Below are positions 1 through 56,233 of a stretch of 56,233 nt of DNA, in pieces (positions within the stretch are counted from its first letter, which is position 1; every line of letters begins with the position of its first letter). This DNA is from Prorocentrum cordatum (taxonomy: Eukaryota): NCBI GenBank assembly GCA_963575745.1, contig CAUYUJ010000101.1, forward strand, positions 62,001-118,233. Reading direction: 5' to 3'. The position numbers were made by a program, and so were the translations under genes. Below the pieces are notes generated by a model that worked only from the letters and a program-made list of their open reading frames with translations, did not search any database and was not told the DNA's origin.

Positions 1-524
1 CGCGAAGCAACCCGCCCGCCCCCCGATCTCGTTCCCCGCAGTGCACACGGCAGCGAGGCTGCGCTGCAGCGTCGGGCAGAGGGATGGCACGAGGGCCCCC
101 GCACTCCTCCTCCTCCTCCTCCTCCTCCTCCTCCTCTCCTCCTCCTCCTCCTCCTCTCCTCCTCCTCCTCCTCCTCCTCCTCCTCCTCCTCCTCCTCCTC
201 CTCCTCCTCCTCCTCCTCCTCCTCCTCGAGGCCCTCCGTCGGCCGAAGCAGACAGGGCATCCAAGGAGACCCCCCTCGGGATGCGCAGGAGCATCCAGCA
301 GGCGCGAAGAGCACCAGGGCACCCTCCCTGAACCGACCTCGATCTCATACCTCGGTCCGACTGTGCAAAAGTGATGGGCCCAAAAATGAATACCTGTCCC
401 GCCGACATGCGACGCCTCTGCTGAGCAGCCCACGCATTTGGGATAGATTCGACGGGGAAATGAATTCTGGGGTAAACCAATGTTGTAGTCGATCCCCTAC
501 TCGAAAATCGAGAATCTCTGAGAC

Positions 525-731
525 CTGGCGGCTCTCGAGGATGTCTCGGGCGCCGCGGCCTTCGCAGAGCGTTCCGGAGCGCCCTGAGAGCGCTCGGAAA
601 CGCTCCAGAGCGGATCCGTCCTCGTCGTGGCCCCCTCCGTGGCGGCCGCCGGCGACGGCGGCGGCGGCGGCGACGGCGCCGGACACGGCGGCGGCGGCGG
701 CGGCGGCGGAGTGCGGAGATGTCGATGAGGC
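525..731 (-). CDS. candidate exon of an unidentified downstream gene
   Basis: Open 207-nt stretch bounded by TAG|G and CAG|GT (..HDEDGSALERFRALSGRSGTLCEGRGARDILESRQ); no family recognised. Confidence 0.3.
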
Positions 732-2667
732 CTACGACGCCTCAGAGCCTGGCGTGCGTTGCCATTTCTTCGCCACGGGCGTCTTCGCCCAATTTTGGGG
801 CCCGGGGGCCCCACAGATCGATCCGGGGAGTGCTGTCCGAAGCCTCCTTCGAGTTTCGGGGCCCGGGGTGCTTTCCACGAGCCGCGCCTCGTCGAGATCG
901 TTCGGGGGGCGCCCGAATCGTCCAAGAAGGCCGCATGAGGCCCGAGTTATGGCCCGAAGGCCAACTGGTGAAAGAAGAGGGGAGGGGACAGGCTAAGCGC
1001 GCTTCCGCCATGTTTGACACCCTGCCCCTCCCACCCATCGCTTCCCACTGCGATGATGTTTTCTTCGATGCGCGGACGCATGTCACAGCGGGCCTGGAAC
1101 TCCCAAGAAGACCCTATCCTGTTGTGCACAATCGGGGACAGGAGTTGCGTACGTAAGAGGACGGGGACAAGGAGGAGGTGGAGGATGAGCAGGAGGATGA
1201 ACAGGAGGAAAAGGAAGATGACACAGGAGGAGGACAAAGACGAACAGAAGCAGCGGGAACTGGAGCAGACTGAGCGGGAGGAGTCGGAGGAGGACGACCG
1301 GGGGAAGGCGGAGGAGGGGAAGTGGTGGGGGCGATAACGATGAGGAAGGACTCGGCTTCCGTCAAGTGGCCTGCGCTGGGGCGAGAGCACCGTGATGACC
1401 GGCGGGGGGCACAGCGCCGATCCCAAAATGAGGCCCACGCCGCAGCGGCAGCACCACAGGAAAGGCCAAGTCGTGAAATCCGGGGGAAAAAAGAAGTGCG
1501 CAGAGGGGGGCGGGCTGCTCACTGGCCATCTTCGGGAGATGGAAGAGAGCAGTACTCAGATTGAGTAACTGCGGGTGACAGGGAGGGGGGAGGAGGGAGG
1601 GGGAGGGACGAGAGAGGTGGGAGGAGGGAGGAGAAGGAGGAGGAGGAGGAGGACGACGACGACGACGACAACGACGAGCAGCAGCAATGGGAACTGGAGT
1701 GGAAGGAGTGGGAGGAGTCGGAGGAGGACCAGGGGAAGGCGGAGGAGGGGAGATGGGGGCGACAACGATGAGGAAGGACTCGGATCCAGAAAAGTATCCC
1801 GCGCTGGGGCGAGAGCGCCATTCTGGACGACGGGTGCAAAGCACAAATGATACGCATGTACGTATATATTCCATAAACAAGCAAGCAAGCAAGCAAGCAA
1901 GACAGCAAGCAAACAAACAAACAAACAAACAAACCAGCATAAAAAAAACGACAAGCAAATGTAGCGGCAGCACCATATATATAATGTAATGTCATATCAT
2001 GTCAGCTAGATTCTTTCTCTACAACAAGTAGGGAGGCCACTCACGGGCCATCGTCGGGGGAGAGAAGAGAATTGCATCCAGATTGAATAACGGTGGATGA
2101 CATGGAGGGCGGAGGGGGGAGAGGGGGGGACGGGAGAGGAGTGAGCAGGGAGGAGGGAGGAGGGGTAGTAGGACAAGGAGGAGAGGAGAAGGGGGAGGAG
2201 GAGGAGGAGGAGACGGAGGAGGAGGAGGAGGAGGAGAAGGATGAGGAGGAGGAGGAGGAGGAGGAGGAGGAGACGGAGGAGGAGGAGGACGACGACGACG
2301 ACCACGACGACGTCGACGACGACGACGACGACGACGAGGACGACGACGGCGAAGACGACGAAGACGACGACAATGACGACGACACCGACGAAGACGAGAG
2401 CAAGGAGGACAAGGAGGAGGGAGGACGGCGGGAACTTCGCGCCCACCTCCCTCCTCGCCCCTCGCCTCCCCGTCTTCCTCCCTCCCCCTCCTCCCCGTTG
2501 AAAAATTCAGAGTGTCTCCTGAATTCTCTGAGAAGATGTCAGGCCCTCCCACAAAAACTCCAAATTCGTCCAACACATTCCGCGAACGCCCGAGGACCTA
2601 CGACGGCCACGCGAAAACTTACACTAACACCTTACGAACACCCATCCGCAAGCCGCCGACGTCCTAA

Positions 2668-3323
<656 letters not shown>

Positions 3324-3584
3324 TTCCGTTTCCCCCTGCATCGTTCCGCATACAAGGAAGAGACAAGGACGAGACGAAGGAGGAGGAGGTGGAGGAGGAG
3401 AAAAGAGCGGAGGACGAGGAGGATGAGAAGGAAAAAGAGAAGGAGGAGAAGTAGAAAGAGAGAAGGAGGCGGGTAGGGACAAGGGAGAGGAGAGACGCAC
3501 CGTCCAGAAAACCTCTGGGCCCCCTTGGGCGGAGCTGGCAGGACGGCACCAGCGGTCGCGCAAAGGCGGCAGACGCCGCCGCCG

Positions 3585-3630
3585 CAACGACGACGACGAC
3601 GACGCAGACGAGGGCGACGACGGTAACGAC

Positions 3631-3672
<42 letters not shown>

Positions 3673-3719
3673 GACGACGACCACGACGACGACGACGACG
3701 CCGCAACGACGACGACGAA

Positions 3720-3802
<83 letters not shown>

Positions 3803-3925
3803 GCCGACGACCTCCAGCGGCCCGAGCGTCGGGCTCGGAGGCGTTCGCGGGGGCTCCTGGCGGCGGGCGGGGCAAAGACGGCATCGACGACGACCACGAC
3901 GACGCCGACGCCGACGCCGACGACC

Positions 3926-3963
<38 letters not shown>

Positions 3964-4037
3964 GGCGACGAGGACGAGGACGACGACGGCGACGAGGGCG
4001 CCGACAACGAGGATGACGGCGGCGACGAGGACGACGG

Positions 4038-4120
<83 letters not shown>

Positions 4121-4207
4121 ACGACTGCTGCGCCGACGCCGACGCCGACGCCGACGACCACGAAGACGACGGCGACGGCGACGACGACGCTGACGACGCC
4201 GACAACC

Positions 4208-4265
<58 letters not shown>

Positions 4266-4351
4266 CGCCGACGCCAACGCCGGCGACAACGAGGATGACG
4301 ACGCCGAAGACGTCGACGCCGACGCCGACGACCACCACGACAACGGCGACC

Positions 4352-4386
<35 letters not shown>

Positions 4387-4430
4387 GCCGCAGCCGACGA
4401 TCACAACAACGGCGACCACGACGACGACGA

Positions 4431-4481
<51 letters not shown>

Positions 4482-4844
4482 CGGTGACAGCGACGACGAC
4501 GGCGACGACTACAATGACGGCGACGACGCGACGACGACGACGACGACGACGACGCCGACGACGACGATGACGACGACGGCGCCGACGACGACGCCGACGA
4601 GCACGACGACGACGACGCCGACGACGCCGACGCCGACAGCGACGACCACGACAACCACGACGACTACGACGACCAGGACGACCACGACGACAACGACCAC
4701 GACGACGAGAACGACGACGACGGCGAGGAGGACGACGACGACGACGACGGCGGTGACGGCGACGACGACGACGACCACGACGACGATCACGACGACGACG
4801 ACGACCACGACGACGATGTTATCGACGACGGCGACGGCGAGAAC

Positions 4845-4885
<41 letters not shown>

Positions 4886-5012
4886 AAGCGACGACGACGA
4901 CGACGACCACGACGACGATCACGACGACGCCGACGGCACGACGACGACGAAAGCCACGACGACGATGACGACGGTAACGACGAGGACGACGACGACGACG
5001 ACGACGACGACC

Positions 5013-5071
<59 letters not shown>

Positions 5072-5166
5072 AACGACGACGACGGCGGCGCCGAAGCCGA
5101 CGACGACCACAACGACGACGGCGGCGACAAGGGCGCCGACGAGGACGACGGCGGCGATTTGGACGG

Positions 5167-5208
<42 letters not shown>

Positions 5209-5262
5209 CGGCGACGCCGACGCCGACGACCACAACGACGACGGCGGCGGCGGCGACGACGC

Positions 5263-5293
<31 letters not shown>

Positions 5294-5306
5294 CACGACC
5301 ACGATC

Positions 5307-5359
<53 letters not shown>

Positions 5360-5531
5360 TGCGGCGCCGAAGCCGACGACGACACAACGACGACGGCGGC
5401 GACGACGACGACGACGACGACGCCACGACCACGACGACGACGACGACGACGACGACGGACGACGACGACGACGACGACTGCGGCGCCGAAGCCGACGACG
5501 ACGTCGACGACGACGATGACGACGACGACGC

Positions 5532-5571
<40 letters not shown>

Positions 5572-5590
5572 CGACGACGACGACGACGAC

Positions 5591-5623
<33 letters not shown>

Positions 5624-5627
5624 ACGA

Positions 5628-5668
<41 letters not shown>

Positions 5669-5703
5669 ACGACCGACGACGACGAACGACGACGACGACG
5701 ACG

Positions 5704-5784
<81 letters not shown>

Positions 5785-5897
5785 ACCCAGGTAACCCTAC
5801 ATACCGACGACAAAGACGCCGTCGACGACGACACTGCCTGGGACCGTCGGCAGCAGCGGTGGCGGCGAAGGCAACGTGAGGTGACGGAACCTTGAGT

Positions 5898-5934
<37 letters not shown>

Positions 5935-6390
5935 CGACGCCGACGCCGACGCCGACGACGACGACGACGCCGACGCCGACGCCGACGACGACGACGACGA
6001 CGACGACGACGCCGACGACGCCATCATCCTGCTCCTGCTCCTTCTTCAATTCCTCCTCCAACTCCTCCTCCCCTTCATCCTCCTCCTCCTCCTCCTCTTC
6101 CTCCTCCTCCTCTTCCACCTCTTCCTCCTCCGCATGCCATAACATCCCATCTCCCCATCCGGCCTTTCCACCTTCCCACCCGTTCTCTTCCGTCGCCGTT
6201 TCCGCCTCGTCGCGATGGTGATGGCGACGGCGACGACGACGACGGCAGCGACGACGACGACGACCACGATGACCACGACGACCACGACCACGATGACGAC
6301 GGTGACGACGACGACGACGACGACGACGATCACCACCACTGCGACCACGACGACCACGACCACGACGACCACGACGACCATGATGATAAC

Positions 6391-6446
<56 letters not shown>
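3585..6446. repeat. degenerate (GAC)n microsatellite field
   Basis: Directly visible, with short unique islands. Confidence 0.95.
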
Positions 6447-7759
6447 TTGGAAGTTACTTCCTCTTTTTCGTCGGCCTCCCGACGGCTCCCGACGCCTCGA
6501 GTGACCTCAAGAAGCCTGCAGGGGGGGACGTCCGCGGACCGACGACAACGGCGGCAGCCGACGACGACTGGCGACTCGACGACGGCTGCGACGACGACGC
6601 CCTCCTCCGCTTGCAACCACTGCTCCTCTCCGCTCTCCACCCCTCACCGCTCTCCCCACACCTTCTCCCCCTCCCCCTCCCCGTCAGCCCCACCCTCCTC
6701 GCCGCTGCCTTCTCCTCCTCCCTCCGACCCCCTGCATCCTCCTCCCTCCCCTTCCCGCCCCTCCCCGTCCCTCTTCTCCCCTGCATCCTCCTCCCTCCCC
6801 TGCATCCTCCTCCCTCCCCTTCCCGCCCCTCCCCGCCCCTCCCCTGCATCCTCCTCCCTCCCCTTCCCGCCCCTCCCCGCCCCTTCCCGCCCCTCCCCGC
6901 CCCTCTTCTCCCCGATCCCTCCGCCTCCGCCCTCCTCTCGCCCGGAGGACGGCGGCGCACCGGCCGGCAGGGGAGGGGCGGACGGGAAGAGCAGAAGGAG
7001 GAGGAAGGCGTCGTCCTCGCTCTCGCCCCCGCCATGAAGAGGAGGAGGGGAGGAGGAGGAGGAGGAGGAGGAGAAGGAGGAGGAGGAAGTGGAGGAGGAT
7101 GAAGAAGAAGAGGGGAAGAAGAATAATAGAAAAGGGAAACAAGAAGAAGAAGAAGTAGAAAAAGGGGAAGAATAATGTGAAGCGAAAGGGAGGAGGAGGA
7201 GGAGGAGGAGGAGGAGGAGGAGGGGGAGGAATAAGAGAAAGAAGAGAAAGGCAAAGAGCTGGAGGAGGAGGAGGAGGAGGAGGAGGAACTGAACTGAACT
7301 GAGCTCTGGGAAGCCAGCATCCTCCGAGACAAAGAGCGCCACAATATGGTGACGTTAACCCGGCCGGGCGGAAAATAGGCTTCTGAGATGGCATCTGCGG
7401 ATACCCACTGGAAAACGGTGCGATAGCGATCGAGCTGCACTCTGCGCATGCAGCACTGGCCAGGCCAACACCCGCACGGGCACGCAACCCCCAATGGGGT
7501 TGGCACACACGGCGCAGGCATTAAGATCGATCCAGGTCCCCCCCAGTCCCACCCGTACGACCACGACCCCGCCCACTCCCCTTCCTCGGTGGCGGCCTCG
7601 GCGCGACGTGCACCAGAGGAACCGCAGGCATCGCTGGGTTAGAAAACGTTTGGATTGGAGCCGCTCTACTTTGTCGCACGGGGCGGGCTGGGGCCCACAC
7701 AGCGGCGGTGCGGGCAGTGGAAGATGCTCCGCCGCCCCATCCTCACACAGCGGCCCTCC

Positions 7760-8272
7760 CCCTCCTCCTCCTCCCTCCCCCACCCTCCCCCACCACCGCC
7801 GAACTCCTCCATTCCTCCTCCTCCTCCTCCTCCTCCCCTCCTCCTCCTCCTCCTCCTCCTCCTCCTCCCCTCCTCCTCCTCCTCCTCCTCCTCCTCCTCT
7901 CCTCCTCCTCCTCTCTCCTCCTCCTCCTCCTCCTCCCCTCCTCCTCCTCCTCCTCCTCCTCCTCCTCCTTCCTCCCTCCTCCTCCTCCTCCCCTCCTCCT
8001 CCTCCTCCTCCTCCTCCCTCCTCCTCCTCCTCCTCCTCCTCCTCCTCCTCCTCCTCCCCCCCTCCTCCTCCTCCTCCTCCTCTCCTCCTCTCTCCTCCTC
8101 CTCCTCCTCCTCCTCCTCCTCCTCCTCCTCCTCCTCTCTGCTCCTCCTACTGCTCCGCCTCCTCCTCCTTCTCCTCCTCCTTTTCCTTTTCCTCCTCCTC
8201 CTCTTCCTCCTCCTCCTCCTCGTCCCTCCTCCTCCTCCTCCTCCTCCTCCTCCTCCTCCTCCTCCTCCTCCT
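7760..8272. repeat. (CCT)n microsatellite immediately 3' of the dioxygenase stop
   Basis: Directly visible. Confidence 0.95.
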
Positions 8273-8289
8273 TCTCGGGAAAAGGCGCT

Positions 8290-8401
8290 TCAGGGCACGG
8301 CGTCGAAGTCGTCCACCTGCAGCCAGAGCCGGAAGAACAGCCGCGGCAGGGCGGGGTCGTCCTCGAAGGCCGTCCTCGCATGCAGCCAGCGGTAGTTGTC
8401 G
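8290..8401 (-). CDS. dioxygenase exon 11 (distal His, 2OG-binding Arg, stop)
   Basis: DNYRWLHARTAFEDDPALPRLFFRLWLQVDDFDAVP* read directly from the reverse complement; it is not in the supplied ORF track. Confidence 0.9.
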
Positions 8402-11400
8402 ATCGGCCCCAAGACTCGTCGGAAGACTCGGCTCAAAAGGCCTGGGGATCTTGAGGCTCCTTTGTCTGCTGGATACGAGACGAGCCAAGAAACGGTTGCA
8501 TTTGAAAGCCGTTGTCTTCCTCACCACGCGTGTGGAATAGAGATGCCACGCCGAAAGAGAAGAAGAGAAGGATCAGGGACCCGTAGATCAGGAATCCAGG
8601 GTCTGGAAGCCCAGCCGAGGCTTGGCCATGGATGTCACCGCGGCCCTCATCGAATGAAGAGTCATCCAAGGTCTGAGAAGCATCCTGGTCACATTCCTTG
8701 CCGAACGTCCCGACCACATCTTCGGGGAGCCCCGGGCGCGCCCGTCATCCAGCAGCCGCACCTCGTCGAGGGCCCCCTGGATCGTTACGGCCGTCCCAGA
8801 CGGCCCTCTCGGGCCCGTTCTGCGGCCGAAGAGCCTTAACCTCCAGCGTCCACGACTGAGCATGGCGCGACCCCCAATAGGAGTACGTGCTCGTTTTGTT
8901 TTGTTGGTTGATGAAGGCGTGGAACGCAATGGAATGAGATGCCGTGTGATACAAAACGCTGCATAATTTGGCACCCCAAGCATAGCATTGTACCACGTAG
9001 CACATCAAGTCATAGCAGCCCTGCACAGCACCGCACTGCTTAACGTAGAAATGCATGCCACTGCATCGCATAGCGTGGCACCGCATACCAAGGCATGCCA
9101 TGATACGGAATGTCAAGGACTTGCGCAGCATTTCATGGGAACACGCTGCACTGCAAAGCTCAGCACGTTGTAAGCCATACGACTCCTTAACATCGCACGG
9201 CATAGCAGTGCATGGCCAGACATGATAAAGCATACCAATGCATAGCGTAGCACGTCGAACCATGAGAAATAAGTGTAGTGTGCAGAGAGGGAGAGACCGA
9301 AAAAGCACTGACATGTTTACATCAAAAAAACGCTGTGCATCACACCTCAAGAGGAGAAAACAAACAAACAAACAAACAAACAAACAAACAAACAAACAAA
9401 CAAAACGTGGGCGTCCCTGCTCGTATTCCTCTCTCTCTCTCTCTCTCTGCCCAGAGGGGCACCCCTGCTGCCCCTCTGCGGCCCCCTCCTTCTGCCGCCC
9501 TCCTCCCCTGGCCCAGGGGCCGAACGGAACACTGGCCGTCGGCGCGCTTGCTCCAGTCGAGGACGACCTGGAGCTTGGACGGCGCTGGGGGCTCTATGCA
9601 CGGGAGGAGTGCGGACAGCCGCGACCACACAGCCGCGCGGCACAGAAAGAGGCAGAGCCCGCTCGCGGCGGGTCTTCGTGCTCTGCTGGCGGCGGCGGGC
9701 CGTACAGAAGGCCACTCGGATGGCACGGCGTGGCACGGCCTGGCATGGAGTGGCACGACGTGTCAGGGCACAGCATCGGCTAGCACAGCGGCGCACGGCA
9801 CTAGCACTGCGCCGCACGGCCTGCAGTCCGAGCACCCCCCAGCGACCCCTGGGCGATACCCAGAGACGGTCCCCGAGCATCCCGAGCGATTCACCAAGCG
9901 ATCCCCGAGCGACCTCCGAATAGGCCCTGAGTGATTCAAGCCGCCATTAAAGAAGGAGGGGCCCCTCAGGCGCGACCTGTTGCTTGTTGGTGTTTTTCCG
10001 GTGAGAGGGGGGGGCCTCCAGAAGCCCATTTCTGGACTCCCCCGCGGGAAAAGTAAATGACCCGATGCGGGACATGCACGCGAAAGATCACGCCGAGAGC
10101 TCCGGAGCGGCACCTCCCAAAAACGCCGAAGAAGTCGGAGGTCCGGGCCAGCCAGGTGTGCTTCGAAGACCACATGCCGTGTCCGGGTATTGCCAGAGGC
10201 GTCCCTGGCCCAAGGCTCCGGATTTCCCAGGAGGCCCCCAGGGCCACCAGAGCACCCCTCGCGAGGCCCAGGTGGCCGCAGGCGCTCCAAAGCGGAGCGA
10301 AAGGCTGGGGACACCCTGGGCGAGGGACAACTCCCCAGACGTGCGATGCCATGGCTTCTTCCACACGCGGCCCCTGGAAGTCCCCACCCCTTCCCCGGGG
10401 CCCTCTCTCCGTCCCGAGTCCTCTTGGACGGCCCTGGGTCCCAGTAGAGGCCCCCAGAGGCCGACAACGACGAAGAGCCTCCGTCCGGAATGGCCCACGA
10501 CGCGTCCTGGAGGACGCCTTGGGCCCGGGGGAGGAGGAGGAGGAGGAGGAGGAGGAGGAGGAGGAGGAGGAGGAGGAGGGAGGAGGAGGAGGAGGAGGGA
10601 GGAGGAGGAGGAGGAGGAGAGGAGGAGGAGGAGGAGGAGGAGGAGGAGGGAGGAGAGGAGGAGGAGGAGGAGGGCCCGCCTCGTGCACCCCCTGGGCCGC
10701 CGCGGGAGGGGTGGCACGCCGCGGCCGGCCATTTGGAGGCCGCCGGCGCCCTTGGGGCGGAGCGGGGTCGGCGCCCTTCGCCTCTCGCCGCCACGCGAGG
10801 AGCGACCCCTCCCCCGCCTCCTCCTCCCTCCTCCTCCTCCTCCTCCTCCTCCTCCTCCTCCTCCTTCCGCCTCCTCCTCCTCCTCCTCCTCCTCCTCCTC
10901 CTCCTCCTCCTCCTCCAGGACAAGAGCGCCCTTTCGTGCGGTGCGCGGCGCTCGTTGTGCGGCATCGTCGAGGGGCCTCGTCTCGCCATCCCTCGGGCGT
11001 CCATTCCCAGGTGCGTGCTTCGGCTTCGTGCGCGTGCTTCTTCGCAGGATGGCCCCAAATTCTCCTCGACGGCCCGTCGCCGAGAAACGTGCGCACGGCC
11101 GAACGATGCCAAGTGGTCTGCCACGTCGCGCCCCTGTCCGTGTCGAATCCAGGGGGTCGCGGAGGGGGGGGGGGGGGGGGGACAAACCCGAGCGAGCAAG
11201 CCGCTGGTATATCGCACCGCACCGCACTCGGCGACCGGGGGGCCCCAGCTGGCCCGCACCACGGGTCCCTCTGGCGAAGGGCCACCTCTCACGCACGGCC
11301 GAGTCTTGGGGGTCATCAGGTAGGCCTCGCCAGCTCCCAGCTCCCAGTGCTGCACGACCGCGGGGTCGCTGCAGACCTCGCCCAGCGCCTCCAGCGAGGC

Positions 11401-12860
11401 TGCCACCTCTGAATGGGGCCCACGGACACACAAGCAGACAGACGCAAAACCAAGGATCCCCCACATTCTCCACGTTTCCTGAACACTTCTCTTTTGTCCA
11501 TCTTTTCCAGGGAATCCTGGGAATCGACGAGTAGTTGTGTCTGTGTGTGTTTCCCCTCCTGAACCTCCGCCTCCCGCGGGGTGCCCGCGTAGGCGGCCCC
11601 GATGGTCTCCTCCATGTTCTTCGCGTACTGCACGCAGGCCCTGCCGCGGCCGTCGTGGAAGACCAGGGGCCGCTCCTCCTCGCCCGTCGGCGGCTGCCGC
11701 CAGTCTGGGTGGTACTCCACCTTGGGAAGAAAAAGAGCATGAATAGATTCGGCTACACACCAGAGTCGCTTTAGGAGGCAACTACTAGGAGGTCGTCGTC
11801 GGAAGAATTACGGAGGAATTAACCACACTGGGGGGCTGCTACACCGGATTAGGCCGCGGACTAAGTGGGGTTAGGCCGAACTAAGCGGGACTAAGCTGGA
11901 TTAAGCGGGATCAAGCCAGATTACGCCGGATTTAGGACTAGGGCAAAATTAGAATTCGACCTCCCAGAAGTTGCATCCGAGAGTGACCCTCGGCAAGAGT
12001 GACCTTTGGTGCGCGGCCCAAGGGCGGGACTCTTGGGGACACCACCAGGCGCGCCAGCCGCTGCCATCGCATCACTTTCAGCGATCGGGAGGCCACATTG
12101 GGCCCGCACCAAAACTCACTCCGGCGAAAGGTCACTCTTACGTACACGGCTGGACGGAGGACATAGAAAACATCCCTCAAGAACAACCTGAAACCCTCCC
12201 CCAGCCCAAACTGGAGAACACTCGAGGGTGCCCTCCCACATGATGCACACTAATACCCAACAGACACGAAGACCAATAGGCCACCCTGCCCAAACCGGCC
12301 TCGATTTGGACGCCCGACATGGGTACGGAAAAAAAGGGGTACAATGCCCAACAACAAATGTTGTCCCAAACCGACAGCGGCCGCTGTTCGGCAGGCGGCC
12401 TTCTGTCTCAAGTGGACACAGGCCGCGGCTGCGCGGACAGCGAGCCCTCTTCAAAATGAACAGGAACTGCTGTTGGGCATTGTACCCACTCTTTCCGTAC
12501 CCACTTCGGGCGTGCAGACTCGAGCTTACACTTCGGCCCGGCCGTAGCCGACAGAAACTGGCAGAGCTCCGCGCGGATTCTCCTTGGGATTGGCGCTGCC
12601 CCCGCCCTGCCCGCGGCGCCTCGGGCGCCGCCCCTGGCGCGCCAGCTGCGCGGCCAGGGAGGGGCGGGTGCAGTGCCGGCACGAGAAACCGGCGCGGAGC
12701 TCCGAAAGTCCATGCTCAGGTCGTCGTATATGATGATGGTGGTGATGATGGTGCTGATGGTGCTGATGGTGATGATGAAATGAACATCGTCATCATCACC
12801 GTCGTCATCAGCATCATGATCATCAGCATCATCATCATCGTCATCATCTTCGTCGTCGTT

Positions 12861-12905
<45 letters not shown>

Positions 12906-12906
12906 G

Positions 12907-12959
<53 letters not shown>

Positions 12960-13068
12960 GCAGCAGCAGCATCATCATCACCATCGCCATCAGCAACAGC
13001 ATCGTCATCGTCATCATCAAAAGCAGCATCATCACCATCGTCATCATCCTCATCATCATCATCATCAG

Positions 13069-13103
<35 letters not shown>

Positions 13104-13266
13104 GCATCAGCATCAGCATCAGCATCATCATAATCAGCAGCATCATCATAATCAGCATCACCATCGTCATCAGCAGCATCACCATCGTCATCAGCAGCAG
13201 CATCATCATAAGCATCATCATCATCATCGTCATCATGATCATCATCATCATCATCATCATCAGCAG

Positions 13267-13297
<31 letters not shown>

Positions 13298-13326
13298 TTC
13301 ATCTTCATCATCATCATCATCCTCAA

Positions 13327-13367
<41 letters not shown>

Positions 13368-14314
13368 GCATCAGCATCAGCAGCAGCAGCACCATCATCA
13401 TCACCACCATCAAGATCATCATCACCATCATCATCATCAGCATCATTATCATTCTCATCAACATCATCATCATCATCATCATCGTCATCATCATCGGCAG
13501 CAGCACCACCACCATCGTCATCACCACCATCCAGATCACTATCTTCTTCATTCTCAGAATCATCATCATCAGCATCATGGTCATCAGCAAAAGCATCATC
13601 CTCGTAATCCTCATCATTGTCACCATCATCATCCGCACCCTCATCATCCTGATCCACATCTTCATCCCCATCCTCATCATCATCCTCATCTTCATCCCCA
13701 TCCTCATCGTCATCCTCACTATCGTCCTCATCATTATCAGCATCCGAATCATAACAACAATACCAATAATACGAATACTAATCATAACACTAAGAAAAAA
13801 AGATAGTCGCCATCAGCATCACCATCATCAGAATCGTCATCATTCACATCATCATCCTCATCCTCATACTCATCGTCGTCATCATCATAATCCTGGTCTG
13901 GCTCCTCACCCTCATCCTCACCCTCATCCTCATCATCATCATCATCATCATCATCATCAGCAGCATCATCATTATCGTCACCATCAACAGCAGCATCATC
14001 CTTTTCATCAGCATCATCATCAGCATCAGTATAGTCGTCATCGTCATCCTCATCATCATCCTCAGCACCAATTGTCATCCTCATCAGCATCATCATCATC
14101 ACCACCCATATCATCATCATCAGCATCATCATCATTCTCATCCCCATCCTCATCCTGATCGTCTTGATCCTCATCTTCATCATCATCTTCATCCTCATCA
14201 TCTTCGTCCTCGTCCCAAGCCACATCCTCGTCCTCATCATCATCATCATCACCACCCTCGGCCTCACCCCATCCTTATCGTCATCCAAATGATCGTCCTC
14301 ATCCTCATCACCAT

Positions 14315-14345
<31 letters not shown>

Positions 14346-15553
14346 AGCATATCATCATCAGCATCATCAGCATCAGCATCAGCATCAGCATCCTCATCCT
14401 CATCGTCATCTTCATCCTGCTCCTCCCCCTCATCATCAGCATCACCTTCCCTATGGTCAACATCAGGTCCCCCAGAATCATCATACTGATCGTAAGCATC
14501 ATCATCATCCTCATCCCCATTGCTCATCGTCATCCTCACCATCATCATCATCATCATCATCATCATCGTCGTCGTCGTCATCGTCATCATCATCATCATC
14601 ATGCTCATCCTCGTTGTCATCCCAATTCTCATCTTCATACTCATCCTCATGATGATCCTCATCCTGGTCCGTGCCGTCATCATCATCACCATCAGCACCA
14701 TCATCGTCGGCATCGCCATCCCCATCATCTTCCGAGCACCATTACTACCCACCAGTACCAGCCAGCATCGTGACCATCATCGCCATATCACCATTACCAG
14801 CCAGCATCATCAGCATCATCCTCATCCTCAGGATCACAATCCTCATATCCATCCACGCTAGCATCATCAGCATCATCAACGCGATCAGCATCATCCTCAA
14901 CACCAGCATCATCACAAGCATTATCAGCAGCCTCCTCATCATCATCACAAGCAGCATCATCATAATCATCATCATAATCATCATCATCATCGTCATCATC
15001 AGCATCATCATCATCATCATTAACGTTCTCATCCCCATCCTCATCCTCATCCCCGTGATGAGCCTTATCCATATGTGTTATCATCGGCATCATCAGCATC
15101 ATCAGCATCATCAGCAGCAGACTCAACATCATCGTCGTCATCGTCATCCCCGTCGTGTTCTTCACCACCAGTCACCATCATCATACCACACCATCAGCAT
15201 CATCACCAGCAGCATCAGAATCATCATCATCGTCATCGCCATCAGCATTATCATCATTATGCTCAGTCTCATTTCCCATTATCATCAGCATCCTCGTCTT
15301 CATCCTCATCCATATCAGCATCAGCATCATCATCCTCATCGAACTCGTCCTGATCCCCAGCATCATCCACGTCCGCATGCTCATCCTCCTCATCATCCCC
15401 ATCCTTACCCTGACCATCATCATCCTGACCATCATCATCATCAGCAGCATCATCACCAGTTTATGAATCAGCACCATCATCAGCATCATCATCGTCATCC
15501 GCACCATCATCCTCATCATAATCCTGTAGCATCTGCATCAACCGCAGCAGCAC

Positions 15554-15585
<32 letters not shown>

Positions 15586-15592
15586 ACATCAA

Positions 15593-15628
<36 letters not shown>

Positions 15629-16380
15629 GATCATCATCATCATCATCATCAGTATCATCATCATCATCATCATCATCATCACCATCAAGATTATCATCAC
15701 CATCAGCATCATCAGCAGCAACATTATCTCATTCACCATCATCATCGTCATCATCATCAGCATCATCCTCGTCCTCATCTCCATCATCATCATCAACAGC
15801 ATCATCATCGCAAACTGCAGCACCATGCTTTAGCATCAGCATCAGCATCGGCATCAGCCGCAGCAGCACCATCAGCACCATCACCACCAATCAGATCAGC
15901 ATCATCATCATCACCACCATCATCATCAGCAGCCTCATAATCTCCTTCATCATCATCATCGTCATTTATCATCGTCCTCATCATCATCGTCCTCATCATC
16001 ATCGTCCTCATCATCAGCAGCAGCATCATCATCGCCAGCAGCTGCAGCAGCAACAGCAGCAGCATCATCATCACCATCACCATCATCATCTTCACCTTCA
16101 TCATCATCATCATCATCAGCATCATCATCATCATTATCATCATCATCATATTCATCCTCATCCTAATCATCATCGGCATCCTAATCCCATCCTCATCCTC
16201 GTCATCATGATCATCCTAATCCGCATCCTCATCGCCATGATCATCCACATGCTCCTCATCATCAGCATCATCATCAGCCTCATCCTCATCCTCATCATCC
16301 TCATCATCACCATCCTCAGCATCGTATCATCATCACCACCACCATCATCATCCTCAGCACCAGCATCATCATCAGCGTCG

Positions 16381-16413
<33 letters not shown>

Positions 16414-18300
16414 GCATCCTCATCCTCTTCATCATCATCCTCATCATCCTCGGCCTCGTCCTCATCCACATCTCGATGATCATCCTCATGCTCGTCCTCA
16501 TCCTCATCCTCATCCTCCTCGTCCTCATCCCCACCATCATCAGCATCATGAACATCATGCCCATCATCCGCATCAGCATCCACATCTTCATCATCTCCTC
16601 CATCATCATTATCAAGATCATCATGATGATCGTCATCATCATCATCATCAGCATCATCATCATCCGCATCCTCATCCTCCTCATCATCATCCTTATCATC
16701 CTCGGCCTCGTCCTCATCCACATCCCGACGATCATCCTCATGCTCGTCCTCATCCACATCCTCATCCTTCTCGTCCTCATCCCCACCATCATCAGCATCA
16801 AGATCAGCATGACCATCATCAGCATCAGCATCAACATCTTCATCATCTCCTTCATCATCAGTATCAAGATCATCATCACGATCATCATCATCATCACCAT
16901 CATCATCAGCATCATCATCATCATCCTCATCATCATCCTCACCCGCATCATCCGCATCAGCATCGGCATCAGCCGCAGCAGCACCATCATCACCATCACC
17001 ACCAATCAGAACATCATCAGCATCAGCACCATCATCATCATCAGCAGCATCATCTCCTGCATCATCATCAGAATCAGCATCATCGTCATCACCATCCTAA
17101 TCATCATCCTCATCGTCCTCGTCCTCATCATCATCGTCCTGACCATCAGCAGCAGAATCAACAGCAGCAGATGCAGCAGCAACAGCAGCAGCATCATCAT
17201 CATCACCATCAGCATCATCTACTCACCATCTGTACCTAATCCTCATCACCATCATCATCCTCCTCCTCATCCTAATCTGCATCCTCGTCGTAATCACATC
17301 GTCATCCTCATCACCATGATTATCCTCATCCGCATCCATATCCTCATTCTCATCCTCATCATTATCAGCCTCCATCAGCATCATCATCATGATCATCATC
17401 AGCCTCGTCCTCATCCTCATCATCATCACCCTCATCATTATCATCATCCTCGATATCATATCATCGTCACCACCACCACCAGCATCATCATCCTCATCGT
17501 CATCATCATCATCCGCATCCTCATCCTCATCATCACCATCATCATCATCATCCGCGTCCTCGTCCTCGTCCTCATCCTCATCCCCATGATCATCCTCATG
17601 CTCGTCCACATCCTCATCGTCATCCTCATCCTGACCTTCATCATCATCCTCATCATCATCATCAGCATCATCAGCATCCTGATCATCATGATCATCATCA
17701 TCATCAGCAGCATCATCATCATCATCTCCGTCATCTTCATCGTCATATCCTTCATCATCAGCATCAGCATCAGCATCAGTTTCAGCATCATCATCATCAT
17801 CAGCAGCATCATCATCCTCATCAGCATCAGCATCAGCATCAGCATCAGCATCAGCATCAGCATCAGCATCAGCCGCAGCAGCAACATCATCACCATCACC
17901 ACCAATCAGATGATGATGATGATGATCATCATCATCATCAGCATCATCATCATAATCATCATCCCTTTCATCATGATCATCATCATCCTATCCTTCATCC
18001 TCATCATCCTCATCATCCTAGGAGTCATCTCCATCATCATCAGCAGCATCATCGGCAGCAGCAACAGCAGCAGCCTTATCATCATCACCATCATCATCAG
18101 CATCATCCTCTTCTTCAACATCATCATCATCCTCATCATCATCATCATCCACATCCTGACCCCATACTCATCCTCACTATCATGATCATCCCCATCCTCA
18201 TCGTCATCATCATGATCATCCTCATCCTCCTCATTATCAGCAGCATTATCCTCATCATCATCCTCAGCATCATATCATCATCACAACCACCAGCATAACT

Positions 18301-18360
<60 letters not shown>

Positions 18361-18849
18361 GTCATCGTCATCGTCATCGTCATCATCGTCATCCGCATCC
18401 TGATCCTCATCATCATCCTCATCATCCTCGACCTCGTCCTCGTCCTCATGCCCATGATCATCCTCATGCTCGGCCTCATCCTAAGATTCGTCCTCATCCT
18501 CATCCTCATCCTCATCCTCATCCTCATCACCACCATCTCATCATCATCAGCAGCATCATCATCTTCATCACCTCCTTCATCATCATCATCATCATCATCA
18601 GCATCAGCATCAGCATCATCATCATCATCATCATCATCAGCAGCATCATCATCACCTTCTTCATCATCATCATCTTCACCTCCTGCAGCATCATGACGTA
18701 ATCCCCCATCATGTGCATCATCATCATCAGAATCAGCATCATCATCATCGTCATCATCGTCGTCATCATCATCATAATCATCGTCATCGCCATCGTCATC
18801 ATCGCAAGCATCATCGTCATCATCATCATCATCGTCATCAGAATCATCC

Positions 18850-18883
<34 letters not shown>

Positions 18884-18920
18884 CATCCTCATCATCATCC
18901 TCATCATCCTCATCATCATC

Positions 18921-18952
<32 letters not shown>

Positions 18953-21900
18953 CATCGTCATCATCGTCACCCTCATCCTCATCATCCTCATCTCTTCCTC
19001 GAACCTTGGCGGCGTCGTACCTGAAGCCCCGCCGCAGGGCGGCGAGGAGCTCGGGCCGGTCCCGCCGCAGCAGGGCGTGGATGTCCTCGGCGCTGGCGAG
19101 CTTGCTGACGCCCCCGCCCCGCGCCGGGCGTACGCAGAGCATGGCCCGGGGCGCTGCCAGAGGTGGCCCTTCACGTGGGAGGGAGACTGCAGGATCGACT
19201 TGCCCCCAAACTGGACTGTGTTCGTCGATCGACGGACATTCTACGTCTTCTGCGGGGGCCCTGGGACACACAAACAAATCGACACGAATCACCAGATTCC
19301 CCCTATTTCCCCATATGTTCTGGCTTTTCGTCTTCCCCCCCACCTTTCATATACTTTCACTGAAGAATCGACGATTCAGTGTGTCTGTGAGTTTTTGTTC
19401 CCCTCCCGATCTTTCTCGTCCTGGCGACGAGAAGAGAAGCTTTGGCGCGAGGTGGCACAGCAGCCGTAATTACGCGGCGGCTCACGCGGGCCGCCGGAGC
19501 GGCACGCTCCCTCGGAGGCGAGGGCGCTGCCTCGAGCGACTCGGCGCGGGCAGCCGACGCGCCAGATGCCAGCGCAGAAGAATCCGTTTCTGCTGCGTCC
19601 TCCTCCTCCCCCTCCTCCTCCTGCTCCTCCTCCTCCTCCTCCTCCTCCTCCTCTTACACCTCCTCCTCCTCCTCCTCCTCCTCCTCCTCCCCTCCTCCTC
19701 CTCCTCCTCCTCCTCCTCCTCCTCCTCCTCCTCTGCTCAGGTGGCCCCCGCTCTTCCCCTGAGATCTGGGCATGGCACTCTGTTCACACCGGGCGTCTTC
19801 GCCAGGTCTCGGGCCCCGGGGCCACACACACACCACGGATGGATGCGTCCCAGGAGACATGCCGCCTACAGCTGGGCAGCAGGGCTCCGGTCGAGCTCTG
19901 GTCCGCGACGTCGGGTCTCAGGGGTCGGCTGCACCCAGGAGGGAGGCCCAGCCGACACCAGCTCTTCCAGAGGGGCCCACGTGTCCTCCAGAGCCACCCC
20001 TGACGGGGGCCCAGAGGAGCCCCCCTGGCGGGCCCAGAGCGGCGCGAGAAGGCGGCGGGGGCACCTGAGGGGCAGCTTCAGGGTTAGATCGGGCGTGTCC
20101 TCCTACAGGCGGGTTTGGGACGAAAAATGGAAAATGGATCGAAAATAATCGAAAAATCGTCCCCAGAAGATGTGCTTTCTTAACCGTTTTTGCATGTTCC
20201 TCCTGTAGAGGGACGTGCCCGACGTAACTTCAGGGGCTGGCTGGCCCAGAGAGGGAGCATCGAGCTGGGACCGACGACGGATCGACGACGGAGATCGGCG
20301 AGGGGCCCCCGCCGAGAGAGAGGTAGAGGGAGGGGAGAGGAGGGGAGGGGAGGGCGGGAGGGGAGGGGAGGGAGGGAGGAGGGGAGGGAAGGGGAGGGGA
20401 GGGGGGGGGAGGGGAGGGAGGGGAGGGGGGGAGGGAAGGGAAGAGGGGACCGGCACGACCGTGACCGACATGCATCCATGCATAAGGATATCACGGGTCA
20501 TGCTGCTCCGACGGAACAACACGTTCCAGCGTGGGATCGCCGCCATCCCCGCACCAGGGTCCTCCAGGAAGCAAGGCTGGACATCCGGACACACGACCCC
20601 AGCACCGGTCGACCCATCCTTGTCGACTGGGCGGTGACCTGCGTACACTCCACCTACGCCCCACGCAGGCACGCCCGAGCCGAACGAGATGGACTCGCAG
20701 CAGCCCAGATTGTCGACGACAAACACGGCCGGTACCCCCCCCGGGAGGGCCTAGACCTCGTCCCGATGGTCTTCGAGACCGGGGGGCGGCCGTCCGACGA
20801 GGCCGTAAGCTTCGTTCGGAGCTACGGCGCCTCTCTTGAGGATGCCGACCTGTCCGAGCTCTTAAGCCGGATCTGGCGGGACATCTCACGCACCCTACAA
20901 CAAGGGAATGCGGAGATGATCCTGAGCGCCCTGGGGAGATTGGCGCCGACCACCACCACCACCACGCGTGACCAACCACCAGCACGACCACTACCAGCCC
21001 GGCCGACTCTCAGGACCACCGCCGCCAGTACGGCCACCACAGCGGCCAGCTGACTGACTACCAGCATCACCACCACCAGCACGACCACCACAGCAGTACC
21101 ACAACTACCAGCCACCACGACCACCACCATCACGACCACCACGACCACCACCAGCACGACCACCACGACCACCACGATCACCACCAACACGACCACCACG
21201 ACCACGCCGACGACCGCCGCCGCCGCCCCCCCGTCCCCCTCTCCTTTCTCCCCTTCCCTTGCTGGGCCGCCCCTGCCGCTGCGCCTTTTGCGCGACCGTT
21301 GCGTCCTCCTTCCTCCTCCCCCTGCTCCCCCCCCCCTATGCCCCTTGCGCGCTGGCTGGCCGGCACAGAGGGCGCGGGCAGCCTTCAGCCCGCGTCGCGA
21401 CCCGGGGCCTGCCTCAAGACGAGGCTGGCCCGGGGCGCACTGGACCGTGGACGGTCCCCCTCTGGGCGGCCCCCAGAGTGCTAGCGGGGGCGCCATCCCC
21501 ACGACTGGCGGGAGGGGGGAGGGAGGGAGGGGAGAGGAGGGGAGGGGAGGGGAGGGAGGGGAGGGAGGCGGAGGGGAGGGAGGGGAGGGGGAGGGAGGAG
21601 GGGAGGGAGGGAGGGAGGAGGGAGGGAGGGAGGGAGGGAAGAGGGGAGGGGGGGGGGAGGGGGGGGGGGGGAGGGGAGGGGAGGGGAGGGGAGGGGGGGG
21701 GGAGGGGGAGGGGAGAGAGGAGGGGAGGGGAGGGGGGCAGGGGGGAGGGAGGGAGGGGAGGGAGGGAGGGAGGGGAGGGTGGGTCGACCCAAACTCCTCC
21801 CCGAGCCTACTCGCCCCTAACGTTAGGTCGGGCATATCCTCGGACAGGCGGATTTCGGAAGAAGAATCAGAAATGGTCAAAAATATTCGAGAGCAGGCAA

Positions 21901-24900
21901 AATATACTCCAAAAATCGTCCCCCGACTATTTTTGACTATAACTGAATACTCCTCCTATAGAGGGACATGTCCGACTGAACCCCAGGTCCCCGTCGGCGA
22001 TGTCACTGGCCGATTGGGGGTCGACCCATCCCCCCCTGAACCTACTCCCCCCTAACGTTGCCCCTGGGCACCCCTGCAGGGCGACGAGGTCTACTTACAC
22101 ATATCCGCTGCCTGCTCCCTGGCCAGGCCCATCCCGAAGCCAACGGCTGTGTCTACGCCCCCCTGGCCAAGAGAGGAGGGCGTGGCGTCTGCATCCGCTG
22201 CCGGGTTCAGGATGGGCGCGGCCAGGGAGCAGCGCATGTGTACACAGACAGCCTCCCGGACATGCGACGTCCGAAAACTTCTCCAGGACGCCGTCCCGAC
22301 CCTCTCCCCGGGACTGGCTCTTCGTCCTGACTCGTTTTTTTTTTTTTCGCGGTCCCGCGGCCCGGCGAGGGCCACCCGGGGCCGAAAACGGCCAGAGGCT
22401 GCCCGTCCTGTTTTTTTTTGTCTTCACGACGCGCGCGCGCAGGCCCGGGCTCGCCCTGCCCCGGGCCAGGGCCACCCCCGGGGAGCGCCCGCGGCGCCGG
22501 CCACACGCCGGAGCGGCCCCGCGAGCCCGAGGCGCCCCACGGCGCGCGCGGCTTCGGGGCGGCGGGGAGGGGGGGGGGGCGCCGACCCCGGGCGCGCAGG
22601 CCGCGGCCGTCGCGTGTCGCGCTCCGGGGGGGGGAGGGGGGGGGGGGCCCCCGCGGGCCCGCACAGGACCCGGGCATCCAAGGTCTGGGCTTGTGGATGC
22701 CACGACCGTGGGCGCTCTCGCACAATCCGACACTTGAGTTAAAGAGGTGCTTCACGTGCAGAAAGCACGTTCTGAAAAAAAAACAAGCATGTGCTGGCAT
22801 GTCTTAAAGCACATGGGAAACATCCCTCAGACCTCTTCGACCTCTGGAAATGGTTTGGCAGCATGCTTCCTCGCCATTGATCGACTTCCACAAGTCTGGG
22901 TATTCTTCCAGGCGCGGCCGCCGGCAAGATGGGGTCGGGGGCTCTGGCCGCAAGTCTTGGCGGCGCGACCCTCTGTGCGCAGCGTCGGCTCTCGGGCAGA
23001 GCGTCGCAGGATCTTGCCGTCTGGGGAGGTCCGTGCGGAGAAGGGCCACTCCTGCAACCCTCGTGGCGGAAGACTCGAGGGATCGACTCCTCTTCCCCCC
23101 TCGCCTCCGTCCAAAGTTGGCTCTCGACGGGGCCGCTGCGGTAGCGCGATGTTCGGTGCAGCGTGGGGCGGGGGAGGGGGGGGGGGCGTCGCTGCGAGAA
23201 GGTGCGCCGGCGGCCAGGCAGTCCCAAGAAGACTCCGGCGCGACCCGTAGAGTTCCCTGGAGCCCATGCCCACGCTCCTCAACCGCTCCTTCTGAGCCAC
23301 AGATGTTGCCACCTCTTGGAAGCGCATCTTCTACTGCCGCTGCCCTCCGCCGGCTTTCCACCGGCTTCCGCCGGCGAAGGCGGCCTGGCTTTTACTCCCG
23401 CGGGCTCCAGCTGCCCTTCCGCCGCTCTCCCGCGGAAGGGGCTCGCCTTCGATACCCTCGAAGGCGAGCCCCTGCCTGGAGCAGCCCACGCGTTGCCCGG
23501 GGTGGCGAGCGCGGCGAACAAAAAATCGCAACGGTGTCTTGGTCAATGCTCTGGAGGTCTGGGGTGGCGACTCTCGGAGAAGTAGGGGGACGAAGAATGA
23601 CACAAACATATGAAAACTCGGAGGTCCGCGCGGATTTCTCGGATTTGCGCTTGACCCCCCGCCTTGGCGCGCGGAGCGCGCCAGGGGCGGCGCCGGAGGC
23701 GCCGCTAGGGGGGTCCAGAGCCGATCCGAGGAATCCGCGCGGACCTCCGAGTCTTTATGTTCATGTCGGTGCTCGCTCCCGGACGAGGGGCCACGCCTGC
23801 GTGTGGCCGCGACTGGCCAGCACGTCGCAGACCCCTGCGCCGCGCGCTGCCGGGATGGACGAGTCCACGTGCAGGCGCTGCTCCTGCGCGTTGCGGTAGC
23901 CCCGCCTCTTCGTGTGCCTCGCGGCGAGCACCTCGGGCGCCCGCGCGACCTCCACGCGGGCGCAGACCTCCCAGGCAGGAGCTGGGTCGCATCGCAGACG
24001 TGCTCGCGTCCGGGGGGGGGCCTCACCGGGCCCTGGGGCCGGCAAGAGACGACTCGGGACGCAACACCGGCCCGGGGGAAGGGGTCGGGACGTCCGGGGA
24101 CCGCGTCTTGAAAAAATCAAGGCATCGCACGTCTGGGACTACAGCCAAGTCGGGCGTGTCCCCCTACAGGGGGATGTTCGACGAAGGGTAAAAAGTGCCC
24201 CAAAAATATTCCACACTGGTCAAAAAGTACTCCCAAACATAATCCCTGGACTATTTTGTTCACTATTCGTGAATATTCCTCCTGTAGAGGGACGGGCCCG
24301 ACTTAAGACTGCAAGATGGCATCGGGCCGGAGATGGATCGCCGCGCCCACGAGTCGCCCCAGATCGCATCGAAGCCGGATCGCCGCGCCCGGCTCCGGCC
24401 GGCCGCGGCCGCGGCCTGCGAGCCGAACCGACTCGAACCTGGAGGAAAAAAAAGGGGCCCTGGGACACACAGATAAGTACACGCAAAGAACAGGATTCCC
24501 CACATGTCCCCATATGTTCTGGGTTTTTGTCTTCCCCCCCACTTCCCATGTTTTCCCATCTTTTCCTGGGAATCGACGATTCATTGTGTCTGTGTGTCTT
24601 TTCCCATCCTGAAAAAGAGCATCATAAACATAAACTGTTGGGTCCGCGCGGACGTCGCTTGGATCTGGGCTGGAACCCCCTTCCTGACGCGCGGAGCACG
24701 CCAGGGGCGGCGCCGGAGACGCCGCAAGGGGGCCCCCCCAGCGCAAATCCAGCCTGCGCGGAGCGCCAAAAGTCTATATGTTTATGCCGTTTTTTCGCCT
24801 TCAGGAATCGCATCGGAATCGCGGCCCTGGCCAGCAAAGCGAAGCGCATCGCAGCTCGGATCGTAGGGTGGCCCCGCGAGCCTCCCCGAGGTCCACCGAC

Positions 24901-27070
24901 TGCGTGACGGGGCGGCCCAGGTGCGAGCACAGCCCCAGAAAGGCCCTCTTGATGGGCAAATGTTCCACCACCACCACCACCACCACCACATGCAGGTCGG
25001 GGGAGAAGGGAGGATGAGGAGGTCCTCCTCCTCCTCCTCCTCCTCCTCCTCCTCCTCCTCCTCCTCCTCCTCCTCCTCCTCCTCCTCCTCCTCCTCCTAA
25101 ACATGGCAATGGTGGTGGAAGATGGGCCCGCCACCTCTGGCAGTCCCCCTCGCCGAGCTCGTCGGCCCACGCCGCCGGGAAGCGCAGCAGCACGGCCCCG
25201 CAGCCGCCCGCCAGCTCCCGCGCGGCCTCGCCGGAGCCCCCTCGAGCTGTGAGAAAACCACGGCGGGAGGGCGCTCGCTATCTTCGGCCTCGGGGGGCCC
25301 TCGCTGGCCCTCGAGATCGTCCGAACACGACTCGGGAAGGAAGACCGGTCCCTGGCCTCCTCCTCCTCCTCCTCCTCCTCCTCCTCCTCCTCCTCCTCCT
25401 CCTCCTCCTCCTCCTCGGAGGGCTTTCGCTATCTTCGGCCTCCGGTGCCCCCATGCCGGCCCTCGGGATCGTCGAGAAACGACTCGGGAGGAGAGACCGG
25501 TCCTGGGGAAAAAAAGGGCCGAGCCCTCCCGGGGGTCGACGCTGTGAAAAGAAATCATGGCGCCGGGGGTCTGGGCTGGAGGGGAAGAGAACGGTGGCCA
25601 GGACCAAGACTGAACGCGAAAACGTCCCAGGCATCCTACGCATTGAGAAAGAAAACAAAACAACAACAAAAACAAAAAAAGACGGGGGGGGTCGCTGTCT
25701 TCGGCCTCTGGGGTTAGGTCGGGCGTGTCCCCCTACAGGCGGATTTTGAACGGAAAATAAGAAATAGTCAAAAAATGCACCAAAATAGTCAAAAAGACTA
25801 AGAACAAATCGTCACCTGACTATCTTTTTATCATTTTTAAATATTCGGGGACGCGCCCGACTTAACTCTGGGGGCCCTTACCAGGCCCGGGATCCCAAAA
25901 AACATGCTCGGGATGACAAGGCAGATCCGGGGAAGAGGTCGAGACTTCTGGGGGCCCCGCGTTGCAAAAAACACGACGTCAGTTCTCTGGGTTCGGTACC
26001 GACCTTGGTCACCGCCCATCTCGGTCGCCGTCGATTCGCGGATTCTCCTCTCGAGAACCGGCGACGGCCGGCATGGACCACGACCCAGATCGGCGTCGAC
26101 AAGATCCCGCGACATCCTCCTTGAGATCCGACGTTGCGAGAAATTACCACGTCGCGAAAAGTCACAACCAGAGCCCTAAACCTCATCTTTCTGCTGCATT
26201 CATTCGAGCTGGATCGATATGCGATGGTCCCAAGGCCTGGAACAAGGTAATTTGTTGTCACATCATGCCGGAGACAAAACAATCCCATCGCGATGGGAAG
26301 AACTCGATGGCAATTTAAACGGTCGCAGCTGGCACCAGACAGTGCGCCCAAGAGCATGTCACCAAGAGCCGAGGAGGAGGGAGGGAAAGGAGGAGGAGTT
26401 GGAGGAGAGAGAAACATCACCCAAAACAAATCCAGATCGCCCGTTGTGGACGGACCGCGAGGCCAGGGTCTCGGGGTCGCCGGCGCGCAGGCGCTGCGTG
26501 CTTCTTGCCGCGGTGCCTCCCGCGCGCACGCCCCCAGGCGCGGGCCCAGCGGGAAGCTCTCCGGCCCCAGCCGCTCCAGCGGCACCCCCCGGCTGCAGAG
26601 GGACAAACAGCGGCACAAACGTCACTTCTCGGAGGTCCGCGCCTATGTCTTGGCTCGGCGCGGGGCCCCCCACTCCTCCCTGGCGCACGGAGCGCGCCCA
26701 GAGCGGGCCAGAGGCGTCGCCAGGCAGGCCCCGCGCCGACACAAGAAGTACGAGAGAGGCCTGCGATCGGAGTCGAGCTGCGGGGGGAAGTGAGACGGGG
26801 CAGGCCTCCTCCTCCTGCTCCTCCTCCTGCTCCTCCTCCTCCTCCTCCTCCTCCTCCTCCTCCTCCTCCCTCCTCCTCCTCCTCCTCCTCCTCCTCCTCC
26901 TCCTCCTCCTCCTCCTCCTCCTCCTCCTCCTCCTTCCCCCCGCCGCATCATCCTCCTCCGAGCAGGAGTCAGTCGGCGGCGGCGAACGCAGGGGGGAAAT
27001 GAGAGGGGGCTGGCCTTCTCACTTTACCCTGAGCTCGCCGCCGACTGACTCCTGCTCGGAGGAGGAGGAG

Positions 27071-27103
<33 letters not shown>

Positions 27104-30100
27104 GAGAGGGAGGAGAAAAAGGAGGAGGAGGAGGAGGAGGAGGAGGAGGAGCACGAGGGAGGAGGGAGGAGGGAGGAGGGAGGAGAAATGATTTTTCAAC
27201 AAGAATCAATGTTTGTGCCGTCTTTAGTCCCTCCGTGGCTCGCCGCCAAGGCCGCGGCGACCTCGGGCACCAGCGGGCCCAGATCGAGGCACGGCACCTC
27301 CTCCCGCGACCTCGGCGGGCCCTCCTCCTCCTTCTCATCCATCCTCCTCCTCCTCCTTTTCCTCCTCCTCTTCCTCCGCCTCCTCCTCCTCCTCCTCCTC
27401 CTCCGCCTCCTCCTCCTCCTCCTCAACATGTTGTCAAGGTGGACACCCGTAGCTGCGGGAGATGCGAGGTGGTCACAGATATGTTATTATGCATATGTAT
27501 TCTGCTCATCTAGGAATCGGAACAGATGTCCAAAATATCACTTTGGGCTGGACCATATGAGTCGTCATATTCTTCGTCACGAACAGACTGTGACAGGTGT
27601 GATTCGGGGTCTGCACGCATACGGGCTCCCCCAGGTTGCGCTGCAACCCGATCTCCAGCAGCAGACTGATGTGCATTCGGGGGTTGCCCTCGCGCGGGTT
27701 CCCCCAGACTGCTCTCTCCTCATCGTCGGGGGGTGAGTCCAGCAACCCGACCACATCCGCCACACATGTCCCAACGCTCGCTGATTTCGGGCGCCTGGTT
27801 CACAGCGGTGTCTGAAATTGAATTATCCGCGCGCCCTCTGCCTCTCCCCATCCCTAACCCAGCATGACCAGCATATGTTAGGCTGTCGGCATACTATCTA
27901 TATCTCTATATATATGCGTGCAAGGGGCTTGTCTGCAAAACACTGTCACGCTGGTACTGGATGTTGAACGGCCGTGACCGACATGATGTGATTAGTTGCC
28001 TCACCTTTGTTATAAGATCAACAAATATGTGCCAGCACCCATATGTAATAGAGTGTTCAATGATGATTTGTCCATGTATTCCTCATTGTCAATCCGTGTC
28101 TTTAAAGGCGTGGTGCGTAAGGTTTCCAAGCCCGCGTCGTTGCAATTATACTCAGACCTGGTTGTATACTCTGGAGGGGGAAGACGGGTACGACTGCTCA
28201 GCGGATGTGCGAACAAAGGCTTCTGCGAATTTGCGCATGGGAAGAACACTGGGAATGATCGGTGGGAGAAGGAGCCCATCATTGTAACGCGGACCACTTT
28301 GCGGCTCAGTCACATTGGTCTGAAACTTGCTGTGTGCGCCATTTCCAGCAATCGAAATAGTATTGAACACTGAATGCCCCAGAAACTCGTGTAGTGCATG
28401 CGTGGCGCTTTGAAATCACAGGATCTGTGTGCGCCTGTCACGGGAGTCGCCCCCGTCTGGATCTCACCGGGAGCCAACCGCAATCGAGAAGCCTGCCAGC
28501 TCGAGCACGCATGACGTAAAGGTGATGTGGAGGTTGCCAGCCTGCCCCTTCTGCATGGTACCTGTCACCCGTGGGATGAGTAAGGAAGAGGAGGAGGAGG
28601 AGGAGGAGGAGGAGGAGGAGGAGAGGAGGAGGAGGAAGAGGAGGAGGAGGAGGAGGAGGAGGAGGAGGAGGAGGAGGAGGAGGGGAGGTGAGGAGGAGGG
28701 AGGAGGGACCGCCACGGGTCGCGAAATCGAGGGACGCATCGATCGGTCGGCTGCTGTGCGACGATCGGTCGCGGGCGCCTCCCCGGCAGAGGGGCGCCGC
28801 GCCTGGCACCCAGCCTCGATGCCGCGCTGCCCTCGGTGCCCCGTGCGCCCAAAGGCGCGGGGCGCCGATGCCTCCTCCTCCTCCTCCTCCTTCCTCCTCC
28901 TCCTCCTCCTCCTCCTCCTCCTCCTTCTCCCTCCACTTCCTCCTCCTCCGCGATTACACCATATGAATGCTACTCTCCTCTTTCCCCTGGCTCTGTCCGG
29001 AAGAGGTTCGGCCTCCCTCCGCGTACTGTTTTTTACACAGAAGATTCCGGCGAGCTCGTCTTTCATTTGTGCTTTGACATCTCCGCTTCTTTCTGGTCCC
29101 TCCAAATTTTGCTCCTGCTGCAACGCTGACCTCATTTTCGGGCTCCCGCTCGGTCCGAATCGTGCTCCCGCTGCGACGCTGACCTCATTTCCGCGCTTCT
29201 GCTCATTCCGAATCGTGCTCCCGCTGCAGCGTAGGCCTCATTTCCGCGCTCCTGCTCGCTCCGAATCGTGCTCCCGCTGCAGCACTGGCCTCATTTCCAG
29301 TGCCATGCTATGGCATGCAATGCAATTCTATGGTGTGTTCGGCTGTGCGATGCCATGCCTTCAGCTGCAATGCTATGACATGCAGTGCTTAACTACGCAC
29401 TGCCACGCCATACTATGTCATGCTACGCGTTGATCTTCAACGCCCTGTTATGCCAGGTCATGCTATGCCATGCTACGGCATCGGGCTGCGCGAATAGAGG
29501 GAAGAAATAGGCCATGGTAAGGGATGGGAGGGAGGGGTAGGACGTCAGATACGACGTTTGCAAACCTAGCTTGTCATCGTCCCCCTCCTCCTCCTCCTCC
29601 TCCTCCTCCTCCTCCTCCTCCTCCTCCTTCTCCTCCTCCTCTCCTCCCCTCTCTCCTTCTCCTCCGCCTCCTCCTCCTCCTCCTCTCCTCCTCCCCTCCT
29701 CCTCCCCCTCCTCCTCCTCCTCCTCCTCCTCCTCCTCCTCCTCCTCCTCCTCCTCCTCCTCCTCCTCCTCCTCCTCCTCCTCCTCCTCCTCCTCCGCCTC
29801 CCAAGACCTCGGCGGGCCCTCCGGCGGGCCGCCCCGCAGCGCACCCTCCTCGGCCTCGCGCCGCGGGCGCTTCATCGCCCCTTGGGCAGCCCCGCCCTCC
29901 AGCGAAAGGGAAAAGGTCCACGGCGACGACGAAGAGAGGGGAGAAGAGGAGGAGGAGAAGGAGGAGGAGGAGGAGGAGGAGGAGGAGGAGAGGGAGAAGG
30001 AGGAGGAGGAGGAGAAGGAGGAGAAGCAGGAGGAGGAGGAGGAGGAGGAGGAGGAGGAGAAGGAGGAGCAGGAGGACGAGGAGACGGAGGAGGAGGAGGA

Positions 30101-30896
30101 TTAGACGGAGGAGGAGGAGGAGGAGGAGGAGGAGGAGGAGGAGGAGGAGGAGCAGGAGGAGGAGGAGGGGGGAGGGGGGGCAGGAGAAAGAGGAGGAGGA
30201 GATGGGCGAGGAGGGCAGCCACTACTGGGGATGATGGATACAATAGACGGCATGATACCAGAAATTGACAATACTATCCCACGACATCCACGACGGCTAC
30301 CTTCGGAACCTCAGCCACCGCAGAAGGAGAATTGCTGAGGGATAGCTTGCATTATCTCACCTCCAGTCTGCGGTACCAAGGCTCCTCCTGCTTCGTCATT
30401 GTTCGTCTTTCCACTCCTCTCACCCTTCCCGCTCCTTATGCACGTGGGCCTCCTCTCCCCCCTCAGGGGTCGAGCCACACTGACTGCTGGGGACAGCTGA
30501 GGCCCTGTTCCTCCGCTTGCGGAGGCATAGGACCTCAGTCTTCGCCTCTTTCGGTGAGATGCTCCCCCTGCTCCCTCCTCCTTCTTCCCCGGGTAGTTCT
30601 ACCAGAGTCCGTGCCGCCTCGACCTGCGGCTTCGGCGCCGCGCGGCGGGCCGCCCCGGCCTTCGCAGCCGCGGCGGCAGCGCACCCGAGGCCGAGCCGGC
30701 CCAGAACGCAGGCGCCGCACGGGGCAGGCGCCGTGGAGGACGTGGAACGGCCCGCGCTGCCAGCGGCCGGGGGCGCCGTCGCCGGGGCCGAACGCGCGTG
30801 CACAGCCCCCGGCACGAGTGCGCACGCGCCAGTGGCGAGTGCGAGCAAGGCGGCGATGCGAGCGCAAGCACCGCGGCTTTCGGGCCCGACGCGCAT
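8290..30896 (-). CDS. 11-exon TauD/TfdA-family (clavaminate synthase-like) Fe(II)/2-oxoglutarate dioxygenase, about 438 aa, probable plastid presequence
   Basis: Exons 30896-30624, 29896-29808, 27310-27240, 26593-26517, 25226-25135, 24945-24882, 23967-23814, 19141-19005, 11720-11565, 11406-11315 and 8401-8290 join in frame (1317 nt). Family motifs appear in the correct order: ESFPL..ELAGGCGAVLLR, FLGLCSHLGRPVTQ, RGYRNAQEQRLHVD (HxD), DVLAMLCVRPARGGGVSKLAS, LGAGEAYLIDNYRWLHARTAF (distal His), RLFFRLWL. The link of exons 1-2 is less certain than the catalytic exons. Confidence 0.85.
11315..11406 (-). CDS. dioxygenase exon 10
   Basis: VAASLEALGEVCSDPAVVQHWELGAGEAYL(I); AG|G acceptor, GA donor. 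Confidence 0.88.
11416..11556. mobile_element. repeat family C copy filling almost all of intron 9
   Basis: Homologous along its length to 19255-19403 and 24454-24605 (GGGGCCC..GGACACACA..GGATyCCCCACAT..GGGAATCGACGA..TGTGTCTGTG..TTTCCC). Confidence 0.7.
11565..11720 (-). CDS. dioxygenase exon 9
   Basis: VEYHPDWRQPPTGEEERPLVFHDGRGRACVQYAKNMEETIGAAYAGTPREAE; AG|GT at both ends. Confidence 0.85.
12310..12513. mobile_element. MITE/foldback with about 44-bp TIR in intron 8
   Basis: ACGCCCGACATGGGTACGGAAAAAAAGGGGTACAATGCCCAACA versus the reverse complement of the right end, ACGCCCGAAGTGGGTACGGAAAGAGTGGGTACAATGCCCAACA. Confidence 0.75.
12780..18990. repeat. 6.2-kb degenerate (CAT)n field inside intron 8
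   Basis: Directly visible; contains higher-order duplications. Confidence 0.95.
19005..19141 (-). CDS. dioxygenase exon 8
   Basis: MLCVRPARGGGVSKLASAEDIHALLRRDRPELLAALRRGFRYDAAK; AAG|GT donor. Confidence 0.9.
20083..20228. mobile_element. MITE family A, copy 1
   Basis: TIRs (GTTAG)nTCGGGCGTGTCCyCCTACAGG ... CCTGTAGAGGGACGTGCCCGAC(nTAAC) around an A-rich core; five copies in the window. Confidence 0.75.
20490..20945 (+). mobile_element. 3' fragment of a CRE-like non-LTR retrotransposon (restriction-like endonuclease domain), antisense in intron 7
   Basis: EQHVPAWDR..EARLDIR..ILVDWAV..AAAQIVDDKHGRYP..LVPMVFETGGR..IWRDISRTLQQGNAEMIL matches the C-terminal PD-(D/E)xK region typical of CRE-clade LINEs. 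It is followed by an (ACC)n tract. Confidence 0.75.
21822..21981. mobile_element. MITE family A, copy 2
   Basis: GTTAGGTCGGGCATATCC ... CCTATAGAGGGACATGTCCGACTGAAC. Confidence 0.7.
23616..23752. mobile_element. MITE family B (best copy)
   Basis: TIR ACTCGGAGGTCCGCGCGGATTyCTCGGAT (29 nt, 1 mismatch). Related copies at about 12555-12710, 24633-24775, 26626-26770, 43988-44128 and 53960-54075. Confidence 0.75.
23814..23967 (-). CDS. dioxygenase exon 7 (HxD iron ligands)
   Basis: VCARVEVARAPEVLAARHTKRRGYRNAQEQRLHVDSSIPAARGAGVCDVLA; AG|G acceptor, A|GT donor. Confidence 0.88.
24147..24306. mobile_element. MITE family A, copy 3
   Basis: AAGTCGGGCGTGTCCCCCTACAGG ... CCTGTAGAGGGACGGGCCCGACTT. Confidence 0.75.
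24882..24945 (-). CDS. dioxygenase exon 6
   Basis: AFLGLCSHLGRPVTQSVDLGE; AG|G acceptor, AG|GC donor. Confidence 0.85.
25135..25226 (-). CDS. dioxygenase exon 5
   Basis: AARELAGGCGAVLLRFPAAWADELGEGDCQR; AG|G acceptor, AG|GT donor. Confidence 0.85.
25713..25866. mobile_element. MITE family A, copy 4
   Basis: GTTAGGTCGGGCGTGTCCCC ... GGGGACGCGCCCGACTTAAC. Confidence 0.7.
26517..26593 (-). CDS. dioxygenase exon 4
   Basis: RGVPLERLGPESFPLGPRLGACARE (FPL motif); GAG|GC donor. Confidence 0.8.
26951..27066. repeat. hairpin with a perfect 31-bp outer stem in intron 3
   Basis: TCCTCCTCCGAGCAGGAGTCAGTCGGCGGCG (26951-26981) is the exact reverse complement of 27036-27066. Confidence 0.9.
27240..27310 (-). 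CDS. dioxygenase exon 3
   Basis: AG|G acceptor; SREEVPCLDLGPLVPEVAAALAA; 3' boundary ambiguous by a few nt. Confidence 0.75.
29124..29300. repeat. tandem repeat of about 53 bp, 3+ copies
   Basis: CCTCATTTyCG..TCCGAATCGTGCTCCCGCTGC repeated three times. Confidence 0.8.
29808..29896 (-). CDS. dioxygenase exon 2
   Basis: GAG|GGC acceptor, GGAAQGAMKRPRREAEEGALRGGPPEGPPR, AG|GT donor. Its last 15 nt are duplicated at the exon 3 acceptor. Confidence 0.65.
30624..30896 (-). CDS. dioxygenase exon 1 (signal peptide plus transit-peptide-like region)
   Basis: ATG at 30896, about 35 nt downstream of a relic spliced leader. MRVGPESRGACARIAALLALATGACALVPG is followed by an S/T/A-rich stretch, a second hydrophobic stretch and RRAAPK. 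Ends CAG|GT (alternative GAG|GC at 30618). Confidence 0.6.
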
Positions 30897-30930
30897 GGGA
30901 GGCGGGAGGCGGCAGCTGCGGCTGCTCGAG

Positions 30931-30952
30931 CTCGAGCGAAAATGGCTACGGG
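30931..30952 (-). other. relic dinoflagellate spliced leader
   Basis: The minus strand reads CCCGTAGCCATTTTCGCTCGAG versus DinoSL DCCGTAGCCATTTTGGCTCAAG (19 of the last 21 nt match), just upstream of the ATG at 30896. Confidence 0.85.
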
Positions 30953-32656
30953 AGGAGGAGGAGGAGGAGGAGGAGGAGGAGGAGGAGGAGGAGAAGGAGA
31001 TGGGAGGAGGAGGAGGAGGAGGAGGAGGAGGAGGAGGAGGCGGAGACAGGAGACCCAGACATGCTCGCGTCGTGAGAACGATCGGGACTGGGACGGGGGC
31101 TCCGTCGTTGTCGGCCCCTGGGGGCCCTCACCGGGCCCCGGGTCCGTCGTTTTCGGCCTCTGGGGGCCCCCCGGGCCCCGGGCTCGGGATATGAAGCCAG
31201 TCCTGGGAATGGGGTCGGAACTTCGGGGGTCCGCGCATCCAAAAAAATCAGGCCATCTCGTGCCCAAGGCGGAGGCTCTTGGTCGAAACGATCCTGGACG
31301 ACAAACTGGCCCCCAAGGAGTGGTCCACAACTCGGGCACCGTACAATTAGTCTCGACACCGTCAACCCGTAGAATGAGAGCGCACCATCAGGATGCAAGG
31401 GCCTCGGAAGGCCATGTGGACACTTTGCGGGCAGGGCGCGGCCAGCGAGAGTGGCCAGGGATGCGCCGAAGGGGAAGGATGCAAGGGTGGCCCTGGAAAG
31501 TTGCTCATCCTCACTATGCGGGTTGACTGTAGGCTGGCGGCAGGTTGGGTGGGTTCGAGTTTGTCTTCGACCTGGCCCCCCTGCACTCTGCATCTCTCCG
31601 CTATCCGCCTCCAGTCCCGTCGTCGACAACGCGCGTTCGATGCTTCACCGCAGGCACTTTGGCACGAAGAGGCCCCCAGGCACTTTGGCACGAAGAGGCC
31701 CCCAGGCACTTTTGCTCGTTCGATGCTTCACCGCAGGCACTTTAGCACGAAGAGGCCCCCAGGGGGGCGAAGCGCTCAGCCTCGTGTTCGGTTCGCGTGG
31801 CACTCGATGCGGAACGGGTGCGGACATGGGAGCGGCGCCGCCGTGCGAGCGCACCCCCTGAGGCCGCTGGCGGGGCCTCCTCGGAGGGCACGGCTGGCGT
31901 GCAGAGGGTGTGCCGAAGGAAGCGCGGCGCCGCAGTGCGAATGCACTCACCGAGGCCGTCGGGCCGCAGGTGGAGCTCCCTCGGAGGCAGGAGCCAAACC
32001 GAGAGCACGGAAACAAGTCCACGACCAGAGGGCTCCCGGATGGGGCGTGAGCAGATGGAGTTGGAGGATTGCGCCGCATCGCCGACGCATCGACAACGCA
32101 TCGGCGATGCATTGGCGATGCATCGGCGACGTCGGCGGTGCTTCGGCGACGCCGGCGTGGAGAAAATCGGGCTCCACATCGAGCCGCATGGCCGATGCAT
32201 CTACTATGCTGCGCGATTGTCCGACCCCATCTACGGTCGGGAACCTTTGCATAGCATGTCGCGGCGGCGGCCACAGCGACACGCTATGCCCTGCGAGCGG
32301 ATAGCGTGTCGCTCCGCTCCGCGGGGCGGGAGGCTCGGAAAGGCTCAGGACACTGGCGCTTTGAAATGGAGACGTGGATGGTGTGTCGCGCCGAGGGGTG
32401 GTCGGCCAGAACCAGCAGAGCGACACGCTAAGCCAAAGTTCCAGACCGCATCCCCCTAACATTGCCTCTGATCTGCGTGCCGACAGCTTCCGGGTCAAAA
32501 CTCGGATCTCCGGCGGCCGTTCGGGACGATTTTCTGGCACCCCTTGAACTCCCTTGACGAGGAGCAGCTGCTTTTGAAGGCACCCCGAGGCTGGAAAAAG
32601 CCACCGAGAGCCAGCGAAAAGCTGGCCGAAAACCTACCACCTCGGAAGGGAATGCG

Positions 32657-32842
32657 AAAACCCACCCCCACCCCCAATCCCGACCCCATCCCCGAGCCCG
32701 CGATCCAGGGTATCGGGACCGGGGGTGGGGGTGGCTTTTCGGGGCCCATGGATGGAGAAAACGCCCCCACCCCCTAGTCCCGACCCCTTGGAATCGCCGG
32801 CTCGTGGATGGGAGTCGGGACTGGGTGTGGGAGTAGGTTTTC
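32657..32842. repeat. palindrome (foldback) of about 185 bp
   Basis: Arms of about 85 nt are imperfect reverse complements, centred near CCATGG at about 32748. Confidence 0.75.
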
Positions 32843-32935
32843 ACCTTCTGATCGGAGGAAGAAAAAAGAAGAAGAAGAAGAAGAAGAAGAAGACGAAGAG
32901 AAAAAAAAAAACAAAAAAAAAAAAACACAAAAAAA

Positions 32936-33055
<120 letters not shown>

Positions 33056-33859
33056 GGCGTAGCTCCGACGACGACCCCACCTGGGAGGCCCAGGAAGACG
33101 TGGGGAGGTCTGGGGAGGTGGAGAGCAGCCCACTCCCGGGGCGCCCGAGAGCCGGTGCGGGCCTGGGGCCGAGACACGGCTGCGGGCGGGGGGGGAACGA
33201 GCAGGAGGAGGAGGAGGAGGAGGAGAAGCAGGAGGACCAGTGCGAAACCAAGAGTCATCAACGATGTTGGAATAAACCCTCCCTCCAAGCTCCCTCTGCA
33301 CAGGCCCCTACAACGCGTCATTTCCACTGAGAGAAGTGCCTCGCTGGAAGACAACCGTTTGAGAATCTGGAACTGTACCAAACACACTTCATGGGTATTC
33401 AACGCCGCGAATCACCGCGCCTGTTGCATATTGACGATCCTGAATTGTGCCGAATCAACGTGACTGTTGCGCCCTGACTTTCCGACATCGCGCCAAAACA
33501 ACAATTCTGGGACGATAGCCGTGAGAATCCTTGAAACTGCTGGCAACTCTCAAAACGAATGTGCGCGGCGCTTGGGCGAGAGCCACATGTTGAAAAGGAG
33601 CCGCCGTCCATCCGCCGAACTGTTGCGAACCTCAAAACGAATGTGCGCGGGGTTACGGCGAGAGCCACATTCCCCAATTAATCTTGCCTAAGGGGTTCTT
33701 ACTTGATGAAAGGTTGGTGCCTCGGATTTGCACGTTGCCCATTGCTCGGAGGTTCCCAAGGTTTCTCGGGTTCCCCGGGTTCCTCGCCCCTACCTACGTT
33801 GCCCGTTCATCGGAAGTTTCTCGGGTTCCCCAAGTTACCAGGGTTCCCCGCCCCCGCTT

Positions 33860-33990
33860 GCCCCAAGCAATGCCAAGCAATGCCAAGCAACACAAGTCCA
33901 TGCCAAGCAATTCAAAGCCATGTCAAGCAACGCACCCGAATGCCAAGCGATGCCAAGCAATGCCAAGCAACACCAAGCAACGCCAAGTGA
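33860..33990. repeat. 10-bp tandem repeat (GCCAAGCAAT)n
   Basis: Directly visible. Confidence 0.8.
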
Positions 33991-34171
33991 TGCGCCCATG
34001 CAATAAGCATTCCCCTGATTGGGGTCGCGCTGGGTTCGCTAGATGTGAAAATGTTGCTGATATTTTTCCCAACCCTCCTTGGTTGGGTATTCGTTTTGAA
34101 TAGAGCAGTGTGGTCGCGTCCTTCCTCCTCCCGCCTCCCGCCTCCTTCCTGCCTCTTTCTGTCTTGCCTGC

Positions 34172-34700
34172 GGGGGGCTGCGAAACTGTCGCCAGTTTCG
34201 AGGCCTGCTGGGGGGTCCAGCATAGAGGGTAATCGCGGCAGAGCCAAATTAGACCTCGCCATTCCTGGGGGGCTGCGATCTGTGAAACTGTCGCCACTTT
34301 CGAGGCCTGCTGGGGGGCTCAGCATAGAGGGCAATCGCGGCAGATTCAAATTAGACCTCGCCATCCCTGGGGGGGGGGGCTGCGATCTGTGAAACTGTCG
34401 CCACTTTCGAGGCCTGCTGGGGGGTCCAGCATAGAGGGTAATCGCGGCAGAGCCCTGGGGGGCTGCGATCTGTGAAACTGATTCGAGGCCTGCTGGGGGG
34501 CCCAGCACAGTGAGGGCCACGCGCGGATTCAAATTAGACCTCGCCATCCCTGGGGGGCTGCGATCTGCGAAACTGCCGCCATTTTCGAGGCCTGCTGGGG
34601 GGCCCAGCACAGTGAGGGCCACGGGCAGATTCAAATGAGACCTCGCCGTCCCTGCGGGGCTGCGATCTGTGAACCTGTCGCCACTTTCGAGGCCTGCTGT
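34172..34700. repeat. minisatellite with a unit of about 102 bp, about 5.5 copies
   Basis: GAGGCCTGCTG recurs at about 34200, 34302, 34409, 34485, 34587 and 34689. Confidence 0.85.
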
Positions 34701-35013
34701 GATCCCCGTTTTCGAAGTGGCTAGGAGTGCTCAGGAATTGTAAATCATCAGCTTTATCAAGCCCTTTTCCTGTAGCCAGTGTCCTGCGAGTCTCCCGAAT
34801 TCCGTCTGCAGACATATGTAACCCTCGCTCCGTCATCGCCCCCTTAAAAAGTATCCTAAACTATTTGCGCCCCGCTTTTGCGCAGGGGTTGGGTACGTCG
34901 CCAGGGTAATTTAATTCTAAATAAACAAATAAATGTGTATATATATATATGTATGAATTTATTTTTTATTTTTTTTTTTTTTTAAAAAAAGGTTTTTTTT
35001 ATATTTGTTTTTG

Positions 35014-35142
<129 letters not shown>

Positions 35143-35744
35143 GAGCGTGCGCGGCGCTGGGGCGAGCGCCACATATTGAAAACGGCATGTCCTCCATCCG
35201 CGAAGCTCTCTCAAACTTGAAAGCGAATATATGCGCGGCGCGCGAAGGCTAGAGCCCTCCAAACCCGTGAAACTGCTGCAAATTTCAGGCTAGAGAACCA
35301 GATAGTGAGGAAGTCCCAAGCGAAACACCCAGTCCGCCCTGCCGACACGCATGTGGGGGCGCAACAGGGAGGAGCTGTTGATCAGGAAGAGGGATGGAGA
35401 AGGAGGAGGGAGGACGAGGAGGAGGAGGAGGAGAAGGAGGAGCGAGGAGGAGGAAAAGGAGGAAAGCGAGGACAGGGAGGAGGAGGGAGGAGGACGAGGA
35501 GGAGGAGGAGGAGGAGGAGGAGGAGAAGGGACGGCCAGGGACATTGGTGGGGCCTGGCGACTGCCAGGCTGCGGAAGGCCCTCGCAATGCCAGCGGGGCT
35601 GCCATGTCCGCGGGCGGCGAGGACCAAGGAGGAGCGCACCGTGCCCTGGCGCAGCAGGTCGGAACTGTTCGCCGAACCTTCGGTGGCGGCGGCGGCGGCG
35701 GCGGCGGCGGCCGCGGGCCCGCGGCGCGGGAGGCGCAGGCTTCT

Positions 35745-37320
35745 TTGACTCAGAAGCCTTGATGTGCTCAACGAGCTCGTCGAAGTCAATGTAGTCGACG
35801 TCTACGTGCCTGACGGCGTGGCACATTGTGTACATGATAACGAGGAATTCGAAGACTCGATCGTGATCTAGAGGGCGCAGCCCCAGACTGTCAAGCCGAT
35901 GGACAGAGAGGTCTGCCACTGGAATATGGAGGGCACGCCGAAGGGCACGCCAGAGTGCAGGACAAGCAAGAGAATGTTTCGAACGACATTTATCATGTAT
36001 ACATCCGAAATAAAGCTGCGTCTGCCTCTATCACCAAAAAAATCCGCCACGACGTCATCCAGGCATTGCCCCAGCTCCTCAGAATGGGCCAAGACCACTA
36101 GGCAGGTAAACTATCTAGGCGCACCCTGAGCTCATCCCAGTCAGTGTTCAGAATCAGCACATCGTATTGAAGCCACCAGTTGCGAAGTTGGCGAGCTGCC
36201 CACAAGGGTATCGTGGAGGGAGACGACATCATGTTCACCAGCTCAGTATGGATCGCTCTTTGGCACTTACACTTGCGAATATTATCAGGGATACTCAAAT
36301 CATGGCGGATCTCGTGCGTCTAGGAAAACTCTGCATCAACCAACAGTTGCCCAATAGCTTTCCTACCAGCACGTAGGAGAGATGGCGTCATCAATCCAGA
36401 GCATGGTATACAGGCGCGAACAGCATGCAATATGTCCGCCAAGCTAGGTACCTTCCCAAATCTAAGGGACAGCTCAAACACAGGGCCACCCCTCGACAAA
36501 CTCACAATAGAATCGAAATAAGATGCTCGGATACATCAGACACGACTTGGGCACAAAGCGACTCAACAGATTCCCAAATGTAACCCAAGAAGCACGGATG
36601 AGGGCTGCCGACGCCGCGAATTGCCACGTCGCGATACGAGGCCCACCCCAATCGCGGAGCCTCAGGAGCTGCTCTGGCTGGAGAGCTCCGAGGGGAAGAC
36701 GTAGTGCGGAGGCCACAAGCCCCAGCTCACGGTGGCGAAGATCAGCCGCCAGCGGAACCAGCTGACACACATAGGAGAGACAAGAAGGGTACCGAGAGGA
36801 ATAGTGGTACGCAAGGGCAGGGGCAGGGGCCGTGCCACGACCCAGGGCTAACCCACAAGAGATGACCTTCTGGACGGGCTCGCGAAACTGTAGATGGTCA
36901 CCGGCTGCGGTCCCAAGCCACAGTCCAAGGTACTTCAAAGCCTCCACCACTTGAAAGTCTTGCCATGCAGGGACTTCAGCAAGGAGGCGTTGTTGGACTG
37001 CAATCTACAATTCAGCCGAGAATTCGTCCAAGAGAGGAGTAATACTACATGTCGCAGGTTTGAGACACAGCGTCGCCACACGTTCAGCAATACCCAGCAC
37101 TCTCGAGACAACCTTGAGAAACTTGATGGGTTTCAATGCACCTACGATGTCATCAGCACACCACCGCACCATGCCACGAAGCTTAGAATCAACAGAGCTG
37201 ATCAGATCTTGTGCAAATGGAGTCGTCGCAATAGCAAAGAAGGGACCCCGACATCGGGCATCCCTGCACGATGCCCAAGGGCATGACAAAAACAGGAACC
37301 AACTGGCTATGCATCAGCAT
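35745..37320 (-). mobile_element. decayed, 5'-truncated L1-like non-LTR retrotransposon (RT and C-terminal region)
   Basis: GIVQGCPMSG, then a frameshift, WCADDIVG, LCLKPATC, an in-frame stop at about 37005, ALKYLGLWLG and CLSYVCQL. These are RT motifs in the correct order, with further broken frames down to about 35745. Confidence 0.85.
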
Positions 37321-37397
37321 GTAGCCGAGCACGGGAGGAGGAAGAGGAAGGGGAGGAGGAGGAGGAGAGGGAGGAGGAGCAGGAGAAGGAGGAGGAG

Positions 37398-38072
37398 GAC
37401 CAGTGTTAACCCAAGACGCATCAACGATGTCGCATTAAACCATCCCTCCAAGTTCTCCCTTCATTGGTCCCTACAAGAAGGCGCGCTCACTGCGGAGCCC
37501 CATTGCATAACGACCGTCTGAGAATACTCATCGTGCCAAAACACCATTCCTGGGAATTCCACGCCGCGAATCAAAGTGACGGTTGCGTCCTGACTATCCT
37601 AGATCGTGCCAGAATACCGCTCCTGGGAATTCAACATCGCGAATCAACGTGACCGCTGCGTCCTGGCAATACTCAAACGTGCCAAAGCACATCTCCTGGA
37701 ACTTAAATCATATGGACCCTTGGAACTGCTGCACAGATTCAAAACGAATGCGCGCGGCGCTAAGGCGAGAGCCACACGTTGAAAACGACCCGCCCTCCAT
37801 CCATGAAACAGTTGCAAACTGTGCAGACGAGTGTGCGCGGCGCTAGGGCGAGAACCAAATACAAATTGACAACGACCCGCCCTCCATCCTTGACAACGCT
37901 GAAACACGTTAAAACGAATGTGCGCGGCGCGAAGGCGAGAGCGGCCACAATTGAAAACCACCCGCCCTGAATCAGTGAAAACTGTTGCACATGTCAAGAG
38001 TTTCACGATCAGAAGTGGTGAGGAAGTCTAAGCGAAACGCCTGGCCCGCCCTCCCGACACGTCTGGGGGTGC
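37398..38072 (+). mobile_element. dispersed non-coding repeat family D (about 600-700 bp, internal subrepeats of about 85 bp)
   Basis: Starts GACCAGTG..CCAAGA..CATCAACGATG and ends GTGAGGAAGT..AAGCGAAAC..GACACG..GGGGG. Other copies are 33235-35362 (interrupted) and 50770-51344 (inverted). Confidence 0.7.
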
Positions 38073-38269
38073 GAAAGGAAGGAGTTACTCGTAAGGAAAA
38101 AGGCTGCAGGAGGAGGAAAGGGGGAGAGAGAAGAGGGGGGAGGGCGGGGGAGAAGGGGAGTGAAGCGAGGAACGGACAGAGGAGGAGGAAGAGGAAAAGA
38201 CAACAACCACTGGATGTCCACTGGTAGCTACATGATTGTGGAGACGCACTCCTGAACTTCGGCGGTAAG

Positions 38270-38885
38270 GTTTCCGTACTACCTACCTGCCGTTAGACCC
38301 GGAGAGAGCGAGGACCACATTACGTTGGATGCCATGACAACGTCTACGATCGCCCAGCTCAAGAAAGCCTTCGTCAAGAAGATGTGCGCCCCAGGCGAAT
38401 ACTCCAACTACTCCACCGAGGGCTACACGTACCTGAAAGCGTACTACATGAATCATGTACCAAACGAGCAGAACCTTCACTATCAGCCTGCTTCCACTGG
38501 CGGCACGAAATACCACAGTGAGATGCTCGACCAGTCAGGAGATCAAATCACGGACGACTACTGCAGGGAGAACAGATTGCTGCCCCGAGTGGCGATGCAC
38601 AACCAGCGCAGGCATACCGACCACATCGAGGGAGATACGAAGCACCCCCGTGGCCTTCGCAGCCCCAGTGACGGGCGCTGAACTGCAACATGGACGACCT
38701 CGGGCACAACAGCTTGTAATCTTCCACTTGGGTTAGCCAGAGGCTACTACGTCAAATTGCTTACAGAGCTGCAGGACATGCATGATGGGCAAATTGGATA
38801 TGACCCAACTTCGAGGACTGCTCTGCCGACAAGGTATGCCGTGTACAGCGCTACCGGCGGGCGACAACGCATAGCATTCGCTAGT
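38270..38885 (+). pseudogene. broken coding-like segment of unknown identity
   Basis: High-complexity ORF 38325-38681 with coding-like codon use, then frameshifted or stopped continuations. Confidence 0.3.
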
Positions 38886-40459
38886 GAGTAGCCTCGCCGG
38901 TCAGCCGCATCCTTTCCCCATCCCTCCTCCTCCTTCGTACGAGCCTCAGGACGTAGGACGGACAGGCGGCCTCCTTCCCCTCCCCCCTCTTGGGCGGAAA
39001 CATGTTCTACGTCGCAGCGCGGCAGGGTCAGTCCGCACGCGCGTTCCGCAGGCCAGGAGACGGCGTTGCGAACTGTCCCGAATGCAAGAGGAGAAGGTAA
39101 GAAGTGACCGGCTTCCCAAGGGGCCGTAGGCGACCCGAGGAGGAGGAGGAGGAGGAGGAGGAGGAGGAGGAGGAGGAGGGGGAGGAGGAGGAGGAGGAGG
39201 AGGAGGAGGGAGGGGTGGGCGGAGGAGATGGAAGAGGGAGAGGAGGGAGGAGGAGGAGGAGAGATGAGGAGGAGAGGAGAGAGGAGGTGAGGAGGAGGAG
39301 GAGGAGGAGGAGGAGGAGAGGAGGAGGAGGAGAGGAGGAGGAGGAGGAGGGGGAGGAAAAGGAGGAGGAGGAGAGGAGGAGGAGGAGGAGGACAGGAGGA
39401 AAAGGAGGAGAGAGGAGGAGGACAGATCACCTGAGCCCTGCGGAGAACCCCTCCAGGGGAAGAAGAGGGGCGGCCGCGGGAGAAAGCTCGTAAGCGGAAA
39501 CAGGGTCCTCAGGAGATCTGGGGGGAGGCCCCGAGCCCACCGCCCGCGGCGCGCCCGTCGGCGCGGGGGGCGGCGGCGCGGACGTGGGTTCGCTGCAGAG
39601 CGCTGCTCAATAGCAGCAGGAGAAGAGAAATCGAGACGGAACAGGAGAAAGAGGGGGAGGAAGGAAGAACGAAGGACGAGGACGAGGACGCACAAAGGAG
39701 GAGGAGGAGGGAGGAGGACCGAGGGCGGAGGAGGACGGAAAGGAGAGAGGGGTAGCGAGGAGGAGGAGCGTGAGGAGGAGAACAGGGACACCGGGTGGCA
39801 GGCAGTATAGGCGGGGGGGGGCACTCCTGCCGAGTCCTCCCTGCTGCACGTATCCCTCCCTCTTCATCATCCTTCTGCTCCTCCCCTTCCTTCCTCCCCC
39901 TCTCTCCCCCCTCCGAGGGCAAAGTCTTTCTCAGCTAGTGCATGCCCTCTCGCTTGTCTCGAACAGCACGCGCACGTGCCGATGGCTCAGCTCTGCTGCG
40001 GGTGATCACCAGCATCCGAGATCTCAAGAGCGGTGACTGCTGCCACGAACTCTCCGCCCTCCTCGCGGGCAGGTGCCGACGGGCTCCCGCCGACGTCACG
40101 CTCGGCTCCAGCTCTGGCTCCTCCTACATCGCCCCCCCCATTCGCGCTCTACTTCGACGCTGCCTCCCGTCGGCACGCCGTGGAAGGACAAGAAGACACC
40201 GCTGCCGCCACTCCCCAGACCGCTCTCGGGGTGCCTGTAGACCATAATCTGGAAGTGAGTCCAGCCGTGGCGGCGGAAAAAGGGCACCGCTATCGGTACC
40301 CTTCTGCTCCTCTGATACACAGCCCATGCCACTGGGATCCGGCCGGCTTCGCAACCCACCCCGACCCCACGAGTGCCGCAGTCGCAGAGCAGCGGCCGTG
40401 ACCGCCAGGCGCTTCCGCAGCGGATGGATGACGGCCCTCGGCTCCCGCGTCGGCTCTCC

Positions 40460-40695
40460 CGCCGCTCGCGGAGCAGCGACAGCACCCGCATAGCATGATG
40501 CCCCACTTTCCTGCGCGCGCCGACTCCTGCCCGCGTCTGGCTCCGCAGCGACAGAGCCCTCTGCCACTGCTCACTCTTCTCGCACGCACTGGTGGCGCAG
40601 CGCTGAGGCTGAAGACGTCGGTCTCTGGCGGCGCCTTCCGCACGTGCGCCTTTCTCGCACGCCCTTGTAGCAGCGCCGTAGCTGACCAGGGCTGC
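40460..40695 (-). pseudogene. degenerate PPR cassette A
   Basis: SYGAATRACEKG..TSACEKSEQWQRALSL with frameshifts. Confidence 0.7.
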
Positions 40696-41499
40696 TCCGT
40701 GACACAGCGTCCACGCAAGCTCACTCGCATGCAAGCGTGAGGACCTGCTGCCTGCTTGATTGGCTGCGTACTGCCTGCCTGCGTGCTCCAGCGTGCTGGC
40801 CCTGCCTGGTTGCCTGTTTGACTTGTCTCGTTCGCCCGTTCGTTGCCACATGCTGTTGCTTGGCCTTGCATGCTGCATGCTGGTTCCAGCGCTTGGCGCT
40901 GCAGCATGGAAAGTCGTGAAGCCCTCGAAAATGAAAGGAAACCTGGGGGTGGATCGTTACATGGCGGATTAAGTCTGATGTTAATAGTAGATGGTTGCTG
41001 GTGCCAGCAGGTGCTTATTCCAGCTTGCGTGAGCCAGTGCTCGTTTGCGTGTGCAGAAAGGCCGGAACTGAGGAGCGCCATGCGATAGGCGAAGAAGGTG
41101 GAACAAGAAGCAAGCAGCAAGGAGAGATTATCTACGAGAGGGAGCGAAGACTGAGGAACAAGGAGGATGATGCGAGGAGATAGGAGCCAGAAAAGCAGAG
41201 GTGGGAGGAAGAGGCGATTAGAATCGGGGGAAAAGCACGGAGCGGGCAGCGAGGAAACAAGAGCGGTGGATGGAGGAGACAGGAGCGAGGAGGAAGGAGG
41301 GAAAGGAGGAGTTCAAAGCGACGGTCGAGGCGAGAGGGGCGAGGAGGGAAGAGGGAGGGGCAAGAAGTGAGAAGGGAGGAGCAAGCAGCGAAGGGCCAGG
41401 AGATAGGAGCGAGAGAAAAGGGAAGGAGCGAGAAGGGAGAAGCGAGGGACGAGTGGCCAGGGGTGCGGAGCAAAGGACCAGGAGATTCCCGGCGCCGTC

Positions 41500-42100
41500 G
41501 CTGACTATGGTGGGCTCCGACGTGATCTCCCACATCTGGCCGAGCAGTGCCAGAGCCTGCTGCCACGACTTGATTTTCTCGCACGCGCTGGCCCCAGCGA
41601 TGTAGCTCACTACGGCTGTGCACCAAAGCCCGCTGTCACTGCTCGCGCGCAATGGTCCGAGCACTGCAGCTGAATGCGTCGAGCCCCCATGTTGTCTCCC
41701 ACATGTCACTGAACAGCTCAAGAGCCCGGAGGCACTGTTCGCCTGTCTCGCACGCACTGGCACCAGCGCTGTATATCGTCCTGTCAGGATTCAGTTTCGC
41801 CTCCCTCAGATCGCTGATCAGCGCAAGAGCATGCTGCCACTGGTCGCCTCTCCCGCACGCTATGATCCCAGCGGCATAGATGACGACGTTAGGCTGCAGC
41901 CTCGCCTCCCGCATCTCGCTCAGCAGGGACAGAGCCCTCTGCCACTGCTCGCCCTTTTCGCACGCGCTGGTGCAGGCGCTGTAACTGAAGACATCGGGCT
42001 CTAGCTTCGCCTCCCGCATCTTGCTCAGCAGTGCCAGAGCCCACTGCCACTGCTCGCTCTCGCACGCGCTCATCCCAGCATTGTAGCTGACTGGGGCTGA
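41500..42100 (-). pseudogene. PPR cassette B (about 5-6 35-aa repeats, decaying toward the 3' end)
   Basis: SYNAGMSACESEQWQWALALLSKMREAKLEPDVFSYSACTSACEKGEQWQRALSLL..; frameshift near 41640. Confidence 0.85.
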
Positions 42101-42149
42101 ACCGTGGACGACCGTCCGCTACATAAACGTCGGCCTCACGAGCTTATAC

Positions 42150-42660
<511 letters not shown>

Positions 42661-42949
42661 CTTTCTTCTTGCTGCATGGGGTTAGCGGCGAATGATAAGT
42701 TCGGCCCAGTTGCTCGTTTCCTTCTCCTTTCAAACCTTGGTGGGGACAGGATGTGGATGTGGTGGTTTGTGCAACGTGGTAGCGAAGCGTAATTTACAAT
42801 GGTTTACGTGCTCTGTTGCTCGGCAGGGGACCTCCTACGCCGAAGAGAGACAATCCAGGAGACGTCTGAGGGCCCAGGAAGTCCCGAAGCGGAGCCGCCC
42901 TGGCAGCGCCGCGGTAGCGAGTGGCCCTTCTGGCACGCGCGCTGCCTGG

Positions 42950-43290
42950 CATTGTAGTATAGATATGGTCGGGCTTCAACTTTGCCTCCCACATCTCGCT
43001 GAGCAGCGCCAGAGCCCGCTGCCACTGCTTGCCTTTCTCGCACGCGCTGATCCCAGCGTTGTAGTTGATGTGGTCGGGCTCCAGCTTCGCCTCCCGCATC
43101 TCGCCGAGCAGCGCCAGAGCCCACTGCCACTGCCAGACTTTCTCGCACGCGCTCATCCCAGCGCTGTAGCTGATGATATTGGCTTCCAGTTTCACCTGCC
43201 ACATCTCGAAGAGCAGAGCCAAAGCCCGCTCCCACCGAGCGCCCTTCTCGCACGCGCTGATCCCAGCGTTGTAGCTGACAAGGGCTGACA
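42950..43290 (-). pseudogene. PPR cassette C (3 repeats)
   Basis: SYNAGISACEKGARWERALALLFEMWQVKLEANII repeated at a 105-nt period. Confidence 0.85.
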
Positions 43291-43520
43291 CGCGCACGAA
43301 AACGTCACGAGCTGGCATGAGTTTGTGGACAAGCTTCCGAAAGACTGACATGATGACGTGGGGCTCGAGCTTCGCATTCAGAACATGCTACTGCGATGCT
43401 GCCTGCTGCCGCTCTGGCGTGCTGCTGGCAATGCTTGCCGCTGCTGCTGGTGCTGGCTGCCGGATGCTGCTGATGGTCAACTCTGCACGGTGCGTGCTGC
43501 TGCCCGCTGCCTGCTGCTAC

Positions 43521-43682
43521 GTTTGGGTCGGGCATGTCCCCCTTACAGGCGGATCTTCGACGAACAGAAAAGAGTCCAAAGATATGACAAAGGTTATCAA
43601 AGACAGCCGAAGAATCGTCCCCCGGGCTACTTGTCTACCATGTTTAGATATTCCTCCTGTAGAGGGGCATGCCCGACATAAT
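43521..43682. mobile_element. MITE family A, copy 5
   Basis: GTCGGGCATGTCCCCTTACAGG ... CCTGTAGAGGGGCATGCCCGAC. Confidence 0.75.
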
Positions 43683-43987
43683 GCTGGTGTTTAGTCTACG
43701 TGCTCCGAGTCTCTTCATAAGCGTCGGGGGGGCGTCACCCCCGCCGACAGCCCTACATCGACCCCCGCCGCGGGCACCATCTCCGAAGGCGGCGGGGCGT
43801 CTCAGAAGCCCTCTGGCCTTCTGAGGGAGCGCGCCGTGTCTTCAGGGAAGGCTCGGAAACCGTCTCAGAAGGCCGGGGAACTTCCGAGCCTTCTGAGAAG
43901 GCCCGCCCCTTGTCACTTCCCCCCAGGCTCGCCGCAGAACGGTCAGGGCATTGGATTTTAGAGGAAGACAAAAACGGCATCAGCAGA

Positions 43988-44128
43988 AACTTTGGAGGTC
44001 CGCGCGGATTTCTTGCATCTGCGCTGGACCCCCCTGGCGGCGCATCTGGCGCCGCCACCGGCGCACTCTGCGCGCCAGGGAGGGGGTCCAGCGCGGATCC
44101 AAGAAGTCCACGCGGACATCAAAAAGTT
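43988..44128. mobile_element. MITE family B copy
   Basis: GGAGGTCCGCGCGGATTTCTTGCATCTGCGCTGGACCCC pairs with GGGGTCCAGCGCGGATCCAAGAAGTCCACGCGGACATC. Confidence 0.7.
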
Positions 44129-44658
44129 GTTGTTGATTCCGATTCTCTTCTTCGAGATTGGGAACCTTAGGTAAGGAATCCAGGGTCTGGAGGCTCGCGG
44201 CTTGGCCATGGATATCACCGCCGCCCTCATCAGAGCAGGAATACTCCAGGGTCTGAGGCCTCCTCGGCACATTCCTGAAAGAAGGCCCCCAACGTATGAT
44301 CTGTTCAATCCCTGCGCTCTTCCTCGGTTTAGGCATCCTGGCCCGTCATCAGGCCCATGGCCCCGTGCCCTTCCGAAATGGATCTGGGGAGAAGAGAGCT
44401 GATCCTGGGGAAGGGGTCGGGATCTCTGGGGCCGCAAATCGACAAAACGCTTCGTGGGATGTCTGGGTCTTCCTCCTCCTCCTCCTCCTCCTGCTCCTCC
44501 TCCTCCTCCTCCTCCTCCTACTCCTCCTCCTCCTCCGACTCCGACTCCGACTCCGATGCCGACTCCGACTCGGATGTCTGGGGCCGCCAGCCCTGCCGGC
44601 ACGCGCTGGGCCCCGGGAGCTGCTGGAGCAGACTGGCGCTGGGCTCCAGCCTCCCCTC

Positions 44659-44836
44659 CGGAGCCTTGTCGGGGCCTCTGATGGGAAGGCCGGGGGCACG
44701 CACATCCCGCCCTCCCCGCGAACGACTGGAGACGACGTCGGGCTCCAGCTTCGCCGCCAGCACCTCGCCGAGCAGCGCCAGGGCCCGCTGCCACTGCTCG
44801 CTCTTCTCGCACGCGCTGATCCCGGCGTTGTAGCTG
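44659..44836 (-). pseudogene. PPR cassette D (1 repeat plus shared 3' tail)
   Basis: SYNAGISACEKSEQWQRALALLGEVLAAKLEPDVV followed by a tail homologous to cassette E. Confidence 0.8.
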
Positions 44837-44857
44837 AATATATATATATATATACAA

Positions 44858-44919
<62 letters not shown>

Positions 44920-47900
44920 GGCGGGCGCAGCGCCCCCGCGGGCCGAGCCCCCGGCGCGTGCAGGGCCGCGCTCCCCCTCGCCCGCGAGCCCGCGGCGCCC
45001 GTCCTCTGCGGCTGCCGGCTGCCAAGGGCGCGGCCGGCCGGCCGGCCGCGCGGGGCCCGCTTTTCGCGCGGCGGCGCGCCCGCGCCGCTCGGTGCGGCTG
45101 CCGGCCGGCGGGGGCCGTGCCGCCGCTCGCGGTGCCGAGGAGGCCGTGCGGGGGCGCCGCGTGCCGAGGAGGCCGTGCGGCCCTCCCCGCCTGCCGCCGC
45201 GGCCGCGCGCGGAGGGCTCGTGCATCTCCCCTCGCCGCCAAGAAGCCGGGCGGCCGGGCGGCGCTCCTGCTGCGGGAGGCCTGCTCCTCGACGAGGAGGA
45301 GGAGGAGGAGGAGGAGGAGGAGGAGGAGGAGGAGGAGGATGGGGAGGAGGATCGAGGAGGATCGAGGAGGAGGATCAAGGAGGACGAGGAGGAGGAGAAG
45401 GAGGAGGATCGAGGAGGAGGAGGAGGAGGAGGAGGAGGAGGAGGAGGATCGAGGAGGATCGAGGAGGATCAAGGAGGACGACGGAGGTGCGGGGTGGGCA
45501 GAGACACCAAGGAAGGCAGGGCAACGCGGACGGGCGGGAGGAGGGCGGGGGAGCGCGGAAAAGCAGCTGGGCCTGGTCGAGCCTCCGGGCAGGCCCTGCG
45601 CTGGATCGAAGCACCGAGTCGGATCGCATCGGGAACGGGTCGCATCTCCAGCGGATCGTCCCGAATCGAATCGAGATCGGATCGCTGCGCCTCGCTCTGG
45701 CTGGCCCTGGGTCGGTGAATCAAGCCGAATCGAATCGAAGCGAATCGGAATCGCGGACCTGGCTGGCGAATCGAGTCGCATCGAATCGGATCGTAGGCGG
45801 CGCTGCCTGGGCAGCATTTGCATGAACGAGTTCGCGACGTGCAGCAGCACAGCCTCCCTTCGGCAGGGGACTTCGAGGCACTCCTCCCGCGCCATGGGCT
45901 GTCCCACGAAGTGCAGGGCGCGGCTTTTTTTCCATGCCTGGCGCTGATGGCGCCACTCGCTGAGACCTAGTAAGGCTGCTTGCTTTTTGGCTGGTGCTGG
46001 GCCTCTTGTGGGCCCCCAGGGGCCCCGCAGAGGCCCTGATGGGCCTCTCGGGGGGCGTCTTCTGCGGCACTGCTGCACCTCCGAAGGGCTCCTTGGGGCC
46101 TCTTGGGAAGACATGTCAGGCCTCCGGGGGAGCCCACCAGGGGGGGGGCCGCATCCTCGCGTCCCCTCTACACCGCTGCCTCATGAACGAGCGCTCTCCT
46201 GCAATAGAGGCCTACGTATCCGCCGTGCTCATGTTCGCCGCGGGCCCCGCGCACAGCGCCGACGCGGGCGGGCGGGCTCGCAGCCTCGGCACCCTCCGTC
46301 TCGTTCTCCGACGGCGCCGTCGGCGAGCCCCATCGAGGCCCTCGAGGGACCCGAGGAGGAACGTTACAGCAGGGGCCCGACCACAAGAAACCTTCCGCAA
46401 GAAACCCACCCCTGAGTGAGACCCCAGGACGTCCCCTGATTTTTGGTGCGGGAACGTCACGCCTTCCACAGCATAACCAGCGAAACCCAAGAAGCCAAGG
46501 GCACCCTGGAGCCAAGCAGGGTGTTTCTTGGCATGGGCCTCCACTGTAGAGGGGGGCATCTCCAGGGGGGGAACATCGAGCTGGAATCGGCGATGCATCG
46601 CCGATTGATCGGCGACAGGCCTCCGATGGAGAAGCCGCAGGTTCCTGGGCGGGGTGGGCTGTCGGGCCCCTATCGGCGATGAATGGGCGATTGGTGGGTC
46701 GATGCGTCCCCCCATGCGAGCCCATCCCCCCTTGAGGGCCTCTCGGGGTCATCTTGCAACCATCCTGGGGCTCGCTGGGGTCTAGTGCGGCTCTTCTGGG
46801 GGCCTGGGGGCCGCAGCTCAGAGTGCTTCAGTGCCTGGCGGAGCTCTCCGCGGTGCCCTTGGGACGTCTGGGAAGGGCTTCGGGGCCATCTTGGGATGAT
46901 CCTGGGCTGTCGTGAAGCCGTCCGGCGGCCGCCCTGGTCGCGTCAGACGAAAGGGGCCTCCCGGCGCTGGAGGCGCCAATGCATCAAGGATAGCCAACGG
47001 CGGCGGGGCCGAAACCAGTTGCACGCGGCAGATATCGTAAACACCCTTCCTTATCCCCCCGTTTCATCCGACCCGACTTAAGGACCATCGGGGGCCATCT
47101 CGGGATATCTCGGGCGCGTCTGGATTCTTCAGGGGGCCCTCGGGTGAGCTTCTGAGGCTTCCGGGGAGCCGCGCGGATCGCCCAGGGAATGATCTGTAGA
47201 CGAAGAGTGGGGAACACAGAGAAGACACGAACACCTCAAAAGGAGTTTGACGATTGTCGCCTGCAGAGAGCCCTGCGCGGAGAAATCCTGCAGACTCTTG
47301 GGGAACCCGTGGCGCTATCTTGGGGCGTCGTGGCCCTTCTCGCGGGCCGGTCGGGCGGCTGGACCCACAGGCTGGCCTGGCGGACCAGCCAGGCGGGACA
47401 TCAAAGCGCGATTCGCGAATAGATCGATCGTGAGGAGTTTCGGGCGAAGGTGCGAGTCATCGGCAAATCGTGTGGAAGCCATGGGCGAAAGTGCAAGTCC
47501 TGAGTGGCGAGGGCGCGATGCCTGAGTAAAGAGTACGTAAGGCAGTCTCGGTCGAGAGAGAGCACGATTCCCGAAAGGCGAGGCAGCAAACACTTCAGAA
47601 CTGGTGAGGGAGTGTCAAGCCAGAGCACGAACGTCAAGCGAACTGCAATCGCATCTCGAGCGAGAGCGTGATTGCTGAGTAAGTTGTGAGGAGGTCTCAG
47701 GCGGGAGCCGTTGCTGTTGACTGCGAGCGTCGAAGGGCGCCCTTGAACTGCCAAAATCAATGCACCTTGAAAAAGGACAAGGGGAATCAACACTAACTGT
47801 TTCCAGAAGTGAGAGCTCAACAACGCTCCCGCCAGATACTTCCTCGCTCCGTGAACTGAAGAAATGGCGTTCTCCCCCCGCCGCCGAACAGCGCCCAAAA

Positions 47901-48871
47901 AAACAAGCTGACTTCCCGCGAAGAAGACCTCCAGGTTTTAAATCAAGAACGCCAACCACCTTTGCCGCAAATGACTAGCTCTCCAGAACAGAAGAGAAAA
48001 TAATCAAAAAATGCTCCAGCTCGATTAATCACTTGCCTCTTACTCGGCAGTTGGGCTGTCGCCTCGGCGCCAAAACGGAGATTTCCTACAACAATCGCAA
48101 GAACAACAATGCTCACGCTCAATACCTCCTCACACTTGTCTCAGACACTCGCCACCCGACAACATCAATGCTCCCGTCTGATGTATTCCTACTCTCTGAT
48201 GCATTCCTGCTCTCAGCAGGGAAACGCCCTCTCGCCATCTAGGAGTGGCGGTTTCCGCCTGAGCGCGCCAGCCGCCTGGGTGCTGCCACTTTGAAAACTG
48301 CCGCAGGGCGTTCGCCGAGGAAAATGATCCCAGAGGCTCCGGGTTGTCGAGACAGGGCCCGTGAAGCCTCACTTGCCCCAGAGGCTCTGAAGTCTCTCCC
48401 ACGAGGCCGGAGGCCTCCCCGTTAGCTCCGAGGCCTCTTCCAAGAGCCCTTCGGCGCCCCCCCCGTCGGGCATGAGGCATCCCCCAAAGGTCCTGAAGCT
48501 TCCTACAAAGGCTCTGAAGCCTCTCGCAGACTCTGGACCCCCCCCCCCCCGCAGGCTCTGGGCCTGCTCCCAGAGATCGCGGGGCCTTTCCCAAAGGTCT
48601 CAGACCTCTCCGGCCTGATGATACGTAGAGACACAGCAGGGGCAGGGCGGTTGTCAAGGAAATGTGCCCTCCAAGCTGGAGATGGTCAAATGCCTCGGAG
48701 GAGGTGTTGGCACAACCTCCTCGGGCTGGAGATCTGGGAAGGGAACATCGGGACCCTGCACATGAGATGCTTCTCACCTGGGAAGGGGGCTAGCATGACG
48801 TATTCATATTGCACCTAGAAGCATCGAGAAACATGTTATACGTACGTGTGGCTGTGATTGTTGAGCCTCTA

Positions 48872-49288
48872 CGGAGCCTTGTCGGGACCTCTGATGATAT
48901 AAGGCTGGGGGCACGTAAATCTCGCCTTCCTCGCGAGCGATTAAGATGACGTCGGGCTCCAACTTCGCCGCCAACATCTCATCGAGCAGCGCCAAGGCCT
49001 GCTGCCACTGACCGCTTTTCTCGCACGAGCTGATCCCAGCGCTGTAGCTGAAAACGTCCGTGTCCACATCCGCCGCCCGCATATCGGTGAGTAGCACAAG
49101 GGCCCGCTGCCACTGCTCGCCCTTCTCGCACGCGCTGACCACAGCGGCATAGCTGAAAGCGTCTGGCTCCACGCTCGCCTCCCGCATCTCGCTGAACAAC
49201 GACAGCGCCCAATTCCACTGCCCACCCTTTTCGCACGCGCTGATACATGCGTTGTAGCTGACTAAGGCTGACCCGTGGACTATCGTCC
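48872..49288 (-). pseudogene. PPR cassette E (leader, 3 repeats, shared 3' tail)
   Basis: SYNACISACEKGGQWNWALSLFSEMREASVEPDAFSY..LEPDVI; the leader matches cassette B and the tail matches cassette D. Confidence 0.85.
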
Positions 49289-49434
49289 ATGACTTCCAGT
49301 GGTCAGAGTGCCCCTGCTGCTGCTCAATGCTTCAGGGTGCACTGTTTGCTTGATGATCCCGACGGCGTCCACAGCAGCGCTAGCAGTATCAGCGGCAGCA
49401 GATCCGGGGGCACAGGCAGTAGCACCAGCAGCAG

Positions 49435-50745
<1,311 letters not shown>

Positions 50746-50769
50746 TCCGTTCTCCTTATAGATAACCCC

Positions 50770-51344
50770 TCCCCCCTCGCACACCAGACTTGGGCTGGGC
50801 GTTTCGCCTGAGATTTCCTCACCACGTATGACCCTGACCCTTAGAAATTGACAACATGTTGCGGGTGGTTTTGAAAATGTGGCTCTCGCGTTAGCGCCGC
50901 CTAAAGTTTGTTTGTAAGATTGTAAGAGCTTCACGGCTTGAGGGCGGCTTCTTTTCAAAGTGTGGCTCTCGGCTGAGCGCGGTGCACACTCCTTTCCAAA
51001 CATTGCAAGAGCTTCACGGATTCCCGTGCCCAACGTACCAGAAATGGTGTTCTGGGAAAGACTCAGGAGTATGAGGGTGCGAAAGTTAAGTGGGTTCGCT
51101 GTGTTGAAGTCCCAGGAACGGCGTTCTGGCACGATTCGGGATCATCAAGACGCAAAAGTCAGGTGGCGTTGGAGTCCCGAGGATAAAGCTTTGGCATGCC
51201 TCAGGGTCTTCAAGCGGCCGTCCCACAACGAGGCAGACCCCTCAGCGGAAATCAACCCCCGCAGGAACCTATGAAGAGGGAGCTTGGAGGGAGGGTTTAT
51301 TGGAGCATCGTTGATGACTCTTGGGTTTACGGTTTACACTGGTC
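50770..51344 (-). mobile_element. repeat family D, inverted copy
   Basis: The reverse complement carries both family D end motifs. Confidence 0.65.
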
Positions 51345-51427
51345 CTCCTCCTCCTCCTCCTCCTGCTCCTCCTCCTCATCATCATCATCATCCTCTTCCT
51401 CCTACAAGGAGGAGGAAAGGAGGAAGA

Positions 51428-51734
<307 letters not shown>

Positions 51735-53099
51735 GAGGAGGAGGCCCAAGATGATATGCAAAAATCACACCCTACACCTTTTGGGACTCGCTCGGCGCGG
51801 GAGGGGTCGCAGAAATAGCGTTCCCGGGTTGCCGCATTTGGATCTCACAACGATTTTCTGCAATCCCTCCCTCACGAGAAATGCCCCAAAAGGTGTGGGG
51901 GATACGGTTTTTGTCCCCAGAACTGGTGATTTCTGGGACCCTATCGGATCAGTTCGGTGAGAACTGCTGGAGGTCTTCGAGGAGCCCGTGGGGTATCACT
52001 TGGTCTAGTGAGCTGGGTCCTTCTAAGAAAAGGAGCCTGTCAGAGCCGTTTCGAGGGAGCTGCTGAAGGCTTTCCAGGAGCTCTGGGGAGTGTCCGTCTT
52101 GGAGCCTCAGGGGGGCTTCTTGCGGGCTTGCTGGCCGTGGGAAGGGCGGGAGGGGGTGAACACTCCAGAGTTGGCCCTGTTGGGCCTCTGTTGGGGCCGT
52201 CTTGGGGGGCTGTTCGGCCGTCATGGGAGTTCCCGCAGCTGGCTCGAGGGTCTCCGGGGCCGTCGTAAGCGCTATATTGGGAATTCTCTAGGCGCCCTTC
52301 GGAGAAAGTGTGAGGCTTCTCGGGGCGGGTTGGGCGTCTCCGTGGCCAGAGAGGCGATCGCGGGAGAAAGTGGAAGAAGCCCCGATAAGATCAATAGTTA
52401 TACGTCCTCGTGGCCCTCTGGGAGGCCATCTGGGAGCTGAGGGGAGCCTGGTGGGGGCCTTCCCGGGCCGTCTGGGAGGCCTCTCGCGCTGCGGAGGAGC
52501 GATCTGGGGGCCCCCTGGGGCACTCGCGGGGCTCTCCGGGGTCAGGACGGCGTCGCTCCACGAGCGGGGCGCGAAGGCGCCGCCGCCGCGAGCCCAGCGG
52601 GCGCGTAAACAGGGCTTCCGTCTGGCACGCGCCGAGCCCGGTATTGCACAATATAATACAGATGTATATATATATATATACTTATAATACTGTTGCATCT
52701 GTATGTGTATATAAATGTACATATAAATATATGTACATATATATGTGTACATATATATACATGATCCCGGGTCGAGGGTTCACGGCCCCCCCCAGGTTGG
52801 ATGGGCCACAGGCTTCCACAGACCCCCCCCAGATAGAACGGGGGGGGGAGGGACGACGACGACGCCGACGCCGACGCCGCCGACGCCCGGCGCCGACGCC
52901 GACGCCGACGCCGCCAACCCCGACGACGACGACGACGACGAAGACGACGAAGACGAACCTCCCCACACCCACAGGGACCACGCCACGCCCACAGGGCCAC
53001 GACCACAGGGGGAGAGGGGGGGGGCGATCCCATTCGCGAGGCCTTCGCGAGGCTCACAGGCGTACCCATTCAGCGGGAGGGGCTCGATCCCATATGCAT

Positions 53100-53458
53100 T
53101 GGGGGATGGCGTCCGGTTCCAGCTTCGTTTCCAGCATCTCGCCGAACAACGACAGCGCCTGTTTCCATTGCCCTCCTTTCCGGCACATGCTGATCCCGGT
53201 GCTGTAACTGATGACGTTGGGTTCCGCCTTCATTTCAAACATCTCGTTGAGAAGCGACAGAGACTGCTGCCACTGACTCCCTTGACCACATGCACTGACA
53301 ACAACAATGTAGAGGTTGTGGCTGCCTCTCGTGCGTGACTGACATGCTTCCCGGAACAAGCGCAGCGCTGCGATCCACTCGCTGCTTCTCCCGTGTGCCT
53401 TGATGGCCGCTTTGAACGAAGAGGCGCCTCGCCCGGGTCCAAGCTGGCCATCTGACAT
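53100..53458 (-). pseudogene. PPR cassette F (3 more divergent repeats; gene fragment or pseudogene)
   Basis: SFKAAIKAHGRSSEWIAALRLF..VVVSACGQGSQWQQSLSLL..SYSTGISMCRKGGQWKQALSLFGEMLETKLEPDAI. Confidence 0.75.
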
Positions 53459-53545
53459 TCATCAGGGAAGATTATTCGGCGTCTCAGCGGCTCCCCAACA
53501 GCACATTACCCTCGCCCCCTCCCCTCATCACTTCCGCCTCACCCC

Positions 53546-53557
53546 AGCCAAAATGGC
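53546..53557 (-). other. possible second relic spliced-leader core
   Basis: GCCATTTTGGCT (12-nt DinoSL core) about 90 nt upstream of the PPR ORF starting at 53458. Confidence 0.35.
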
Positions 53558-55421
53558 CGAGCACCAACGAGCTAGGCCAGAACGGCTGCGGATTTACACC
53601 TCCGACGTCACGCCGCTCCCCGTATCATAGGGGGAGTTCTGGGTCTCTAGCGCGTGCCATTGGCCCGCGCTAGAGACCTAGAACTAAAAAATAAAAACAT
53701 GCATCTCTTGTGAGGGCGATGTTCACCTCTGCTGGCTTCCGCCGGCCTTTCGCCAGCTTCCGCCAGCGGTGGCGGCCTCGTGTTGCTTCCGCCGCCGTCC
53801 ACTGGCCCTCTGCCGCGCTTCGCCGAGGCAGACATGTAAACCTCTCGATCCCCCGAAGCCGAGGCCCTTGCTGGAACGCCCCCACGCAGGCTTGCCCAGG
53901 GGCGAGGGGGCCGTTGCACCCTCGATGCAGAGAAGCGCTCTCTGGCAACCCGCTCGTCGTGCCCTGGGGCGCGGATCCGCCGGAACCCTGTCTAGAAGAG
54001 GGAAAAGCCTGCAAAAGCATAAACTTTGTGGCACTCCGCGCGGATCTCTTGGAGCTGCGCTGGACCCCCAAGTTTATGTTTTTTGTCGCGTTTTCTTCTT
54101 CTTCGACTGCGGGTGTCTCCGGCAATTTCAAGCGTTTCGGCCCCTCCCCATGTGGCCGCCTTGGGGGCCTCCTCACCTCAGTCACAGCAGCCCATAGGAA
54201 ACCGAGAGCAGTGCTGCCGCAGTCCGGCCGGCAGGCAGCCTGTCCTCATCGACCCCTGGCCCGCCGAGGGGGAGTCCTCGGGAGCTGTGGGCTGCCCTGG
54301 CTTGGAGCACCCCCCGCGGGGAAGAGCGTTCCCCCTCTGATGACACGTACTGCTGGCACTTGCTGCTGATCGGTGGCAGTCGCTGCCGTGCGCTGCGGTG
54401 CCCTGGCAGGCATGCTGGCAGCCCCGCGGGGAGGAACGAGTGGGCCGCCTTGGTCAATTTGAAGACCATCTGGGCCCTAACCCTAACACCCCTACCCTGC
54501 CATCCCAGCACCAACACCCCTCCTCTGGCCCCATCGCCCAAGCACCCTCACCCTGACACATTGCCACCCTGACCCTCACCCCAATACATCCACACCCTGG
54601 AGGTGCATCCCCCACGGAACCCCCCCCGGAGGACGGAAGAGGGAGGAGGAACGATAAGGGCGGAGGGGGAGGAGGAGGAGGAGGAGGAGGAGGAGGAGAG
54701 GAGGAGGAGGAGGAGGAGGAGGAGGAGGAGGAGAGATGGAGGCGGAGGAAGCGGAGGAGCAGGAGGAGCAGCAAAGAGCCACCCCCCTCCACTGCGGCCG
54801 GCCACGCGCGCGCGGCTCCTCCTCCCACCACGCCCCGCCGCGCGGGTGCCTGAACGCGGGCGTGGCGGGGCTCTCCGCGCCTCGGCCGGCCGCGTCGGCA
54901 ACCCCCCCCCCCCCTCCGCCGCCCCCCCCCCGTGGCCCGACCCTGCGCAGCGGGCGGGCGCACACGCCAAGGCAGCCCCCGAGCACTGCCTGCATTTCGA
55001 GGGCCGCACTTGCGTTGCGGAGGAATTTTTTTGCCCAAGCAATCCTCGCGGCCATGCTGGGTGAATATATCCTCTGGTCTGATGTGGTCTGATCACAACG
55101 AGAACTGACCCCTTCCCCGGGATCGGCTTCTCATCCTGGGCCGTGCTCTGACGGTCCCGGGGCCCGGCGAGGGCCCCCGAGGACGGAAAATAGTAAAAAA
55201 CTTGCCGTCCTGATCGTTTAACGACGCGACCATGTCTGGGACGACAGCGGGAACATCTTCCCCCCGGACTGGCGCAGGCAAAAGCCCCGCCACCGCGCGC
55301 CGGGGCCCGAGGCCCCCGCCAGGCCCACCCGCACCGGCGTCCAGGGCGCCGCCCGCGCGCAGCCACGGGGGCGGCGCGTCCTGCCGGAGGAGCGCCGCAG
55401 GCGCCGAGGTCGATGCCGCGG

Positions 55422-55422
<1 letters not shown>

Positions 55423-55486
<64 letters not shown>

Positions 55487-55495
55487 CGACGACAA

Positions 55496-55536
<41 letters not shown>

Positions 55537-55846
55537 AAGCGACGACGCCGAGCAACGAGGACGACCAGGTCGACGACGATAATCGCATCGAAGAGGTCGA
55601 GGTCGGCGACGACAAACGAGGTCGACAACGACGAAGACGGTGACGACGACGGAGACGAAGACAAAGCCGAAGACAACGACGACGACGATGACGAGAATGA
55701 CAAAAACAAAGACAAAAACAAAGACAAAGACAAAGACAAGACGACGACGAAAAAGACGCCAAAGACGCAAAGACGACACGGACGAGAAAGACAACAAAGA
55801 CGATAAATACGATGACGACGAAGACGACGACGACGACGACGACGAG

Positions 55847-55910
<64 letters not shown>

Positions 55911-55970
55911 ACGACGACGACGACGGCGACGGCGACGGCAACGGCGACGGCGACGGCGACGACGACGACA
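55423..55970. repeat. (GAC)n microsatellite field
   Basis: Directly visible. Confidence 0.9.
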
Positions 55971-56233
55971 AAGACCTGCAAAAGCCGTGTCCTGCCAGGG
56001 CGCCTTGCCCGCCTTGCCTGCGGGCAAGCAAGAAATCATCTGCGGCCCCCGGGCCTCTGCGCGGGCCCCCCTCCGGGGCGGGTGGACGCGGCATCTGCTG
56101 CCCGGGCGACGGGCTGACTGGTGCCAGAGGTGCCCCTGGCCCAAGGCGTCCACAAAAGGGCCAGGTTGGCCCAGGTGGCCTCCAGAGCACCACCCCTCAG
56201 ATCCTCCTCCTCCTCCTCCTCCTCCTCCTCCTC

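What the first reader, a model, noticed from the sequence alone, without database searches (positions are those of the whole stretch)
8402..11314. Intron 10 appears to lack an AG acceptor and is closed by a perfect terminal stem
Seen: exon 10 ends TAC CTG AT|GA and exon 11 begins ..GGGGCCGAT|C GAC AAC. Only this join yields LGAGEAYLIDNYRWLHARTAF, matching the family pattern LxPGDxxxxDNxxxLHGRxxF. The 2.9-kb intron is flanked by a GAT direct repeat, and no sliding position gives AG (the options include GA..AT and GA..CC). Its ends are complementary: CCCCAAGACTCG at 8407-8418 is the exact reverse complement of 11300-11311, placing the two splice sites side by side. The nearest AG (8415-8416) would destroy the GEAYL strand. 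Known: non-canonical introns with direct and inverted repeats are described in Amoebophrya, and structure-defined introns in euglenids, whereas core dinoflagellate acceptors are generally regarded as AG. Inference: splicing here may be guided by RNA structure rather than by the acceptor dinucleotide.
Basis: partly seen in the sequence, partly recalled or inferred. Interest (0 to 1): 0.85.

Follow-up and report, generated by a model that had tools for sequence, protein, structure and literature searches.

The report
Non-AG, hairpin-closed dinoflagellate intron

Summary
On the minus strand, a 2913-nt intron (11314..8402) separates exon 10 (11406..11315) from exon 11 (8401..8293). It has a GAT direct repeat and a perfect 12-nt terminal inverted repeat. 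None of its four possible registers ends in AG.

Contigs from 4 of 4 sequencing runs (4 studies; one on record as polyA RNA-seq) join 8401 to 11315 with no extra letters. The same contigs also remove the GT..AG intron 9. Orthologues from Biecheleria and Symbiodinium read YL(I/V)DNYRW across the join.

The window encodes, letter for letter, an NCBI Prorocentrum cordatum protein. Its model uses the nearest AG (8416-8415) and another AG upstream. As a result, 131 residues are out of frame.

Best reading: a real non-AG intron of the introner-element type, with a direct repeat and an inverted repeat. This type is known with non-canonical ends in Amoebophrya. I found no report of it in core dinoflagellates, where annotation pipelines allow only AG acceptors.

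That the stem guides splicing is plausible but untested. Three alternatives remain open: a transcribed copy without the insert, a base error at 8402, and a non-spliceosomal pathway. A second candidate non-AG intron (23817..19146) lies in the same gene.

The parts
11565..11720 (-). Exon 9 (VEYHPDWRQPP...TPREAE)
   Evidence: tblastn to P0120 and P0134; contig pieces 11563-11725 in 4 of 4 runs
11407..11564 (-). Intron 9, canonical GT..AG, 158 nt. It serves as a positive control.
   Evidence: Joint 11404->11563 (CT..AC on the + strand, cut +2) in 4 of 4 runs; sequence
11315..11406 (-). Exon 10 (VAASLEALGEVCSDPAVVQHWELGAGEAYL + AT)
8402..11314 (-). Intron 10, 2913 nt, in register 0 (GA..AT). Registers -1 to -3 give TG..GA, AT..CG and GA..CC.
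   Evidence: Joint 8401->11315 in 4 of 4 runs; registers listed
11315..11317 (-). 5' copy of the GAT direct repeat (possible target-site duplication)
   Evidence: slide left 3
8402..8404 (-). 3' copy of the GAT direct repeat
11300..11311 (-). 5' arm of the terminal inverted repeat, CCCCAAGACTCG. It starts 3 nt into the intron.
8407..8418 (-). 3' arm, CGAGTCTTGGGG, ending 5 nt before the junction. It contains the nearest AG (8416-8415), which is the acceptor used by the public gene model.
8423..8432 (-). Second partial copy of the 3' arm, GCCGAGTCTT. It can form an alternative 10-nt stem with 11307-11298, and it marks a local 12-nt duplication in the 3' arm.
   Evidence: exact IR of 10; -16.2 kcal/mol
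10530..10916 (.). Internal (GGA)n at 10530-10673 and (CCT)n at 10808-10916. Together they form a long internal inverted repeat inside the intron.
8293..8401 (-). Exon 11 (C + DNYRWLHARTAFEDDPALPRLFFRLWLQVDDFDAVP), stop codon at 8292-8290
19146..23817 (-). Second candidate non-AG intron, 4.67 kb. Its boundary repeat is GGCCA, and its registers are GG..CG, GC..GG, CC..GG, CA..GC, AG..CC and GT..CA. It was not checked against RNA.
   Evidence: Orthologues read CDVLAMLCVRP without a gap; sequence; the public model is shifted by 8 nt here

Best explanation
This is a real intron of a TauD/TfdA-like dioxygenase gene of Prorocentrum cordatum, a core dinoflagellate. It is removed from the transcript precisely at a 3-nt direct repeat although it has no AG acceptor. 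Its build is that of an introner element, meaning an intron that looks like a non-autonomous DNA transposon. It has a short direct repeat (a possible target-site duplication) next to terminal inverted repeats (12 nt perfect, or 14 nt once a local duplication is discounted), and it encodes no transposase.

Inferred mechanism: the intron starts with GA in two of its four registers, and GA is a donor that dinoflagellate spliceosomes are known to accept. The terminal helix brings the two junctions within a few nucleotides of each other and sequesters the nearest AG. A relaxed spliceosome then completes the second step at the repeat instead of at an AG.

Shown here: the join in RNA, the absence of any AG register, the repeats, and the fit to orthologues. 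Inferred only: the transposon origin, the role of the helix, and which machinery does the cutting.
For: The join 8401->11315 appears in one contig each of 4 of 4 runs from 4 studies. The contigs are 1301, 1289, 1360 and 648 nt long. There are 0 mismatches in the exon 9, 10 and 11 pieces, except 2 in the exon 11 piece of X15. No letters lie between the two sides. The same contigs remove intron 9 at GT..AG.

X15 is on record as polyA RNA-seq. It has zero depth over 8684-10135 inside the intron, so its contig is not genomic DNA.

Orthologues read straight across the join. The Biecheleria transcriptome protein P0120 has GEIYLIDNYRWMHARTEF. Symbiodinium P0134 and P0135 have GEAYLVDNYRWLHARTAF. Residue 298 of P0120 is shared by the two tblastn matches on either side of the intron.

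Symbiodinium model P0119 is identical to P0134 up to GEAYLV and then diverges to a stop. I read this as read-through into an intron at the same codon. That argues for an old intron position rather than a recent disruption.

The 12-nt inverted repeat and 3-nt direct repeat meet the published introner-element definition: inverted repeat 8-20 nt and direct repeat 3-5 nt within 30 nt of the ends. An exact terminal repeat this long was seen in 14 of 20000 random spans.

The Roy preprint reports GA donors as commoner among recently gained dinoflagellate introns.

The public P. cordatum model P0137 uses the same GA donor with the AG at 8416-8415. It carries 10 extra nt that no contig shows.
Against: Three of the four runs (X1, X3, X10) have no library type on record, so only one run is certified RNA. 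The runs may come from the same species or strain as the assembly.

No DNA reads were laid. I therefore could not confirm the base at 8402 or exclude a second, uninterrupted gene copy.

The inverted-repeat motif has no further copy in the 56-kb window. No whole genome was available. A transposon family is therefore not shown.

The stem closes a 2.9-kb loop, and duplex energy alone is not exceptional for such G+C-rich ends: 31 of 500 mononucleotide shuffles reach it.

I read of no spliceosomal precedent for a CC, CG, GA or AT 3' end in core dinoflagellates. One 2025 genome paper calls AG acceptors 'nearly universal'.
Confidence: 0.55

Rival explanations
1. The intron is removed from RNA as above, but not by the spliceosome. 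An AG-independent, structure-dependent pathway recognises the helix formed by the intron ends and cuts at its base. Such a pathway has been suspected for euglenid nonconventional introns and for Amoebophrya introner elements.
For: No register has an AG. The junctions sit at the foot of a 12-bp stem extended by a 4-bp outer helix across a 3x3 internal loop. Farhat et al. conclude that Amoebophrya introner elements need a mechanism distinct from ordinary splicing (passages). Abstracts of euglenid papers describe nonconventional introns as having ends brought together by structure, with removal by unknown means.
Against: No such machinery is known in any organism. The Euglena signature N3-CDG...CHG-N5-6|R is absent in all four registers (ends printed, rule). 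GA at the 5' end fits an ordinary dinoflagellate donor. According to a review, the comparable non-canonical introns of Fritillaria are spliced by the U2 spliceosome.
Confidence: 0.18
2. The event is at DNA level, not RNA level. The window's copy carries a 2.9-kb transposon insertion with a GAT target-site duplication and is dead. The transcripts come from an uninterrupted allele, paralogue or retrocopy whose sequence equals the empty site.
For: A direct repeat next to terminal inverted repeats is the signature of a cut-and-paste insertion, and the empty site would read exactly CTGATCGAC. Contigs cannot tell splicing from an empty site. Three runs are of unknown type. Recycled cDNA copies are described in dinoflagellates (passage).
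Against: The exons flanking the insert match the transcripts at 373 of 373 positions in X1, X3 and X10. The same codon appears to carry an intron in Symbiodinium (P0119 against P0134). The same contigs also lack the canonical intron 9, so an uninterrupted source would have to be a processed copy, which itself requires that this splice once took place. A 152-nt contig of X1 lies inside the intron at 100% identity and lower depth (3.9 against 19.7), as pre-mRNA would. The interior is a patchwork of microsatellites and old dispersed repeats.
Confidence: 0.12
3. The intron is an ordinary GA..AG intron. The coding-strand T at 8402 is an assembly error, or a variant of the assembled copy, standing in for G.
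For: A single substitution (...CCGAT to ...CCGAG) would give GA..AG in register 0 with the same mRNA. No read or contig laid covers 8402-8492, so the base is unverified.
Against: This would need an error at exactly this base, and one that by chance lengthens the direct repeat from GA to GAT. A second intron of the same gene (23817..19146) also lacks an AG in every register that keeps the orthologous protein. The public model is shifted at both places, as expected if transcripts fitted no canonical junction at either.
Confidence: 0.07
4. The join is a cDNA artefact. Reverse transcriptase jumped across the hairpin between the two GAT repeats, and the RNA in the cell keeps the 2.9 kb.
For: From my own knowledge (no paper read here), template switching is known to create false junctions with non-canonical ends at short direct repeats near stable structure.
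Against: The joined form is the only form seen in 4 of 4 runs from 4 studies. No contig crosses an exon-intron border. A 3-nt repeat over 2.9 kb is a poor substrate for a jump. Exon 11 stays 77-89% identical to orthologues and in frame only after exactly this removal, which implies that the join is made in vivo.
Confidence: 0.02

Closest known systems
Non-canonical introner elements (IEs) of Amoebophrya strains A25 and A120 (Farhat et al. 2021, PMC7789003; passages read)
   Same: A 3-5-nt direct repeat overlaps the exon/intron borders. An 8-20-nt inverted repeat links the intron ends and can form a hairpin that joins the exon borders. The terminal dinucleotides are variable and not GT-AG. No transposase lies inside. 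The exact cut is ambiguous within the repeat.
   Different: The host here is a core dinoflagellate, not a syndinean parasite. That study analysed only introns of 40-1000 bp, and this one is 2913 nt. No family of similar copies could be shown. The other five introns of this gene that I examined are canonical (four) or unverified (one).
Introner elements and introner-like elements annotated in core dinoflagellates (Dougan et al. 2023 for P. cordatum, PMC10666404; Roy et al. preprint 10.1101/2020.10.14.339549 for Polarella and Symbiodinium)
   Same: The direct-plus-inverted-repeat pattern at intron ends is the same; it is reported for 2.4% of P. cordatum introns (supplement passage). The direct repeat is read as a target-site duplication beginning G-H that supplies the 5' splice site, and GA donors are typical of young introns.
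   Different: All those introns come from gene models that allow only G[T/C/A]..AG. In the Roy models, the 3' AG comes from the end of the element or from the duplication. Here the element ends ...GGGGCC, the repeat is GAT, and no AG is used.
Identical repeated intron boundary (IRIB) of dinoflagellate introns (Mendez et al. 2015, PMC5032977; passages)
   Same: A 2-9-nt sequence is repeated at both borders and kept once in the mRNA. Introns 8 and 9 and two upstream introns of this gene show it.
   Different: According to that paper, the IRIB always contains GG and usually AGG. GAT contains neither.
Nonconventional introns of euglenids (abstracts only)
   Same: The borders are non-canonical, and secondary structure brings the ends together.
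   Different: The Euglena code (CAG/CTG pairing 3 nt and 5-6 nt from the borders, with a purine starting the exon) is absent. The lineage is unrelated.
MITE-derived non-canonical introns of the tunicate Fritillaria borealis (known to me only through the review PMC11282704)
   Same: These are introns with terminal inverted repeats, target-site duplications and non-GT-AG ends. They are removed efficiently in vivo, reportedly by an adapted U2 spliceosome.
   Different: The prevailing ends there are AG-AC and AG-AT. The organism is an animal. No sequence relation is implied.

Membership tests
Introner element, as defined by Farhat 2021 and Dougan 2023 | Inverted repeat of 8-20 nt between the two intron ends, within 30 nt of each end | tested here: met
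   A 12-nt perfect repeat lies 3 nt from the 5' end and 5 nt from the 3' end.
Introner element, as defined by Farhat 2021 and Dougan 2023 | Direct repeat of 3-5 nt at the exon/intron borders, kept once in the mRNA | tested here: met
   GAT stands at 11317-11315 and 8404-8402. The joint has 3 ambiguous letters.
Introner element, as defined by Farhat 2021 and Dougan 2023 | Belongs to a family of repeated introns that spread like a transposon | tested here: inconclusive
   Only the two arms themselves match the motif in 56 kb. No genome was held. Interior pieces resemble other dispersed repeats at 68-82% identity.
Non-canonical intron (NCI), Amoebophrya type | RNA-supported junction whose terminal dinucleotides are not GT-AG | tested here: met
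   The joint appears in 4 of 4 runs. The four registers are GA..AT, TG..GA, AT..CG and GA..CC.
Canonical dinoflagellate spliceosomal intron, G[T/C/A]..AG(G) | Donor GT, GC or GA | tested here: met
   GA is the donor in registers 0 and -3.
Canonical dinoflagellate spliceosomal intron, G[T/C/A]..AG(G) | Acceptor AG, usually followed by G | tested here: not met
   No register ends in AG. The nearest AG is 10-13 nt upstream and is not used in any of the 4 runs.
Roy et al. introner-like elements of Polarella and Symbiodinium | The 3' splice site AG is supplied by the end of the element or by the target-site duplication | tested here: not met
   The element ends GGGGCC and the duplication is GAT. 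The models are described.
Euglenid nonconventional intron | Signature 5'-N3-CDG ... CH'G-N5-6 | R-exon | tested here: not met
   The intron starts GACCCC, UGACCC, AUGACC or GAUGAC, so none has CDG at positions 4-6. The rule is from the abstract read.
U12-type AT-AC intron | An AT..AC (or GT..AG) intron with the 5' consensus ATATCCTT | tested here: not met
   The AT register reads ATGACC...CG. The consensus is quoted. The minor spliceosome is reported absent in alveolates.
Cut-and-paste DNA transposon (autonomous) | Encodes a transposase | tested here: not met
   I scanned 9 intron ORFs of 50 aa or more that passed my complexity filter. All 9 had 0 Pfam families at E<=0.01.
TauD/TfdA dioxygenase (host gene) | PF02668 domain with the C-terminal DNxxxxHxR motif | tested here: met
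   The exon 11 ORF matches the TauD profile at positions 243-267 of 267, with E 0.035, below the cut-off. Orthologue P0120, 81% identical in one exon, carries PF02668. DNYRWLHAR is present.

The most novel reading that the evidence does not exclude
Core dinoflagellates, not only the parasite Amoebophrya, have an AG-independent way of removing introns whose ends are paired by terminal repeats. A hidden class of such introns exists in Prorocentrum cordatum and perhaps other large dinoflagellate genomes. It is systematically mis-annotated because every pipeline forces an AG acceptor. Symbiodinium appears to carry an ordinary intron at the same codon, so an old canonical intron may here have been replaced by, or converted into, a structure-defined one.
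Probability: 0.3. Interest if true: 0.8.

Novelty: new member of a known kind. Interest (0 to 1): 0.62.

Why it matters
If such introns are real, three things follow.

1. Gene models of dinoflagellate genomes built with AG-only splice rules contain errors of the kind seen here, where 131 of 313 residues of the public protein are out of frame. That affects proteomics, orthology and dark-gene counts.

2. Tolerance for non-AG, repeat-bounded introns would predate or extend beyond Amoebophrya. This bears on how transposon-derived introns colonise genes and how the spliceosome adapts to them.

3. This locus is a concrete, expressed test case with a canonical neighbour intron as an internal control. 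It can be used to ask whether a terminal helix can replace the acceptor dinucleotide.

Tried and rejected

**Searches that led nowhere**
- My first homologue search used a wrongly bounded exon, 19259-19005, of which only about 19145-19005 is exon. It found nothing.
- Pfam scans of 104 minus-strand ORFs and 78 further ORFs did not locate the small upstream exons. They gave only PPR hits elsewhere and low-complexity noise.
- A scan of metagenome contigs for a 24-nt piece of exon 11 found 0 matches.
- Rfam found nothing in the whole window.

**Weak or uninformative results**
- Duplex energy of the intron ends against shuffles was not distinctive: 31 of 500 shuffles reached it. I rely instead on the exact repeat and its position.
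- In one search, most of the intron has no cover. The short matches at 8493-8537, 8617-8654, 10250-10282 and 11152-11182 carry 1-4 mismatches in 31-45 nt and belong to repeats elsewhere. I draw nothing from them.

**Mechanisms considered and rejected**
- Nested canonical splicing (GTGAGA at 11292 to the AG at 8416-8415): it would leave extra nucleotides that no contig shows.
- A U12-type intron, and the Euglena code: neither motif is present.
- Repair of the acceptor by RNA editing: no register is one A-to-I or C-to-U step from AG in a way that fits.
- An assembly join made by transcript scaffolding: the window holds no N.

**Not pursued or downgraded**
- Intron 9 looked by eye like one of a family of ~160-nt elements. 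BLAST found only one partial relative (24564-24613, 88% over 50 nt).
- For the second candidate intron, a canonical GT..AG alternative exists (23813..19154). It would insert four residues (TPRA) absent from all orthologues. I could not exclude it without RNA.
Full report
**1. What is in the sequence**

The feature lies on the minus strand. Read in coding direction, exon 9 (11720..11565) is followed by a 158-nt GT..AG intron (11564..11407). Exon 10 (11406..11315) ends ...GGC GAG GCC TAC CTG AT.

The next 2913 nt (11314..8402) begin GACCCCCAAGACTCGGCCG and end ...CCGACGAGTCTTGGGGCCGAT. Exon 11 (8401..8293) begins C GAC AAC TAC CGC TGG CTG CAT and runs to a TGA at 8292-8290.

GAT occurs at both borders, so the cut can be drawn in four registers: GA..AT, TG..GA, AT..CG and GA..CC. 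None ends in AG.

CCCCAAGACTCG (11311..11300) is the exact complement of CGAGTCTTGGGG (8418..8407). These are the only two matches to the motif in the window at up to one mismatch. In a control with 20000 random 2913-nt spans of this very repeat-rich window, 14 had an exact terminal inverted repeat of 12 nt or more.

**2. The gene and the organism**

An exhaustive HMMER search with one exon gave 17 proteins at E<=0.001. Among them were close orthologues:
- P0120, from a Biecheleria cincta transcriptome.
- P0119, P0134 and P0135, gene models of three Symbiodinium genomes.

tblastn of P0120 and P0134 against the window mapped eight coding exons: 27354-27238 (weak), 25229-25134, 24950-24882, 23970-23815, 19145-19005, 11720-11565, 11406-11315 and 8401-8293.

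A further search with the exon at 23970-23815 returned P0137, an NCBI 'unnamed protein product [Prorocentrum cordatum]', at 100% identity. Eight of the nine pieces of P0137 map letter for letter onto the window's minus strand. The greedy script misplaced the four-residue piece FLGP. By reading, it lies across the model's own junction, at 11318 plus 8414-8404.

PPR-repeat ORFs elsewhere in the window have their best named relatives (63-67% identity) in P. cordatum, then in Symbiodiniaceae and Polarella. The window's G+C of about 60% fits the 59.7% reported for that genome (PMC10666404, passage).

The host is thus a core dinoflagellate. The gene is a TauD/TfdA-like dioxygenase: the exon 11 ORF gives a weak Pfam match to the end of the profile, and the orthologue carries PF02668.

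**3. The join is made**

One search for sequencing runs gave only small-share holders. I laid four of them, from four studies. In each of the four, one contig (1301, 1289, 1360 and 648 nt) lies on 8282-8401, then 11315-11404, then 11563-11725. That is exon 11, exon 10 and exon 9 with both introns gone.

There are no letters between the sides, and no mismatches except two in the exon 11 piece of X15. The joint 8401->11315 skips 2913 nt with three ambiguous letters, exactly the GAT repeat. The joint over intron 9 is CT..AC on the + strand, that is GT..AG.

X15 is on record as polyA RNA-seq, and it has no depth at all over 8684-10135. The type of the other three runs is not on record. X1 also holds a 152-nt contig inside the intron (9538-9689, identical, depth 3.9 against 19.7), as unspliced RNA would give.

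No contig shows the alternative junction at the nearest AG.

**4. Orthologues agree**

P0120 reads AGEIYLIDNYRWMHARTEFEDD. P0134 and P0135 read GEAYLVDNYRWLHARTAF. The window gives GEAYL-(I)-DNYRWLHARTAFEDD only with this join. Residue I298 of P0120 is the last residue of the exon 10 match and the first of the exon 11 match.

P0119 (another Symbiodinium) is identical to P0134 up to GEAYLV and then runs into unrelated residues and stops. I read this as a model that ran into an intron at the same codon. If so, the intron position is shared between Suessiales and Prorocentrum. This is an inference from protein models, because I could not fetch those genomes.

**5. What the public annotation did**

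Its exon 11 therefore starts 10 nt too early (T|TC TTG GGG CCG ATC = FLGPI).

Upstream, it joins 23818 to 19153 (GC..AG). That is 8 nt more than the orthologues allow.

The two shifts add up to 18 nt. The model therefore returns to frame in exon 11, but residues 142-272 (131 of 313) are out-of-frame text (RPGPCSAYARRG...ELARPT) where orthologues have MLCVRPARGGGVSKLAS..., VEYHPDWRQ... and VAASLEALGEV.... P0137 carries no precomputed Pfam domain.

The genome paper states that its aligners and predictors were modified for GC and GA donors. I saw no statement that any acceptor other than AG was allowed.

**6. Anatomy of the intron**

The 12-bp stem has a predicted energy of -22.4 kcal/mol. It is extended across a 3x3 internal loop (GAC/CCG) by four pairs between the last bases of exon 10 (UGAU) and AUCG at the 3' border, giving -27.7 in all. 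The two junctions thus sit opposite each other at the foot of the helix, and the nearest AG lies inside the helix.

The 3' arm carries a local 12-nt duplication. This creates a second, mutually exclusive 10-nt pairing (AAGACTCGGC with GCCGAGTCTT at 8432-8423). Without the duplication the repeat would be 14 nt.

The interior holds no Pfam-recognisable ORF: I scanned 9 ORFs and all 9 gave 0 families. It does hold:
- Microsatellites (AAAC, CT, GGA x48, CCT x36) and short tandem repeats.
- A large internal (GGA)n/(CCT)n inverted repeat.
- Pieces 68-82% similar to other places in the window.

Nothing matched Rfam.

**7. The other introns of the gene**

| Intron | Span | Ends | Boundary repeat and notes |
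|---|---|---|---|
| Between exons at 25134 and 24945 | 25134..24946 | GT..AG | 5-nt boundary repeat; 11-nt inverted repeat. A canonical introner-type intron. |
| Next downstream | 24881..23968 | GC..AG | 5-nt repeat to the left |
| Candidate non-AG | 23817..19146 | no AG in any of six registers | GGCCA; see below |
| Intron 8 | 19004..11721 | GT..AG | CCAAG |
| Intron 9 | 11564..11407 | GT..AG | 3-nt repeat to the left |

The script drew the first intron one base off (GG..AG), and sliding it one base within its repeat gives GT..AG as listed.

The intron 23817..19146 keeps the orthologous CDVLA|MLCVRP only with a junction inside the repeat GGCCA. None of the six registers has AG: GG..CG, GC..GG, CC..GG, CA..GC, AG..CC and GT..CA, read from the sequences printed. 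It is a second candidate.

However, it lies outside the stretch I laid on reads. A GT..AG alternative (23813..19154) that inserts four residues cannot be excluded. Its terminal inverted repeat is weak (7 nt exact).

**8. Explanation**

The best-supported reading is a genuine non-AG intron of the introner-element type. The direct repeat and terminal inverted repeats are what a non-autonomous cut-and-paste transposon leaves. Removing 'one repeat plus the element' restores the coding sequence, as in the published models.

I think the spliceosome is the more likely agent, for three reasons:
- The intron starts with GA in two registers. GA donors are established in dinoflagellates, and the Roy preprint reports them enriched in young introns.
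- The neighbouring introns are ordinary.
- According to a review, the comparable Fritillaria introns are processed by the U2 spliceosome.

The helix would then help by pairing the sites and hiding the competing AG. None of this mechanism is shown here.

The rivals are:
- An AG-independent, structure-reading pathway.
- Transcripts from an uninterrupted copy.
- A wrong base at 8402.
- A reverse-transcription jump.

Each is set out with its evidence in the Rival explanations section. The second and third could be settled with DNA reads, which I could no longer lay.

**9. Comparison with what is known**

- **Amoebophrya.** Direct repeats of 3-5 nt plus inverted repeats of 8-20 nt with non-canonical ends define the introner elements of Amoebophrya A25 and A120 (PMC7789003, passages).
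- **Core dinoflagellates.** The same repeat pattern was counted in P. cordatum (2.4% of introns), Polarella and others, but on introns taken from G[T/C/A]..AG gene models (PMC10666404, passages and supplement passages). The Roy preprint (parts 1-2 of 4 read) derives the 3' AG from the element or the duplication in every class it describes.
- **Boundary repeats.** Mendez et al. (PMC5032977, passages) describe them in core dinoflagellates, always with GG and usually AGG.
- **AG acceptors.** A 2025 Amphidinium carterae paper calls them 'nearly universal' (PMC12584245, passage). A 2024 review lists 'other boundaries' only for Amoebophrya (PMC11453091, passage).
- **Literature searches.** Five full-text searches turned up no report of RNA-supported non-AG, repeat-bounded introns in a core dinoflagellate. 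The library lacks most subscription journals, including the published version of Roy et al., so this absence is provisional. Supplementary tables of PMC10666404 that list the introner elements were not seen.

**10. Verdict**

The interpretation that structure replaces the acceptor is open.

I class it as a new member of a known kind: an Amoebophrya-type non-canonical introner element in Prorocentrum cordatum. Its practical consequence is already visible in a corrupted public gene model.

Noticed in passing
window 35826-8293, minus strand (protein P0137): The public P. cordatum protein model for this gene is out of frame for residues 142-272. It uses AG acceptors at 19154 and 8415 that add 8 and 10 nt. 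It also lacks the conserved exons at 25229-25134 and 24950-24882, and instead starts with pieces at 35826-35562 and 27688-27551.
   Followed up: yes
window 19146-23817, minus strand: A second intron of the same gene has no AG in any register that keeps the orthologous CDVLAMLCVRP. Its boundary repeat GGCCA contains the palindrome GGCC, so, as with GAT|C at intron 10, the two junctions could pair with each other directly.
   Followed up: partly
window 24946-25134, minus strand: A canonical GT..AG intron of 189 nt has a 5-nt boundary repeat (AGAGG) and an 11-nt inverted repeat (TTCCACCACCA / TGGTGGTGGAA) about 16 and 23 nt from its ends. It is an introner-type intron with ordinary splice sites in the same gene.
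   Followed up: partly
window ~12700-18300 (inside the 7.3-kb intron 8): About 5.5 kb of degenerate GAT/GAC/GAG-type triplet repeats has a very strong strand skew (GC skew down to -0.65) and lower G+C (46-50%). It reads as poly-D/E, poly-H or poly-I/M/S in different frames.
   Followed up: no
window 11178-11299 and 12035-12150, minus strand: The first ~120 nt after the 5' arm of intron 10 resemble (68.5%) a stretch inside intron 8. Both copies begin GCCGTG..GTRAGAG, which looks like a consensus 5' splice site that is not used in intron 10.
   Followed up: partly
window 41639-42118, 42797-43387, 48807-49331, 53057-53458, minus strand: ORFs carry PPR repeats (Pfam E 1e-12 to 1e-20), from one or more PPR genes upstream on the same strand. 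The best named relatives are in P. cordatum.
   Followed up: partly
window 11162-11182: There is a run of about 20 G (C on the coding strand) inside intron 10. Short contigs of other runs match it with mismatches.
   Followed up: no
proteins P0119 and P0138 (Symbiodinium sp. and Durusdinium trenchii models): P0119 starts exactly at the M after the CDVLA|M junction and ends by apparent read-through at the intron 10 codon. P0138 derails after VEYHPDWRQPP. Orthologous gene models in other dinoflagellate genomes thus also break near these junctions.
   Followed up: partly
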